Origin: an uncultured Bacilli bacterium
Lineage (GTDB): Bacteria; Bacillota_I; Bacilli_A; RF39; UBA660
Assembly (NCBI GenBank): GCA_947626515.1
Contig: CANQSL010000003.1
Location: 2,028 to 66,027, forward strand
Direction: 5' to 3'
DNA length: 64,000 nt
Both the position numbers and the translations under genes were made by a program. This document shows positions 1 through 64,000 of the stretch, piece after piece. Under the pieces are notes generated by a model. It was not told where the DNA came from and searched no databases. It was given only the letters and a program-made list of their open reading frames with translations. Within the stretch, counting starts at the first letter, position 1. Every line of letters starts with the position of its first letter.

Positions 1-398
1 CTTTTACTAATTTCAATACTATCACTTATAGCTAAAATATATGGCATAATCCCAAAAGGTTTCTGTTCACTAGTCATATTTAAGCCACAAACATATATAT
101 CTATATTTTTGTTAATACTTAAATCATTTAGTACACTGACATCACCTCTTAAAAAATTTGCTTCATCTATAAAAATAGTTCTAGTAGTCTCTTTTATATA
201 ATTGTAAATATCACTTAAGTCCTCTATTTCTATAGCATCTACAGATTCAGTAAACTTACGCGATTTTATTCCATTATCTCGCGTATTCATTTTGGGTTTA
301 AAACACATAATATTTTTCTTATTCCACATATTGAAATAAGTCGCTAATAAAGCCGTCGTTTTACCACTAAACATTGGGCCAGTAAATGTCTTAATCAT
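1..398 (-). CDS. tdk: thymidine kinase, N-terminal ~132 codons (3' end runs off the window start)
   Basis: Absent from the ORF track because it is open at the window edge. The reverse complement from ATG 398-396 reads MIKTFTGPMFSGKTTALLATYFNMW...TIFIDEANFL. This contains the GPMFSGKT P-loop and the IDEAxF Walker B typical of thymidine kinases. Its ATG overlaps the TGA of the upstream gene (ATGA). Confidence 0.75.
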   Translation of the reverse strand, partial: MIKTFTGPMFSGKTTALLATYFNMWNKKNIMCFKPKMNTRDNGIKSRKFTESVDAIEIEDLSDIYNYIKETTRTIFIDEANFLRGDVSVLNDLSINKNIDIYVCGLNMTSEQKPFGIMPYILAISDSIEISK

Positions 399-1066
399 TT
401 GAAAACCTCCTCTATATTATCAATAATTAAGTTATCGTAAACTTTAATGTAGTATTCCACATCTTCTCTATTATCAAGTACCCAACCCAACATTTTATAG
501 TCTTTTTTTAAGGCTTTGACACTCAGAGTATCTAAACAATCATATTGAATAGATAAAAAGTCTACATCAATATTCTTGTTTAAATATTCTTTATTTTTTT
601 TGTTACTAATTACTAATCCAGATACAAAATTCTTTTTTTTAAAAAACTTCACAGTTTCATAATCATAACTTTGTATAGCAAGATCCCCCTTGTAATTTTG
701 TAACATTCGAAGTAACTCGCTCTTTACCAATTTAATATCATCTTTTATATCTATTAAAATTGGTACACTATTATTTACACTATCGAGCACTTCTTTTAAT
801 GGTGGTATATGAAAATAAGAAATATATTCTAAATCAGTATAATTTATTGAGCTTACTTTATCTTTTAATTTTAATAATCTTGACATATCTTCATCGTGAA
901 AAAGAATTAATTTTTTATCTTTTGTCAATCTTACATCAATTTCTAAAGATAAATTATTCTTAGCTGCATACATTACTGATTCCAAGGTGTTTTCATATAT
1001 TGTTATATTATTATATATACCTTTATGAGCAAATATAGATTGTTTTAAAAAGTTTCCTTTACCCAT
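395..1066 (-). CDS. glycerophosphodiester phosphodiesterase (GDPD family)
   Basis: FAHKG..ENTLES..LEIDVRLTKDKKLILFHDEDM matches the N-terminal catalytic motifs of GDPD enzymes. The 223-aa length is typical of the family. Confidence 0.7.
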   Translation of the reverse strand: MGKGNFLKQSIFAHKGIYNNITIYENTLESVMYAAKNNLSLEIDVRLTKDKKLILFHDEDMSRLLKLKDKVSSINYTDLEYISYFHIPPLKEVLDSVNNSVPILIDIKDDIKLVKSELLRMLQNYKGDLAIQSYDYETVKFFKKKNFVSGLVISNKKNKEYLNKNIDVDFLSIQYDCLDTLSVKALKKDYKMLGWVLDNREDVEYYIKVYDNLIIDNIEEVFK

Positions 1067-1116
1067 ACTACCACCTTATTTTAATAATATCATAATTATA
1101 ATAAAAAAAAAAGCAT

Positions 1117-1401
1117 TTATTTTTCATAAACGCTAACTTTTTTTCTATTCTTTCCTAATCTTTCATATTTAACCATACCTTCTATTTTTGCAAATAATGT
1201 ATGATCCTTTCCCATTCCAACGTTTTTCCCTGGATATATCTTAGTTCCTCTTTGACGATATATTATACTTCCTGCAGTAACAGTTTGCCCATCAGCAGCC
1301 TTTGCTCCTAATCTACGTCCTTCAGAATCTCTACCATTTTGAGTAGAAGATTGTCCTTTTTTATGTGCAAAACGTTGAATGTCTAATTTAATTAACAACA
1401 T
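1117..1401 (-). CDS. rpmA: 50S ribosomal protein L27 with N-terminal propeptide
   Basis: [11 protein letters not shown]|[21 protein letters not shown] is the L27 core preceded by the short Firmicute propeptide that Prp removes. The gene sits in the rplU-prp-rpmA order. Confidence 0.95.
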
Positions 1402-1403
1402 TT

Positions 1404-1712
1404 TTAGTCCTCACTTTCAATTTTAATATTCTTTCTATAGTTTTTTTCTAAATCTTTTAACAAATCTATCATAGTATTTAATAAAATATCTACAATAGAA
1501 TTATTTTTATTATTAACTATAGTAATTGTCTTACCATCATCTTTATAATTTATGGCAAATTTATCAATATTCATAATACTATTTACTGTGGTAGAAATTA
1601 TACTACTTACGCTTGCACAAACAATATCTTTTCCATATTCATTAAAATTTGCATGCCCAGTAATTTTTATAGTATTATCTTTTATTAAACACTTTATCAT
1701 TTTAGCCAACAA
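1404..1712 (-). CDS. prp: ribosomal-processing cysteine protease Prp (YsxB family)
   Basis: 102-aa ORF located between rplU and rpmA. ITGHANF and DIVCASVSS provide the His/Cys dyad context of Prp. Confidence 0.85.
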
Positions 1713-2001
1713 TATTCTTAACTACTAATTTAGTATATGGTTGTCTATGTCCTTGAGTTTTACGATATTTTTTCTTTGGATGATATTTAAATACTGTAAT
1801 TTTTTTTGCTTTGCCATTTTTTTCTACAGTACAGACAACTTTTGCTCCTTTTACATTAGGAGTTCCAACTTTATCATCAACCATTAAAACGTCAGTAAAT
1901 TCAACGTCTTTACCAGCTTCAACATCTAGTTTTTCTACATATATTACATCTCCAACAGATACATAATATTGTTTACCACCAGTTACAAATATAGCTTTCA
2001 T
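1702..2001 (-). CDS. rplU: 50S ribosomal protein L21
   Basis: [25 protein letters not shown]...[21 protein letters not shown] is a canonical L21 sequence. Confidence 0.95.
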
Positions 2002-2137
2002 ATTCTTTTACCTCCTTATTTTATTTTTGAAGACTCGCCTTTAAGGTGACTATTAGTACTTAAAATACCTTTTTAGTGCGGTTTATAAGAACACTTACAA
2101 ACAAAAGTATCTTATCAAATAATCATAAGCTTGTCAA
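2002..2137 (-). promoter_or_regulatory. sigma-A type promoter plus ~100-nt untranslated leader of rplU-prp-rpmA (possible L21 leader)
   Basis: The minus strand reads TTGACA (2137-2132), a 17-nt spacer, then TAAGAT (2114-2109). A long leader follows, ending in the AAGGAGG RBS. This is where Firmicutes carry the L21 leader RNA, but I did not verify its structure. Confidence 0.4.
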
Positions 2138-2138
2138 T

Positions 2139-3131
2139 TTATTTTCTTATTAATTTATGCTTTATTAAATAAAAAATATGCCACAATCTAATAGTTAAAT
2201 ATTTATTTATTCTTAACGATAAAAATATATAATATTTATAACCTAAATATTTTTTATCAACATCACTTAATTTTATGCTTTTTAAATAATTATATATATC
2301 TAAAAATTCTTTTCTTTTCAATAAACTATAATCATTTAGTAACGATACATATAAAAGTACTGTAGTATAACAATTAATTTTATTATGAATTGCACTTTTT
2401 TTAAAATCTTTAAAATTATATAAAAAATCATCTTTGTTGTTAGACATTTCAATCATATCTAGTAATGTTTTTAAAGAAATGTTATGAGATATTGAATTTT
2501 TTCTATAAAAATAAGCATATAATTTTATATCTACTGTAATTATTTTTTTTGCTATATTATATATTTTATAAGTTGTTCCAACATCTTCATATACTCTATT
2601 AAGAGGAAATCTAATACTTTTAAATAATTTTCTTTTGTATAATTTATTCCAAGTTGTATCTCCAGGAATTAATCCTGTAATATTTACATAATCTAATGCA
2701 TTTAAACTATAATAATCTCTTATTTCATAATCATTTAATTTAAATATAGGATATTTTTTATCAAATGTATAATAATCACAAATAGAAATATCAGCTTTAT
2801 TTTTAACTAATTCTTTATGTAATATTTTATACATATTTTCACTTATATAGTCATCACTATCTACAAATCCTATATACTTTCCTTTTGCAATATCTAATCC
2901 AGCATTTCTTGCATCTGATAATCCACCATTTTTCTTATGTATTACTTTTATTCTTTTATCAAGCTTAGCATACTCATCACAAATCTTTCCACAATTATCT
3001 GGACTTCCATCATCTACTAAGATTATCTCTAAATTTTTATATGTTTGATTTATTATCGAATCTACACATCTATTTAAATATTCTTCTACTTTATAGACTG
3101 GAACTATAACACTTATTAAATCTTTATCCAT
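2139..3131 (-). CDS. family 2 glycosyltransferase (GT-A fold)
   Basis: ISVIVPVYKVEEYLNRCVDSIINQTYKNLEIILVDDGSPD...DARNAGL...FVDSDD is the classic GT2 N-terminal half. Confidence 0.85.
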   Translation of the reverse strand: MDKDLISVIVPVYKVEEYLNRCVDSIINQTYKNLEIILVDDGSPDNCGKICDEYAKLDKRIKVIHKKNGGLSDARNAGLDIAKGKYIGFVDSDDYISENMYKILHKELVKNKADISICDYYTFDKKYPIFKLNDYEIRDYYSLNALDYVNITGLIPGDTTWNKLYKRKLFKSIRFPLNRVYEDVGTTYKIYNIAKKIITVDIKLYAYFYRKNSISHNISLKTLLDMIEMSNNKDDFLYNFKDFKKSAIHNKINCYTTVLLYVSLLNDYSLLKRKEFLDIYNYLKSIKLSDVDKKYLGYKYYIFLSLRINKYLTIRLWHIFYLIKHKLIRK

Positions 3132-3186
3132 AAAACCACCATAATAATTTTATTTCAAAGCTAGTACCTATAAAATATTTCTTTTA
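2778..3186. repeat. copy A of a ~410-nt segmental duplication (partner 4975-5381)
   Basis: My hand alignment to 4975-5381 gives 17 substitutions plus two 1-nt indels. The repeat covers about the first 118 codons of the GT2 gene, its RBS and ~55 nt beyond the start codon. Confidence 0.85.
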
Positions 3187-3279
3187 TAAGATATCCACTT
3201 AATTAAAGTTTAACATTAATTATTTTACTTTACAATAAAATTTATTTTTTATATAATTTTTTGAGTGAGGTGTTTTTCG

Positions 3280-4290
3280 ATGACAAATAAAATATCTATA
3301 ATTATTCCAGTTTTTAATCGTGCTAAATATATAGAAAGATGTTTGGATAGCATATTAAATCAAACTTATTCTAATTTTGAAATAATTTTAATTAATGATG
3401 GTTCAACAGATAATTCATTAGATATATTAAAAAAATATAAAAAACAAGACAAAAGAATAATTATAATAGATAAAAAACATGAAGGTGTTTCTATTGCAAG
3501 AAATGCTGGTATTAAAAAATCATCAGGAGATTATATAACTTTTGTAGATAGCGATGATTATTTAGAATTAAATGCTCTAGAAAACATGATTAATTTATCG
3601 AAGAAATATAAGTGTGAAATAATACGTACAGATTATAGGTATTTAAACTATAATAAAGACCTTCCACATACGCACAAATATGAAGGCATGTATAAATTAA
3701 ATAATAAAAATAGACATATGTTTATTGAATCAGCATTAAAAGAAGAATTTGGTTGTTACATATGGTTATTGTTAATAAAAAAAGATTTTATTATAAAAAA
3801 TAATATTTATTTTGAAAAAGAATTATACGTTCACCAAGATTTAGATTTTTATATTAATTTATTTAATAATGCTCATAGTATATATTTTAGTAATATAATT
3901 ACGTACAATTATATTTTTAATAAAGAATGTAGCAAAAATTTAAAAAATACTAAAAGAAATGTTATTAGCAATATAAATCTTTCAAAAGCATTATACTCTA
4001 AATTAGATAATTCTTATAACGATTTAATTGATGTATTAACTACTAAGTTAAGCTATATTTATTTTATGGGATTATTTATAGAAAATAAAATGCAGTTAAA
4101 AGAAATATATTATATGCTAATCAATAACGAAGACTTTAGTAATATTTTAAAAAGAATGTATAGTACTAAAGCATATAAAAAATATTGCCACAAACATAAA
4201 GTATATTACTTCTTCCTTCTAAAAAAAATAAACTTTAACTTTTTAGCATTTATTTTAAATATTTATAAAATTTTCTTTAATAAAAAATAA
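3280..4290 (+). CDS. family 2 glycosyltransferase
   Basis: ISIIIPVFNRAKYIERCLDSILNQTYSNFEIILINDGSTD...ARNAGI...FVDSDD. The track ORF begins at GTG 3265. The ATG at 3280 has a GTGAGGTG RBS about 8 nt upstream, so I prefer it. Confidence 0.85.
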   Translation: MTNKISIIIPVFNRAKYIERCLDSILNQTYSNFEIILINDGSTDNSLDILKKYKKQDKRIIIIDKKHEGVSIARNAGIKKSSGDYITFVDSDDYLELNALENMINLSKKYKCEIIRTDYRYLNYNKDLPHTHKYEGMYKLNNKNRHMFIESALKEEFGCYIWLLLIKKDFIIKNNIYFEKELYVHQDLDFYINLFNNAHSIYFSNIITYNYIFNKECSKNLKNTKRNVISNINLSKALYSKLDNSYNDLIDVLTTKLSYIYFMGLFIENKMQLKEIYYMLINNEDFSNILKRMYSTKAYKKYCHKHKVYYFFLLKKINFNFLAFILNIYKIFFNKK

Positions 4291-4324
4291 GAGACCATTT
4301 TAAACGATTGACTCTTATTTTTAA
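4283..4324. terminator. bidirectional intrinsic terminator between convergent GT2 genes
   Basis: Stem ATAAGAG (4287-4293) pairs with CTCTTAT (4312-4318). An A-run lies on the left and a T-run on the right. The hairpin overlaps both stop codons. Confidence 0.5.
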
Positions 4325-5328
4325 TAATTTTTAAATTTTAAAACCACTCTTTTTATAAAATCATATATTTTATTGGCAATATAAAATAAGTTTTTATTAA
4401 AGCATAATAATTTATATTGTATACGATATCTTAATGGAATCAATTTAGATTTCATTAACTTTTTATCACTGTTTTTTAATAATTCACGTACTCTTTGTAT
4501 TTTTTTTGAAAAGAAAAATTCCTTATCATTATAATGAGTTCCTCTTAATAGAGCACATAATATATTAATGTTTCTATTTAATATAATAGAATCTTTATAT
4601 TCATTAAAATTCTTCAATAAAAATTTACTTCTTTGAGTAGTCATTTCAATTATATCACTTATATTTTTGGGATTTTTATTTGATGTTATCGAATTAGAAT
4701 TATCATAATATGCATATAATATGCAATCAATATTTATTATTTTTTTTGCTTCATAAAATAATAAATACGTCGTACCTATATCTTCAAATACGAAATTTTT
4801 GGGGTATCTTATTTTTTTAAATAATTTTCTTTTATATAATTTATTCCACGCATAATCTTGAATTTTTCTTTGTTTTATTTTTATTAATTCTAATATTGCT
4901 TCTTTATTCGTATATGAAGTAATTTCATAATCTGTTGTAAACTCGGGTATTTTATTCTTAAAATAAATATATTTACAAATAGAAATATCTGCTTTATTTT
5001 TAACTAATTCTTTATATAATATTTCATACATATTTTCACTTATATAGTCATCACTATCTACAAATCCTATATATTTTCCTTTTGCAACACTTAATCCAGC
5101 ATTTCTTGCATCTGATAAGCCACCATTTTTCTTATGTATTACTTTTATTCTCTTATCAAGTTTAGCATATTCATCACATATTTTTCCACAATTATCTGGA
5201 CTTCCATCATCTACTAATATTATCTCTAAATTTTTATACGTTTGATTTATTATTGAATCTACACATCTATTTAAATATTCTTCTACTTTATAGACTGGAA
5301 CTATAACACTTATTAAATCTTTCTCCAT
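4321..5328 (-). CDS. family 2 glycosyltransferase, paralogue of 2139-3131
   Basis: The N-terminal ~118 aa are nearly identical to the 2139-3131 product and carry the same GT2 motifs. The C-terminal half has diverged. Confidence 0.85.
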   Translation of the reverse strand: MEKDLISVIVPVYKVEEYLNRCVDSIINQTYKNLEIILVDDGSPDNCGKICDEYAKLDKRIKVIHKKNGGLSDARNAGLSVAKGKYIGFVDSDDYISENMYEILYKELVKNKADISICKYIYFKNKIPEFTTDYEITSYTNKEAILELIKIKQRKIQDYAWNKLYKRKLFKKIRYPKNFVFEDIGTTYLLFYEAKKIINIDCILYAYYDNSNSITSNKNPKNISDIIEMTTQRSKFLLKNFNEYKDSIILNRNINILCALLRGTHYNDKEFFFSKKIQRVRELLKNSDKKLMKSKLIPLRYRIQYKLLCFNKNLFYIANKIYDFIKRVVLKFKNY

Positions 5329-5381
5329 AAAACCACCATAATAATTTATTTCAAGCTAGTACCTATAAAATATTTCTTTTT
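4975..5381. repeat. copy B of the ~410-nt segmental duplication (partner 2778-3186)
   Basis: See copy A. In this copy the distal ~40 nt are the genuine 3' end of tyrS. Confidence 0.85.
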
Positions 5382-6581
5382 ACCTTTTCTTATAATTAAA
5401 TATTCTTTTTCTATTAAAATATCTTCATTTACAACTAAAGTTTCATCAGTTACTTTATTTCCATTTACAGTTATACTTCCATTAGATAAAAATTCTCTAC
5501 CTTCTCTTTTACTAACTGCAATATTATTATTTACTAATATATCTAATATGCTTTCGTTTAATTTAAATTCAAAATTTGGTACATCTTTTAATCCATCTTT
5601 TATTTCTTCAATACTTAATTTATTAATTTCTCCACTAAATAAGCATTCACTTATTCTAGCAGCCTTATTATATTCCTCTAATCCATGTAAAAAGGTTATA
5701 ACTTCTTTAGCGAGAGCTTTTTGAGCAATACGCTTTTCAGGACAAGCTAAGTGTTCTTTCATAATATTTTCTATTTCTTCTTTTTTTAAAAATGTAAATC
5801 TCTTAAGATAATCTTCCATCATTATATCTTCAAAATTTAACATATATTGAAATAGTTCATATGAAGAAGTTTTTTCTTTGTCAAGCCATAAAGCATTCCC
5901 ATATGATTTACCTAATTTATTACCGTTTGAATCAGTTGTAAGTGGCATACTAAATGCATAAACCTCTTCATCTTTTAATTTTCTTATTAATTCTATTCCT
6001 GTAGTTAAATTTCCCCATTGATCAGAGCCACCAAATTGCAATGTTATACCATATTTTTCATTTAATTTTAAAAAGTCATATCCTTGAATTAACATATATG
6101 AAAACTCAGCATAAGAAATACCTATTTCTAGCTGTCTTTTTACTAAATCTTTATTTATCATATAATTGACGTTAATGTATTTGCCTACATCTCTTAAAAA
6201 GTCGATGTAATTCATATCTTTAAACCAGTCAAAATTATTAACTATTGTAACATCATCACCAAATAATTTTTTCATCTGTGCTTTGATTTTAACAAAATTT
6301 CTATCAATAACAGCAATATCTGCTTTTTCTCTTTCTCCAGTCCCTCTAGGATCTCCTACACGGCCTGTTGCACCTCCAACTAAAATATATGGTATGTGTC
6401 CTGCTCTTTTCAATCTTTCTATCATTAAAAAAGTTGGAAATTGCCCTATATGTAAACTTTCAGCAGTTGGATCTGCTCCTATATAAAAAGAAATACCACC
6501 TTTATTTAATTTATCTTTTAATTCAGGACTAGTTTCATCCTTTATTAATCCTCTCCAAACTAACTCATCATAAAAACTCAT
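5346..6581 (-). CDS. tyrS: tyrosine--tRNA ligase
   Basis: Carries the HIGH-type motif (ESLHIGQF) and the KMSKS-type motif (KLGKS), plus a C-terminal S4-like domain. Length is 411 aa. A T-box with a UAC specifier lies upstream. Confidence 0.95.
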   Translation of the reverse strand: MSFYDELVWRGLIKDETSPELKDKLNKGGISFYIGADPTAESLHIGQFPTFLMIERLKRAGHIPYILVGGATGRVGDPRGTGEREKADIAVIDRNFVKIKAQMKKLFGDDVTIVNNFDWFKDMNYIDFLRDVGKYINVNYMINKDLVKRQLEIGISYAEFSYMLIQGYDFLKLNEKYGITLQFGGSDQWGNLTTGIELIRKLKDEEVYAFSMPLTTDSNGNKLGKSYGNALWLDKEKTSSYELFQYMLNFEDIMMEDYLKRFTFLKKEEIENIMKEHLACPEKRIAQKALAKEVITFLHGLEEYNKAARISECLFSGEINKLSIEEIKDGLKDVPNFEFKLNESILDILVNNNIAVSKREGREFLSNGSITVNGNKVTDETLVVNEDILIEKEYLIIRKGKKKYFIGTSLK

Positions 6582-6764
6582 ATATACCTCCTAAAAAAAC
6601 ACCCATAATATATAAGGACGTAATTTACGTGGTACCACCTTATTTCTATGAATGTTATCATACTTATTAATCGTAACGTGAATAAACGTTCTAGCTCCAG
6701 GGTTGTAAATCCTTTCATCACTAACATTAAAATTATATCATATTATTAAGAAATTAGTAAATCA
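6582..6764 (-). promoter_or_regulatory. T-box leader (tyrosine specifier) controlling tyrS
   Basis: The minus strand contains AGTGATGA (a GA/K-turn-like start of stem I) and TTTACAACC, with UAC followed by a purine as candidate specifier. It also contains AATAAGGTGGTACCACG, which matches the conserved T-box core GGUGGUACCGCG. GGGTG plus a T7 run follows just before the RBS. An extended -10 (TGATATAAT) lies upstream. Confidence 0.7.
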
Positions 6765-7520
6765 TTAACTCTCTCTAATTTGATTTATATAATTATTTAT
6801 TTTCTCACTCCAAGTTTCGCTTGCTGCATATTTTGGATTTATTAATTCTGGTGTAGTTAATCCCTCTTTATAATAATCATTATATAAAATATCTAAATAG
6901 CCATTGATACCACTTTCTAAACTATCAAATTTTAGGTATCCATTTGTACCCTTTAATCCACCAATATTATAATTTTCTTTAACTAAACTACTACATTCCC
7001 ATTTACAACCTGTCTCATGAAGTACAATTGCAACAGCTAAATAAGGATCTAATCCAGTTTTAAGATAATAATCTACAAAATAAATCCCAGTATTAACTAA
7101 TGTAGAGTTCAAATTTCTATTTAATTTATCAACTAATTCCTTCTTAGTCATATTATCATAAATTATTTTTCCATCATATGAAATACTTTCAATCTTTTCT
7201 TTTGCAGTTTCAATTAAATTATCAATATCAATCTTTTTAGTAGTTATCATTGTACTTACTTCTATATCACTATTTATTACTTCATTAGATGCAATTTCAG
7301 TAGTTGTTATTTCATTAGAAGTTACCTCAGTAGTAGCTGTTTCTAAAATATTTGCCGATTTATTTATATTTAAAATATCACTATATACTAGTGTATAACT
7401 TTCGCTTTTTTTATATGTTTCATAAAAATATGTTTTTATACCTTTAATACTAAATACACATAATGCTATACCAATTACTACTATTAATAACTGTATATAT
7501 ATTTTTTTCATAATAATCAC
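6765..7520 (-). CDS. membrane-anchored protein with C-terminal glucosaminidase-like (LytD/FlgJ-type) domain
   Basis: N-terminal TM helix, then a T/S/E-rich repetitive linker (TTEVTSNEITTTEIASNEV). LAVAIVLHETGCKWECSSLVKENYNIGGLKG resembles the ESg..s.l....NlfGiK core of mannosyl-glycoprotein endo-beta-N-acetylglucosaminidases. Confidence 0.55.
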   Translation of the reverse strand: MIIMKKIYIQLLIVVIGIALCVFSIKGIKTYFYETYKKSESYTLVYSDILNINKSANILETATTEVTSNEITTTEIASNEVINSDIEVSTMITTKKIDIDNLIETAKEKIESISYDGKIIYDNMTKKELVDKLNRNLNSTLVNTGIYFVDYYLKTGLDPYLAVAIVLHETGCKWECSSLVKENYNIGGLKGTNGYLKFDSLESGINGYLDILYNDYYKEGLTTPELINPKYAASETWSEKINNYINQIRES

Positions 7521-7572
7521 TAATATAGTATAACAAAAATACTAAAAATATGCAAAAAAACACCATTTTTTT

Positions 7573-7602
7573 AAAAAAAGCCTTATCTAAAGGCCTTTTT
7601 TA
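7573..7602. terminator. intrinsic terminator downstream of comEC (hairpin flanked by A and T runs)
   Basis: AAAAAAAGCCTTATCTAAAGGCCTTTTTT. GCCTT (7580-7584) pairs with AAGGC (7590-7594). The flanking A7 and T6 runs allow termination on either strand. Confidence 0.4.
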
Positions 7603-7657
7603 TGATTAAAAAATTTTAATCTAATATATATAAAACATTATAATGTTATATTATATT

Positions 7658-9679
7658 TTATGGTCGATATGTTAAAAAAGTTCTATTTTTTTTGGAAATT
7701 TTAATTAAAATTGTTCCAAAATCCTGAGTATTATAATATTTTATATTTAATGAATTTAATGTATCTAAAGTTTCTTTATGTGGATGATTATATATATTGT
7801 TTCTACCACTGGATATGATTGCATATTTAGGCTTTATCGTTTTTAAAAAATTATAATCACTACTCGTCTTAGAACCATGATGCCCTATTTTTATAATATC
7901 AACTTGTATTTTATATTTATTTATTATTTCATTTTCAACTTCCTTAGGAGCATCTCCCATAAATATAAATTTAGTATTAAATATATTTAAATAACTTATA
8001 ATACTATTATCATTTTCTTCAGTTTTTAAAGTATGGTCTAATATTTGAAAATTAAGCTTAGTAGTTACTTTAGATATTATTTTATCTTTAGGTAAAGCTT
8101 TCTCTAATTCATTTATTTCACCATTATTTATCTTTATTCTTTTTACATCAAAATTGTTTATTAAATAATTAGCATTTCCTATATGATCACTATCGCCATG
8201 GGTAATTATTAAATTATCTACATTATTTATACCAATACTTTTAAAAAAAGTAATAATATTATCCATTATTTCATAATTGCTACCATACTTTTTACCTCCA
8301 GTATCTATAACTATACATTCATCTTTATATTTTATAGTTATCATATCACCCTGTCCAACATCTAAAAAATATACATAGCAATGATTATCTATTAAATTAA
8401 CATATTTTAACATAAAAATATATAGTATAAATAAAACAATATATTTTTTATTTAAAGATAAAAAAGTATAAAATAACAAATAATATATAGCTATGGCTAA
8501 AAAATTCATCTTTGGTATGTTTATAATTAAAAAATCAAACTTATAGAGTAATGATGAAATGGATTCAATAATATTAATTATAAAATTAAATAAATTTATT
8601 AAAAAAGGAAAGATAAATGTCAATAATGAGAGTGGATAAACTATAAAAGATATTAATGGTACAAATATAATATTTATAAAAATACTTAATAAATTTATTT
8701 CATAATTATTATTTACTGTTATTGGTAAACTTACAAAAAAACTTATAAAAGATATTAACAATATATTAATTAAATATTTATATTTGAAGTATTTAGAATA
8801 ATAAATTAAAGTATAACTAATTAAAGATGAATAAATAAACCCTAAATTATAAATATACTTTGGATATACTAATAAAATTAAAGAGATAGATAAAATTAAA
8901 ATATCTTTAATATCTATTTTATAATTAATTGTTTTAAATATATTTAATAAAATATAAAAAACAATACTACGTACTATACTTGCTTGATAATTTGTAATAA
9001 TTAAATAAAAAATTAAAAAAATTATTACAATAAAAACATTATATTTACTTTTTTTAAATTTATTCAATATAAATAATATAATACTTGCTAACAAGCTAAT
9101 ATGCATTCCCGATATTGAAAATATATGTATTATTCCATTTGCTTTATATGTTTCATATACATTAGATTCTAAATAATTTTTATTACCTAAAATAAATGTA
9201 TTTAAATAACCTTTTTTATCTATTTTATTAATTTTTTTAACAATAGTATTTTTTATTTTATATAAAAAGTTATTTGTTCTTTTAATACTAATTACTTTAT
9301 CTACATTTAATATATAAAAAATATCATTATTAAAAAGATACTTTTTATAGTTAAAAGTATTAGGTATAGTATTATTATATGGTATAGATAAATCACCTTT
9401 TAAACTTATTATATCTCCATAATTTAAATCTATATTTAATTCTCCATAATAATTACATTTAATTTTTTCTTTTCCTTTTAATATAAAAGTTATGTAATTA
9501 TCTTTATATTCATAGCTAGTGACAATGCCAATAAAATCTTTATTATCTAAATTATAATTTGATTTCTTATATATATTAATTCTAGATATAGAAAATAATA
9601 ATACTAATAAAAAAATTAATATATATTTATACTTTAATAAAATCTTTAATTTCTTTAAAAATCTTTTCTCCAATTCCAT
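7658..9679 (-). CDS. comEC: DNA internalization competence protein ComEC/Rec2
   Basis: 673-aa polytopic protein with a central competence-domain TM bundle. The C-terminal metallo-beta-lactamase domain reads YFLDVGQGD...THGDSDHIGN...GHHGS. It follows the comEA genes. Confidence 0.9.
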   Translation of the reverse strand: MELEKRFLKKLKILLKYKYILIFLLVLLFSISRINIYKKSNYNLDNKDFIGIVTSYEYKDNYITFILKGKEKIKCNYYGELNIDLNYGDIISLKGDLSIPYNNTIPNTFNYKKYLFNNDIFYILNVDKVISIKRTNNFLYKIKNTIVKKINKIDKKGYLNTFILGNKNYLESNVYETYKANGIIHIFSISGMHISLLASIILFILNKFKKSKYNVFIVIIFLIFYLIITNYQASIVRSIVFYILLNIFKTINYKIDIKDILILSISLILLVYPKYIYNLGFIYSSLISYTLIYYSKYFKYKYLINILLISFISFFVSLPITVNNNYEINLLSIFINIIFVPLISFIVYPLSLLTFIFPFLINLFNFIINIIESISSLLYKFDFLIINIPKMNFLAIAIYYLLFYTFLSLNKKYIVLFILYIFMLKYVNLIDNHCYVYFLDVGQGDMITIKYKDECIVIDTGGKKYGSNYEIMDNIITFFKSIGINNVDNLIITHGDSDHIGNANYLINNFDVKRIKINNGEINELEKALPKDKIISKVTTKLNFQILDHTLKTEENDNSIISYLNIFNTKFIFMGDAPKEVENEIINKYKIQVDIIKIGHHGSKTSSDYNFLKTIKPKYAIISSGRNNIYNHPHKETLDTLNSLNIKYYNTQDFGTILIKISKKNRTFLTYRP

Positions 9680-10280
9680 TTACTTTTAATAAATCTTCTA
9701 TACTTTTAAAATTTCCATTAGTTTTTCTATATTCAATAATATTTTTTGCTTTTGCATTTCCTATACCTTTTAAAGTCATTAATTCTTCTATACTTGCTGT
9801 ATTTATATTTACAATCTTTATTTCCATAGAATTAAATTCATTAACTTTTTTTGTTGTTGTAGTCTTTTTAGATGTAATATTTGTTATATTTTTTTTAGTT
9901 GTAGTAATTTTTTTAGTCGTAGTTGTTTTAGGTAATGTAGATGTAGTAGTTTTAATTTCTTCTTTTGTAGTAATATCGGGATTTACATCACATTTATATT
10001 TATAAATAATAGTACACTTACATTTATTTATTTTTAGTTCATCTTTACTAAAGATATAAATAACCATTTCATCTTCTACTTTTTTACTTAAATTTATATT
10101 GTTAGTAACGGCATCTTTTTTTAATCCTCCAGCCTTTTTTATAACATCATTAATGGTATAATCTTCTTCTATTTCATAAACTCCAGGTTTGTTTACTTCA
10201 CCTTTAATATCACAATATTCTTTATTTATATTATCTTTAGATAAAAATAAAATACTTAATAAAATCATCAATTTCTTCAT
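9627..10280 (-). CDS. comEA: ComEA-family DNA-binding protein, paralogue 2 (SLBB + T/K-rich linker + helix-hairpin-helix)
   Basis: N-terminal signal/anchor, then an SLBB-like region (GEVNKPGVYEIEEDYTINDVIKKAGG). A TTTKK-rich linker follows. The C-terminus reads NINTASIEELMTLKGIGNAKAKNIIEYRKTNGNFKSIEDL (HhH). Confidence 0.8.
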   Translation of the reverse strand: MKKLMILLSILFLSKDNINKEYCDIKGEVNKPGVYEIEEDYTINDVIKKAGGLKKDAVTNNINLSKKVEDEMVIYIFSKDELKINKCKCTIIYKYKCDVNPDITTKEEIKTTTSTLPKTTTTKKITTTKKNITNITSKKTTTTKKVNEFNSMEIKIVNINTASIEELMTLKGIGNAKAKNIIEYRKTNGNFKSIEDLLKVNGIGEKIFKEIKDFIKV

Positions 10281-10903
10281 ATAGTTATCTTATCCTTTAT
10301 TTTTAAATATACACTTTCTCCTATACCACTAACATTTTTTAATTCTTCTATAGATTTGAATCCTCCATTATTTTTTCTATATTCTATTATACTTTGTGCC
10401 TTACTCGCTCCTATTCCATCTAATGTAATTAATTCTTCTATAGAAGCAGTATTTATATTTACTAAATCATTAGTATCCTGAATACAATTATTAACCTCTA
10501 TAACATTATCTTGACATACTGTATCACAACTTAATTTATTGCTTTTCTCTTTAATTTCAGTGTCATTATATACATATATTACCATTTCGCTTTTTAGTTT
10601 CTGACTTAAGTTAATATTACTTGTATTGGCTGATTTCGACAATCCTCCAGCAACATTAATAGCATCAATAACTCTATCATTTTCTTTCATCTTATATACA
10701 CCAGGTTTTTTAACACTGCCTTTAACATCTACAAAAAAAGTATTAACTTTTGTACTTTTAACCTCTTTAGTAGCAGTATTCAATACTATTTCTTCTTTAG
10801 CTTCAGTATTGTTTTCAAAATAAAAATTATAAACTAAAATAAAAGTAAATAATAATATTATTCCTCCTAAAATATATATTTTTTTATTTTTAAAAATTTT
10901 CAT
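10277..10903 (-). CDS. comEA: ComEA-family DNA-binding protein, paralogue 1
   Basis: TM anchor, then SLBB (GSVKKPGVYKMKENDRVIDAINVAGG). The C-terminal HhH reads NINTASIEELITLDGIGASKAQSIIEYRKNNGGFKSIEEL. It overlaps paralogue 2 by 4 nt. Confidence 0.85.
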   Translation of the reverse strand: MKIFKNKKIYILGGIILLFTFILVYNFYFENNTEAKEEIVLNTATKEVKSTKVNTFFVDVKGSVKKPGVYKMKENDRVIDAINVAGGLSKSANTSNINLSQKLKSEMVIYVYNDTEIKEKSNKLSCDTVCQDNVIEVNNCIQDTNDLVNINTASIEELITLDGIGASKAQSIIEYRKNNGGFKSIEELKNVSGIGESVYLKIKDKITI

Positions 10904-10953
10904 ATAATTCCTCCTTTCATTATATTTATTTTATTTTTTTTTATAATTTCCTT

Positions 10954-10988
10954 TAAAAAAAAATATTAAATTCTTTTGAATTTAATAT
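10954..10988 (-). terminator. intrinsic terminator after yebC
   Basis: Perfect 11-bp inverted repeat: ATATTAAATTC (10963-10973) and GAATTTAATAT (10978-10988) with a 4-nt loop. A T9 run follows on the minus strand. The stem is almost entirely A/T. Confidence 0.45.
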
Positions 10989-11701
10989 TAATCCTCTACA
11001 TTATGATAAATATCTGTTACATCTTCAATTTCTTCTAATAATCCATAAAGTCTTAAGAATAGTTCTTTATCTTCTCCAGTTAATTTTACTTTTTCTTTTG
11101 GATACATACCAACTTCGTCTACTTCATAATCAATATTTGGTATTAATTTTTCTAATACATCTTTGACATTATGAACATCAGTAGGATTCATTGTAATAGT
11201 GATTATTCCATCGTCACTTTCTAAATCAATAATTTCTATTCCTTCATCTAATAATTTTTCAAATACTTCTTCTTCATTATCATATTTAAATGATAATACA
11301 CCTAAGTAATCATAATTATAACTTACACTATTTGTTACGCCCAAATTCTTATTTACTTTATTAAATGCTGCTCTAATAAAACCTACTGTACGGTTTACAT
11401 TATCTGTTAAAGTTCTTATAATCAATGTACTTGCACCAGGACCAAATCCTTCATAAACTACAGTTTGATAATCTTCTCCTCCTGAGCCTTTTGCTTTTTC
11501 TATTGCTCTATTAATTATATCACTAGGTACTTGACTTTTTTTAGCTTTTTCTACTATTCTTTTTAAATTTATATTAGTATCAACTTCTGGATTGCCCTTC
11601 GCTGCTAAATATATTTCCTTAGCAAAAGTACTATATAATTTAGCTTTAGCAGCTCCAGTTTTTTGAATACTTGCCTTTCTAACTTCATATGCTCTTCCCA
11701 T
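10988..11701 (-). CDS. yebC: YebC/PmpR family DNA-binding regulatory protein
   Basis: MGRAYEVRKASIQKTGAAKAKLYS...AKKSQVPSDIINRAIEKA is canonical YebC. The track start at 11716 is a GTG that lies within the GTGAGG RBS of the ATG at 11701. Confidence 0.9.
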   Translation of the reverse strand: MGRAYEVRKASIQKTGAAKAKLYSTFAKEIYLAAKGNPEVDTNINLKRIVEKAKKSQVPSDIINRAIEKAKGSGGEDYQTVVYEGFGPGASTLIIRTLTDNVNRTVGFIRAAFNKVNKNLGVTNSVSYNYDYLGVLSFKYDNEEEVFEKLLDEGIEIIDLESDDGIITITMNPTDVHNVKDVLEKLIPNIDYEVDEVGMYPKEKVKLTGEDKELFLRLYGLLEEIEDVTDIYHNVED

Positions 11702-11767
11702 AAATTTCAACCTCACTTTAATTAATTAAACATATAATACTTTATCATATTTTAATAAATTTGTACA

Positions 11768-12799
11768 TTATTTTAAATTATATACAAAATCATTTACTAA
11801 TTTATCTTTGCATTTTAAATTATTTTTCTTTATATATCTAATTATACTCGGTATTTTATAAACTTTATAATAATATAAATTATTATGTTTTAATATATCT
11901 TCTATACTTTTTAAAACAATATCCTTTATATCTTTTTTTAAAAACTTTATCTTTAATAACTCTATTAATTTTTTATCAATATTTCTTGTTAAATATTCAT
12001 AATGTTTATATTTTTTAAAATAATAAGTAAAGCCATCTAATTTTTTAAAATATAATAAAGTATCATAATAACCCATATAATAATTATTAATGATATCTTG
12101 ATTATCAAATAATATAATAGGTCCAGTAGTCTTAGTTGGAGATATTTCATAATCAGGTTTATAAAAAAGTTTATTTTTTCCTATTCCATTTATTCTAATA
12201 GCGTAAATTTTATCACAGCCATAATTCTTTAACATATCTATAGGCAAGTTATCAGAAAATCCTCCATCTAAATAATAAGAATCATCAATTATTTTATTCA
12301 TTTTAAAAACAGGTAAATAACTACTTGCGACAATATATTCACTTAATTTTCCCGGTTTTATATCTTTAATAGTTAATTCTAATGTTTTTAAATCTTTTGT
12401 CTTTACAGTAACTAACCCATAATTTATTTTACTATTTCTTACTTTTTCTTCATCTATATTTTCATCAATAATTTCTTTATATCTATTTATATCTAATCCT
12501 TTATTTTTAATTATTTCTTTTATTTTTTCTACATTATTTTTTATCTCTGTTATATTTAATTCAAAATTTTTATATAATTCTACTAAAGATTTATCTATAC
12601 CGATCAATTCACTACTTGCACTAAACCATAGATCTTTTGCAATCTTCATATCTCCTTGTGCAATTAAAGCTGCATTTAAAGATCCAATACTAGTTCCAAC
12701 TACCATATCAAATTTTATGCCCATTTTCTTAAGAGCAATATAAGATCCTATTTCATAAGAGCCTTTTGCTCCTCCACCTTCTAAAGCTAAACCAATCAT
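11768..12799 (-). CDS. patatin-like phospholipase
   Basis: Oxyanion hole GLALEGGGAKGSYEIG, nucleophile elbow GTSIGS, and a later DGG motif. Confidence 0.85.
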   Translation of the reverse strand: MIGLALEGGGAKGSYEIGSYIALKKMGIKFDMVVGTSIGSLNAALIAQGDMKIAKDLWFSASSELIGIDKSLVELYKNFELNITEIKNNVEKIKEIIKNKGLDINRYKEIIDENIDEEKVRNSKINYGLVTVKTKDLKTLELTIKDIKPGKLSEYIVASSYLPVFKMNKIIDDSYYLDGGFSDNLPIDMLKNYGCDKIYAIRINGIGKNKLFYKPDYEISPTKTTGPIILFDNQDIINNYYMGYYDTLLYFKKLDGFTYYFKKYKHYEYLTRNIDKKLIELLKIKFLKKDIKDIVLKSIEDILKHNNLYYYKVYKIPSIIRYIKKNNLKCKDKLVNDFVYNLK

Positions 12800-12814
12800 A
12801 ATACCTCATTATAA

Positions 12815-13648
12815 TTAAAGAGCTTTTGCTCTATTCGTTTCATCTTTCACTTTAATTATATTTGCTACTTCTGACTTTAATTCATTAATATCTATGTTAT
12901 TTTTAGATAAATAATTATACAATAAATCGTTTATTTTATTTATCTTATTTAGAAAACTATTTCTAACATTACATAATAAATATTTAGTATTTTTAATGTA
13001 TTTTATTAAATCATTATATTGTTCATTTTTATTGTCAATAGCATCTTTCAATTTTAAATAAAATAAACTTAAATTACTATTTTTATACTTATCTATATTT
13101 ATACCTAAATCTTCTTTTGAAATTTCATAATTAAATATTATAAAATTATTTACTTTATTTAATAAAGATTTTTGATAAGCTAAATTTTCTCTATTTAACT
13201 TTTCAATTTCGTGTTTGTTGATAAATAATTTTTTTAATTTTTCTTTATTTCTATCTATTTGTTTAATTAATCCTGTTTCTTCTATTTTACTTGCTAAAAT
13301 TGATAAATCCATTAAATTTGATAATTTTCCATTTTTATCACTTAAATATATATCATTATATATATTTAAATCAATTAATTCTAAGATTTTTATTAATTTT
13401 GATGCATATCTCTTAAATTTTTCTTGATTATTTTTTATATTCTCTACAACATCGTCAATATTATTTAAAGATAAATTATCTATTTCAATATTTATTTTAT
13501 CTTTTATCTTTGATTTCATTTCTTCTAATGTAGACATAATATAATCAAAATATCCAAATCTTAGATATTCGTCAATAATAGATAAAACACTATCTAAATC
13601 TTCAATAGATAAAGTATTTAAAATATTATTTAATTCCTCTTTATTCAT
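12815..13648 (-). CDS. hypothetical coiled-coil protein
   Basis: 277-aa ORF packed tightly between neighbouring genes (gaps of 15 and 8 nt). Highly helical K/E/N/I-rich sequence with no recognisable motif. Confidence 0.5.
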   Translation of the reverse strand: MNKEELNNILNTLSIEDLDSVLSIIDEYLRFGYFDYIMSTLEEMKSKIKDKINIEIDNLSLNNIDDVVENIKNNQEKFKRYASKLIKILELIDLNIYNDIYLSDKNGKLSNLMDLSILASKIEETGLIKQIDRNKEKLKKLFINKHEIEKLNRENLAYQKSLLNKVNNFIIFNYEISKEDLGINIDKYKNSNLSLFYLKLKDAIDNKNEQYNDLIKYIKNTKYLLCNVRNSFLNKINKINDLLYNYLSKNNIDINELKSEVANIIKVKDETNRAKAL

Positions 13649-13656
13649 AAAATCAC

Positions 13657-15987
13657 CTAAATATTATGAGTTTTTCTTAAAATAAACTTAGAAAATTGAT
13701 TTAGTTTATCAAATATAAATAAACTACAAATAAATAATACTATAAATACTAATATAGTATCTCCGTTGACATAACTTATATTAAAGAAACTATATTGGAA
13801 AATAGCACAATATAAGAAACCTAATAATAGACATATCATTAATACACCTCTTAATAAATTATAAGGTTTACAAATATTATTCAAAAAAATAAATCCAGTT
13901 GTAGCCGTTAAAAATACTGTTAAAGTATTACATAAATCACTATCTAAGTTAAATTGTTTTTCAAACAATGCTATTATTACAACATTAAACACTACTGTTA
14001 AAGCACTAGGCAAACTTTTCAAAAATATTTTTTGTAAAAATTTACCTTTTACAAGTTCATTATTTGATTCAAGTGCAAGTATAAATGAAGGTATACCTAT
14101 AGTAAACATTGTAATTAATGTTAAATGGATTGGAATGAAAAAGTATTCTGTACTTAAATATACACAAACTAATATTAATAAAATAGTAAATATTGTTTTG
14201 CTTAAAAGCAATGCACTACTTCTTTCTATATTATTAATGCTTCGTCTACCTTCTTTTAAAATTAAAGGCAAATTATCAATTTTAGAATCCAATAGTACAA
14301 ACTGGCTCACATTTTTTGCTGCATCACTTCCATTTGCCATTGCAATTGAACAATCTGCTTCCTTTAAAGCTAAACAGTCATTTACTCCATCTCCTGTCAT
14401 TGCAACAAAATGTCCCATTTCTTTGAGTGCACATATTATTTTCTTCTTTTGCTCTGGTTTAACTCTTCCAAATATGTTATATTCATTTACAACATCTTTA
14501 ATTTCATCATCATTAACTTTAGAAAAATCAATACTTTTAATACCTTTAATTCCAGCACGTGTTGCAATTTTTGCAACTGTTTTATCATTATCTCCACTTA
14601 TTATTTTTATATCGACACCCTGACTAGCAAAGAAATCTAATGTTTCTTTTGCATTATCTTTAATCTTATCTTGGATTAAAACAAATCCTAAAGGTGTAGC
14701 TTTTTCTACATTTCCAAATTTACTTTTACTAGTAGCTAAAACCAATACCCTATAATCATCTTGATATTTTTCTATTTCTTTAACACTTTTTTCAAGTAAA
14801 TTTTCTGGACTACCTAAATAATAATTTCCTTCTTTAAAAGAAACACCACTATATTTTCTACTACTAGAAAAATTAATAGTATCTAAAACGTTATAATTTT
14901 CTTTTGTTTCAACATAATTTTTGATAGCATTAAAAGTTACACTATTATCATCTAATGCCTTTATATAATTACCAAGAATTTCTTTAATATCTTCAATATT
15001 CTCATCTTTATATGGCAATATTTCTTTTACTTCCATAATTCCTTCAGTAATAGTACCTGTTTTATCTAAACAAATCATATCTACTCTAGCTAAATTTTCT
15101 ATAGAATATAATTCTTGTACTAAAACGTTAAATCTTCTTAACCTAATTACACTTACAGCCATAGCACTACTTGTTAAAAGTACTAAACCTTCAGGAATCA
15201 TTCCAATTAATGCACTAACAGTACTCATTATTGAAGATGGAATATCAAATTTAGTTATATATAATTGATTTGCTATGAATAATATACCAACAGGTATTAA
15301 ACAAAAACTTAATATTTTTAACATCTTATCAAAAGAATTATATATTATAGAATTAATTTTCTTTATATATTTAGCTTCACTACTTATTTTAGATATATAG
15401 TTATCTTTGCCAACATGTTTAACAGAAACATAACATTTACCACTTACAATAAAAGATCCACTTAAAATTTCATCTCCAACACTTTTTAAAATTACTTTTT
15501 CTTCTCCAGTAATAAATGATTCATTTACTTCAACATTACCTTTTAAAATCACTGAGTCTGTAACTACTTGATTTCCTAAAGAATATATACATACATCATC
15601 TAAAACTAATTCTTCTCGAGATAACTCTACTTCATTTTTATCTCTTACTACCTTTATTTTTGAATCGGCAATAACATTTAATTTATCTATTGTTTTTTTA
15701 GCTAATAATTCCTCTACGATACTAATAATAGTATTAGTAAAAATTACACCTACAAATAAACAATTCTTTAATGAATAAAGAAATTGTCCACTAATTATAC
15801 CACTTATAATAACTAACCCACCTAATAAAATATTTAAAAAATTAAAATAAGTAAATGTATGTGTTTTAATAATTTCTTTTACAGTTTTTGTCTTGGGTTC
15901 ATCAATAAAATTAATTTGGTTATTTTTTATTCTTTCTTCTACTTCCTTTTTATTTAAACCGTCTAAATTCACTTCTTTTTTTTCCAT
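13657..15987 (-). CDS. cation-translocating P-type ATPase (HAD-IC superfamily)
   Basis: Phosphorylation site CLDKTGTITEG, hinge MTGDGVNDCLALKEAD, a TGE-type actuator loop (ITGEE), and roughly 8-10 TM helices. The transported ion cannot be assigned. Confidence 0.9.
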   Translation of the reverse strand: MEKKEVNLDGLNKKEVEERIKNNQINFIDEPKTKTVKEIIKTHTFTYFNFLNILLGGLVIISGIISGQFLYSLKNCLFVGVIFTNTIISIVEELLAKKTIDKLNVIADSKIKVVRDKNEVELSREELVLDDVCIYSLGNQVVTDSVILKGNVEVNESFITGEEKVILKSVGDEILSGSFIVSGKCYVSVKHVGKDNYISKISSEAKYIKKINSIIYNSFDKMLKILSFCLIPVGILFIANQLYITKFDIPSSIMSTVSALIGMIPEGLVLLTSSAMAVSVIRLRRFNVLVQELYSIENLARVDMICLDKTGTITEGIMEVKEILPYKDENIEDIKEILGNYIKALDDNSVTFNAIKNYVETKENYNVLDTINFSSSRKYSGVSFKEGNYYLGSPENLLEKSVKEIEKYQDDYRVLVLATSKSKFGNVEKATPLGFVLIQDKIKDNAKETLDFFASQGVDIKIISGDNDKTVAKIATRAGIKGIKSIDFSKVNDDEIKDVVNEYNIFGRVKPEQKKKIICALKEMGHFVAMTGDGVNDCLALKEADCSIAMANGSDAAKNVSQFVLLDSKIDNLPLILKEGRRSINNIERSSALLLSKTIFTILLILVCVYLSTEYFFIPIHLTLITMFTIGIPSFILALESNNELVKGKFLQKIFLKSLPSALTVVFNVVIIALFEKQFNLDSDLCNTLTVFLTATTGFIFLNNICKPYNLLRGVLMICLLLGFLYCAIFQYSFFNISYVNGDTILVFIVLFICSLFIFDKLNQFSKFILRKTHNI

Positions 15988-16126
15988 AAATTACCTCTTT
16001 ATTTACAATAATTATAACACCAATTATAACTAATATAAATAATTAACTAATTTATTTACACACAAAAAAGTAATATCAATATTATTTCACTTTTTATTAA
16101 AAAAACTGGTTTTATTTAACCAATTT

Positions 16127-16816
16127 TTATACTTTCATAGTAGATTTTAATCTTCTAATTACTTTTTTTTCAATTCTTGAAATATAAGATTGACTAATAC
16201 CTAACATTTCAGCAACTTCTTTTTGAGTATATTCTTCAGTATTATTTAAACCATATCTTAATTTCATTATATGCTTTTCTCTTTTATTTAAAGAATTTAA
16301 TTCCTTTTCTAAAGCTTTTTTATCTAATTTACTTTCAAATTCTTTATATACTATATCATCTTCTGTTCCTAAAATATCTTCTAAATGTAATTCATTTCCT
16401 TCTGCATCATAATTTAATGCATCTTCAAAACTTATTTCAGTTTTACGCTTTTTATTTTTTCTTAAAAACATAAGTATTTCATTTGCAATACATCTAGAAC
16501 AGTAAGTAGCTAACTTTATATTTTTATCTAATTTATATGTATTTATTCCTTTAATTAAACCTATTGAACCAATGCTGACTAAATCTTCTAAATCAACTCC
16601 AGTATTTTCATATTTTTTAGCTAAAAAAACAACTAATCTAATATTATGTTCAATAAGTTTATTTCTTGCTTCTATATCCCCTTCATTAGCTTTTGTTATA
16701 TACATAACTTCCTCTTCATTTGATAAAGGAGGAGGTAAAATATCTGTACTTCCTAAAAACAAACATATATTTTTTTTCTTAAATAGTTTTTTAATAAGTT
16801 CTATTATATTTTTCAT
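16127..16816 (-). CDS. sigE: sporulation sigma factor E (pro-sigma-E)
   Basis: LGSTDILPPPLSNEEE...NKLIEHNIRLVVFLAKKYENTGVDLEDLVSIGSIGLIKGINTY...KLATYCSRCIANEILMFLRKN closely follows the B. subtilis pro-SigE layout. The gene lies immediately downstream of spoIIGA. Confidence 0.85.
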   Translation of the reverse strand: MKNIIELIKKLFKKKNICLFLGSTDILPPPLSNEEEVMYITKANEGDIEARNKLIEHNIRLVVFLAKKYENTGVDLEDLVSIGSIGLIKGINTYKLDKNIKLATYCSRCIANEILMFLRKNKKRKTEISFEDALNYDAEGNELHLEDILGTEDDIVYKEFESKLDKKALEKELNSLNKREKHIMKLRYGLNNTEEYTQKEVAEMLGISQSYISRIEKKVIRRLKSTMKV

Positions 16817-17573
16817 TATTAAATATCCTTTCGTTTAAGATACAATCATATTCCATATTTACTTCATTAATGCCTATCAAAATATCATAATATTTAATAT
16901 TATCTATTAATATATATTCACATGTTATACATTTTAGTAATCCATTATTATTAAGAGAATGAAATGGAACATATATCACTTTTTTGCCTCTTAAGTCTAT
17001 AAATTTTTTATTAACTAATATTATCGACCGTTTAAAATACGGATCAACTAATTTATTTCCTGTATCTAAAAAACCTTCTAGATTAATAATTTTATTTTTA
17101 AATTTTATTGTTACTTGATAAATTGTATTAATTTTCTTCTTTTGTTCTAAATATTCTCTAATATATAAAAATAATATTACTGGACTAATTAATAACAATA
17201 TTATTAAATTAACATTATAACCATTTTCAATAAAAATAAAACCACTTATTTCATAACCTAAAGCATCATTAATTAAATATATACTTCCACCTAAAACTAT
17301 ACTTATTACATATAAATAAAATAGCCTATTAAAAAATTTATAATGACCAAAAGCAACTAACACCATAATAATACTAATTAATAGTTTTAATATATTTATT
17401 TCTAAAGTACTAAGTCTAATAAATAGTATAATTAAAGATATACTACCTATTAATGAAGAAATAATAATTCTATAAAATTTTGTATTTAACTTTAGTAAAA
17501 ATTTTACACCTGATAGTATATATAAATCCATTATAAAATTAATAATGAAAATTAAATCAATATATACTGTCAT
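16791..17573 (-). CDS. spoIIGA: sigma-E processing aspartic peptidase SpoIIGA
   Basis: Five N-terminal TM helices, followed by a C-terminal domain carrying the GFLDTGNKL aspartyl-protease motif. Positioned between ftsZ and sigE. Confidence 0.8.
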   Translation of the reverse strand: MTVYIDLIFIINFIMDLYILSGVKFLLKLNTKFYRIIISSLIGSISLIILFIRLSTLEINILKLLISIIMVLVAFGHYKFFNRLFYLYVISIVLGGSIYLINDALGYEISGFIFIENGYNVNLIILLLISPVILFLYIREYLEQKKKINTIYQVTIKFKNKIINLEGFLDTGNKLVDPYFKRSIILVNKKFIDLRGKKVIYVPFHSLNNNGLLKCITCEYILIDNIKYYDILIGINEVNMEYDCILNERIFNNEKYNRTY

Positions 17574-17619
17574 ACTATCACCAAAATTATTTTAAATTAT
17601 ATAATTTAAATAAATTGTC

Positions 17620-17652
17620 AAAAAAAAATATTAAATTAGTTAAATTTAATAT
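17620..17652 (-). terminator. A/T-only hairpin terminator after ftsZ, abutting the spoIIGA promoter region
   Basis: ATATTAAATT (17628-17637) pairs with AATTTAATAT (17643-17652) across a 5-nt loop. On the minus strand a T8 run follows, running directly into TTGACA. Confidence 0.35.
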
Positions 17653-17654
17653 TT

Positions 17655-18710
17655 TTAAAAATCATCTCTATCTCTTAAGAATGAAGGAATATCAAAATCA
17701 CTTTCATTTTCTTTAGAACTTCTTGTTTGAGGATTATTTTCAGTAAAATTATCTACATGTGTATCATCTTCAAATCCAGTTGCAATAACTGTAACTATTA
17801 CCTCATCATTTAAATTTTCATTAATAACTGCACCAAATATAATATTAATATCAGTATTTGCACTTTGTCTTACTATTTCTGCTGCATCTTCAGCCTCAAA
17901 CAATGTCAAAGAATTACCACCCGTAACATTTATTATTGCATCTGTTGCACCACTTATACTAGTTTCCAATAATGGACTAGATACAGCTTGTTTAGCAGCC
18001 TCTATAGCTCTATTTTCTCCAACTCCTAAACCTATACCAATAAGAGCATTACCACGTTTTTCCATAACTGCTTTAACATCTGCAAAATCCAAGTTTACTA
18101 AACCAGATACAGCAATCAAATCACTTATAGATTGTACACCTCTATGAAGTACATTATCTACTTCTTTAAATGCTTCAAGCATTGGCGTAGATTTATCAAT
18201 AATATCTCTTAATCTATCATTAGGTATAACAATTAATGTATCTACATGTTTTTTTAACTCATCTATACCAAGTATAGCTTGTTCCATTCTCCTTTTTCCT
18301 TCAAATCTAAAAGGCTTAGTTACTATACCGACAGTTAGAGCTCCTAAATTTTGTGCTATTTCTGCAATAACAGGCGCAGCACCAGTACCAGTTCCTCCAC
18401 CCATTCCACAAGTAACAAATACCATATCAGCTCCTTTAAGAGCTTCAGTTATTTCATTTTTACTCTCTAATGCAGCTTCGCGTCCTACTTCAGGGTTTGC
18501 CCCTGCACCTAATCCATTGGTAATATCTTTACCAATTTGTAATTTGTTTTCCGATTTTGATGAATTTAAAACTTGCAAATCTGTGTTAGCAACAATAAAT
18601 TCTACACCCTTAACTCCTGATTCAATCATTCTGTTAACAGCATTACATCCACCGCCACCAACTCCAATAACTTTAATTTTAGCTATCTGATCCATTTGTA
18701 AATCTAACAT
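17655..18710 (-). CDS. ftsZ: cell division protein FtsZ
   Basis: [17 protein letters not shown] plus the tubulin signature [15 protein letters not shown]. The C-terminal DIPSFLR peptide is present. Confidence 0.97.
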
Positions 18711-18724
18711 ATTCCCACTCTCCC

Positions 18725-19966
18725 TTAATTATCAAAAAAATATCCAAATACTTTTCCTAAAATAGAATCACTAGCAACATTTATTCTTCTTTCAGTAGAA
18801 CATAATGTTTCTATTTCATCTTCATTAAATATTGAATAATCTCTATCTTTCATGTTTAATTTATTATTAAAATTTTTAATCATTCCAACAGCTGTTGAAA
18901 ACTTATTATCTCTTGCTCCTATAATATTGACATTACCAAAAGTAACATTTTTACCAAATATACTCTCTGCAAGTATATTAAAATCTTTGATTTCTGTCAA
19001 TCCTCCTGTTATTATTATATAACTAATTTCTTTCTTTGTTAAGTAATTAATTTGTTTTTTTGCTTCTTTTAATATAGATTCCATCCTAGCATTTATAACT
19101 TCCGTTAATTCATATTGATTAATTTCTACTTTTTCGCCAAGTTTATTTATTAATGAAGTTACCTCTTTTGGATTGGCATAATCTTTTGAAGCTAATCCAT
19201 ATCTTTCTTTTAACTTCTTACTATCTATAGCTTTAGTTTTATACATGAATGATATATCGTAATCAACACTGTCTCCCGCTTTATCAAAAACATATTCATT
19301 TGTTAAAATACCTTTTGAAAAAGAAGATACTGTTGTTTTACCTGCACCCAAATTAATTATTATTCCATTATTTTCCTTTAAAAATTCATTATTAAATAAA
19401 GCATAGTCTGCAATACTACCCAACATTATATCTATAACTTCTACATTGCATTTTTCTATAGCTTTAATAAAATCATATGTATTTCTTTTTGGAGCACTTA
19501 CGATAATACTATTTAATTTTAATTTTTCTCCTTCCATACCTAAAGGATTTAAAACTTTTTTATCATCAAGTTCATAATCAATTGGTATAACATTAATTAA
19601 TTCATAATTTTCATCTATTCTATTATAGACGTTAGTTTGTAATATTCTTGATATATCACTCTTAGTAACTACTTTATCTTCATTTGTAATTGTATTTACT
19701 CCTTCTCCTTGAGTAAATTTCAATTTATATTCAGGAACTGATGCAACTACTTTCTTTATACTTATACCAAGTAAGTTTTCAGCTTTTTTAAGAACTTTTT
19801 TTATAGAATATACTACATCTTCAAAATTTTCTATTAACCCTTTTTTTACTCCCCTAGTATCTTCAGTAACCGCACATAAAACATTTATTTTATCTTTAAT
19901 AATTTCTGCGACTACTAATTTTATAGAATCTGTACCGATATCCATACTACTAAGTATTCTTCTCAA
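18725..19966 (-). CDS. ftsA: cell division protein FtsA
   Basis: Actin-fold motifs ([34 protein letters not shown]). Lies directly upstream of ftsZ. The TTG start at 19966 has an AGGAG RBS 8 nt upstream. Confidence 0.9.
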
Positions 19967-20025
19967 TTGGCATCACTCCTACAATATAAGTTCATTATAC
20001 TATAATTTTATTTTATAAACAACTA

Positions 20026-20052
20026 TAAAAAAATAGTAATCTCTTACTATTT
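20026..20052 (-). terminator. intrinsic terminator after the surface-protein gene
   Basis: AAATAGTAA (20031-20039) pairs with TTACTATTT (20044-20052) across a TCTC loop. A T-run follows on the minus strand. Confidence 0.5.
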
Positions 20053-20089
20053 ATATTCTTTCAATTTATAATTAATAATTATTCTAAGA

Positions 20090-21166
20090 TTACATAAATA
20101 AACTTTTTTTCTTTAATATCTTTAATGTAGCTATTCCAAAAATAGTTATTATTAATCCAATTAAACTATATCTAATTATTCCAGTATTTGGATTTTCTGT
20201 AGTTCCAGTTACCTTTTCTTCTTCTTTTTCATTACCATCTTCATAAACTACTTTATCTTGTGAAACCGTATCATCATCTTCTACTAAAGTACTAGCATAA
20301 ACAACTTTACTAAAAGTATCTCCATCATTAACTTTAGCTTTATAATAGTAAGTAGTATCACTTTTTAAATCAGAATCAATAATTCCAACTTCTCCAGTAC
20401 AACTAATACCTTTTTGTACAGGTTCATATTCACCATCTATACTTGTAGAACGATATATATCACAAAATGGAATATCAAAAGAACTAAAATTATCTTCATT
20501 TTCTTTTTTTGTATATTCTTCTACTTTTGCATAAAGCGTAATAGAATTTTCAGTAACGTTATCAACTTTTAATGTTGGAGTATACTTAGCATATTCACTC
20601 TTATTTTTTTCTTCATAAGTTATTCCATGATCATCCATTAAATTACTTATTTTTTCAGTATCTAAAGGTATTCTAATATATTTTAAACTTGGTTCTTCTG
20701 TATTAGTATTATTTAATTTAACTTCTATGCCATACTTTGTATCTAATTTATCTATATTTTCCAAAGTTATTCCATTTAAAAATTCATCATCTAATGTCAT
20801 ATCTTTATACCCACTTAAATTAAATAGACTATCAGCTATTCCATTTACAGCAATAGCTAAAAACATATAAGAAAATATATTATCTTCTTCAAAAGTTATT
20901 GATGAACCATCTAATTCTAAATAATCATCATATATATCAAAAGAAAATATTACTTCATTATCACTCATAATGTTTAATTTATTATCTTTAACAACCAAAT
21001 TAATACTAGATTCATTATCCTCATTTAAAGAAGTAAGAGATTTATAAGTCGTAGTATTTTTAAATTCTTTCGCTATATCTTCTGCTGTTAATATTTTTGC
21101 ATATACATTTACATTTAAAACTATAAACATATTTAAAAATACAAAAAACATTTTTAAATATTTCAT
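20090..21166 (-). CDS. secreted surface protein with C-terminal sortase-type sorting signal (NPNTG)
   Basis: Signal peptide (MKYLKMFFVFLNMFIVLNVNVYA). A beta-rich FN3-like segment is present (ITLYAKVEEY...TTYYYKAKV). The C-terminus reads TENPNTG, then a 22-aa hydrophobic stretch, then a KKKSLFM tail. Confidence 0.6.
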   Translation of the reverse strand: MKYLKMFFVFLNMFIVLNVNVYAKILTAEDIAKEFKNTTTYKSLTSLNEDNESSINLVVKDNKLNIMSDNEVIFSFDIYDDYLELDGSSITFEEDNIFSYMFLAIAVNGIADSLFNLSGYKDMTLDDEFLNGITLENIDKLDTKYGIEVKLNNTNTEEPSLKYIRIPLDTEKISNLMDDHGITYEEKNKSEYAKYTPTLKVDNVTENSITLYAKVEEYTKKENEDNFSSFDIPFCDIYRSTSIDGEYEPVQKGISCTGEVGIIDSDLKSDTTYYYKAKVNDGDTFSKVVYASTLVEDDDTVSQDKVVYEDGNEKEEEKVTGTTENPNTGIIRYSLIGLIITIFGIATLKILKKKSLFM

Positions 21167-21287
21167 ATTATCACCAACTATTTTAAGTATAAATATTAAG
21201 AATAATAATGTCTATTAAATTTTAAATTAGTAATGTAAATCTATGTAAATTATAAAATAAATGTTATAATACTTTTAAGGAGCTATT

Positions 21288-22508
21288 ATGACAACATTAT
21301 CAATTATATATTTACAATTACTTTTTTTATTTAAATCAAAAAAAATAGATAATTATATTAAAAAAACTAATATTTTTAATAAAATAAAATATCCTAAATA
21401 TATTGTTGGTATTTTAGGTACAAGTAATAAAAACGAAATTGCAAATCTTCTTTTTCATGTTTTAAAAAATAATAAATATAAAGTTTTAATATTTGATAAA
21501 AATAATATTATAAAATATATTAATCCATTTACAAAAAAGATTAAAAAAAATATTCTCATAGTTAATTCTAATTATAATTTAATTGATAACTATACTCATA
21601 TAATAATTAATAATATATCTAGATATAATCTAACTAGTAATATTACACCAAATAATATATTAAATAAAATTATTCCATTATTAAATGACAATACAAATCT
21701 AATAATAAATGCAGACAATCCTATATTAAATAAATTAAAATATGAACATAATGGTTTAACTTTTACTTATGGAATTAATAACACAGAGTATTCTACTAAA
21801 TTAATTAATAATAATATCGATTTTGCTTATTGTCCTTTTTGTGATAATAAACTAAAATATTCTTACTATCATTTAGAAAATTTAGGTAAATACAAATGTA
21901 ATAAATGTGATTTTTCTAGAGGCAAACTAAATATAGAAGCAGATGAAGTTAATTTGGAAAAACAGTATTTTATTGCCAATAATTCAATATATTATTCATA
22001 TGATAAATCTTTATTTTCAGTATATTCAACTTTATCAGTAATAACATTTTCTAAATTAATAGGTATTAAAACTGAAAATATACAAAAATATATTAATGAT
22101 ATAAAAATTAATTTAAATAACAATACTTATGTAAAATATAAAAATAAAAAAATATATCTTAAACTAATAGAATTAGAGGATTCAATTAGTTTTAGTGAAA
22201 CTATAACTAATATAAATAATTTAAATAAAAAAGTTAATATTATATTCTCTTTTGATAAAATTTCTAATAATTATAACGATATAAGTTACTTATATGATAT
22301 AGATTTTAATATATTAAATAATAAAAATATTGACAATATTTTTATTATAGGAAAATTTAGATATGATATTTTAACTAGATTAAATTATACAAAAATAGAT
22401 ACCAATAAATTACTATTAGTTGATAATATAAAAAGTTTAAAAAAATATTTAAATGAAAGTACAATAAAAGATTTTTACTTCATTAGTAATGAAAATAATT
22501 TATTTTAG
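21288..22508 (+). CDS. murT: MurT-like Mur-ligase family protein (divergent)
   Basis: Four-Cys ribbon CPFCDNKLKYSYYHLENLGKYKCNKCDF, LIINADNP, and a DUF1727-like YLYDIDF at the C-terminus. Followed immediately by a GatD-like gene. The P-loop reads GTSNKNE instead of GTNGKT(T/S). Confidence 0.65.
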   Translation: MTTLSIIYLQLLFLFKSKKIDNYIKKTNIFNKIKYPKYIVGILGTSNKNEIANLLFHVLKNNKYKVLIFDKNNIIKYINPFTKKIKKNILIVNSNYNLIDNYTHIIINNISRYNLTSNITPNNILNKIIPLLNDNTNLIINADNPILNKLKYEHNGLTFTYGINNTEYSTKLINNNIDFAYCPFCDNKLKYSYYHLENLGKYKCNKCDFSRGKLNIEADEVNLEKQYFIANNSIYYSYDKSLFSVYSTLSVITFSKLIGIKTENIQKYINDIKINLNNNTYVKYKNKKIYLKLIELEDSISFSETITNINNLNKKVNIIFSFDKISNNYNDISYLYDIDFNILNNKNIDNIFIIGKFRYDILTRLNYTKIDTNKLLLVDNIKSLKKYLNESTIKDFYFISNENNLF

Positions 22509-22516
22509 GAGAATTT

Positions 22517-23224
22517 ATGGAAAAAATATATATTGCACACCTTTATTATGATTTAATGAATTTATATGGAGAAAGTGGAAATGTATTAGCTTTGGAAAAA
22601 GCATTTAATGATCAAGATATGTATACTGAAATAATTAATTTAAGTATCAAGGATAGAATTGATTTTGAGGACTATGATATATATTATATGGGATCTGGCA
22701 GTATTGAAAATCAAAACTTAGTAATAGAGGATCTATTAAAATATAGAGATAAGATAAAACACGCAATAAAAAATGGAAAACATTTTATATTTACTGGAAA
22801 TAGTTATGAAATATTAGGGAAATATATATTGAGAAACAATGAAAAAATTGAAACATTAGATATTTTTGATTTTTATACAAAAGAAACTGAAGATTCCATT
22901 ATTGGTGATCAAATAATGTTTTCTAATTTAATTAATGATAATATAATAGGTTTTCAAAATAGAAATACTATACTAAATAATAAAGGTAATCATTTATTTG
23001 AAGTTATAAAAGGTTTTGCTGATAATAAAAAATCTAAACATGAAGGATTACACTATAAAAATCTATATGCAACTTATAATTTAGGTCCATTGCTAATTAG
23101 AAATCCTAAAATAAAAAACTTCATTGTTAAAGAAGTTTTAGACAAAAAAGATATTCTGTATAAAGAAATAGACACAATCGATGATAAGGCTTATAACGAA
23201 TATATTAAGAATTTTATTTCTTAA
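22517..23224 (+). CDS. gatD: GatD-like CobQ-type glutamine amidotransferase homologue (catalytic residues apparently substituted)
   Basis: HLYYDLMNLYGESGNVLAL, GFQNRN, EGLHYKNLYATYNLGPLLIRNP align with the GatD family layout. The positions I expect to hold the nucleophile Cys and the His read FTGNSYEILG and YNLGP. Confidence 0.65.
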   Translation: MEKIYIAHLYYDLMNLYGESGNVLALEKAFNDQDMYTEIINLSIKDRIDFEDYDIYYMGSGSIENQNLVIEDLLKYRDKIKHAIKNGKHFIFTGNSYEILGKYILRNNEKIETLDIFDFYTKETEDSIIGDQIMFSNLINDNIIGFQNRNTILNNKGNHLFEVIKGFADNKKSKHEGLHYKNLYATYNLGPLLIRNPKIKNFIVKEVLDKKDILYKEIDTIDDKAYNEYIKNFIS

Positions 23225-23229
23225 TTTTT

Positions 23230-23979
23230 TTATAAAATTTTATCTAAGATAAAATTTAATAATGGAATATTTAAAAATATTATAAATAAGCTACTTACCA
23301 AAAATGGTCCAAATGGAAGCATGTGGTCTCTATTCTTTAATGTTACATATAAAGCATATGGAAATGCTAAGAAAGAAGCTAATATAATATAAATAATACC
23401 AAATTTAATTCCTAAAGCTACTCCAGCTACAAAAGATAATTTAATATCTCCTCCACCCAATGCTTCTTGTTTAAATAATAAATATCCAATAGCTCTTAAA
23501 AGATATGCTACAAAAAATATAACTACTCCATCAACTAAAGATAATAAACTTTTTATAAGTCCAATATCATATAGTTTTATTAAAAAAATTAGTATTGCTG
23601 CCACTATTAAAGGGCTATCATTAATAATCATAAATTTTGAATCACTTACATAAATAATTATTACTAAACTTGCAAGTACTAAAGAAATAAAGAAATTTGG
23701 AGTTATATTAAAGACTTTATAACATAATGCGAATAAAGTACCAGATAATAATTCCATAATAAAATATGTTGGTGCTATTGGTTCTTTACACTTTTTACAA
23801 GCGCCTCCCAAAAATATATAACTCAATAATGGAATATTTTCATACCAACTCAACATATGTCCACATTTTGGACAATGAGATCCTGGTTTTACTATTGACT
23901 GTTCTTGAGGCAATCTTAATCCAACTACATTGTAAAAAGATCCAAATATAGCTCCAATAACAAAAATCAAATATAACAT
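23230..23979 (-). CDS. prepilin peptidase (A24 family, PilD/ComC type)
   Basis: N-terminal Zn-ribbon region CPKCGHMLSWYENIPLLSYIFLGGACKKCKEPI. Polytopic body with the GGGDIKL aspartyl motif. Confidence 0.85.
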   Translation of the reverse strand: MLYLIFVIGAIFGSFYNVVGLRLPQEQSIVKPGSHCPKCGHMLSWYENIPLLSYIFLGGACKKCKEPIAPTYFIMELLSGTLFALCYKVFNITPNFFISLVLASLVIIIYVSDSKFMIINDSPLIVAAILIFLIKLYDIGLIKSLLSLVDGVVIFFVAYLLRAIGYLLFKQEALGGGDIKLSFVAGVALGIKFGIIYIILASFLAFPYALYVTLKNRDHMLPFGPFLVSSLFIIFLNIPLLNFILDKIL

Positions 23980-23989
23980 AAAATCCTTC

Positions 23990-25630
23990 CTAACTTATCT
24001 GTCCGTATAAACTAAACATTGGAACAAGTATCGCAATTATTACACTACCAACGACACCGGCAAGTAAAACTATCATAACAGGTTCAATTAATGATTTTAA
24101 TGCATTTATTATATTTCTATGTTCTTCTTGATAGTAAACACTAACTTTTCCCATCATTTCTGCTAATTCACCAGTAGACTCTCCTGTAACTATCATATAA
24201 TATGCAACGTCTGGAACTGCCCAGTTATCTTTAAATGATGAACTAATCTTATCTCCATATGCAATATTATTAATTGTTTGGTACATTATATCTTTATAAA
24301 TTTCATTGCTAGTAATTTTTGATAAAATTTCCATACTATCGGTAATAAATACATTGTTTTTAAGTAATGATGAGAAAGTTTTTGTAAATATTGTTATTTC
24401 TTTATAAATAATAATTTTTCCAAACAAAGGCAATTTCATAGCAAAATATTGCATATAATATCTAGCTAATTTTATATATTTATATATTAATATTAGCGCT
24501 ATAATCACAATCAAAACTATAATTAATATATATATAATATTCTTTTTTAAAAAATCACTAGCTGCTAATACAAATAATGTAAAACCATTTAATTCTACAC
24601 CTGCTGAATCATATATTCCTGAAAATTGAGGAACTATATATATTAGCATAAAAGTTGTTACTGCCAATGCAAATACCATAACAATTGAAGGATACGTCAA
24701 AGCACTTATCATCTGCTTTCTTGTAGTCTCAATTTCATTATAATATGCTACTTGATCATCTAGTGTTTCTTCTAATTCTCCCGTAGCCTCAGCTGCTTTT
24801 ATCATGTTTATTAATAAAGGTGGAAATGCATTTCCTTGTTTTTCCAAAGCAATACTAAAACTATCACCCATAATTAATCTGAAAACAACACTCTCAAATA
24901 TTCTTTTTTTAGTTTTATCTTTTTTACCTAATTGCAAAGATAGTATTCTCATTGCATCTGTTAGAGGTATACCACTTTTTAAATATGTTGATAATTGTGT
25001 TAACCAAAAAATTAAATCTTTTGTTTTTAGCTTTTTTTTAGAAAATTGTTTTTTGCCATAAAGAGATTCAATAAATTTATTTGCAGAAATTTTATATACT
25101 TGATAATCTTGTGATTCTAAAAATTCAAAAACTTCTTGCTTACTAAAAGCTTCTATGAAACCATTAACAATTCTTCCATCACTAATTGCATAATATTGAA
25201 ATGTAATGGGTTTAGAATTTCTTTCTTGATTATCCTCTTTTAAAATTTTTATTAATTTTTCTCTTTCAGATAATCTTTTTGAAAGATTCTTTTTATTAAT
25301 TTTATTTAATTTCAAGTTTTTTTTATGATTTTTTAGAACTTCTTTATTTTCATAATTATATTTATCTTCTTTTATAACATTTTCAGAATCCTTATTAGAT
25401 TTATTATTTTTATTCAAATTAATTAAATCTACTACTCCATTCATATTTGTAGCAGTATTATTAGACTTATAAAGTTCTTTTTTATTATGAGCATTTATTG
25501 ATGCAGAATTAAGTTTATTAAATATAAATAGGAAAGGAAAAAGAATACCATATAAGGTATAGTAACACCCTAAAGCACAATATTTAAAAGGAGCTATAAT
25601 TAACGAAATTATATTTGTTTTAGATTTCAT
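23990..25630 (-). CDS. type II secretion / type IV pilus platform protein (GspF/PilC/ComGB family) with ~145-aa N-terminal extension
   Basis: Two T2SS-F repeats are present (FQYYAISDGRIVNG..., LSTYLKSGIPLTDAMRIL, GEATGELEETL, GESTGELAEMM). The first ~145 aa (a TM helix plus N/K-rich low complexity) are additional to the family core. Confidence 0.85.
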   Translation of the reverse strand: MKSKTNIISLIIAPFKYCALGCYYTLYGILFPFLFIFNKLNSASINAHNKKELYKSNNTATNMNGVVDLINLNKNNKSNKDSENVIKEDKYNYENKEVLKNHKKNLKLNKINKKNLSKRLSEREKLIKILKEDNQERNSKPITFQYYAISDGRIVNGFIEAFSKQEVFEFLESQDYQVYKISANKFIESLYGKKQFSKKKLKTKDLIFWLTQLSTYLKSGIPLTDAMRILSLQLGKKDKTKKRIFESVVFRLIMGDSFSIALEKQGNAFPPLLINMIKAAEATGELEETLDDQVAYYNEIETTRKQMISALTYPSIVMVFALAVTTFMLIYIVPQFSGIYDSAGVELNGFTLFVLAASDFLKKNIIYILIIVLIVIIALILIYKYIKLARYYMQYFAMKLPLFGKIIIYKEITIFTKTFSSLLKNNVFITDSMEILSKITSNEIYKDIMYQTINNIAYGDKISSSFKDNWAVPDVAYYMIVTGESTGELAEMMGKVSVYYQEEHRNIINALKSLIEPVMIVLLAGVVGSVIIAILVPMFSLYGQIS

Positions 25631-25728
25631 AATTATACCTCCTTATTATTATATATAATATTATATCATGTATATTTTTAGATGTAAATTTTTTTTATAT
25701 ATTTCATATAATCTTATAGGTGATTTAT

Positions 25729-26019
25729 ATGAATGAAGCTCCATCAGGATTGTTTAAAATCTTAAATGGTATAAATACAACTTTAAATTTTGCAAATAGA
25801 GCTTTGCCTATTTATAAAGAATCTGTACCTTTATTTAAAACTATTCATTCAACTTATAAAAATTTTAAAAATAATAAAGAAAATATGAAAAATGTTATAA
25901 AGTTAATAAGAGCTACTAAAAAAATTAATAATTCAAGTGTTCCAATTATTAAAAACGACATAAAAAATAATAATAGTAATAAATATATAAATGTTAATAA
26001 TCCAAAGTTTTTTATATAA
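25729..26019 (+). CDS. small hypothetical protein (possibly YqfQ/VrrA-like)
   Basis: The ATG at 25729 has an AGGTGA RBS 5 nt upstream. The product is N/K-rich and ends ..NNPKFFI, which reminds me of the PKLYI-type C-terminus of YqfQ-like proteins. This assignment is weak. Confidence 0.4.
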   Translation: MNEAPSGLFKILNGINTTLNFANRALPIYKESVPLFKTIHSTYKNFKNNKENMKNVIKLIRATKKINNSSVPIIKNDIKNNNSNKYINVNNPKFFI

Positions 26020-26026
26020 AAAAAGA

Positions 26027-26368
26027 TTAAACTAATTCAAGTTTAACCATTAAAGCATCGTCTCCGATTCTTTCTTTTAATTTAATTATACGAGTATATC
26101 CACCATTGCGATCTTTATAGTTAGGAGCCAATACATCGAATACTTTACTAACTACTTTTTTATCATTATGTAAGAAAGCTAAAGCATTTCTTCTAGCAAC
26201 TAAAGAGCCATTCTTACCGTAAGTAATCATTTTATCAACAAACTTACGAACTTCTTTTGCTCTTGCTTCAGTTGTAATGACATAACCATGATTAATAACA
26301 TCTTTTGTTAATCCAGCCAATATACTTCTTCTTATACGAGATTCTCTCCCTAATTTTCTATATGCCAT
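26027..26368 (-). CDS. rplQ: 50S ribosomal protein L17
   Basis: MAYRKLGRESRIRRSIL...TTEARAKEVRKFVDKMIT. Lies downstream of rpoA. Confidence 0.95.
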   Translation of the reverse strand: MAYRKLGRESRIRRSILAGLTKDVINHGYVITTEARAKEVRKFVDKMITYGKNGSLVARRNALAFLHNDKKVVSKVFDVLAPNYKDRNGGYTRIIKLKERIGDDALMVKLELV

Positions 26369-26380
26369 AAATTACTCTCC

Positions 26381-27322
26381 TTATTCGTGGAACTTAAGTC
26401 CCATCTCTCTTACTTTATCTAATACTTCTTTTAATGATTTTTTACCTAAATTACGTATTTTAGTAACTTCAACTTCTTTTTTATCGATTAAATCTTGCAT
26501 AGTATTAATACCTGCTCTTTTTAAACAATTATAAGCTCTAACACTAAATTCAATCTCTTCGATTGGAGTTTCTAAAGTTTTAGTAATTGTATCAACCTTT
26601 TTTTCAGCTATGACACCAGTAATATCAGAAATTTCATTTAAATCTGCAACTATTTGTAAATGCTCAATTAATATTTTACTAGCTAAAGCCATACATTCTT
26701 CTGGTGTTATTGAACCATTTGTATAAACATTCATTATTAATTTATCAAAATTTTCATTTTGTCCAACACGAGCATCTTCTACTTCATAAGAAACTCTTTC
26801 AATTGGAGAATATAATGAGTCTATAGGTATAACTCCAATACTAATATTCTCTAATAATTCTTTATTTTGTTTAGCATCAACATATCCTCTACCATTTCCA
26901 ACAGTAAGTTCCATGTCAATTTTTCCACCCTTAACTAAATTACAAATAACTAAATCAGGATTAATTATTTCTATATCAGGATCATGTTCAATCATACTTG
27001 CAGTAACTGCGCCTTCTTCATTAGCTACTAATCTCATAGTTTTATTTTCTTTAGTATGATTTTTTATTACTAAACTTTTTAAATTAATTATTATAGTTGT
27101 GACATCTTCTATTATACCGTCTATTTTTTGAAATTCATGTAATACGCCATCAATTTTTACACTTGTTACTGCACTTCCTGGCATATTATTAAGCATTACT
27201 CTTCTTAAAGCATTTCCAATAGTTGTTCCAAATCCTCTTTCAAGAGGTTCTAATTCAAATTTTCCAAAATTATTTTTTTCAACATATTCTGTTATTTTAT
27301 ATTCTGGTTTCTCAAAATTCAT
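26381..27322 (-). CDS. rpoA: DNA-directed RNA polymerase subunit alpha
   Basis: FGKFELEPLERGFGTTIGNALRRVML.. in the N-terminal domain. The C-terminal domain contains ELSVRAYNCLKRAGI-type EFSVRAYNCLKRAGINT. Confidence 0.97.
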   Translation of the reverse strand: MNFEKPEYKITEYVEKNNFGKFELEPLERGFGTTIGNALRRVMLNNMPGSAVTSVKIDGVLHEFQKIDGIIEDVTTIIINLKSLVIKNHTKENKTMRLVANEEGAVTASMIEHDPDIEIINPDLVICNLVKGGKIDMELTVGNGRGYVDAKQNKELLENISIGVIPIDSLYSPIERVSYEVEDARVGQNENFDKLIMNVYTNGSITPEECMALASKILIEHLQIVADLNEISDITGVIAEKKVDTITKTLETPIEEIEFSVRAYNCLKRAGINTMQDLIDKKEVEVTKIRNLGKKSLKEVLDKVREMGLKFHE

Positions 27323-27337
27323 AACTTTTTTCCTCCC

Positions 27338-27721
27338 TTAATTTCTTGGACGTTTTGGTGGTCTACAACCATTATGTGGTACAGGTGTTTCATCATTAAT
27401 TGCTGTTATTTCTAATCCAGCAGCTTGTAATGAACGAATAGCATTTTCTCTTCCGCCACCCATTCCTCTAACAAATACTTCTACCTTTTTAACTCCTGAA
27501 TCTTGTGCTGCATGAGCTGCTTGTTCAGCTGCCATACCTGCTGCGAATGGAGTTTTTTTCTTTGAACCTTTATATCCAATAGTACCAGCAGAAGCCCAAC
27601 TAATTACATTTCCTAATGTATCTGTAATAGATACAACAGTATTGTTATAAGTTGAATGAATATGTGCTTGACCTTCTACGACATTTTTCTTTACTTTTCT
27701 TTTTCTTCTATTATAAGCCAT
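27338..27721 (-). CDS. rpsK: 30S ribosomal protein S11
   Basis: [24 protein letters not shown]...[10 protein letters not shown]. Confidence 0.95.
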
Positions 27722-27732
27722 AATTTAACCTC

Positions 27733-28107
27733 CTACTTTCCTACTTTTTTCTTATTAGCAACTACTTTTCCTCTACCTTTACGAGTTCTAGCATTTCTAT
27801 TAGTTCTTTGTCCACGAACTGGTAAACCTTTTTTATGTCTACTTCCTTCATATGAACCTATTTCCATTTTATTTTTAATATTCATATTAACTTCACGACG
27901 AAGTTCACCTTCAACTAAGTACTTATCTACTTCTTTACGTAAACTTACTTCCTCATTATCTGTTAAATCTTTAACTTTTTTTAGACAGTCAACTTTAGCA
28001 TCATCACAAATTGTTTTAGCTAAACTTCTACCTATTCCATAAATTCTAGTTAATCCTGTTTGAATATTTTTATCTTTTGGTAATTCAATATTTTTTATAC
28101 GTGCCAT
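27733..28107 (-). CDS. rpsM: 30S ribosomal protein S13
   Basis: [26 protein letters not shown]...[11 protein letters not shown]. Confidence 0.95.
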
Positions 28108-28118
28108 ACTTAACCTCC

Positions 28119-28232
28119 TTAACCTTGTCTTTGTTTATGTTTTGGATTTTCACAAATTACCATTACTTTACCTTTTCTTTTAATAATTCTACATTTTGCA
28201 CAAATTTTCTTTACTGATGGTCTAACTTTCAT
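28119..28232 (-). CDS. rpmJ: 50S ribosomal protein L36
   Basis: Too short for the ORF track. The reverse complement reads [37 protein letters not shown], with its stop at 28119-28121. It lies between infA and rpsM as expected. Confidence 0.9.
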
Positions 28233-28243
28233 AATTTCCTCCA

Positions 28244-28456
28244 CTACTTTCTATAAGTTATTCGCCCACGTGTTAAATCATAAGGTGAAAATTCAACGGT
28301 AACTTTATCACCTGGTAAGATTCGAATCATATTCATTCGAATTTTACCAGAAACGTGAGCTGTTACAGTAAAACCGTTATCTAATTCCACTTTATATTCA
28401 TCTTTGATAATCTCTATTACTTTACCGTCGACTTCAATTTTAGCTTCTTTAGCCAT
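28244..28456 (-). CDS. infA: translation initiation factor IF-1
   Basis: [15 protein letters not shown]...[37 protein letters not shown]. Confidence 0.95.
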
Positions 28457-28459
28457 TTT

Positions 28460-29206
28460 TCACTCTCCTGTTAATATTTCATATCCATCATCACGTACAA
28501 CTATTGTATGCTCAAAATGTGCACTCGGCTTTCTATCTTGAGTAATAATAGTCCAATCGTCATCAAGGACATAAATTTTTCTGGTTCCTAGATTTAACAT
28601 TGGCTCTACTGCCAAAGTCATTCCAGATTTTAATACTAATCCAGTATTGTACTTGCCATAGTTAGGAACATCTGGATCTTCGTGCAATTTAGTTCCTACA
28701 CCATGACCTACCAATTCACGAACAACACCAAGATTATGTTTTTTTGCATATTGTTCAATTCTTGCAGAAACATTTCCAAGCTTTGCTCCCGCCTTAATTT
28801 CTTTAAGACCAGTAAACAAAGCTTTTTCTGTATGATGTAATAAATATTCTTTCTCTTTATTTATCTTACCTACAGGATATGTCCATGCAGAATCAGAGTG
28901 ATATCCATCTATAACTACTCCTATATCAATTGAAACAATATCTCCTTCTTTTAAAACCCTTTCTCCTGGAATTCCATGTACGATTTCTTCATTGACAGAA
29001 ATACATACACTTTTGGGAAATCCATAAAGTCCTAAAAATCCTGGAATACCACCATGACTTCTTATAAATTTATCTGCTTCATCATTTAAATATCCCGTTG
29101 TAATTCCTGGTTTTATTAAAGATTTTAAATACTGATGAGTTAAATAATTAACATGACCAGCTTTTTTCATTTTTTCAATTTCTTCTTCGGTTTTTATAGT
29201 TACCAT
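28460..29206 (-). CDS. map: type I methionine aminopeptidase
   Basis: Metal ligands lie in the expected contexts (ISIDIGVVIDGYHSD, GHGVG, EPM, HFEHT). Confidence 0.95.
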   Translation of the reverse strand: MVTIKTEEEIEKMKKAGHVNYLTHQYLKSLIKPGITTGYLNDEADKFIRSHGGIPGFLGLYGFPKSVCISVNEEIVHGIPGERVLKEGDIVSIDIGVVIDGYHSDSAWTYPVGKINKEKEYLLHHTEKALFTGLKEIKAGAKLGNVSARIEQYAKKHNLGVVRELVGHGVGTKLHEDPDVPNYGKYNTGLVLKSGMTLAVEPMLNLGTRKIYVLDDDWTIITQDRKPSAHFEHTIVVRDDGYEILTGE

Positions 29207-29853
29207 TATATCACTTTTTCTATTTCCTTAAATATTTCTAACGCATCAAGTGATGCATCTATTGTTTTTAAAACCCCACAACTATCATAATAATCTAAAA
29301 CAGGCTCAGTTTCTTCTATAAATACATCATATAAATTATTAAATGTTTCTTCATTATCATCACTTCTTGAATTTAATATAGTTCCACAATCATCGCAGAT
29401 ATTATCTTTTTTTGGTTTTAAATTATCATAATATTTATTATATGATTTTTTACACTTTGGACAAATTAACCTGCCCAAAGTTCTCTTTAACGCTTCATCC
29501 TTAGATATTTTTAAGTAAAATACTAAATCAACTTTCATATTTAAACTATTCATTAATTTATCTAATTCTTTAGCTTGATTTAAATTTCTTGGAAAACCAT
29601 CGAATATAATACCAAAATCATTAGTATTTTGATTCAAATAGTCTCCAAGCATTTTTAAAATAATATCATCACTAACTAATTTTCCACTATTAATAGTTTT
29701 TTCTAAACTTTTTCCAAAGTCATCTTGTTTCTTAATAGCATTTCTTACTAAATCACCAGTAGATAGATGATTAAAGTTATATTTTTCTTTTAACAAATTA
29801 CATTGTGTACCTTTACCTGTTCCATGCTGAGCTATAAAAACAATATTTTTCAT
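29206..29853 (-). CDS. adk: adenylate kinase
   Basis: P-loop GTGKGTQ, plus a zinc-lid of the CPKC...CDDCG type. Lies between secY and map. Confidence 0.93.
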   Translation of the reverse strand: MKNIVFIAQHGTGKGTQCNLLKEKYNFNHLSTGDLVRNAIKKQDDFGKSLEKTINSGKLVSDDIILKMLGDYLNQNTNDFGIIFDGFPRNLNQAKELDKLMNSLNMKVDLVFYLKISKDEALKRTLGRLICPKCKKSYNKYYDNLKPKKDNICDDCGTILNSRSDDNEETFNNLYDVFIEETEPVLDYYDSCGVLKTIDASLDALEIFKEIEKVI

Positions 29854-31121
29854 TATCTTCTTCTTCTCTTTCTAGTGTGTGCATAACTTCTTGAAACTAT
29901 AGAACTTTCTAATTGTTTATAAGTTTCCAACGCAACACCGACAACAATTAATAATCCAGTTCCTCCTAATGTTACAGAACTTGATAAATTAGGAATTTTA
30001 GACATTAATATAGGCAATGCAGCAATAATAATTAAGAATACTGCTCCAACTACTGTAAGTCTAGATATTACATATTTTAAATATGCACTCGTTTTAGCTC
30101 CAGGAGTAATTCCAGGAATATAACTTCTATTTTTATCTAAATTTTCGCTCATTTCATCTGGATTTAATTCCATTAAAGTATAAACATAAGCAAATATAAA
30201 GATTAAAAATATATATAATAAAAATCCAGTTACAGTAGTATAATCAATATACTTAGCTATAAAATTTTTAAACGCTTCATTTTTAATTACTTGTGCTATT
30301 AAAGATGGTATACCAACAAAAGCTGATGCAAATATAACAGGCATTACACTTGCAGAATTTAATTTAATTGGTATATAAGATTGTTCTGCATTATATGCAG
30401 TACTTGTTCTATTACTATATTGTATTGGTATTCTTCTTTGTGCAGATTCTACAAAAATTACACCTACTAAAATTAATATATAAACTAATACAAATAATAT
30501 AAACATACTAATTCCAGCTGCTGTACTATGAACACCTGACAAAATCAAGTCATTGAAAGCTGTAATAAATACATTAGGTAATGATTGAACAATTCCAGCC
30601 ATAATCATTAATGACATACCATTACCAATACCTTTTTTAGTAATTTCATCTGCTAGCCATATCAATAATGCACTACCAGCAGTTAATATCAAACTAGTTT
30701 TTAATATAGTTATAGTACCCAATCCTTTTAAATACGCATAACTAAATATATAAGCTTGAACAAAAGCAAATAAAATACCTAAATATCTATTAATTGTATT
30801 TATTTTTTGTCTACCAGTTGCACCTTGTTCTTTTAACTCTTTAAAATATGGCAATATATCCATCTGCAATAACTGAGTTATGATAGAAGCCGAAATATAA
30901 GGCATAACTCCCAATGCAAATATTGAGAATGTTTTTAAACTACCACCACTCATAAGATTTAATAATTCCAAGAATCCTAAATCACTTGTTATTTCTTTAG
31001 CACCAGGGACAACAATAGTTGTTCCTATTGAAAATATAGCTAGTACAGCTAAAGTGAAATAAATTCTTTTTCTTAAATCCTTATTATTTTTTTTAAATAA
31101 ACCTTTAAGATTAGAAAACAT
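29853..31121 (-). CDS. secY: preprotein translocase subunit SecY
   Basis: 422 aa with 10 TM helices. Contains LGVMPYISASIITQLL and a GGTGLLIVVGVALET plug/ring context. Confidence 0.97.
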   Translation of the reverse strand: MFSNLKGLFKKNNKDLRKRIYFTLAVLAIFSIGTTIVVPGAKEITSDLGFLELLNLMSGGSLKTFSIFALGVMPYISASIITQLLQMDILPYFKELKEQGATGRQKINTINRYLGILFAFVQAYIFSYAYLKGLGTITILKTSLILTAGSALLIWLADEITKKGIGNGMSLMIMAGIVQSLPNVFITAFNDLILSGVHSTAAGISMFILFVLVYILILVGVIFVESAQRRIPIQYSNRTSTAYNAEQSYIPIKLNSASVMPVIFASAFVGIPSLIAQVIKNEAFKNFIAKYIDYTTVTGFLLYIFLIFIFAYVYTLMELNPDEMSENLDKNRSYIPGITPGAKTSAYLKYVISRLTVVGAVFLIIIAALPILMSKIPNLSSSVTLGGTGLLIVVGVALETYKQLESSIVSRSYAHTRKRRRR

Positions 31122-31561
31122 TAAATCACCTCAGCTACTCCGCCAGCACTCTCTATTTTTTTAACAGCAGATACAGAGAATCTGCTTGCTCTAACAGTTA
31201 GTTTTTTTTCTAATGTACCATTACCTAAAACTTTAATTCCAGATAATTCTTTTTTAACAATTCCTTTTTCTTTTAATAACTCAGGAGTAACAACGTCTCC
31301 ATCATTAAATTTATTTAAGTCTTTTATATTTATAATAGCATATTCAGTTCTGAATTTAGCATTATTAAAACCTCTTTTAGGAATTCTTCTATATAAAGGG
31401 CTTTGTCCACCTTCAAACCAAGGTTTAATGCTTGATCCACTTCTTGCTTTTTGACCTTTTTCTCCACGAGTTGAAGTTTTACCCATACCAGAACCTGGTC
31501 CACGTCCAACTCTTTTAATTTTTTTTCTTTCAGGAGTAGCGCATAAATTTTCTAACTTCAT
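31121..31561 (-). CDS. rplO: 50S ribosomal protein L15
   Basis: MKLENL...[27 protein letters not shown] prefer the ATG at 31561, which lies 1 nt after the rpsE stop and has a GAGGAGG RBS. The track start at 31588 would overlap rpsE. Confidence 0.93.
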
Positions 31562-31562
31562 A

Positions 31563-32072
31563 TTATAACTCCTCCTCTTTCTTGCCACGTAACTTAGCTA
31601 TATGAGCTTTAGTACGCTCTGATTTTAAAGCCTCTAATGTAGCTTTTGCAACGTTTACTTTAGTATTAGAACCAAGGGATTTAGAAACTATATCTTTAAC
31701 TCCAGCTAATTCTAATATTACACGAACTGCTCCACCAGCAACAACTCCAGTACCTTCTTTAGCAGGTTTAATTAAAACTTTTGCTTTTCCACATATTCCA
31801 GTAGCATCATGTGGAACCGTTCTGTTATCAACGATAGAAACTTTACATAAATTTTTGTTAGCTGCTTGAATACCTTTCTTAATTGCTTCTGGAACTTCAT
31901 TTGCTTTTCCTGTTCCAATTCCAACAAGTCCTTTTCCATCACCAACAGCCATAGTTGCTGCAAAACGGAAATGGCGACCACCTTTAGTAACTTTAGTTAC
32001 ACGAGAGATAGAAACAACTCTTTCTTCTAGAAGTTTTTTTCTAGAATCAACATTTTTTTCATTCTTTGCCAT
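31563..32072 (-). CDS. rpsE: 30S ribosomal protein S5
   Basis: [50 protein letters not shown]. The ATG at 32072 is preceded by GGTGGAGGG. Confidence 0.95.
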
Positions 32073-32084
32073 AATACCCTCCAC

Positions 32085-32441
32085 CTAAAATTCTAATCCA
32101 TTTTCACGTGCAGCTTCTGCTAGTGCCTCTACACGTCCATGATAAAGATATCCACCTCTATCAAATACTACCTTTTTAATTGATGCAGCTAATGCTTTTT
32201 TAGCAATATCTTCACCAACTGCTTTAGCAGCTTCTATATTTCCACCATTTTTAATCTTAAGCTCTAAACTAGATGAGCTAACTAAGGTAACCCTTTTATC
32301 GTCATCAATTATTTGAGCAAAAATATGTGAATTTGATCTAAAAACATTTAATCTTGGACATTCTTTAGTTCCACTAACTTTAGTACGAACACGTTTATGT
32401 CTAATTTTTCTTAATTCATTTCTTGACTCTTTCTTAATCAT
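32085..32441 (-). CDS. rplR: 50S ribosomal protein L18
   Basis: [31 protein letters not shown]...[11 protein letters not shown]. Confidence 0.95.
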
Positions 32442-32459
32442 ACTTTAATCTCCTTTACC

Positions 32460-32999
32460 TTATTTAGCTGCCTTTTTTCCTTCTTTACGTCTAATATATT
32501 CGCCCTTATATCTAATACCTTTTCCTTTATAAGGTTCAGGTCCTCTAAGTTTTCTTATATTAGCTGCAAATTCAGAAACCTTTTGCTTATCAATACCGTT
32601 TATAGCTATTTCAGTAGTACTAATTTGTTCTGCTTTTAAATAATTTGGTACTACTACTTCTACTGGATGAGAAAATCCTGCATTAACTGAAATTTTATTT
32701 CCAGAAACTTGAAATCTATAACCTACACCAACTATTTCTAATTCTTTTCTGAAACCTGCACTTACACCTTCGATCATATTAGAAATCAATGCATTTGTAG
32801 TTCCATGTAAACTTTTCATAAATTTAATATCATTTGGTCTTTTAATTATAACTTTATTATCTTCAACACTGATAGACATATCTTTACTAAAAGTATTAGT
32901 AAGTTCTCCTTTAGGTCCCTTTACTGTTACAACATTATCATTAACAGTTACAGTTACACCTTCAGGAATATTTAATTTTCTATTTCCTATTCTACTCAT
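32460..32999 (-). CDS. rplF: 50S ribosomal protein L6
   Basis: MSRIGNRKLNIPEGVTVTV..VTVKGPKGEL...GVGYRF..PEPYKGKGIRY. Confidence 0.95.
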   Translation of the reverse strand: MSRIGNRKLNIPEGVTVTVNDNVVTVKGPKGELTNTFSKDMSISVEDNKVIIKRPNDIKFMKSLHGTTNALISNMIEGVSAGFRKELEIVGVGYRFQVSGNKISVNAGFSHPVEVVVPNYLKAEQISTTEIAINGIDKQKVSEFAANIRKLRGPEPYKGKGIRYKGEYIRRKEGKKAAK

Positions 33000-33011
33000 A
33001 GTTAGTTTTCC

Positions 33012-33410
33012 TTACCAAATATAGGCAAGTACTTCTCCTCCTAGATGTTTTTCTCTAGCTTCTTTATCAGTCATTATTCCTAGTGATGTTGAGATAATAG
33101 CAATACCTAATCCATTTAGAACTCTTGGAAGTTCATCATGTTTAGCATATACACGTAATCCTGGTTTAGAAATTCTTTTAAGTCCAACGATTACTTTTTC
33201 TTTCTTACCTTCGCCATATTTTAAGCTTATAGTAATTTTGTCTCCATTAGAGTTCTTTTCAACTTTATAATCGCTTATATATCCTTCATCTTTTAATATT
33301 CTAGCTATTTCTATAGTCATTTTAGAACCTAAAACTTCGACAGTATCATATTTCATTTGATTAGCATTACGAATTCTTGTAAGCATATCAGCTATTCTAT
33401 CATTTACCAT
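33012..33410 (-). CDS. rpsH: 30S ribosomal protein S8
   Basis: [18 protein letters not shown]...[27 protein letters not shown]. The ATG at 33410 has an AGGAAG RBS. Confidence 0.95.
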
Positions 33411-33424
33411 AATTAACTTCCTTT

Positions 33425-33610
33425 CTACCAACTTGATTTTTTAACACCTGGTATTTGTCCTTTATTTGCAAGTTCTCTAAAACAAATACGGCATAGACCA
33501 AATTTTCTTAATACTCCGTGTGGACGTCCACATCTTTCACAACGAGTATAACTTCTTACCTTGAATTTAGGTGTACGTTTATTTTTAACTTTAATACTTG
33601 TTTTTGCCAT
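33425..33610 (-). CDS. rpsN: 30S ribosomal protein S14, zinc-binding type Z
   Basis: 61 aa, with the [23 protein letters not shown] motif. Confidence 0.95.
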
Positions 33611-33619
33611 AACCGCTAC

Positions 33620-34159
33620 CTACTTTCTAAATGGCATTCCGAATGCACTTAATAATTCATAAGCTTCTTCGTTAGTTTTTGCAGTTGTAACAAAAACTAT
33701 ATCCATTCCTCTTAATTTAACTACATTATCATATTCAATTTCTGGGAATATAAGTTGTTCTTTAATTCCCAAAGTATAATTTCCAAAACCATCAAATGAC
33801 TTTGGAGAAATACCTCTAAAATCTCTTACACGTGGTAATGCAACACGAATTAACTTTTCCATAAAATCATACATAGCATTATCTCTTAAAGTAACTTTAA
33901 CACCTATAGGTTGACCTTCTCTAAGTTTAAATCCAGCTATAGACTTCTTGGCTTTAGTAATTACTGATTTTTGACCAGTTATAGTTTCCAAATCTTTTTG
34001 AGCTGCTTCTATAAGTTTAGAATCATGACTAGCATCTCCAACACCTATATTAACAACAATCTTTTCTAATTTTGGAACTTCCATAATAGAACTATATTTA
34101 AATTGTTCTTTTAATTTATTTTTAATTTCATTATTATATAATTCTTTTAAATTACTCAT
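33620..34159 (-). CDS. rplE: 50S ribosomal protein L5
   Basis: [16 protein letters not shown]...[28 protein letters not shown]. Confidence 0.95.
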
Positions 34160-34524
34160 TATTTTTCACCTACTTCTTTCTTAGTAGATTTTTTTGCAGT
34201 AGTTTTCTTTGTTCCTGTATTTTTAGCTGTTTTAGTTTCAACTTTAGCTACTTTTTCAGTAGTTTTTACCTCTTCTTTTGATTCTTTTTTAGTTGATTTT
34301 TTTGCATCAGATATAACTTTTACATTAGATACATGAATAGGTGCTTCAACACTTAGAATTCCACCAGTTTCGTTTTGATTATTAGGTTTCATATGTTTTT
34401 TAACAATATTAATGCCTTCAACTACAACTTTATCCTTCTTTTTAAGAGTAAGAATAACTTTTCCTTCTTTTCCCTTATCTTTTCCAGCTAAAATCTTAAC
34501 GTTATCTCCAACTTTAACTTTCAT
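34159..34524 (-). CDS. rplX: 50S ribosomal protein L24 with ~49-aa K/T-rich C-terminal tail
   Basis: The [26 protein letters not shown] motif is followed by the L24 core. The C-terminus ([19 protein letters not shown]...KKEVGEK) extends beyond the usual end. Confidence 0.93.
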
Positions 34525-34532
34525 AATTCCTC

Positions 34533-34901
34533 CTATAATACTTCACTAGCAAGTGAAACTATCTTCATGTAATCTTTATCACGTAATTCACGAGCAATTG
34601 GTCCAAGAACACGAGTTCCTACTGGACTCTTATCATCTCTAATTAATATACATGCATTATCATCAAATCTAATATAAGAACCATCTTTACGTCTAACACC
34701 TTCAACGCTTCTTACAATAACAGCTTTAACTACCTTACCTTTTTTTACATTTGAGTTAGGAATGGCTTTCTTAACAGAAGCTACTACTACATCTCCGATA
34801 TTTCCATATTTTCTCTTACTTCCACCCATTACTCTAATAACCATTACTTCACGAGCTCCAGAGTTATCAGCTACTTTTAATCTAGTTTGTTGTTGTATCA
34901 T
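34533..34901 (-). CDS. rplN: 50S ribosomal protein L14
   Basis: [28 protein letters not shown]... Confidence 0.97.
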
Positions 34902-34912
34902 AATAACCCTCC

Positions 34913-35173
34913 TTAAAGAACAACAGCTTCTTTAATAACACTAACTAATTCATATCTTTTTGTTTTAGATAGTGGTCTAGTCATTGCTATTTTAACTGTG
35001 TCCCCTTCTTTTGCTATATTTTTTTCATCGTGAGCACGATATTTTTTTGAATATTTAACCATTTTTTTGTATTTTGGATGTTTTTTGTGAGTTTCAACTA
35101 AAACAGTAATAGTCTTATCATTTTTACTACTTACTACAGTTCCAACAAGTTCTACTCTATTAGTCTTTTCCAT
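34913..35173 (-). CDS. rpsQ: 30S ribosomal protein S17
   Basis: [36 protein letters not shown]. Confidence 0.95.
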
Positions 35174-35376
35174 TATTTCTCACTCCCATCATTCATTTTT
35201 TCTTTTAAAATAGTTTTTAATCTTGCTACTAATTTTCTTAATTCATGTAATTTATGAGGTTTTTCTAAAGATCCAGTAGCTTGTTTCATTCTTAAATCAA
35301 ATATTTCGGCTTTAGTATCAGCTATTTTTTTCTCTATATCTTCAATAGACATTTCTCTTATTTCACTAGCTTTCAT
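35173..35376 (-). CDS. rpmC: 50S ribosomal protein L29
   Basis: [35 protein letters not shown]. The ATG at 35376 has a GAGG about 9 nt upstream. The gene overlaps the rplP 3' end by 11 nt. Confidence 0.9.
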
Positions 35377-35800
35377 CTTTGGCAACCTCACTTTCTTTCT
35401 TAACAAATTTAGTCTTTATGCTTAATTTATGACTAGCGAGTCTCAATGCTTCACGAGCAATTTCTTCACTTACTTCAGAAATTTCAAACATAATTTTTCC
35501 TGTTTTAACAACAGCAACCCATTCGTTTACGTCACCTTTACCTTTACCTTGACGAGTTTCTAAAGGTTTCATAGTTCTTGCTAAATGTGGGAATATATTA
35601 ATCCATACTTTTCCACCACGTTTCATATAACGAGTCATAGCAATACGAGCTGCTTCAATTTGACGAGCAGAAACATATCCGCCCTCTTTTGCTTGAAGAC
35701 CATAATCTCCAAAATGTAATTCTAAATTTCCTTTTGCTTTTCCATCATAAGTCAATCTATGTGGTTTACGATATTTAGTTCTCTTTGGCATTAGTGGCAT
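35366..35800 (-). CDS. rplP: 50S ribosomal protein L16
   Basis: [12 protein letters not shown]...[27 protein letters not shown]. The exact start (35800 or 35791) is uncertain. Confidence 0.93.
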
Positions 35801-36449
35801 TAGCTTCAGCCTCCTTTACCTTCTTGTTAAGTATTTCACCTTTATAAATCCATACTTTAACACCAATTTTACCATAAGTAGTATTAGCCTCACTTACAGC
35901 ATAATCAATATTTGCTCTTATTGTATGAAGAGGAACTGTTCCTTCAGTATATCCTTCAGTACGAGCCATTTCAGCTCCAGCAAGTCTACCTGAAACACTA
36001 GTTTTAATACCTTTTGCTCCTGCTTTCATAGTATTTTTAATAGCTTTCTTTTGAACATTACGGAAATTTGCTCTGTTCTCAATTTGTTTTGCTATAGAAT
36101 CTGCAACTAATTTAGCATTTAAATCAGGATTCTTCTCCTCAACAATAGTAACATATATTTCTTCTTTAACTAATTTTTTTAATTCTTTTCTTAATTTTTC
36201 GATGTCTTCTCCACCACGGCCAATAATTACACCAGGTTTAGCAGTATGAATTTTAACGTCAACTTTATCAGTTTTTCTTTCAATTTCTACTGAACTAACA
36301 GCAGCATCATTTAAAGATTTCAATAAATATTCACGGATTTTAATATCATTATTTAACTTGATAGCATAATCTTTATCTGCATACCAATTACTTTGCCAAG
36401 ATTTATTGACACCTAGTCTTAATCCATTAGGATTTACTTTTTGTCCCAT
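35775..36449 (-). CDS. rpsC: 30S ribosomal protein S3
   Basis: [24 protein letters not shown].. with a KH domain ([12 protein letters not shown]). Confidence 0.97.
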
Positions 36450-36451
36450 AA

Positions 36452-36796
36452 TTAAGCCTCCTTAGTTCCATCACTAACTTTAACAGTTATATGACTTGTT
36501 CTTTTATCTCTTCTATCAACTTTTGAACGTGATCCTATTTTAGATCTTTTAAGTACAGGTCCTGGATTGATAAAACATTCAGAAACTACTAAATCTTCTA
36601 ATTTCATATTAAAATTATTTGTTGCATTTGCAGCAGCAGAATTTAAAACTTTAATAATTAATCTACTTGATTTAGTATTTGTATTTTTTAATATAGCTTG
36701 TGCATCAGTAACTTTTTTGCCTCTTATTAAATCAAGAGTCATTCTAGCTTTTCTTGGAGCTACCATAGCACTTTTATGTATTGCAAATGTTTCCAT
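36452..36796 (-). CDS. rplV: 50S ribosomal protein L22
   Basis: [22 protein letters not shown]...[10 protein letters not shown]. Confidence 0.95.
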
Positions 36797-36809
36797 ATCT
36801 TTTTACCTC

Positions 36810-37073
36810 CTACTTTTGTCCTGCATGTCCGCCAAATTTACGAGTTGGAGCAAATTCACCTAATTTATGTCCAACTAAATCTTCAGTAATGTAAACTGGA
36901 ATAAATTCACGTCCATTATGTACAGCTATTGTATGACCAACAAACTCAGGAAAGATTGTTGAACGACGAGACCAAGTTTTAACAACTTCTTTTTTATTTG
37001 ATTCATTTAATTTTACTATTTTCTTCATTAGGCTTTCATCACAAAAAGGCCCTTTTTTTAAACTTCTTGCCAT
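36810..37073 (-). CDS. rpsS: 30S ribosomal protein S19
   Basis: [18 protein letters not shown]...[44 protein letters not shown]. Confidence 0.97.
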
Positions 37074-37086
37074 TTAAACACCTCTC

Positions 37087-37917
37087 CTATTTCTTTCTTC
37101 TACTGACAATTAATTTATCAGATGCTTTCTTATTTTTACGAGTTTTAAGTCCAAGAGCTGGTTTACCCCAAGGAGTAACTGGCCCTTTTCTTCCTATTGG
37201 AGCACGACCTTCTCCACCACCATGAGGATGGTCATTAGGGTTCATAACAGAACCACGGTTAGTAGGTCTAATACCCATATGACGAGTTCTTCCTGCTTTA
37301 CCAATATTAACTAGTTCATAATCTTCATTTCCAACTACACCTACAGTAGCCATACAATTACCTAAAACTAATCTAGTTTCACCGCTTTGAAGACGAATCA
37401 TTACATATTTATCTTCACGACCTAGTATTTGAGCAGATGCACCGGCAGAACGAACTAATTCAGCACCTTTACCAGGTTTTAATTCAATATTGTGAATAAG
37501 TGTACCAATTGGAATATTCTTTATTAACATTGCATTTCCAACTTTAATATCTACGCTTTCTCCACTTTCAACTATGTCTCCAACTTTAATATCTTTAGGT
37601 GCAATAATATATCTTTTTTCTCCATCTTTATATGTTAAAAGAACAATATTAGCACTACGATTTGGATCATATTCTATTGATGTTACTTTTGCTGGAACAC
37701 CAAATTTATCTCTTTTAAAATCAATTAAACGATATTTTCTTTTTGCTCCCCCACCAATGTGTCTAACAGTCATTCTACCTAAGTTATTTCTTCCACCAGT
37801 TTTAGTTTTTTTAACAAGTAAACTTTTTTCTGGTTTATTAGTAGTTAGTTCTTCATTAGTAAGAGTAGACATACCTCTACGACCATTAGTAGTTGGTTTG
37901 TATTTTTTTATACCCAT
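37087..37917 (-). CDS. rplB: 50S ribosomal protein L2
   Basis: [17 protein letters not shown]...[18 protein letters not shown] prefer the ATG at 37917 over the GTG at 37926 used by the track. Confidence 0.96.
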
Positions 37918-37930
37918 ATCTAACACCGCC

Positions 37931-38203
37931 TTACATTTCTATTGTTTGACCATCAACTAAAGTAACGATAGCCTTTTTATAAGTCTTAGTCTTTCCTGTA
38001 TATCTACCAACTCTTTTATCTTTTGCCTTAGTATTTAATGTATTTACACTTTTTACCTTAACATTAAATAGTTTTTCAACAGCATTTTTTATTTGTATTT
38101 TATTTGCATCTTTGCGAACTTTAAACACAAATGTTTTTCCATTGCTTGATAATACTTGAGACTTTTCTGTAATAACTGGTGCAATAATAATATCTGTATT
38201 CAT
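37931..38203 (-). CDS. rplW: 50S ribosomal protein L23
   Basis: [10 protein letters not shown]...[28 protein letters not shown]. Confidence 0.95.
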
Positions 38204-38826
38204 TATTTAAGCACCTCCTCTATAGTTTTAACAGCTGATTCTTCAACTACTAATGTATCAGCATTGACAATATCATAGACATTAATTTCATTAGCCATTA
38301 ATACTGCACAATAACCTAAATTTCTAGTAGCTAAATATAATTTTTCTGCATCATTTGAACTAACAAATAATACCTTTCCAGCTAATTTTAAATTTTCTAT
38401 TAAAGCTTTAACATCTTTTGTTTTTAAACTTTCAAGTTCTAAACTATCAACAACAACTAATTCTTTATTTTTAAATTTATAAGAAAGTGTTGAACGTAAT
38501 GCTAAACTTCTCTCCTTTTTATTCATTTTAAAAGTATAGCTTCTAGGAGTTACGCCAAATACTATACCACCGCCTCTATAATGAGGAGCACGAATAGTAC
38601 CTTGACGAGCATTACCTGTACCTTTTTGTCTGTAAGGTTTTTTGCCTCCACCACTAACTTCACTACGTGTTTTAGTTTTATGTGTTCCTTGTCTTAAAGA
38701 AGCCATTTGTAAATCTAAAGCTTTCTTTAAAACAATATTATTTGGTTCAATATTCCAAATTTCATCATTTAGTTTTAAATCGCTTATTTTTTCACCTTTT
38801 AGGTTAATAACATCTAATTTTGCCAT
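38203..38826 (-). CDS. rplD: 50S ribosomal protein L4
   Basis: [43 protein letters not shown]. Confidence 0.96.
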
Positions 38827-38852
38827 TTATAAATCTCCTTTCAAACTGAAAC

Positions 38853-39665
38853 TTATGCTTCAGTAGTTTCCTCGATTTCTGTTTTGTTTTCTTCATTAGC
38901 AACTTCTTCGCTATCATCTGAAGTAGCTTCTTCAGTAGTTTCAGTTTCCACTTCATTATTCTCTTCTTGTGTTTCTTCTTTCATTTGCTCTTCTTCTAAT
39001 AAAATTTCTTCATATTCTACTAATTCTACCGAATTATTGCTTCCACCTTTAACAGCAGATCTAATTAAAACTAATGAATTTTTAGCACCTGGAACATTTC
39101 CACTAACTAAAATATAATTATCTTCTTTACTTACTTCAATAATCTCTAAATTTTGAATTGTAACTGTCTTACATCCATCATGGCCTGCAAGAATTTTACC
39201 TTTAAATACTCTCATTGGTCTCATAGTACCCATTGAACCTGGTCTTCTATGATATCTTGAACCATGAGTCTCTGGTCCACGAGATTGATTGTTACGTCTG
39301 ATTACACCAGTAAAACCTTTACCTTTAGAAACACCTGTAACATCAACTTTTTCTCCACTTGTAAATACATCAGCAGTAATTGCACTTCCTAGTTCATAAG
39401 AAGTTACATCGTCAACTCTTATTTCTCTTACGAAGCGCTTAGGACCAACACCAGCTTTTTTAGCATGTCCTATTTCTGGTTTAGTAGCATGTTTTTCCTT
39501 TTTATCAACAGTGCTCAATTGAATAGCATTGTAACCATCATTTTCTACAGTTTTGATTTGAGTTACAATGTTAGGTTCAACAGAAATAACTGTTACAGGA
39601 ATAACTCTACCATCTTTTGTAAACTTTTCAGTCATACCGACTTTACGTCCTAAGATTCCTTTCAT
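38853..39665 (-). CDS. rplC: 50S ribosomal protein L3 with ~58-aa acidic C-terminal tail
   Basis: [15 protein letters not shown]...[36 protein letters not shown] is the L3 core. The protein is 270 aa long and ends in an E/T/D-rich tail. Confidence 0.95.
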
Positions 39666-39679
39666 TTTTATACCTCCAA

Positions 39680-39985
39680 TTATTTAGTTTCTATCTTAAT
39701 GTCAACACCACTTGGAACATCTAAGTGAGTTAAAGCATCAATAACTTCCTTACTAGGATCTTTTATATCAATAAGTCTTTTATGAGTACGCATTTCAAAT
39801 TGCTCTCTGCTATCTTTATATTTATGTACAGCTCTCAATACAGTAAATTTTTGTATTTCTGTAGGAAGAGGAATTGGGCCTGAAATATTAGCTCCCAATC
39901 TTTTAATAGTAGTAACAATTTTAGCTGCAGAATCATCAAGTACTTTATGATCATAAGCTTTTAATCTAATTCTTACTTTTGACAT
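39680..39985 (-). CDS. rpsJ: 30S ribosomal protein S10
   Basis: [17 protein letters not shown]...GPIPLPT...[28 protein letters not shown]. The ATG at 39985 is preceded by GGGAGGA. The 39-codon upstream extension in the track ORF is leader sequence. Confidence 0.96.
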
Positions 39986-40152
39986 TTTAAATGTCCTCCC
40001 TTCGTTTATATCTTTTGTATAAACATAGCTCCGTAACAAATTCCCCAATGCACCATTATTGTTAACAACGTCACCTGGTGTATCAGCAACCTTGCACATC
40101 ATTGCCAGTTAAACACATATCAAATTATACCCAATCATTCAGGAAAAATCAA
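39986..40152 (-). promoter_or_regulatory. S10-operon promoter and ~130-nt relatively GC-rich 5' leader
   Basis: The minus strand reads TTGATT (40152-40147), a 17-nt spacer, then TATAAT (40129-40124). The leader contains a GTTTATA/TATAAAC hairpin directly before the GAAGGGAGG RBS. Confidence 0.55.
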
Positions 40153-40335
40153 CCCCTAAATTAAAAAAAATAAAAGTTATAATTTTTAATTTCTATTTCC
40201 CTTTTAAATATTATTATTATATTTACCCTATTATAACTAAAATTATAGATATAATAATTTATTTAAAGTCTAATAAAAAGCAACTATTTTGTTTTATTTG
40301 TTTAGATTTCGTACAATACTTGCTTCAAAACTTAA

Positions 40336-40378
40336 TAAAAAAAATAGTGATAACATAATTTTTGTATATTATCACTAT
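40336..40378 (-). terminator. intrinsic terminator after the amidase-domain gene
   Basis: Perfect 10-bp inverted repeat: ATAGTGATAA (40344-40353) and TTATCACTAT (40369-40378). A T8 run follows on the minus strand. Confidence 0.6.
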
Positions 40379-40421
40379 TATATTCTTCACTTTTATTAAC
40401 AACTTACTTTTTAATAAAATA

Positions 40422-41666
40422 TTAACTATTATTCCATCCCATTATTTTTATTAATCTTTTATTAGGATAAACATAACCTTGTAAAGGATAGTTTTCTATA
40501 TTAATAGTATTAGAGTTTACTAATAAATCTAATATAAGATCTTTTTTCTTTATATTGCCAACAACTACTAACGTATGATTCCAACTATCATTATATCCAA
40601 CTTGTGTAATATCTCCAATTTCTCCTGAAAATATATTTGCATCTGTTATAGCACATAATCCAAATCCACTATTATTTTTTGCATATTGATAAAATTTAGA
40701 TACACCTGTCCACGAAGAGGATCTTCCTTTCTTTTCATTGCTTTCTATAATTTCAGTTCCATAATGTTTCCATTGTTCATCTCCTGAACCGATTATATCC
40801 ATAGGAATACCACCGTTATAAATTACTTGAGATGCAAAATTTTGACAGTTACCACCATATTCATCATATACTGCCCATTCTTTATTTCTTGTTGTTATAT
40901 ACTTTTTTGCATATTGTAAAGCTTTTTCTCTATCATATTTATTATCGCATTTAAAAGAAGGAATACCTTCTTTTAAAAACTCTTCTTGAGATTTTTTTAA
41001 ATTTTCAAATTCTAAATCAATAGTATCTTTATAATTTTTTAATAAGTTTTCAATATCTTTATCACTTTTAATATTATCTAATTCATTTGTAAACATAATA
41101 TAATAATCTTGTACTTTTCTAATACTTTCTATCTTGTATTCATTACCTTTTTTTATAAATGTAAATGTATTAGTTATACCACTAGCTTTTGAAGTTATAT
41201 CTTTCATAAATTTAAAATTAAAAGTATCGTTTTCTTTAAATTCAACAATTACATTATTTTCTTCTTTTTTTACATCAGTTATCTCTATTTCATAGCTGCC
41301 ATTAGATAAAGACATATCATTTAAAGCTTTACTTCTAGAATAAAGCAATAACTCTATAGCAGACTTATTAATTTTACTTTCTAATTCATTATCAAATAAA
41401 TACGACATATCTTCTAATTTTAATGTATATAAAGATTTATAATACTTATCCATATAATCAACAATAATATCTTTTATTTTTTCATCCACTTTATTACTAT
41501 TTTGTATATTATTTAAAAATGTTTTAGGAATAGAATCATTAATTATATTTTTATCTTCTTCTTTTTTTATATTTTTTAAAACTAATATAATAATAACAAT
41601 AACTATAATTGTTAAAATAATTTTTACTTCTTTTTTTAATCTTAATTTCATACTTCCTCTATTCAT
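40422..41666 (-). CDS. membrane-anchored protein with C-terminal putative amidase (NlpC/CHAP-like, Amidase_6-type) domain
   Basis: N-terminal TM helix (KIILTIIVIVIIILVL). The C-terminus has YDREKALQYAKKY..., YGGNCQNFASQVIYNGGIP as the Cys nucleophile context, and WNHTLVVVG as the His context. Confidence 0.55.
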   Translation of the reverse strand: MNRGSMKLRLKKEVKIILTIIVIVIIILVLKNIKKEEDKNIINDSIPKTFLNNIQNSNKVDEKIKDIIVDYMDKYYKSLYTLKLEDMSYLFDNELESKINKSAIELLLYSRSKALNDMSLSNGSYEIEITDVKKEENNVIVEFKENDTFNFKFMKDITSKASGITNTFTFIKKGNEYKIESIRKVQDYYIMFTNELDNIKSDKDIENLLKNYKDTIDLEFENLKKSQEEFLKEGIPSFKCDNKYDREKALQYAKKYITTRNKEWAVYDEYGGNCQNFASQVIYNGGIPMDIIGSGDEQWKHYGTEIIESNEKKGRSSSWTGVSKFYQYAKNNSGFGLCAITDANIFSGEIGDITQVGYNDSWNHTLVVVGNIKKKDLILDLLVNSNTINIENYPLQGYVYPNKRLIKIMGWNNS

Positions 41667-41793
41667 TATTTTAATAAAATTGAAATTAATTTATTTAGAT
41701 AGAAATATTACAAAAGTAATATCAAATTATTGATTTCATTAAAATTTTATATATTTTAAACACTTTAAATATAATATATTCTTATATTTAAAG

Positions 41794-43560
41794 TCAATTA
41801 TTTCTTTTTAATCCATAAATCATTATTATAATATATACTGGTAATAAATAATATTCTGCAAGACCATATCTAGCCCAATAATAATAAGGTGTTGCAATTA
41901 ACAATGAAAATATAACTCCTAAACTAGGTGCAAGTGCAATAATCCATTTTTTATTATTAAATATTATTAATAGAATACAAATTAAAAATATGCACCAATT
42001 TATTATTGGTAAACTTATAAATGAATCTCTAGTAGTAAATATTTTAGTAAAGTCAAAATATTTATTTTCAAGAAAATTTTTCTTTTTTATACCATAAGAT
42101 TCTCTATCTATTTTGTTTAAATCACCAATAACAATATTATAAGTATCTTGATTTAAATCCCATTTATTAAATGCCCAATATCCATAAGTTGTAAGTCCCC
42201 ATCCTTGAATATATTTATATGGATTTTTTATTAGTAAACTTAAATAAGTTTTAAAGAATAGTGGCTTGTTATTATCAATATATTTAATATCAAAGTCCCT
42301 ATCCCACTTTAGCAAATCAACTACGCAAGGTCTGTAAGTTTCTTTATATTTATATATCGGCAACATATTATTTAATACTTCATATTCTTTTTCGTTTATA
42401 TTGCCATCATTAACAACAGTACTTGCCATTTGTTGTAATAAAACCGGTATACTCTCTGCAAAAGATTCTTTTATATTATATTTTTTATATATAGGAGATA
42501 ATATTCCTAAATAGATAAAAACCATTGTAGTACAAAAAATTATCAAAGTTCTTTTTTTAAAGTTCAATTTAATGAATATAATAGATATTAATGTAAATAA
42601 AACTACAAAGAAACCATTATTCCTAAATAATATTATTAATAAAAGCAATACTATATTTTTTAATAAAAACAAATAATTATTTAATAACTTTCCATTTGTT
42701 ATAATACAATCTATTAAACACAAAGTCCATAACATAATCGATATAGACCAAATAGGATCTCTCCATAAAGTAATAGTTTGATTTGCATAAAAAGGAACTA
42801 ATCCAAACATTAATATTATAAATATACATACTTTTTTTGATACTCCTTTATTTTTTAACCAACATATTAAATAACTTAGAGAAAACGCTAAATAAATCAT
42901 TTGTATCAAAGTATATATTGCTATTCCAATAGTAATATCTTTTTTTAATAAAGTTGCTAAATTTATACAAAAACTTAAGAAAAAAGTATATAATACAGTA
43001 TAATGATTACTTAATCTAGCGTATCCTAAAACTTGTTTAATACTATTTATAGAGTCAGCAAATATGAAGCCTGGATAATATATTAAAAAATATGGCAACC
43101 ACATAATAAATAATAATAGTGCTATTAAAAATACGTATTTTATTTTAGATACACCAATATTATTATTTAATTTAATTTTTTTAGTATATTTTTTTAATAA
43201 ATAAATTATAAAATTTTCTATATTATAATTACTTATAACAAGAGGTATAAAACCTATAAAATCTATAATTTTAAATTTTTCCATATAATTATATGTATAA
43301 GTTCCATAATATCCTGAAGCAGTTATAACTAATTTAGATCCCAATATTAAAAAGAAAGAAAATGCTATAGCAAAAATAGTTAACATAATTTTGTCAAATT
43401 TATTATTTTTTATATTTTTTACTCTTAAATATTTATCTAAATAAAGAAAGGCAAAAAATACTACTAAATACAATATCTTACTATTAGAATTATAAAACAT
43501 ATATTTTGTAAAAAATATACCACTTAAAATTATAAAGATATAATTAACTATTTTTTTCAT
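41794..43560 (-). CDS. polytopic membrane protein, candidate GT-C-like glycosyltransferase (paralogue 2)
   Basis: About 11 TM helices, with the conserved first-loop motif WLPYFLIYYPGFIFADS and a later WRDPIWS. A ~150-aa extracytoplasmic domain and 2-3 C-terminal TM helices follow. It is collinear with 43566-45323. Confidence 0.55.
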   Translation of the reverse strand: MKKIVNYIFIILSGIFFTKYMFYNSNSKILYLVVFFAFLYLDKYLRVKNIKNNKFDKIMLTIFAIAFSFFLILGSKLVITASGYYGTYTYNYMEKFKIIDFIGFIPLVISNYNIENFIIYLLKKYTKKIKLNNNIGVSKIKYVFLIALLLFIMWLPYFLIYYPGFIFADSINSIKQVLGYARLSNHYTVLYTFFLSFCINLATLLKKDITIGIAIYTLIQMIYLAFSLSYLICWLKNKGVSKKVCIFIILMFGLVPFYANQTITLWRDPIWSISIMLWTLCLIDCIITNGKLLNNYLFLLKNIVLLLLIILFRNNGFFVVLFTLISIIFIKLNFKKRTLIIFCTTMVFIYLGILSPIYKKYNIKESFAESIPVLLQQMASTVVNDGNINEKEYEVLNNMLPIYKYKETYRPCVVDLLKWDRDFDIKYIDNNKPLFFKTYLSLLIKNPYKYIQGWGLTTYGYWAFNKWDLNQDTYNIVIGDLNKIDRESYGIKKKNFLENKYFDFTKIFTTRDSFISLPIINWCIFLICILLIIFNNKKWIIALAPSLGVIFSLLIATPYYYWARYGLAEYYLLPVYIIIMIYGLKRNN

Positions 43561-43565
43561 AAAAT

Positions 43566-45323
43566 TTACTCCTTTTTAAAAGCATAAATTAATATTAAGA
43601 CATATACAGGTAAAAGATAATATTCTACGAGTCCATATCTTTGCCAATACGCATTTGGACTTGCTATAAATAATGAAAATATTACTCCTAAGCTCGGTGC
43701 TAAACTTATAAGAAATTTATAATTTTTCTTTATAATTAAAACTAAACATATAAAGAATATAAACCAATTTACTATACTTAGGCTTATAAATGTATCATCA
43801 ATTATAAAAATCTTTTTTAAATCAATAAATTTATTTTTTAATAAATCTTTTTCTTTAACATTTAAGTTGCTATGTGATAATTGGTTTATATCACCAAATA
43901 AAATATTGTTATTAACATTATTTAGTTCCCAATTATTAAACGCCCAATATCCATATGTTATAAGGCCCCAAGATTTTATATATTGAACAGGATTTTTTAC
44001 TAATAAGCTTAAATAAGTTTTAAAAAATAAATCTTTGTTTTCTTTTATATAATTATCATTAAAACTTGAATTCCATTTTAAAGTATCAACTATACATGGT
44101 CTATATACATCATAATATAGATATATTGGAGTAATTTTATTTAAAACTTCTAATTCTTTTTCATCAATATTTCCTTTATTAACTACTACACTTGCCATTT
44201 GTTGTAAAGGAACACCTAAACTATCTGAATAAGCTTCTTTTAAATTATAACGCTTGTATATTGGTGAAAGTATTCCCAAATATAAAAATACTCCTAAAAA
44301 ACATAGTAATGTCAAAACTTTAACATTAAATTTTATTGCCTTAAATATTTTTAAAATTATTAAAATAAGAAATGTAACAAGTATAACAAAGAAACCATTA
44401 TTTCTCGATAAAATAATTAATATAATCAATAATATATTTTTTAAAATAAATTTTATATTAAAAATTTCTTTATTATAAATACAATAATCTATTAATAGTA
44501 ATGTCCATAACATAACTGATATAGAAAATATTGTATCTCTCCACATTATTATTGTTTGAACTGCAAAGAAAGGAACTATTCCAAAAAGTAAGGTTATAAA
44601 AGTACATATCTTTTTATTTATTCCTTTGTTATTTAACCAATTTATTAAATAAGAAATTCCAAAAGCACTATAAATCATTTGTATTATCGTAGTTACTGCA
44701 ATAGCATTTGTTAAATTATTATTACACATATCTATTACAAATTTAAAATATAATGAATAAAAATAAGAAAAGTGATTGTTAAGATTTCCACTTAATGCTT
44801 GGTATAATGTAGAATTGCTATCTGCAATAACTATTCCAGGATAATAAATTAAAAAATAAGGTAACCACAATACAAATAAAACCAACATCAATAAAAATAT
44901 CTTTTTTATTTTATTGTTAAATAATGATTCTTTTAATTTTATTTTATTTAAAATTTTCATTTTATATATTATGTATTTTAAAATAAAATATATATCTGTA
45001 CATATAAATATTGCTCCATATAAATCTATTAATAAAAAATCTTTTATATAATTAACTAAATAATTCCCTTGTCTAAAACTAGCTTCTATATTAAGTTTAT
45101 AACCTAAAATTATAAAAAAAGTAAAGATTAATGAAAACATAAGTAATAAAATTTTACTTCTATTGTCCATCTTTATTTTCCATGCTTTTTTAATTAAAAA
45201 AATTAGTAAGAAAGATATTATCAATGATAAATAAAATCCACAATTTATTCTAAAATAAATAGTAAAGAACAAACCGTTTATTAATCCTAATAAATATAAT
45301 AAAAACAACATTATTCTTTTCAT
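43566..45323 (-). CDS. polytopic membrane protein, candidate GT-C-like glycosyltransferase (paralogue 1)
   Basis: Same architecture as paralogue 2, with WLPYFLIYYPGIVIADS, WRDTIFS and shared blocks (LGILSPIYK.YN.KE, LQQMAS.VVN.GNI.EKE, YRPC.VD.LKW, APSLGVIFSL). Confidence 0.55.
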   Translation of the reverse strand: MKRIMLFLLYLLGLINGLFFTIYFRINCGFYLSLIISFLLIFLIKKAWKIKMDNRSKILLLMFSLIFTFFIILGYKLNIEASFRQGNYLVNYIKDFLLIDLYGAIFICTDIYFILKYIIYKMKILNKIKLKESLFNNKIKKIFLLMLVLFVLWLPYFLIYYPGIVIADSNSTLYQALSGNLNNHFSYFYSLYFKFVIDMCNNNLTNAIAVTTIIQMIYSAFGISYLINWLNNKGINKKICTFITLLFGIVPFFAVQTIIMWRDTIFSISVMLWTLLLIDYCIYNKEIFNIKFILKNILLIILIILSRNNGFFVILVTFLILIILKIFKAIKFNVKVLTLLCFLGVFLYLGILSPIYKRYNLKEAYSDSLGVPLQQMASVVVNKGNIDEKELEVLNKITPIYLYYDVYRPCIVDTLKWNSSFNDNYIKENKDLFFKTYLSLLVKNPVQYIKSWGLITYGYWAFNNWELNNVNNNILFGDINQLSHSNLNVKEKDLLKNKFIDLKKIFIIDDTFISLSIVNWFIFFICLVLIIKKNYKFLISLAPSLGVIFSLFIASPNAYWQRYGLVEYYLLPVYVLILIYAFKKE

Positions 45324-45325
45324 AA

Positions 45326-45613
45326 TTAATAACCTATTAATTGAAAATTAACTATATTTTCGTTAGCTAAATCTACAAAATTTTCTATTTTATCTATTTT
45401 ACTTTTTATTGTATCTAAACTATCATAAAAAATATATGGTTTATATTTTAATATATCTTTTATATTTGAAATTCCTATATTTAATAAATATTTAATAATA
45501 TTTTCTATATTCTCTTGATTATTCAAAAATTCTTCATAATCTAAATCGTCTAAATTTTCTTTAATATCTATTATATCTAAATCTGTTAAATTATATTTTT
45601 TAAGATAATCCAT
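45326..45613 (-). CDS. hypothetical 95-aa helical protein carrying an mTERF-like repeat motif
   Basis: Tightly coupled within the operon: 2 nt from the next gene and a 14-nt overlap with the previous one. IIKYLLNIGISNIKDILKYKPYIFYDSLDTIKSKIDKI resembles a single mTERF-type helical repeat. Confidence 0.5.
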   Translation of the reverse strand: MDYLKKYNLTDLDIIDIKENLDDLDYEEFLNNQENIENIIKYLLNIGISNIKDILKYKPYIFYDSLDTIKSKIDKIENFVDLANENIVNFQLIGY

Positions 45614-45902
45614 AATTTACCTCCAATCCAATAGTTTCTTTTATAAAATCTAAAGTAGATTGATTTATATACGAATTATATAAAATACTAAATAGTAAAG
45701 CATTTTTTGGTTCTATACCTTTTTTTATTAAAATATTATAATTTCTCAAAACTTTATATCTAGATATTACAGTATCTTTAAACTTATAAATATATTTATT
45801 ATTTGGAATTCTATTATTACTTTCCAAAGATTCTATATATTTATCTTCTAATATATTTTCATCAAACATATACTCTAAATCACTACTATAAATAATATCC
45901 AT
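45600..45902 (-). CDS. hypothetical 100-aa helical protein
   Basis: In-operon ORF. LIKKGIEPKNALLFSILYNSYINQSTLDFIKETIGL loosely repeats the motif seen in its neighbours. Confidence 0.45.
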   Translation of the reverse strand: MDIIYSSDLEYMFDENILEDKYIESLESNNRIPNNKYIYKFKDTVISRYKVLRNYNILIKKGIEPKNALLFSILYNSYINQSTLDFIKETIGLEVNYGLS

Positions 45903-45931
45903 ACATAAATTATAATTTGGAATTTCCGTTT

Positions 45932-47392
45932 CTAAATTAGCAAAATTTTCGTTTTTAAAATCTCATTAACAAAATCTTCTTCAGTATCTAATTTTAATCC
46001 ACAATATTTTTTTGTTACATCATTTTTTATATACCCATCAAATTTATTTGAGAAAATGTTAGAATAATATTCATTATAATTTAAATCTTGCTTTAACTTG
46101 TATAATAGTAATATTATTTGATCTTTAAAAGTTCCTAAAGCAGAAGGATACCTATTAATATAGTTTGAATTTGGATAAGTATCTGCATATTCACTATGTA
46201 GTAGTCCTAATTCAATAAATTGATCTAAACTATCTAAAGCATTAGAAAAAGTTAGAGCAGATGTAGGAAAGCTTTCGCCATCTTCTAATATTCCATAATA
46301 TTTGTAAATATTATAATTATTAACTATTTTATAGTGTGGAGTTTTTAAAGCTTTTACGTTATCTTTTCTAGCTAAAGAAGCAGATAATCCTTTAGAATTA
46401 ATAAATGTTTCATTCAATTTCATCTCATCATATGAAATCATATATGCTTCACTTCTCAAAGTTCTTTTTACATCATTTTCTTTTGATATATTATTTCTTT
46501 TTTGTCTACCTTTATATTCTTTATTTTTTTGATTTATCCATATATTTGGAGTTTTGAAATAAAAATCAATTAACTCTCTATTATTAATTAAATATTCTAA
46601 TCTACTATTAATAGTATCTACATCTCCATATAAAGATATAATAATTAATACTCTAGGTGGAAATTTATTAATAATCCTTCTTTGAGTTAAATACTCTAAT
46701 ATACTTATTGACTTTTCTAAATCTATATATTTTAAAACTTCATCACTATTTTTTGTTAATTCATCTATTACTTCTTCTCTTTTATCGTATTTAGAATATA
46801 AATTTTTTAATGTATTTAAATCAACTTTCTTATTTTTTTCTATATTATCATTATAATTTTTTATACTTATTAATAAATTAAGTTTATCATTAAAATCCAT
46901 ATCTTCTATTAAATTAAATAAATAAGAAAAATCATCTTTATCTAATATTTCATTATCTTCAAATTTTTGATTGATACTTTCTAATTTTATTATTTCATTT
47001 TCCATATCTTCTATATTAAATATAGAATCATTTTTTAACTTTCTTTTTAATTTATCTCTATAAGATTTTAATTCATTTAAAAAGTATTCTATAAAGGATT
47101 TTTGTGTATCAGTTAAAGATATTACAAAATCATTCATTTTAATAGCTTTACATACTATTATCAATTTATTTAATAATGTTTTATATTCTTCTTTGTTTTC
47201 TTCTTTAAATATATTTTTTAATGTATCATCATCAATTTCTATATCTGCTAAATTACTAATATCTTCTTCTAAATGATTTATCGAATCATTTAAAAGATTA
47301 ACTTTATTCTTTTGAGAAGGAATATTACCTAATTCAAAATATTTTTTCTCTAATTTTTTTAATCTTTTCGCTATTACATTTTTTATATTCAT
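45932..47392 (-). CDS. hypothetical 486-aa helical-repeat protein
   Basis: The ATG at 47392 lies 2 nt after the stop of the HTH gene; the track start at 47404 is a GTG. The N-terminal half is coiled-coil-like. The C-terminal half contains EYLTQRRIINKFPPRVLIIISLYGDVDTINSRLEYL, which shares Y.D..DTI.S[KR][IL] with the 95-aa protein. Confidence 0.55.
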   Translation of the reverse strand: MNIKNVIAKRLKKLEKKYFELGNIPSQKNKVNLLNDSINHLEEDISNLADIEIDDDTLKNIFKEENKEEYKTLLNKLIIVCKAIKMNDFVISLTDTQKSFIEYFLNELKSYRDKLKRKLKNDSIFNIEDMENEIIKLESINQKFEDNEILDKDDFSYLFNLIEDMDFNDKLNLLISIKNYNDNIEKNKKVDLNTLKNLYSKYDKREEVIDELTKNSDEVLKYIDLEKSISILEYLTQRRIINKFPPRVLIIISLYGDVDTINSRLEYLINNRELIDFYFKTPNIWINQKNKEYKGRQKRNNISKENDVKRTLRSEAYMISYDEMKLNETFINSKGLSASLARKDNVKALKTPHYKIVNNYNIYKYYGILEDGESFPTSALTFSNALDSLDQFIELGLLHSEYADTYPNSNYINRYPSALGTFKDQIILLLYKLKQDLNYNEYYSNIFSNKFDGYIKNDVTKKYCGLKLDTEEDFVNEILKTKILLI

Positions 47393-47394
47393 TA

Positions 47395-47589
47395 TCAACA
47401 CCACTCAATCAATAAATTATAAGTTTTAAAATAAAATAAATATTCATCTTCATTATTTTTAAACAAATCAATAAATTTGTTTAAACTTACACCTAGTTCA
47501 AATGATAATTCTTCTAAATCAACATTTTTTTGTTTAATTAATTCTAAACAATCAACTTTGATATTATTACATAATTTTCTAATATCCAT
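47395..47589 (-). CDS. 64-aa putative helix-turn-helix protein (candidate antitoxin/regulator)
   Basis: VDLEELSFELGVSLNKFIDLF has an XRE-like HTH pattern. Its start overlaps the upstream gene by 11 nt (GGCTATGGATATTAG). Confidence 0.45.
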   Translation of the reverse strand: MDIRKLCNNIKVDCLELIKQKNVDLEELSFELGVSLNKFIDLFKNNEDEYLFYFKTYNLLIEWC

Positions 47590-48859
47590 AGCCTACACCT
47601 TTAAGTTTACTCTCTAATGTATTCATTAAATTTTCTTGTAAAGATTTATCATATGTATTGTTTTTTATATCATTTATAATTTTTAATATATTATTTTCGT
47701 ATTTGTTTATTATATAATTAGTTTCATCAAATATTTTCTTTCTAGGTCCTATTGCAAGTATTAATAGATGTTTATCATCTATATTCATATATGAACAAGA
47801 AACTAAAGATGAACTTCTAATATAAATTTTATTTTTAAAAGTTTTATTATCTGTCTGTAAAACTTTATTTTTTAAATCATTTTGTCCAAGTTTCATATTA
47901 TTTAATAATGATATAGTATTTTTTTTAAAATTAGCATCCATATCTTCTATATCAAATAATAAATTTTGATTATTAGTAGCAAATACTAAATTTTTATATT
48001 CTTCTGCAACTTCATTCGGTTTATTTAAATCTTTCATTTGTTTAATAAACTTTATATCTTCATTAATATAATCTATTAAAATATCTATAATAACTTTGTC
48101 TGGTTTATCTGAATTTATTTCTTCTTCTAATTGTTTCTTATCCTCAATTAATTTAAATAAATATATGTCTAATTTATCCTCATCATATTCAATAGTAGTA
48201 TTTGTATCTTTTATAAATTTTCCTATTGATAATGCATAATTAATTTGTCTACTTGTCTTAGTTGATATTCTATCATAAAAGAAAGTGATTAATTCATTGG
48301 CTTCCTCTCTTAATTTATTACATTTATCTAAAACAAAACTATCTATATTCTCTTCTTTTTTTATAACTGTATCTTTACAACTATTAAATGCTAAATAAGC
48401 AACTAATGATAGTTTATCTTCATCTTGAAAATGTATTATTTCCATTATAGATAAAACTTCTTTAATTTCTAAATTATTTGATACAGCATTATTAAGTTTA
48501 TTTATTTGACTAATTATATTCTCTTTTTCACTTAATAAATTATCTTTTTCTTTTATTAAGCTTTTAACATTTAAAGCAATAGTTTCTAAAGATAAAGAAA
48601 CTTGTTCTATATCAGTAACATTCATATTATAAAAATAATTTAAAAGTTTTAAATTTTGTTCCAACATTGGAAAAGTATTTCTAAATAATTCTATATTTGT
48701 ACAAATATTTTCTATATTAATAGTCATTCCTTCTAATTTAGATATAGTATCTAATTTTTTATTTGTATTATCTATTTGTTTTTCTAATGTTTTTATTTTA
48801 TGTGAAATCATTTTTAAATACTTATTTAAAGAAGCTTCACCTAATTCTTTTTTATACAT
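47579..48859 (-). CDS. coiled-coil protein with C-terminal RelE/ParE/Gp49-like domain
   Basis: The C-terminal ~110 aa read NLVFATNNQNLLFDIEDMDANFKKNTISLLNNM...KNKIYIRSSSLVSCSYMNIDDKHLLILAIGPRKKIF. This follows the RelE/ParE pattern (..f...a.kdl..l......i...i..l...lyrlRvgdyRviY.idd..lvIL.ighRk.iY). I prefer the ATG at 48859 (GGAAGTGA RBS) over the ATG at 48874, which has no RBS. Confidence 0.5.
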   Translation of the reverse strand: MYKKELGEASLNKYLKMISHKIKTLEKQIDNTNKKLDTISKLEGMTINIENICTNIELFRNTFPMLEQNLKLLNYFYNMNVTDIEQVSLSLETIALNVKSLIKEKDNLLSEKENIISQINKLNNAVSNNLEIKEVLSIMEIIHFQDEDKLSLVAYLAFNSCKDTVIKKEENIDSFVLDKCNKLREEANELITFFYDRISTKTSRQINYALSIGKFIKDTNTTIEYDEDKLDIYLFKLIEDKKQLEEEINSDKPDKVIIDILIDYINEDIKFIKQMKDLNKPNEVAEEYKNLVFATNNQNLLFDIEDMDANFKKNTISLLNNMKLGQNDLKNKVLQTDNKTFKNKIYIRSSSLVSCSYMNIDDKHLLILAIGPRKKIFDETNYIINKYENNILKIINDIKNNTYDKSLQENLMNTLESKLKGVGYGY

Positions 48860-48951
48860 AAAATCACTTCCCATATTTTATATAAATTATATCATAAAAT
48901 AATATCTATTTCTATATTTAAGTGTTATAATTTTTTTAAGAGGTGACTTTG

Positions 48952-49887
48952 ATGATAAGTGTTATAATTCCAACTTTTAATGAAGAAGGAAATATATTGG
49001 AATTAAATAAAAAATTATTAAATAATTTAAAAAATTTAGATTATGAATTAATATATATAGATGATGGCTCTAATGATAATACTTTAAAAAAAATTAAATC
49101 GATAGCTTTAAAAGATGAAAATATAAAATATATATCATTTAGTAGAAACTTTGGGAAAGAATCTGCTATGTATGCTGGTTTAAAATACGCTAAAGGAGAT
49201 TACATTTGCATAATCGATTCTGATTTACAACAAAATCCAAAATATATTGTTAGTATGTACGAATATTTAAAAGATAATGATGAAGTCGATCAAATTGTAA
49301 TGGTAATGAAAAATAGAAAAAATGAAAATATAATAAAAAGAAACTTAAAAAAAATATTTTATAAAACTATTAATAAATTATCAGATATAAATTTAATAGA
49401 TGGCGCAAGTGATTTTAGAATGTTTAGACGCAATGTTTTGAATGCAATATTATCTTTAAATGAAAAAAATAGATTTTCTAAAGGAATTTTTTCTTGGATT
49501 GGCTTTAATACTCAATATATGTATTATGATGTAGAAAAAAGATTTAGTGGAAAAACTAAATTCAATAATAAAGAACAAATTAGCTATGCAATAAAAGGAA
49601 TCACAAATCACTCCATAAAGCCTTTATATTTATCTACTATTATTGGTACAGTGATTTCCTCTATATCATTAATTTATATTATTATAACTATTGTTAAAGT
49701 TCTAATGTTTGGAAAAGATACTCCTGGTTATGCATCTTTATTAGTAGTAATATTATTTTTAGGAGGCATACAATTAATTTTTATAGGAATATTAGGTACA
49801 TATATTGGAAAAAATTATATAGAAACTAAAAATAGACCTATATATATAGAAAAAGAAACTAAAGGATTTGATAATACTATTCTTTAG
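48952..49887 (+). CDS. GtrB/CsbB-like family 2 glycosyltransferase (polyprenyl-phosphate sugar synthase type)
   Basis: ISVIIPTFNEEGNI...YELIYIDDGSNDNT...SRNFGKESAMYAGLKYAKGDY.CIIDSDLQ, followed by two C-terminal TM helices (the GtrB topology). The ATG at 48952 has an AGAGGTGA RBS. Confidence 0.8.
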   Translation: MISVIIPTFNEEGNILELNKKLLNNLKNLDYELIYIDDGSNDNTLKKIKSIALKDENIKYISFSRNFGKESAMYAGLKYAKGDYICIIDSDLQQNPKYIVSMYEYLKDNDEVDQIVMVMKNRKNENIIKRNLKKIFYKTINKLSDINLIDGASDFRMFRRNVLNAILSLNEKNRFSKGIFSWIGFNTQYMYYDVEKRFSGKTKFNNKEQISYAIKGITNHSIKPLYLSTIIGTVISSISLIYIIITIVKVLMFGKDTPGYASLLVVILFLGGIQLIFIGILGTYIGKNYIETKNRPIYIEKETKGFDNTIL

Positions 49888-49893
49888 TTTCTT

Positions 49894-52143
49894 TTATTCG
49901 TCTTGGAAGAAATCGTCAAAATATTGATCATCTGTTATTGACTCATCTTCTTTATCATCTTTTGGTTTATTTTCCTTTGATTCTTCTTTAGCATTTTCCA
50001 ACAATATATCATTAAATGATTTATTTTTATTGCTACTATTATCTATTATTTCTACATCGCTATCACTATCTAAATCATCATCTATTTCAAATTTATCTAT
50101 TGAATCATTTTTATCTATAGGTTCATCTTTTGTTTCTAAATCTTTATTATCAGATTTATTTTCCTGTTTTTCTTTTTCTAATCTCTCTTCTTCTTCTAAT
50201 TCAGCAATTTTAGCATCTATTCTCTTTAATAAATCATCTACGTCAAAATCATTTTCACCAGCAAAAGGATTAGGTTGATTTAAACTATCTTTAGAGCCCA
50301 TTGGTGGTTTTGAATTTTCAAATGGGTTAGACATATTTGCATTAGCAATAAACGGATTATTAGGCATAGTATCACCAAAATGGAATCCATTTCCCATTGG
50401 TGGCATACTGCCAAAACTACTCATTACTTTATCTTGCTTTTTTGATTTAACAAATTCCTTAATGTCAAAAATACCTATTTCTCCTCTTTTTCTTTCAGAA
50501 AAATCAGCTTTAGGATAAGTTTGTCCCCAGTTTATTTCGTAACTTGGTTTTAACTTAGTTTTAAAAGGATTTAGTCTAGATCTTATTAAAACAACTTCAT
50601 TCATTTTCATTTTTTGTAAGTCACTAACTGTAATTAATGGTGTAGAGGCAGTTTTATCTTTATCTTTAGACTTTTTCTCACCACATAATTTACTTATTTC
50701 TTCTAATGCTGCTAACTCAGTTGTTAATAAGTAAATTAAATTTCCACAGTTACTTCTAATTGTTTCTGCATCTTCTTTGCCATAAACATCATTTAATTGT
50801 GCAAAGTTCTGAATAATAAATGTAAATCTAATTGCTCTACTTCTTGCGGCAGTAACCATAGTTGTTACATCTTTTAAAGGTGGCATATTTGCAAACTCAT
50901 CCAAAATAAAATTAGTTCTAACTGGTAACTTTCCACCACTTTCTTGAGCTACATCAATTAAAGTTTCATAACATTGTTTAATAAATATTGTCGCTAAAGC
51001 ATGATATGTAGTTTTTTCATCATGTATAACCATAAATACAGCAGTAGGAACTTTTCCTATTTCCCTCATATTAAAGTCGCTACGCGATAACATTTCAGAA
51101 AGTTGTTCACGACTGGCAAAAAGACGTATTTTTTGTCTAAAAACTGATAGAATTCCACCTTTTGTTTCAGCCGGTGAATTAATTGTATTAGAAGCAAATA
51201 TATATGGTGTACTAGATTCACCTTTTAATCCAAAATATTCTTTAATATAATTAGAAGTTGCAAACTTTTCTTCTCCAACAGTTGTTACATAACTTATACT
51301 ATTTAAATTAATTTCTTCTTCTTTTGCATCTTCAAATAATCCCAAAGCTACACCTGAAAAATAGTCTGCTGCACTATTTTCCCAAAATGGATCTTGTGCT
51401 TTTTTATCTTTTAAAATATTTAATGCTACGTCATCTACTAGTTCTGTAGCTTTATCCGTATTTCCTTTTTTGTATAATTGATATGGTAGTGTTAATGGAT
51501 TCCAACAATTTCCATATTGTGGATTACGGAAATTTAAAACAATAATTTTATATCCTCTTGCTCTTAACAAATTTGAATGTTGTTTATATATTTCTCCTTT
51601 TGGATCTGTTATAATCATACTTTCTTTTGCTTTAGCTAAACTATAAACTAGAGGGTCAACTACACTTGTAGTTTTACCACTACCAGTTGCTCCTATAACT
51701 AATGTATGATTTTCACCATTATCAACCCACATATCTTTACCGTTATTTACTAAAACTGTACCTGCTGCTTTTGAATCAGGTTGATTAATAGGAACTTTAA
51801 CAATTTTATATGAATTTTTTATTTCTCTTTCACTTGCCCACCTAGCATATCCATCTTCATTTTTTTCATTAATTTTAAAACCAATACCTGGCCCCTTTTC
51901 TCTTTCAAAAATATATGATGAAACGCTGAAAAAAATTGCAATTAATACAATTATGAATAATAGTAAAGTAGGAAGTATGTATTTTGAACTAAATCCTATA
52001 ATTGGATTTATACCATAAAAAACTCCTTCATTGATTATTCCCAATGCATTAGATACAACTATACTTGATAAGAATAATAAAAATATACAAAATATTATAA
52101 ATATAATTAAATCTTTCGATGAAACCCTAAATTTCATAAACAT
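49894..52143 (-). CDS. type IV coupling protein (VirD4/TraG family)
   Basis: Two N-terminal TM helices. Walker A is HTLVIGATGSGKTTSVVDP, followed by ITDPKGEIY and NPL, with Walker B FILDEFANMP. A ~190-aa low-complexity acidic/Asn-rich C-terminal tail is present. Confidence 0.85.
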   Translation of the reverse strand: MFMKFRVSSKDLIIFIIFCIFLLFLSSIVVSNALGIINEGVFYGINPIIGFSSKYILPTLLLFIIVLIAIFFSVSSYIFEREKGPGIGFKINEKNEDGYARWASEREIKNSYKIVKVPINQPDSKAAGTVLVNNGKDMWVDNGENHTLVIGATGSGKTTSVVDPLVYSLAKAKESMIITDPKGEIYKQHSNLLRARGYKIIVLNFRNPQYGNCWNPLTLPYQLYKKGNTDKATELVDDVALNILKDKKAQDPFWENSAADYFSGVALGLFEDAKEEEINLNSISYVTTVGEEKFATSNYIKEYFGLKGESSTPYIFASNTINSPAETKGGILSVFRQKIRLFASREQLSEMLSRSDFNMREIGKVPTAVFMVIHDEKTTYHALATIFIKQCYETLIDVAQESGGKLPVRTNFILDEFANMPPLKDVTTMVTAARSRAIRFTFIIQNFAQLNDVYGKEDAETIRSNCGNLIYLLTTELAALEEISKLCGEKKSKDKDKTASTPLITVSDLQKMKMNEVVLIRSRLNPFKTKLKPSYEINWGQTYPKADFSERKRGEIGIFDIKEFVKSKKQDKVMSSFGSMPPMGNGFHFGDTMPNNPFIANANMSNPFENSKPPMGSKDSLNQPNPFAGENDFDVDDLLKRIDAKIAELEEEERLEKEKQENKSDNKDLETKDEPIDKNDSIDKFEIDDDLDSDSDVEIIDNSSNKNKSFNDILLENAKEESKENKPKDDKEDESITDDQYFDDFFQDE

Positions 52144-52184
52144 CCCCTCAACATAAATATTATAAACTAATATGATTTTTTTTT

Positions 52185-52868
52185 CTACATTTTATTAGCT
52201 TTTTTAAATTTTATATAAAATATGAAAACTGCAATTATTAAAACTAATAATAAAATTAATATTACAACTTCATATTTTATATTATTAATCTTCTCAAATT
52301 TTGCTCTAGTTTCTTCTTCATTAAATAAAATTTCTATTTCCTTATCTTTATAATTATTTTTATTTATAAACCAATAATATACGTCATCTTCTACTTTATC
52401 GGCATTGCTATTTTCAACTATTTTATCAGTTTTAAATGATATCTCTATATTTTTTAAATCTTCATAATTTGTAAAAACATTATTAATATCACTAAATTTT
52501 AGCTTACTATTATTTATAATTATGCTATTAAATAAAATATGCATAATAAAGCTATCACTAATTTCACTTTGAGAAAATTTATAATTTAAATTAATTCCAT
52601 AATTTGAACCATCATCTATTAAACTTTTATTATAAAATTTATATTTATTTAAATTTTCATTTAAAGCTAATTCTTCTTGATCATCCAAATAATTTATAGA
52701 TATATTATAATTTAAATATTCATCAATAGGAATACCATTCAATTCTTTACTTTTTCCATTAAGTATATTTAAATCTTCTTTAAATTCACCATCTATATAT
52801 TCTAAATTATACTTAGCATTACATCCAGTTAAAATTATGAATAACATAAGAATTATTATTTTCTTCAT
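52185..52868 (-). CDS. lipoprotein with additional C-terminal TM helix
   Basis: Lipobox MKKIIILMLFIILTGC. A C-terminal hydrophobic helix (VVILILLLVLIIAVFIFYI) is followed by KFKKANK. Confidence 0.6.
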   Translation of the reverse strand: MKKIIILMLFIILTGCNAKYNLEYIDGEFKEDLNILNGKSKELNGIPIDEYLNYNISINYLDDQEELALNENLNKYKFYNKSLIDDGSNYGINLNYKFSQSEISDSFIMHILFNSIIINNSKLKFSDINNVFTNYEDLKNIEISFKTDKIVENSNADKVEDDVYYWFINKNNYKDKEIEILFNEEETRAKFEKINNIKYEVVILILLLVLIIAVFIFYIKFKKANKM

Positions 52869-52874
52869 AATAAC

Positions 52875-54773
52875 CTATCCTTTACAATTATTAGCATAAT
52901 AATTAGACATGCTAACTAATGTATATTTATTAAATTCACCATATTTATATTCACTAAATACTATTCCATATCTAGCCCCTTTTGCCTCTGCAACTACTAA
53001 AGAAGAACCAGTATTTTTTATAATTAACATTACATGTGAATTATTTGCAGCAATATCACCAGCAACAGCAGCATTAACTGTAGTTTTATTGCCAAGATTT
53101 TTAAAACTTCTCGCTACTATTGGAGTAAAGTTAGTACATCCCCCATTTTTTAATGCCCATGAAACAAAGCCACTACAATCCAATCCATCAGCTTGATAAG
53201 ATCCTGCTGGTTGTGCTGAGGAACCAAATGCTGTAACTCTAACTTTAGCTCCCCAATTACCATTTATTCCTTCTGAAATATTTCCATGTCCTCCACCCCA
53301 TAAATAAGGTATTACTATTTTTTCGTTTAAAGCTCCTTGTATTAAATCATAAGCCGCTATTGAAACAGCATCTCCCGTTCCTACTCCAGCTTTTATAACA
53401 TCATTTTTTATAAGTTGATTCCAATTATTTAATTTATCACTTCCAATTTGAGATATTATTGTCTCTCCAGCTGATAATTTATCAAATCCTCCACCAGAAA
53501 GTGATGTTTGTGAAATATCAGAAATACTACCTCCAGAGCAAACTACACTTTTTGTATTTATTATTAATTCTGGTATTTTATTTGTAATGTTAGTTTCCCC
53601 AGATGTAACTGATAAATCTAAATAATTATTAGAAAAACTATTTTTTAACTTATTGTTATATTCTTCATTCTCTGTTGAAACAATAAATATTTTGTTGTTA
53701 TAATTTTTAGATAAATCTTTATAATAATCAATATATGAATCAGCATTTTCTGCATCAGTATCACCTAAACTAAATACTAAAATCATATTTGAATCATTTA
53801 TCAATTTTGATTCTATTTCTTGTTTATTATTATTGAGCCAATCATAATTAGCACCACTAGAAGTTAAATTATTAGATGTATTGCTAACTTTATTATCACC
53901 AATATAAAAAATTCTTGAATTTATATCATCAACCGTACAAGAACTACTGCTTCCAACATATGAACTTGCTAAAGCAGTAGTATTAGTAAGTTTTAAATTT
54001 TCTATATCTTTTCCTGTTAACATTACTACAAACATTATAAGTATATAACATAAAAAACCAAAACTTACTATAGCCAATTTCATAGGGAATGATGCTATAG
54101 AAGATAAGATAAAAGTACCTTTTTCCTCTTTTTCTTCTTCATCGTTATCATTATCTGTATCTTTATCATCTATATCTAAATCATCAACTGGTAATGGTAA
54201 TTCATCGTCAATTTTGTTTTCAGAAACAGTTTCTTTAGCAGGTGCACTTGCTTTTTGAGATACTACACCTTCAACTTTTTTTGATTTATTTGATGAACCA
54301 GTTGTTAATTTATCACTATTAGGAACACTATTATTATTTCCAGCAAAGTTATTCATTCCTTTAATTCCTGACATATTATTCATACCTGAGGCAGAAGATG
54401 AAGCAGCACCTCCAGCATTAGGAGCCCCACTAGAACCTAATCCTCCTATCATATCATACCCTTCCGAAGCTGCATCTATTAACCCTGTTTCATCTAATTT
54501 GTTTGCTATTTTCCCTACAGCATTACCTACCATAGGTGTTTTTTCGATTACCGTTGCAGCTTGATCAGCTACTTTATCTAAAGCTTCATCAACTTTGTCG
54601 CCAACTACTGGCATATTAGATGCTTGCGATATTACTCCACCTGTAAAATAATCTCCTACAGCTTTAGCAGCAAGCTTAGTTGTTTTTTGTACAGCTTCGT
54701 GTTCTTGTTCTTCTTCTGTTTTTTCTTCTTTAGATGGTTCTTCATCATTTCTATTTGCTTTATACTTTTCCAA
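52875..54773 (-). CDS. bitopic protein with C-terminal NlpC/P60 peptidoglycan endopeptidase domain
   Basis: TTG start at 54773 behind a G7 Shine-Dalgarno. About 225 aa of cytoplasmic G/A/S/D-rich region, then one TM helix, then an extracellular region ending in PYLWGGGHG...GLDCSGFVSWALKNGG (NlpC/P60 Cys motif). Confidence 0.75.
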   Translation of the reverse strand: MEKYKANRNDEEPSKEEKTEEEQEHEAVQKTTKLAAKAVGDYFTGGVISQASNMPVVGDKVDEALDKVADQAATVIEKTPMVGNAVGKIANKLDETGLIDAASEGYDMIGGLGSSGAPNAGGAASSSASGMNNMSGIKGMNNFAGNNNSVPNSDKLTTGSSNKSKKVEGVVSQKASAPAKETVSENKIDDELPLPVDDLDIDDKDTDNDNDEEEKEEKGTFILSSIASFPMKLAIVSFGFLCYILIMFVVMLTGKDIENLKLTNTTALASSYVGSSSSCTVDDINSRIFYIGDNKVSNTSNNLTSSGANYDWLNNNKQEIESKLINDSNMILVFSLGDTDAENADSYIDYYKDLSKNYNNKIFIVSTENEEYNNKLKNSFSNNYLDLSVTSGETNITNKIPELIINTKSVVCSGGSISDISQTSLSGGGFDKLSAGETIISQIGSDKLNNWNQLIKNDVIKAGVGTGDAVSIAAYDLIQGALNEKIVIPYLWGGGHGNISEGINGNWGAKVRVTAFGSSAQPAGSYQADGLDCSGFVSWALKNGGCTNFTPIVARSFKNLGNKTTVNAAVAGDIAANNSHVMLIIKNTGSSLVVAEAKGARYGIVFSEYKYGEFNKYTLVSMSNYYANNCKG

Positions 54774-54787
54774 AAAAACCCCCCCTT

Positions 54788-55288
54788 TTAATCAAGTTCT
54801 ACAGTATACGCATCTAAATAAACTTCATAATCCATTATTGAATTTTCTACAAAAATATAAAAGTTTTCTGCATCATCATATACATAAAATACTTTTTTTC
54901 CATCAATATTACCTATACTGTATTTAGATAGTTGGGAATTAATAAATTCAAGACTTAAATTATTTACAATATATTCATTAAATCTATCTAAACTCCCAAA
55001 TTTTAGTTCTCTATACTTTTCGTTTAAACTGTCATAAGCCATTTGGCTATTATTAATCATATTGTTTTTGAAATCATTTAAATAAATTTTAATAACTGAT
55101 TCATCAGTCATATAAACTGGCAAATATTCATTTGCATCATAGTGTTTCATGGAAAAGTTATTTTCTTCTTTTTCTATTACTTCATCACTAAATTTATCAC
55201 TTGAAAATCTATAATATATTAAAAAAGCTATTAAAACAAGGAAAAAACAAATTATAATGATTTTTTTATTGTTTAAAATATTTTCCAT
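54788..55288 (-). CDS. small N-terminally anchored protein, VirB8/TcpC-like candidate (paralogue a)
   Basis: One TM helix followed by a ~130-aa alpha+beta domain. Shares ..LNEKY.. and the overall pattern with the 55306-55815 product. Its position matches VirB8-like/TcpC-like components. Confidence 0.4.
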   Translation of the reverse strand: MENILNNKKIIIICFFLVLIAFLIYYRFSSDKFSDEVIEKEENNFSMKHYDANEYLPVYMTDESVIKIYLNDFKNNMINNSQMAYDSLNEKYRELKFGSLDRFNEYIVNNLSLEFINSQLSKYSIGNIDGKKVFYVYDDAENFYIFVENSIMDYEVYLDAYTVELD

Positions 55289-55305
55289 AACCTTTCCTCC
55301 ATTTA

Positions 55306-55815
55306 TTATTTAAATATTTCTCCATTATATGGAGCTATATTAAATATTTGATTATTTGTATCTAATTCTAATACAAAATATTCATTTCTTTCAAATTGAC
55401 TAGATTCAATAGTATCAATATATAAATTTCCTAAGACATAAAATTTATATATTCCTTCTTGCAATGTTTCATAATACATTTTCTTTGAAACAAATGAATA
55501 AGTTGTATCATTAAAATTAGGTAAAAATGTATAAATATTTGATTTTGTTATTTTATTATCACTTATATATTTTTCATTTAAAACTTTTAATAAACTATCT
55601 TTATCGTCACTTTGCAAATATTGCATATATTTTGAAATACAAGAATTTACTGTAAAAAACCTAGAATAATCAGTAACTAAAGAAATTTTTTCTTCATTAT
55701 TAACATTGACTTTTTTTTCATTAGAAGGATTTTGAAAAGAATATATAATTAAACTAATTATTACTAAACATACACAAATAATTAATAATTTATAATCACT
55801 TTTTTTTAACTTCAT
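55306..55815 (-). CDS. small N-terminally anchored protein, VirB8/TcpC-like candidate (paralogue b)
   Basis: Same architecture as 54788-55288. Confidence 0.4.
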   Translation of the reverse strand: MKLKKSDYKLLIICVCLVIISLIIYSFQNPSNEKKVNVNNEEKISLVTDYSRFFTVNSCISKYMQYLQSDDKDSLLKVLNEKYISDNKITKSNIYTFLPNFNDTTYSFVSKKMYYETLQEGIYKFYVLGNLYIDTIESSQFERNEYFVLELDTNNQIFNIAPYNGEIFK

Positions 55816-55825
55816 AAATCCTCCT

Positions 55826-57904
55826 TTATGAATTAAGTTTATAATTTCCCTTACTAAATAATTCCCATTCTGCTTCTCTACGTCTTCTCAATCCATCCAT
55901 ATATTGTCCATTATTAGCTTTTACTGGGGTGCTCATATAATTTGTATATAACGCATTAGTATTTCCATATTGCTTATATGCTTTTGGGAAATTCTTAATA
56001 TTTCCAGTATTAAACGTTCTACTTACCAAAGCATCTATTTGATAATTTTCTAAAGATATTCCTGCATTTGACAATGTCGATTTTACGTAATTTACATTAT
56101 CCTGTATCTCCATCTTAAATATTTCATCTACAATTTCTTTTTTTACTTTAGAACCGTAAGTAATACTATCAGGATTTACACCTAATTGTCTAAATCTTTC
56201 TTTATTATATTTAACAGCAATACCTACACCTATAGTAACGTTGTGTGCTCCATCATCAAATGCTATATAATAATCTCCATCTTCTTTTGGAGCTCCTTCC
56301 CAACTATAGATAAAATCAAATAAATTCCCTCCACCTACTCCACAAGTGCTTGTAGAAGATGTAGGTCTAGGAGTTTCGGCAGAAACAAAATTTAATGGTT
56401 GTTGTGCGTTGGCGCTTGATGAACCACCAACTCTTACTTCAAAGTGTAAATGATTACCTGTAGAATTTCCAGTACTTCCCACTTTTCCAATTACTTGTCC
56501 TTGAACAACACTGTCTCCCGCTTGGACTCTTAAAGAATGTGTCTGCATATGTGCATATACTGTATAATTTCCATCTTCATGTTGAATTATTACATAATTT
56601 CCAAAAGATCCTCCACAACTTTTGTTTCCTTCTACACAATTACCAGTATCTCCAGCTTTAGGATATATAACAGTACCATTTTTTGCTGCAATAACATTTG
56701 AACCTCCAGCTGCTGCTATATCAATACCTTTATGATGCTGTACTGTACCATAATTAGGTCTTATTCTAACTACAAATCCACTTGAAATTCTAGTACTTAC
56801 AGGCATTCCAATCGCTAATTCAATTGCACCACTAGATGTCACATCACTTCCTCCTATTGGCCACCAATAAACATCATTATTGCATGAACTTATAAACGCG
56901 CCCGCCGGAGTAGTTGCAAAAGTACCATAATCTTCAATTATTGACTGAATATTGTTTATAATTCTTTCTCTTGAAGCAATTATTAAATCTTTGTATTCTT
57001 CATATTCTTCTTGTGTTAATTCAGACATTGTTTTATGATTTGTCTGCTTTAAAACCGTTTCAAAATATGATTGTAAATGAACTTTTTTATCAAAATAATC
57101 ATCATTTTTCAAAAAGTCCCAATATAATTCTTCATTTACTTGTTTTTCTGAAACATCACCTAACATATATGAACTGTAACCTTTAGTTTTTTCCATACAT
57201 TCTTGTTCATTATTGTTACTACTAAAAATACTTATACCTAACATTTCAAAAAAACTAGATTTCAACGTTGCAACATTTTGAACACATTTTCCATTTAAAG
57301 GAACATAATCTCCACTACAAACTAAAGAAGTACTTCCATTATCATTTGTAACAGTATGAGGAGTTTCATTAGAAACACCATAACAAGCTCTGGTATAACC
57401 TATCATATTATTCATAAGAGTTTTTAAACTATCAGCTTCTTTTTTAAAATACTCCCTTGCTCTTTCTAATTCACCATCATCACTTGCAATATATTTTGAA
57501 CTACTTTCAGATTCGTCAATAGCATATCCATAATTGTGAACTTGTCCCTCATATTCATCTGGAATAGTTCCTTCATCAGCAAAAGAATCTGGAGTCAAAC
57601 CAAAAAACACTGTTTCAATTATAATATTATCATTTATAAAATAACCTCTATTTTGATAAGTTGCTAATAAACTATATAATCTTTTATAAAATTTTTCTTT
57701 TGTTTTTAAAACTCTGTCTACGCAATCTGTATCTCCATTTTCACATCCACTTACCCAATAACTTTTATGTTGTTCTAAAAATGTATCCCAATCAAAAGCA
57801 GAGTAAGCAAAACTAGATGCAAAAACATTTTTATTTATACAAAAAAATGCCATTAAAAGAAAAGTGATTAACACCCCTCTTTTAAATAGAACATTTTTTT
57901 TCAT
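55826..57904 (-). CDS. secreted bifunctional cell-wall hydrolase: M23 metallopeptidase + GH24-type lysozyme
   Basis: The ATG at 57904 has an AAGGAAGTGA RBS. Signal/anchor, then the M23 motifs HHKGIDIAA and GNSTGNHLHFEVR. The C-terminus has YSWEG..DGDYYIAFDDGAHNVTIGVGI, YQIDALVSRTFNTG and GLRRRREAEWELF, typical of phage-type lysozyme. Confidence 0.8.
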   Translation of the reverse strand: MKKNVLFKRGVLITFLLMAFFCINKNVFASSFAYSAFDWDTFLEQHKSYWVSGCENGDTDCVDRVLKTKEKFYKRLYSLLATYQNRGYFINDNIIIETVFFGLTPDSFADEGTIPDEYEGQVHNYGYAIDESESSSKYIASDDGELERAREYFKKEADSLKTLMNNMIGYTRACYGVSNETPHTVTNDNGSTSLVCSGDYVPLNGKCVQNVATLKSSFFEMLGISIFSSNNNEQECMEKTKGYSSYMLGDVSEKQVNEELYWDFLKNDDYFDKKVHLQSYFETVLKQTNHKTMSELTQEEYEEYKDLIIASRERIINNIQSIIEDYGTFATTPAGAFISSCNNDVYWWPIGGSDVTSSGAIELAIGMPVSTRISSGFVVRIRPNYGTVQHHKGIDIAAAGGSNVIAAKNGTVIYPKAGDTGNCVEGNKSCGGSFGNYVIIQHEDGNYTVYAHMQTHSLRVQAGDSVVQGQVIGKVGSTGNSTGNHLHFEVRVGGSSSANAQQPLNFVSAETPRPTSSTSTCGVGGGNLFDFIYSWEGAPKEDGDYYIAFDDGAHNVTIGVGIAVKYNKERFRQLGVNPDSITYGSKVKKEIVDEIFKMEIQDNVNYVKSTLSNAGISLENYQIDALVSRTFNTGNIKNFPKAYKQYGNTNALYTNYMSTPVKANNGQYMDGLRRRREAEWELFSKGNYKLNS

Positions 57905-57917
57905 ATAAATCACTTCC

Positions 57918-59717
57918 TTACAAGCCTCCACCAGATCCAAATGAATCTAATTCATCTTGAGTTACAACAACATTTATTCTCATCCTTCTACTTCCGCAAA
58001 CAAACAAAGCTTCTCCTTGACTATAACTTTTTATGCTTTCTTTTTCATTATCATTCAAATCTATTAATTTAGATAAATCTTCAACTGCTTGTTTTTTTAA
58101 TCCCATTACTAAATAATAAGAAGCATTATCAAAAATTGCTTTACCATGAGTTATTATATTTTCAGCAGCAAAATCTGTAGGCTGTTGAGTAATAATAATA
58201 GTACCTGTATTATATTTTCTACTACGTCTTTGCATTTGTGCTAAAAATTCAGCGCCTAACTCATTTCTTCCTCCTAATAATACATGTGCTTCATCCACCA
58301 TTAATACAGTATTTACACCTGAATCTAAGCAAAGACCCCATGCATATTTTAAAATATTAAAGAACAAAGCATTTCTAATGGATTCTTCACTATTCATAAG
58401 TTCTTTTATATTAAATACCATAAAATCACTATCTTGAGTAATAGATGTATGTCCATTAAAATAATATCTAAGTTCTCTTACAAAAGGTCTAATTTTTAAC
58501 TCCAATCTTTCCATTACGTCTTTTTCACGTGTTGCTTCTGGCATAGATAAAAGTCTTCCTTTTATAGTACTATAAACATCATCAAATGTTGGATAATCTT
58601 TTGAAGTAAAATTAGTAAAATCAGTATTAAAATCTATATTAAATCTCTTATATGTATCTTGAAGAACATCACTAAACATTCCTAAAACATCATCTTCAAT
58701 ATCAGGACTATAATATTTTAAGAAAGCTTTAATAGATTGTAAAGTTCTAGTTAAAACTGGATATCCTACTCCTTGCTTAATATCTTCTTCATCGACATCT
58801 ACTATAACTTCTAAAGGGTTGATAATTCCAAAAGTTCCACCTTTACCTAAATCTATAAAATCTCCACCAAAAGTTTTAGTCATTTCTTCTAACTCACCTT
58901 CAGGATCGATACATATTATTTGACAACCATTTCTAATGTGAGTTCTAAGCATTAATTTAGCTGCTGTTGATTTACCACTACCAGAAGTACCTAAAATAAT
59001 TAAATTTGCATTATTTCTATTAAATTCTTTTTTAGTTTGATATAAAAATTGATTAAATAATACAACACCGCCTGAAAAATCTACTCCTAGAAGTGTTGGT
59101 GCAGTAAACTCTCCACCTGGATCTTTAATGCTATCAAATACAAAAGGATACATTGCTGCAATAGTTGGACTTGGGATTGGAATTCCAACTCTCTCTTCTA
59201 TATCTTGTTTTGGGAATATTGGAATCATTGATTTCAATACTTTTTGTTGTTCAAACATCATAGGAATTCCATGCATTCCCAATGCATCCAAATAGTTTCT
59301 TATTTGCATTTTTTTCATTTCAAGATCTTCTTTATTATCCGCACTCAACATGATGTGCATTTGAAAATCAAAAATTCTAGATTGTGTTGCAGCAAGCATA
59401 GATACAAAGTTATCTAATGATTCATAGTCTTGACGAATACTTTCTTGCATAGTTCTATCATTTTCATGTTGATATCTCTCTTTTAAATCAGCAGTCTCTT
59501 TATTAATCATTTTTCTCATTACTTCAAATTGTATTGGAATATGTTTAACAACTACTTTAACACCAGGCATATTAGTTATATTAGAAAGAAATCCTGGTCC
59601 AATTAATTTAGGATAATCAATTACAGTTAAAATAGTACAATATTTATCACTAATTATAAAAGAATTGACACCAAAATCTACCCCTTTAGGTGCAATTTCA
59701 CTTTTTAGACTAGACAT
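57918..59717 (-). CDS. VirB4-family conjugation ATPase, C-terminal 599-aa part
   Basis: Walker A LIILGTSGSGKST and Walker B VLMVDEAHVLL, plus the YPKLIGPGFL region typical of Gram-positive VirB4 (TcpF/PrgJ/Orf16-like). Confidence 0.85.
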   Translation of the reverse strand: MSSLKSEIAPKGVDFGVNSFIISDKYCTILTVIDYPKLIGPGFLSNITNMPGVKVVVKHIPIQFEVMRKMINKETADLKERYQHENDRTMQESIRQDYESLDNFVSMLAATQSRIFDFQMHIMLSADNKEDLEMKKMQIRNYLDALGMHGIPMMFEQQKVLKSMIPIFPKQDIEERVGIPIPSPTIAAMYPFVFDSIKDPGGEFTAPTLLGVDFSGGVVLFNQFLYQTKKEFNRNNANLIILGTSGSGKSTAAKLMLRTHIRNGCQIICIDPEGELEEMTKTFGGDFIDLGKGGTFGIINPLEVIVDVDEEDIKQGVGYPVLTRTLQSIKAFLKYYSPDIEDDVLGMFSDVLQDTYKRFNIDFNTDFTNFTSKDYPTFDDVYSTIKGRLLSMPEATREKDVMERLELKIRPFVRELRYYFNGHTSITQDSDFMVFNIKELMNSEESIRNALFFNILKYAWGLCLDSGVNTVLMVDEAHVLLGGRNELGAEFLAQMQRRSRKYNTGTIIITQQPTDFAAENIITHGKAIFDNASYYLVMGLKKQAVEDLSKLIDLNDNEKESIKSYSQGEALFVCGSRRMRINVVVTQDELDSFGSGGGL

Positions 59718-60267
59718 TACTCATCACCGTCCCAAATTCTGTTTTCATATTACCATTAAAGAAACTATCTAAAATTACCCTTAAATCATCATCATTTACT
59801 TGTCTTGAATTTAATCCAGTAGATGCTAAATTACTAATTAAGGTATGTATTCTTTTTTGTAATATTTCTGGTTTTTTATCTCTAAATAATATGAAATATT
59901 CGGTATCAACAGCATTAATTGCAGAACTTCTAAATCTTTCCCCCTTTTCGATATCCTGATTTATTATCTTTCTAATTTGTTGAGTAGCAGCATTGGCATG
60001 CATTAATTGCAATTGTGCCAAATATAAATTTATATCTACTGGTCTATCACAAACAACTAACCAAAACTCATAATCAATAACATTATAAAAATTTCTTAAA
60101 TTAAATATAATATTATTTTGTTCTTGATAATCAAGTATAAATATATTTTTAGGTTCTACTTTAATTCCAGTAACTAAATAATTATTGTCTAACTGTATCA
60201 TTCCATTTCTAATTTGTTTAATAGGAACCCAATCTTCAGCATATTTACTCTCACTTGTCTTTGCCAT
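59710..60267 (-). CDS. VirB4 N-terminal-domain-like protein (separate 185-aa ORF)
   Basis: WVPIKQIRNGMIQLDNNYLVTGIKVEPKNIFILDYQEQNNIIFNLRNF follows the N-terminal pattern of single-chain Firmicute VirB4 proteins. It overlaps the ATPase ORF by 8 nt (ATGTCTAG), with a GGTGAT RBS. Confidence 0.65.
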   Translation of the reverse strand: MAKTSESKYAEDWVPIKQIRNGMIQLDNNYLVTGIKVEPKNIFILDYQEQNNIIFNLRNFYNVIDYEFWLVVCDRPVDINLYLAQLQLMHANAATQQIRKIINQDIEKGERFRSSAINAVDTEYFILFRDKKPEILQKRIHTLISNLASTGLNSRQVNDDDLRVILDSFFNGNMKTEFGTVMSNV

Positions 60268-60565
60268 TTGTACACCAACCTCTCCAATAAAATCTTCTTC
60301 TACTCGTATAATACATATAAATATTTTTTATAAATGTTCTAATATTATGATGATATGGTACTGGAAGTACTAAAAATGAAGCTATTACACCAGGGGATAT
60401 AATAAAGAATGCTTCTTTTAAACTATTAGCTTTAATAGTTAACAGTAATATAAAAGTTAACACTAGCCCTGTACCAAATATTATTAAATCCGTTGGATTA
60501 AAGAAACCAAGTATTAACATTGATTTCTTTGAATTCGCTGGAATCAAATATTGATTATTACCCAT
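60251..60565 (-). CDS. PrgI/VirB3-like two-TM conjugation protein
   Basis: 104 aa with two TM helices (LIIFGTGLVLTFILLL, AFFIISPGVIASFLVL). Lies immediately upstream of VirB4, like Tn916 Orf17 or PrgI. Confidence 0.55.
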   Translation of the reverse strand: MGNNQYLIPANSKKSMLILGFFNPTDLIIFGTGLVLTFILLLTIKANSLKEAFFIISPGVIASFLVLPVPYHHNIRTFIKNIYMYYTSRRRFYWRGWCTNGKDK

Positions 60566-60578
60566 TTTTTATTCCTCC

Positions 60579-62987
60579 TTATTTTTTATCTTTTTGTTCT
60601 TTTTTCTCTTTATTAGCTTGAGCAACATTCATATTATATTTATTATTTTCTTTAACTGATCCTTTAATAGAATCGTTAATTGCATATAACTGTCTGAAAA
60701 TCTCCTTAGATTTTTTATCATATTCAACATCGCTTGGATCAAGTTTTTTAAATTTATCTTGTAATTCTTCATAAAAATCACTTAATTGATCAAAATTTTC
60801 AAACTTTTTATCAATGCCTGCTAATTTTTCTAATCCATCAGAAACTTTAGACAACATTTTATCTGAGAATTCCTTACCCATTGCAGGTAAATTTTTCGAA
60901 AGAGTTTCAAATGCACTTTTGGCAATAACTTCAACACTTCTGCTATCTTTCTTATAATTTTCAGCATAAGCTGATGCAAGCGCACTATTAAATGACTTTT
61001 TAATATCTCCTAACATAGCTTCATGAGAAACAGCTTTAACTACTTTTCCATCTTTATCTCTAGAAACCCAATTATCTCCTTCACGAGTATATTTATAACC
61101 ATCAATACTTATATCTTTTCCTGAATTATAATCTTCTTGAGTCTTTAGATATGCATTTTTAAGAGCTTCAACAACTTTATCAGAAAATTGATTTTCAAAT
61201 TTTTCAAATTGTTTTAAAAGTTCTTCTCCAGCATCTAAGCTTGCTTGACTAGGTCCTTCTCCTTTAATAGCACCCCAGACAGAATCTGCACTATTAGATA
61301 CTCCCGAATAAGCATTCTGCATAGAACCCCAAGCAGAACTTACAACTGGAATTTCATGTCCATTAATAGCACCTTTCTCTCTTGTAGCTTTATGTTTTTC
61401 TCTATTAGTTTGATTATCTTCTGCTGCTCTTAAAATTTCTTGACCAAGTTCACCATCTTGACTATTATAACCTCTAGTAGCACCAGCTCTAGCTCCTCCA
61501 ATTAAACCTCCAGCTCCACTGAATACTCCACCAACTGCAGCACCTGCTGTACGTAAGCCCTTATTATCTTCATCATCGTTTTTAATATTTTTAACGTTTT
61601 GACTAGTATTATATATATTAGAAGCCATCCCTAATGCTCCACCAGATACCATTCCAACTGCACCTTTTGCAACTTTATTTTCATTAAATTGTTTACGTGG
61701 ACTTTTAACTGCAAAGTTTCCTTTTAACGCAAATAAATCTTTAAATAGTGCTGGTGCATCTCCACCAAATTTCAAAATACCTAATATAATTATTGCAGTA
61801 GCCACGGCTTTTACTATAAAATTGTCACTTCCAGAAAAAGTATTGCTAAAGATTGTATCTAACACTCCGGGAACTAAACTTACAGCAAATAGTGCAAAAT
61901 AAATAATTGCTACTCTTATAAAGACATCTAAATATGTATTTCTTAAATGTTCCATCCATTTAGCATATATTTTTTCTTTTTGCCCAGGTATAATTCTCAA
62001 CATAACTGGAATAGGAGCAATCATTTGTAAAAAGCCCAATTTTGCAACACGCACACCAATTTCCATTGCATAACAGAAAAATATATATAATGCCATTCCT
62101 CCTGCTAATATTGCCATAATCCAATGTAATTCAATTTTTTTATCATTTTTAAACTCAGAAACCAAATCTTTTAAATAAGAATCTGAAACAAAAGGTCCTA
62201 CGTTACCAGTGTATTTAGCTGCAGTTACATCATAAAAATAATTTACACATATCTTTTGGTCAGTATCATCTTCAATTCCATCACCAGTTTGAAGATAATT
62301 AACACAGTCGTCAAATGTAAAATTAGTAGGTATATAAAATGCTGAAAAAATTGTTGGTCCTACAGTTCTAGCTCCTCTAACAGATGCTTTCTCTTGTTGA
62401 TAAGCTTTACAACTCTCTGTTAAGAATTTTGTTTTATCTGTTGTAGAATGTATGTTTAAGAAAAAAGATGTATTATTATAAGAATCAAGTTTAAAATCAC
62501 TAAAATCACAAGTACAGTCATAGTCACCTTCTGCACATTGTGAAGGATTATTGGCATCTCCTCCAGAAGAAGAACCAACACCACCAAAAACTATAGTCCC
62601 AATAATATTAGTTTCTAAAACATGTGATTGAAAAATATACAACCAATTAAATACTGTAGGCAAAAGTACAACCATAACTAATGAAATAATTGTTTCCTTA
62701 ACTACAGAAGTCATTCCTCCTGTACCTTTTTTATCTTCTGGATTAATTATAGTAAGAACTAAATTATACGCAAAAATAAATAGCATTGCTATTCCTACTA
62801 CTACATAAATACGTCCTGTAAGTTTTTCTAAAATATCTCTACTAAATAAATTTACACTAGCAACCGATTCAAAAATTCTATATAAAATTCCTATAAAAAC
62901 ATATATACCTTGACATACTAATAACCACATAGTATTCCAAGCTTCTACAAACCAGTTACCTGCAGCAAGTGTAAGAAAACCCATCAT
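60579..62987 (-). CDS. VirB6-like polytopic channel protein with Cys-rich loop and ~330-aa C-terminal soluble domain
   Basis: 802 aa with at least 6 TM helices in the first ~440 aa. Size and position correspond to PrgH/TcpH/Orf15-type proteins. Confidence 0.6.
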   Translation of the reverse strand: MMGFLTLAAGNWFVEAWNTMWLLVCQGIYVFIGILYRIFESVASVNLFSRDILEKLTGRIYVVVGIAMLFIFAYNLVLTIINPEDKKGTGGMTSVVKETIISLVMVVLLPTVFNWLYIFQSHVLETNIIGTIVFGGVGSSSGGDANNPSQCAEGDYDCTCDFSDFKLDSYNNTSFFLNIHSTTDKTKFLTESCKAYQQEKASVRGARTVGPTIFSAFYIPTNFTFDDCVNYLQTGDGIEDDTDQKICVNYFYDVTAAKYTGNVGPFVSDSYLKDLVSEFKNDKKIELHWIMAILAGGMALYIFFCYAMEIGVRVAKLGFLQMIAPIPVMLRIIPGQKEKIYAKWMEHLRNTYLDVFIRVAIIYFALFAVSLVPGVLDTIFSNTFSGSDNFIVKAVATAIIILGILKFGGDAPALFKDLFALKGNFAVKSPRKQFNENKVAKGAVGMVSGGALGMASNIYNTSQNVKNIKNDDEDNKGLRTAGAAVGGVFSGAGGLIGGARAGATRGYNSQDGELGQEILRAAEDNQTNREKHKATREKGAINGHEIPVVSSAWGSMQNAYSGVSNSADSVWGAIKGEGPSQASLDAGEELLKQFEKFENQFSDKVVEALKNAYLKTQEDYNSGKDISIDGYKYTREGDNWVSRDKDGKVVKAVSHEAMLGDIKKSFNSALASAYAENYKKDSRSVEVIAKSAFETLSKNLPAMGKEFSDKMLSKVSDGLEKLAGIDKKFENFDQLSDFYEELQDKFKKLDPSDVEYDKKSKEIFRQLYAINDSIKGSVKENNKYNMNVAQANKEKKEQKDKK

Positions 62988-62994
62988 CTCACCT

Positions 62995-63345
62995 CTAATC
63001 TATACATAAATCACTGCTCAACCCAATAAGATCTAACAATAATTCTAACAATGTTGGCAATAAAAATAAAACAACTGCACATATTACCCTTTTCACAAAA
63101 TTTTGAAAGGCTTTTTTCATATTCTTTTCATCTTTTTGAGTTAAAGCTTTAATAAAATCATAAGTACTTAATCCTATAATTAATAATGGAATAACTATTT
63201 TACAAAAATCAAATAAATACTGTAAATCTGTTCTTAAATTACCTAAACTGTTACAGTTTAATGTATCTGCAAAAACTCTCATTCTATAACTTAACGTTAT
63301 TAAAAATGAAAATACTATATATTTAAACATCTTATTATATTTCAT
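62995..63345 (-). CDS. VirB2/TrbC-like small membrane protein (paralogue 2, with signal peptide)
   Basis: Signal peptide ending VFA/DT. Then a TM helix, a charged loop (TQKDEKNMKKAFQNFVKR) and a second TM helix, which is the pilin-like hairpin topology. Confidence 0.5.
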   Translation of the reverse strand: MKYNKMFKYIVFSFLITLSYRMRVFADTLNCNSLGNLRTDLQYLFDFCKIVIPLLIIGLSTYDFIKALTQKDEKNMKKAFQNFVKRVICAVVLFLLPTLLELLLDLIGLSSDLCID

Positions 63346-63425
63346 AGTTATTCCTCAATCTATAAAAAAGTATTTTACAAATAAAAGTATAACAAAAAAA
63401 TAGACAACTGTAAAGTTGAAAGATA

Positions 63426-63453
63426 TAAAAAAAGCAATAGCTTATACCATTAC
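63426..63453 (-). terminator. possible partial terminator between the two VirB2-like genes
   Basis: On the minus strand, GTAATGG..(TATAAG)..CTATTGC forms a 7-bp stem including 2 G-U pairs. T8 follows. Confidence 0.4.
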
Positions 63454-63457
63454 TTTA

Positions 63458-63817
63458 TTAATTATTTGTTGGACAACTTGAAGGTCTTAAAATACAATTT
63501 TCACAAACTTCAAAATTGCTTCCTTCTTTAGCATCATTATATCCACCTAATAATCCAAATAAGAACATAACTATAGTTGGAATAAAGAATATTACGAAAC
63601 CAGCAACAATTCTAAATATTAATCTTTTTGCCATTTTCTTAGTTTCGTCTTCTTTTTCAGCAACTACTGCCTTTCCAAAATCAAACATTCCTAAAGCAAT
63701 AATAATTAAAGGAATTGCGATCTTAAATACATATAAAACATAACCAACTATTTGTAGCATATCAGGAATTTGAGTACACAATTCAGATATATCTGCTCCT
63801 AAAGTTAATAAATTCAT
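63458..63817 (-). CDS. VirB2/TrbC-like small membrane protein (paralogue 1)
   Basis: TM helix, charged loop (AEKEDETKKMAKR), second TM helix, then a Cys-rich C-terminus (EVCENCILRPSSCP). Collinear with the 62995-63345 product (I.IPL.IIxL..(F/Y)DF.KA). Confidence 0.5.
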   Translation of the reverse strand: MNLLTLGADISELCTQIPDMLQIVGYVLYVFKIAIPLIIIALGMFDFGKAVVAEKEDETKKMAKRLIFRIVAGFVIFFIPTIVMFLFGLLGGYNDAKEGSNFEVCENCILRPSSCPTNN

Positions 63818-63876
63818 AAAATACCTCTTCTTTCTAAATTTATTTTAAAGAAATAAAATAATAATGTCAATAAAAA

Positions 63877-64000
63877 TTAAAACTTTTTACCAAAAAAACC
63901 TTTTTTTTGATTTGAATTTACATCATTTCCACTACCACAACGTCTATATCCTAACTTATTTAATAAATTATCAACACTTACAACAGCATCCAAATTATCT
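63877..64000 (-). CDS. 3' end of an unidentified upstream gene (partial)
   Basis: An open frame enters from the window edge: ...DNLDAVVSVDNLLNKLGYRRCGSGNDVNSNQKKGFFGKKF, with its stop at 63877-63879. Function is unknown. Confidence 0.35.
   Translation of the reverse strand, partial: DNLDAVVSVDNLLNKLGYRRCGSGNDVNSNQKKGFFGKKF

Follow-up and report, generated by a model that had tools for sequence, protein, structure and literature searches.

A packed gene block of an uncultured Bacilli bacterium probably joins two independent modules, a conserved four-gene cassette and a predicted DUF6020/GT2 glycosylation module

Introduction

Does a tightly packed run of minus-strand genes, in which soluble proteins precede two large polytopic membrane proteins, constitute one system, or are two systems placed side by side? 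The question is raised by a block in the window (the whole 64,000-nt stretch of DNA from an uncultured Bacilli bacterium that was analysed), which an earlier note had described as a seven-gene operon matching no described system, with the S10 ribosomal operon on one side and a conjugation module on the other. Both flanks were confirmed, the latter as a T4SS module that extends beyond its VirD4-like gene to the window end. The evidence argues that two modules independent of each other have most likely come to lie side by side in this species, namely a cassette of four genes (A-B-C-D) and a DUF6020/GT2 glycosylation module (Table 1).

Table 1. Features of the block and its surroundings (window positions)
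Feature	Position	Strand	Remarks
Amidase_6-domain protein	40422..41666	-	N-terminal TM segment; Pfam Amidase_6 E 1e-25
DUF6020 paralogue 2	41794..43560	-	588 aa; Pfam DUF6020 E 3e-22; predicted GT-C-fold membrane glycosyltransferase
DUF6020 paralogue 1	43566..45323	-	585 aa; Pfam DUF6020 E 3e-18; predicted GT-C-fold membrane glycosyltransferase
Cassette A-B-C-D	45326-48859	-	four genes
Cassette gene D	45326..45613	-	95 aa; helical; overlaps end of C by 14 nt
Cassette gene C	45600..47392	-	595 aa when intact; all-helical; here ORF3 + ORF4
ORF4	45600-45902	-	100 aa
ORF3	45932-47392	-	486 aa
Cassette gene B	47395..47589	-	64 aa; small, helical; overlaps end of A by 11 nt
Cassette gene A	47579..48859	-	426 aa; alternative start 48874 gives 431 aa
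ORF1 (gene A)	47579-48874/48859	-	
Divergent intergenic gap, gene A versus GT2 gene	48860..48951	.	
GtrB/CsbB/PgfS-type GT2 (GT-A)	48952..49887	+	Pfam Glycos_transf_2 E 9e-37
VirD4-like coupling protein (CD1115 family)	49894..52143	-	last T4SS-module gene; context only

Results

Layout and expression of the block

An ORF scan returned seven ORFs, all on the minus strand, between 48874/48859 and 41794, with junctions in order of -11, +2, +29, -14, +2 and +5 nt, which reproduces exactly the ORFs and all six spacings reported earlier. The count of seven genes, however, must be lowered, since ORF3 and ORF4 are the halves of one gene, and the block thus holds six genes, one of them frameshifted. 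In five near-identical contigs of the same species gene C is intact and encodes a single 595-aa protein; in the window it is broken by a 5-nt surplus at ~45950-45975, where the window reads GATTTTGTTAATGAGATTTTAAAAACG and the other contigs read GATTTTGAAAGATTTAAAAACG. The '+29' junction is therefore the scar of this frameshift. Most of the 82 representative relatives of gene C (82 clusters among 1.84 billion representatives, 41 with E<1e-30) are 590-685 aa long and align over nearly the full query, and the conserved C-terminal motif ISRxKVLR falls in the 100-aa fragment.

The previously proposed divergent gap holds with gene A starting at ATG 48859 and the GT2 gene at ATG 48952, the starts chosen by gene callers on the same-species contigs, with GGAAGTGA upstream of the former and GAGGTG upstream of the latter. 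The block is probably read from a promoter region in this gap. Its best minus-strand sigma-70-like site is TAGAAA-17-TATAAT with a TG extension (extended -10) at 48914..48886, which can only be called consistent with a promoter, because promoter-like matches in this AT-rich DNA are not enriched over shuffles (94 found, 116 expected). No terminator was predicted anywhere inside the minus-strand block, and the junction between gene D and the first DUF6020 gene is 2 nt in this species. Given such tight junctions and no predicted terminator, the cassette and the DUF6020 genes are probably co-transcribed in this species, and a single mRNA running from 48859 to 41794 is plausible. Further downstream, a 127-nt gap, again with no predicted terminator, separates the DUF6020 pair from an Amidase_6 gene that keeps its position in all same-species contigs and was not seen adjoining DUF6020 at loci elsewhere; it may, with some uncertainty, be a further downstream member of the envelope module.

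Base composition had earlier been taken as a sign of horizontal acquisition. The spot counts offered for it (12 G+C in the line at 45361, 30 in that at 37201) are correct, but the argument does not hold, since the window shows no shift in GC3: the values are 0.05-0.13 for the seven ORFs, 0.07-0.18 for ribosomal genes and 0.06-0.19 for the remaining genes. Several unrelated window genes have a GC content equal to or below that of the seven ORFs, and the AT-richness of the block comes from amino-acid composition.

The DUF6020 pair and the divergent GT2 gene

The two membrane proteins are indeed paralogues, 52% identical, and each is given ~13-15 TM segments by hydropathy scan and AF2, instead of the ~11 helices first counted, besides an extracytoplasmic domain of ~150 aa. 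When the AF2 model of paralogue 2, built with an MSA (pLDDT 91.1, pTM 0.92), was compared with the PDB by Foldseek, the best 23 matches were all GT-C enzymes (Pmt4, Pmt1/2, STT3, AglB, ALG9/12, AftB, DPY19, ArnT and EmbC among them), with probability up to 1.0 and weak E-values (0.02-1.4, TM about 0.3). Across 52 homologues, six residues of paralogue 2 do not vary (D169, D268, R313, N315, D415 and K418), and D169 lies just after the TM segment 140-160. At the sequence level no link to solved GT-C enzymes and no match to the YfhO profile was detected, DUF6020 being the sole Pfam match at E<=1 and NCBIfam returning nothing; no paper mentioning the family was found, and no donor, acceptor or activity is on record for it. 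The structural model leads us to predict that DUF6020 is a candidate GT-C glycosyltransferase. A different identity, as a permease or other transporter or as a polytopic envelope enzyme resembling the polymerase Wzy or the ligase WaaL, would accord with the weak E-values and the missing sequence-level match, and WaaL and transporters do appear at Foldseek ranks 24-38; they do so, however, at a probability of <=0.06, below 23 matches that are without exception GT-C, and the conserved Asp residues as well as a genomic context containing GtrA, GtrB-like GT2 and UbiA with a flippase make such an identity distinctly unlikely.

The divergent GT2 gene of the window is of the GtrB type. Its product aligns over its full length with the NCBIfam PgfS model at 295.9 bits, and is PgfS-like only, as the 500-bit cut-off of the PgfS equivalog NF047588 is not reached; it also matches the ArnC-like PRK10714 at full length (E 3e-37). 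It has two C-terminal TM segments, 233-251 and 266-284; the other two GT2 genes of the window are without TM segments. Its family membership predicts a polyprenyl-phosphate sugar synthase, and both DUF6020 genes are its predicted functional partners. Elsewhere, a GT2 gene lies within 10 kb at 12 of the 21 DUF6020 loci from GTDB genomes, and tandem DUF6020 pairs recur at four loci (L022, L027, L033 and L036). At L027 the order is GH25, GtrA, DUF6020, GT2, DUF6020 and GtrB-like GT2, the last directly following DUF6020 and matching the GT2 of the window at E 2e-84, and the locus L006 combines DUF6020 with UbiA and a Wzx-like flippase. The view that the block matches no described system does not hold for its membrane half, since DUF6020 and GT2 fit a type of system that has been described before.

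A model may be proposed in which the membrane-anchored GT-A enzyme, as its family membership suggests, would use a nucleotide sugar to charge undecaprenyl phosphate with a sugar on the cytoplasmic side. The lipid-linked sugar would then be flipped across the membrane; the 64-kb window holds no flippase gene, either as a GtrA homologue or as a small protein with >=3 TM segments, and such a gene may lie at another place in the genome. Outside the membrane, the two DUF6020 paralogues, of GT-C fold by model and fold search, would transfer the sugar to an acceptor, perhaps a polymer of the cell wall or surface proteins rich in Ser/Thr.

The A-B-C-D cassette

The soluble proteins are a real, conserved and translationally coupled gene set. 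As one unit, the cassette is met again in 8 further genomic contexts (L008, L009, L010/11, L012, L013-15, L037/38 and L039/40; 8 neighbourhoods inspected). Gene A combines an N-terminal part that is variable, helical and coiled-coil-like with a C-terminal domain of ~110 aa that is conserved; its homologues are found at L008-L013, L037 and L039 (HMM E 1e-49 to 1e-179), it matches nothing in Pfam or the PDB, and its single-sequence AF2 model is unusable (pLDDT 42). Gene B is kept in 7 of the 8 other contexts. Gene D directly follows gene C in 8/8 of them and shows homology to residues 195-267 of C, a module inside that protein (hhalign probability 73%, E 3e-5). Relatives of gene C likewise had no match when searched against Pfam and PDB sequences. 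Resemblance to mTERF stays below threshold, gene D scoring 14.6 bits (E 0.015) against the Pfam threshold of 23.1 bits, with 1 of 52 gene C members at E 0.005 and the PDB entry 3m66 at E 0.025.

Genes A and B could in principle be a HigB/RelE-type toxin with an HTH antitoxin, that is, a type II toxin-antitoxin module enlarged by two genes. The layout has this form, a large protein gene being followed by an overlapping gene for a 64-aa HTH-like protein, and IYIRSSSLVSCSYMNIDDKHLLILAIG of gene A locally resembles, in register, KIKLRSSGYRLVYQVIDEKVVVFVIS of RelE (the query being 100% identical to annotated relE). However, the RelE/ParE-like C-terminus earlier ascribed to gene A is without statistical support from Pfam, PDB profiles or hhalign: a profile of eight A C-termini against a profile of six RelE-family sequences gave a probability of 1.2%, comparison with single RelE and HigB-2 sequences gave 0.1-1.9%, and no RelE, ParE, HigB or Gp49 match appeared in Pfam (E<=10) or PDB profile searches. 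Further, gene A proteins measure 330-660 aa, against ~90-110 aa for such toxins, and a toxin-antitoxin identity appears quite improbable. As for gene B, the 64-aa ORF is present as noted before, whereas its HTH label draws on sub-threshold matches only (HTH_AraC in 3/8 members, best E 0.02; HTH_26 in 1/8; a few of wHTH type); it may be an HTH protein.

For the soluble half the absence of a described counterpart is borne out, profile libraries and structure databases assigning no function. Searches of PADLOC-DB 2.0 and PHROGs gave nothing below E 0.01, the plasmid, phage and IMG/VR collections gave no match, and no enzymatic or toxin domain was found in the cassette. In uncultured low-GC Bacilli the cassette moves or persists as a unit. 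As a tentative and entirely inferred guess, it may be a dispensable accessory module of nucleic-acid-binding or addiction-like character, in which the small HTH-like B would regulate or neutralise A, and the helical-repeat C would work with its mini-paralogue D. Alternatively, it may be a vertically inherited cellular system of spore-forming low-GC Bacilli, such as a structural or regulatory complex associated with the nucleoid, division or sporulation, and not accessory cargo. Known members are chromosomal, on contigs of up to 1.38 Mb, the three organism-labelled contigs are all Bacilli, and the neighbours at L009, L037 and L039 are purely housekeeping with no mobile-element genes, L039 having SASP and SpoIVA in addition; the proteins are helical and coiled-coil without an enzymatic domain, and the absence from plasmid, phage and IMG/VR collections fits as well. 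However, the locus differs in every genome, the neighbours being frr, rpsF-ssb-rpsR, pcrA-ligA, ftsEX-pcsB, cysS and uvrB, or ezrA-thiI-SASP and ackA, and the cassette adjoins the T4SS in the window, a TniA/TniB-like transposon at L010, an IS30-like gene at L008 and a ParA island at L013. With gene C disrupted in this strain and the family as rare as its cluster count indicates, this alternative is less likely than not. It is unlikely, finally, that the cassette is an undescribed self-contained four-protein system of these uncultured low-GC Bacilli, carried as cargo by mobile elements and targeting nucleic acids, for example in addiction, defence or exclusion of a new kind. In such a system A would be a coiled-coil protein whose C-terminal domain is novel, B a mini HTH-like protein, C a helical-repeat protein of 600 aa, and D one module of C standing alone.

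One system or two

The earlier note had linked the soluble and the membrane proteins in one probable complex, and this link fails the note's own neighbourhood test, as the two sets of genes did not occur together at the other loci inspected. HMM scans of the 8 other cassette loci, covering the retrieved flanks (at most 10 kb per side, less on short contigs), detected no DUF6020, GT2 or VirD4, and no cassette gene was found at the 21 GTDB DUF6020 loci or at L006 and L007, so that co-occurrence stands at 0/8 cassette contexts and 0/23 DUF6020 contexts. A single system, in which cytoplasmic nucleic-acid-type and membrane proteins form one complex with a novel role in defence, in exclusion or as an accessory to secretion, would accord with genes that share a strand, are spaced by -14 to +5 nt and have no predicted terminator between them, with the unchanged layout in five same-species contigs, and with the T4SS next to the block. 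Against it stand the co-occurrence counts, the obvious partner that DUF6020 has in the divergent GT2 together with the canonical Gtr-type context at L027, and the frameshift that has struck a cassette gene in this strain while both DUF6020 genes are intact; such a system is therefore very improbable. Two modules joined in this species remain the preferred interpretation. A species-specific functional link between the cassette and the DUF6020 genes may exist, but no sign was seen of cassette proteins acting on the glycosyltransferases.

Discussion

The locus illustrates that genes packed tightly need not work as one unit, as two separable modules are joined here, and that a junction of '+29' can conceal a frameshift. 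DUF6020 gains a testable function as a candidate GT-C of Gtr/Pgf-type envelope glycosylation in gut Firmicutes, and the assignment would extend the GT-C catalogue, for which reviews explicitly call for discovery by structure prediction (PMC8035078). The cassette is currently without a mechanistic handle, and constitutes a newly delimited set of protein families (~80 clusters) that carries no library annotation and invites work on structure and function.

Comparison with known systems

The cassette shares with HigBA-type toxin-antitoxin modules an overlapping small, possibly HTH gene after A, and sometimes a position beside mobile-element genes. However, A is 3-6 times longer and has no supported similarity to RelE, ParE or HigB, and the A-B pair is always accompanied by two more conserved genes, C and D. 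The mTERF helical-repeat nucleic-acid-binding proteins resemble C and D in that both are all-helical and D repeats a module of C, but mTERF proteins are organellar and eukaryotic, and the scores of C and D lie under the family threshold.

For the membrane half, the described scheme comprises a GT-A synthase, a flippase and a GT-C enzyme, as in the Gram-positive three-component systems CsbB/GtcA/YfhO, GtlA/GtcA/GtlB and GacI/GacK/GacL (PMC8035078, PMC5836110). The window likewise has a GT2 (GT-A) that is membrane-anchored and ends in TM helices, close to polytopic enzymes of predicted GT-C fold, and at other loci relatives of DUF6020 are accompanied by flippases of GtrA or Wzx type and by GtrB-like GT2 genes. 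However, the GT-C role is filled in those systems by YfhO, GtlB or GacL, to which DUF6020 has no detectable sequence similarity, and the window has two tandem GT-C paralogues, no flippase gene in the locus, and an unrelated four-gene cassette between the GT2 and GT-C genes. A further parallel is the Pgf protein O-glycosylation of Streptococcus mutans (PgfS, PgfM1, PgfE, PgfM2), in which PgfS works with two GT-C enzymes (PMC5856776, PMC12041528). PgfM1 and PgfM2 carry a YfhO domain where the window proteins carry DUF6020, and in the window there is neither an epimerase gene nor an adjacent adhesin gene, where the acceptor may or may not be a protein. Nevertheless, the PgfS model is the best NCBIfam match of the window GT2 over its full length (296 bits against the 500-bit equivalog cut-off), protein O-mannosyltransferases head the structural matches of DUF6020, and a single GT-A synthase accompanies two predicted GT-C enzymes; one donor synthase would serve both DUF6020 proteins much as PgfS serves PgfM1 and PgfM2.

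Two adjoining modules in one block

The seven minus-strand ORFs at 41794-48942, which the earlier note had read as one functional unit, represent the juxtaposition of two modules, an unannotated cassette of four soluble-protein genes (A-B-C-D) and a putative glycosylation half comprising two DUF6020 membrane-protein paralogues. The description holds at the level of ORFs, as a six-frame list reproduces all seven with junctions of -11, +2, +29, -14, +2 and +5 nt, and the divergent gap at 48860-48951 is correct if gene A starts at ATG 48859 and the facing glycosyltransferase gene (GT2) at ATG 48952. The same two starts are picked by gene callers on same-species contigs, and are preceded by GGAAGTGA and GAGGTG, respectively. 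No soluble product of the block contains a hydrophobic segment. The gene count, however, is six.

This revision follows from gene C. The 486-aa ORF, used as a query, retrieved a 595-aa protein on a metagenome contig 99.8% identical to the window, and DNA alignment revealed that the window carries 5 extra bases within a 13-nt stretch (GATTTTGTTAATGAGATTTTAAAAACG vs. GATTTTGAAAGATTTAAAAACG in the other contig). Relative to five same-species contigs, this surplus breaks down into three small indels spread over 13 nt, which frameshift C. Intact C of 595 aa is also present in four further same-species contigs from other samples (~20x coverage), and the gene order shared by the same-species contigs is T4CP, GT2 (opposite strand), 426 aa, 64 aa, 595 aa, 95 aa, DUF6020, DUF6020, Amidase_6 and the S10 operon. 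HMMER, run exhaustively against 1.84 billion representatives, identified 82 relatives of C (41 with E<1e-30), most of them 590-685 aa in length and aligning across nearly the whole query, and the most conserved motif of the family, ISRxKVLR, sits in the window's 100-aa fragment. It was this search that revealed the C family, and not the word-indexed search with C alone or with the C-family profile, which was saturated by low-complexity words and returned the same-species protein and two weak matches. Taken together, the intact same-species copies, the full-length relatives and the motif in the fragment indicate that the “+29” junction is the trace of a frameshift. Three indels so close together are unusual for one mutational event, and an assembly or consensus error may be the cause; in comparison with a second strain, too few synonymous and non-synonymous differences were counted to tell whether C is decaying.

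Features of the window
Feature	Position	Strand	Remark
rplU-type small genes	1117-2001		
Ribosomal protein L21 leader (RF00559)	2021-2092	-	41.7 bits; upstream of rplU-type genes
GT2, second pair	2139-3131	-	divergent
GT2, second pair	3265-4290	+	divergent
ComEC (competence channel)	7658-9679		
P-type ATPase	13657-15987		
FtsA	18725-19966		
MurT/GatD-like pair	21288-23224	+	lipid II amidation
T2SS-F/ComGB-like	23990-25630		
S10 ORF	39680-40102		140 aa from first ATG
Amidase_6-domain protein	40422-41666		N-terminal TM segment
DUF6020 protein	41794-43560	-	588 aa
DUF6020 protein	43566-45323	-	585 aa
Cassette A-B-C-D	45326-48859	-	426, 64, 595 (intact) and 95 aa
Surplus bases in C	45950-45975		
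GT2	48952-49887	+	divergent to A; best NCBIfam match PgfS model, 296 bits, below its equivalog cut-off of 500 bits
T4SS module	49894-64000	-	Firmicutes-type conjugative; runs off window end
VirD4, CD1115 family	49894-52143	-	T4SS module
NlpC/P60-like protein	52875-54773	-	T4SS module
M23 peptidase + lysozyme	55826-57940	-	T4SS module
VirB4/TraG-P-loop ATPase	57918-59717	-	T4SS module
802-aa protein, no Pfam match	60579-62987	-	T4SS module
T4SS-pilin-like protein	62995-63345	-	T4SS module

Conservation of the cassette

Contig look-ups of C-family members yielded 8 further independent contexts of the cassette. In 8/8, gene A precedes C, and the end of C is overlapped or directly followed by D; B lies between A and C in 7/8. 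Of the block whose conservation the earlier note proposed to test, the four soluble genes are thus conserved. HMM scans found no match to DUF6020, GT2 or VirD4 at any of these loci and, conversely, home-made HMMs of the four cassette proteins found cassette genes at 0/21 DUF6020 loci from a scan of GTDB species genomes. As the soluble and membrane genes are not co-localised at these other cassette and DUF6020 loci, the proposed link between them is refuted by the earlier note's own standard.

Cassette loci in other genomes and contigs
Locus	Gene order	Neighbouring genes
L008	A-C-D, without B	IS30-like gene adjoining
L009	A-B-C-D	frr upstream
L010/L011	A-B-C-D	TniA/TniB-like transposon genes upstream; rpsF-ssb-rpsR downstream
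L012	A-B-C-D	pcrA and ligA after cassette
L013-L015	A-B-C-D	ftsEX-pcsB upstream; ParA island downstream
L037/L038	A-B-C-D	cysS on one side, uvrB on other
L039/L040	A-B-C-D	ezrA, thiI, SASP upstream; ackA downstream

At L010 (191-3102, GCA_944363605.1), the cassette directly follows genes for DUF6431, a TniA-like transposase (rve + Mu-transpos_C), an AAA_22 ATPase and a 78-aa ORF, and so has the appearance of cargo carried at the end of a Tn552/Tn5053-like element inserted beside rpsF. An apparent second C-D pair in L037 (246-2382; 615 aa + 95 aa, 6 kb upstream of the real cassette) was dismissed, as HMM and hhalign comparisons revealed no homology.

The five soluble ORFs have no significant match in Pfam, NCBIfam, PHROGs or PADLOC, the Pfam scans also taking in 62 C-family members, 6 A C-terminal domains, 6 D homologues and 8 B homologues, and PDB profile searches with the A C-terminal domain, B, C and D were likewise without significant match; across the PDB profile searches, that with DUF6020 included, LEDGF, Ocr, PcfF and Toxin B came up at E 0.02-0.9 and were dismissed as spurious. 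Gene A encodes a helical, variable N-terminal part and a conserved C-terminal domain of ~110 aa (total length 331-661 aa), and its single-sequence AF2 model (pLDDT 42) is unusable. The idea of a RelE/ParE-like C-terminus stemmed from a short in-register resemblance; compared with single sequences and then with a RelE-family profile compiled from genes annotated on plasmids (the RelE sequence used being 100% identical to annotated relE), it proved unsupported at the sequence and profile level, with an hhalign probability of 1.2% for an 8-sequence profile. A relationship of A to C was also rejected (hhalign probability 0.7%). Residues 195-267 of C share homology with D (hhalign probability 73%, E 3e-5), mTERF matches of D and of one C member remain below threshold, and the 8 B homologues gave only sub-threshold HTH matches.

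Composition and possible nature of the cassette

The block region is indeed more AT-rich than core genes (19% GC vs. 30% in the ribosomal operon), as the earlier note remarked; however, the horizontal origin drawn from this does not stand, since GC3 is uniform (0.05-0.13 for the block's seven ORFs, 0.07-0.18 for ribosomal genes and 0.06-0.19 for the remaining genes of the window) and unrelated genes are equally AT-rich, among them ComEC (17%) and murT, the lowest of the window (15%). Protein conservation, rather than foreign origin, accounts for the GC difference. Across the window, GC3 is 0.05-0.19 in every gene, GC skew is negative almost throughout and nearly all genes lie on the minus strand; these features indicate strong strand bias and a genome of extreme AT bias (25% GC overall). 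The MurT/GatD-like pair is one of few plus-strand islands and shows that the organism has peptidoglycan, and the GC of murT shows that very low values are normal for its own genes. The genes around the ribosomal cluster (ComEC, T2SS-F/ComGB-like, FtsA, P-type ATPase) are ordinary chromosomal ones. Gene callers on same-species contigs use an internal start for the S10 ORF (101 aa), and the 39 codons at its N-terminus probably remain untranslated. As regards the T4SS module, no relaxase or integrase is in view within the window.

A promoter scan (94 sites found vs. 116 expected) was uninformative in 19% GC DNA. A search for operator-like inverted repeats in the 48860-48951 gap gave AT-rich chance matches only, as did one for direct repeats flanking the cassette, in the latter case with the exception of the DUF6020 paralogue pair.

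It is tentatively proposed that the cassette may be an accessory nucleic-acid-binding or addiction-like module. Its position differs in each genome, mobile-type neighbours occur in four contexts (T4SS, transposon, IS element, ParA island), C is disrupted in this strain and the family is rare, all of which favour accessory cargo. A lineage-specific cellular complex is considered only slightly less likely; it would be in keeping with the wholly chromosomal location of the known copies, on contigs up to 1.38 Mb, with the three contexts that hold no mobile-element genes and with the Bacilli label of all three organism-labelled cassette contigs. Further, neither plasmids (tblastn with C and A) nor phages (tblastn with C) yielded a match, and scans for C-family loci in GTDB genomes, JGI metagenomes and IMG/VR found none, a weak negative given the narrow peptide patterns used; the plasmid, phage and IMG/VR results count against accessory cargo.

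The DUF6020 pair and known glycosylation systems

The two membrane proteins (52% identical to each other) are polytopic, as previously described, with ~13-15 hydrophobic segments, rather than the ~11 helices suggested, and a ~150-aa soluble stretch. Their only Pfam match is DUF6020 (E 3e-18 and 3e-22), a family that a literature search found mentioned in no paper. An AlphaFold2 model built with a 52-sequence alignment (pLDDT 91.1, pTM 0.92) had GT-C glycosyltransferases as all of its best 23 Foldseek PDB matches, including Pmt4 and Pmt1/2 (protein O-mannosyltransferases), STT3, AglB, ALG9, ALG12, AftB, DPY19, ArnT and EmbC. Foldseek probability reached 1.0, with the weak E-values (0.02-1.4) and low TM-scores (~0.3) that are usual in the divergent GT-C superfamily. 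The PDB profile search gave no sequence-level link to solved GT-C enzymes; D169, D268, R313, N315, D415 and K418 are invariant in 52/52 DUF6020 homologues.

The GT2 facing gene A also matches, at full length, an ArnC-type undecaprenyl-phosphate sugar transferase model and has two C-terminal TM helices, as in GtrB/CsbB-type enzymes. The window's other two GT2 proteins, 50% identical to each other in the catalytic domain, lack TM segments and are thus cytoplasmic enzymes unrelated to the GtrB-type GT2. A gap of 127 nt, in which no terminator is predicted, separates the DUF6020 pair from the Amidase_6 gene that comes next, and the product of this gene, which may be part of the same envelope module, is 100% identical in the second strain, where the DUF6020 genes differ by ~2%.

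GT2 genes lie within 10 kb in 12 of the 21 GTDB DUF6020 loci, and tandem DUF6020 pairs recur at L022, L027, L033 and L036. L027 is a model example of a Gtr-type cluster (GH25-lectin, GtrA flippase, DUF6020, GT2, DUF6020, GT2), its last GT2 being closely related to that of the window (E 2e-84), and at L006 DUF6020 is accompanied by a prenyltransferase of the UbiA family and a Wzx-like flippase. In the 64-kb window, no gene for a flippase was detected. In the described scheme of multi-component transmembrane glycosylation, the C55-P-sugar is produced by a GT-A enzyme, crosses the membrane by way of a flippase and serves a GT-C enzyme for sugar transfer on the outside (PMC8035078, PMC5836110); the DUF6020 neighbourhoods fit this scheme. 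The membrane half is accordingly best modelled as a putative DUF6020-type glycosylation system of an already known kind. The Pgf system offers a further parallel, combining one GT-A (PgfS) with two GT-C enzymes, PgfM1 and PgfM2 (PMC12041528, PMC5856776); the GT2 facing gene A and the two predicted GT-C proteins would match this, although PgfM1 and PgfM2 are of the YfhO type.
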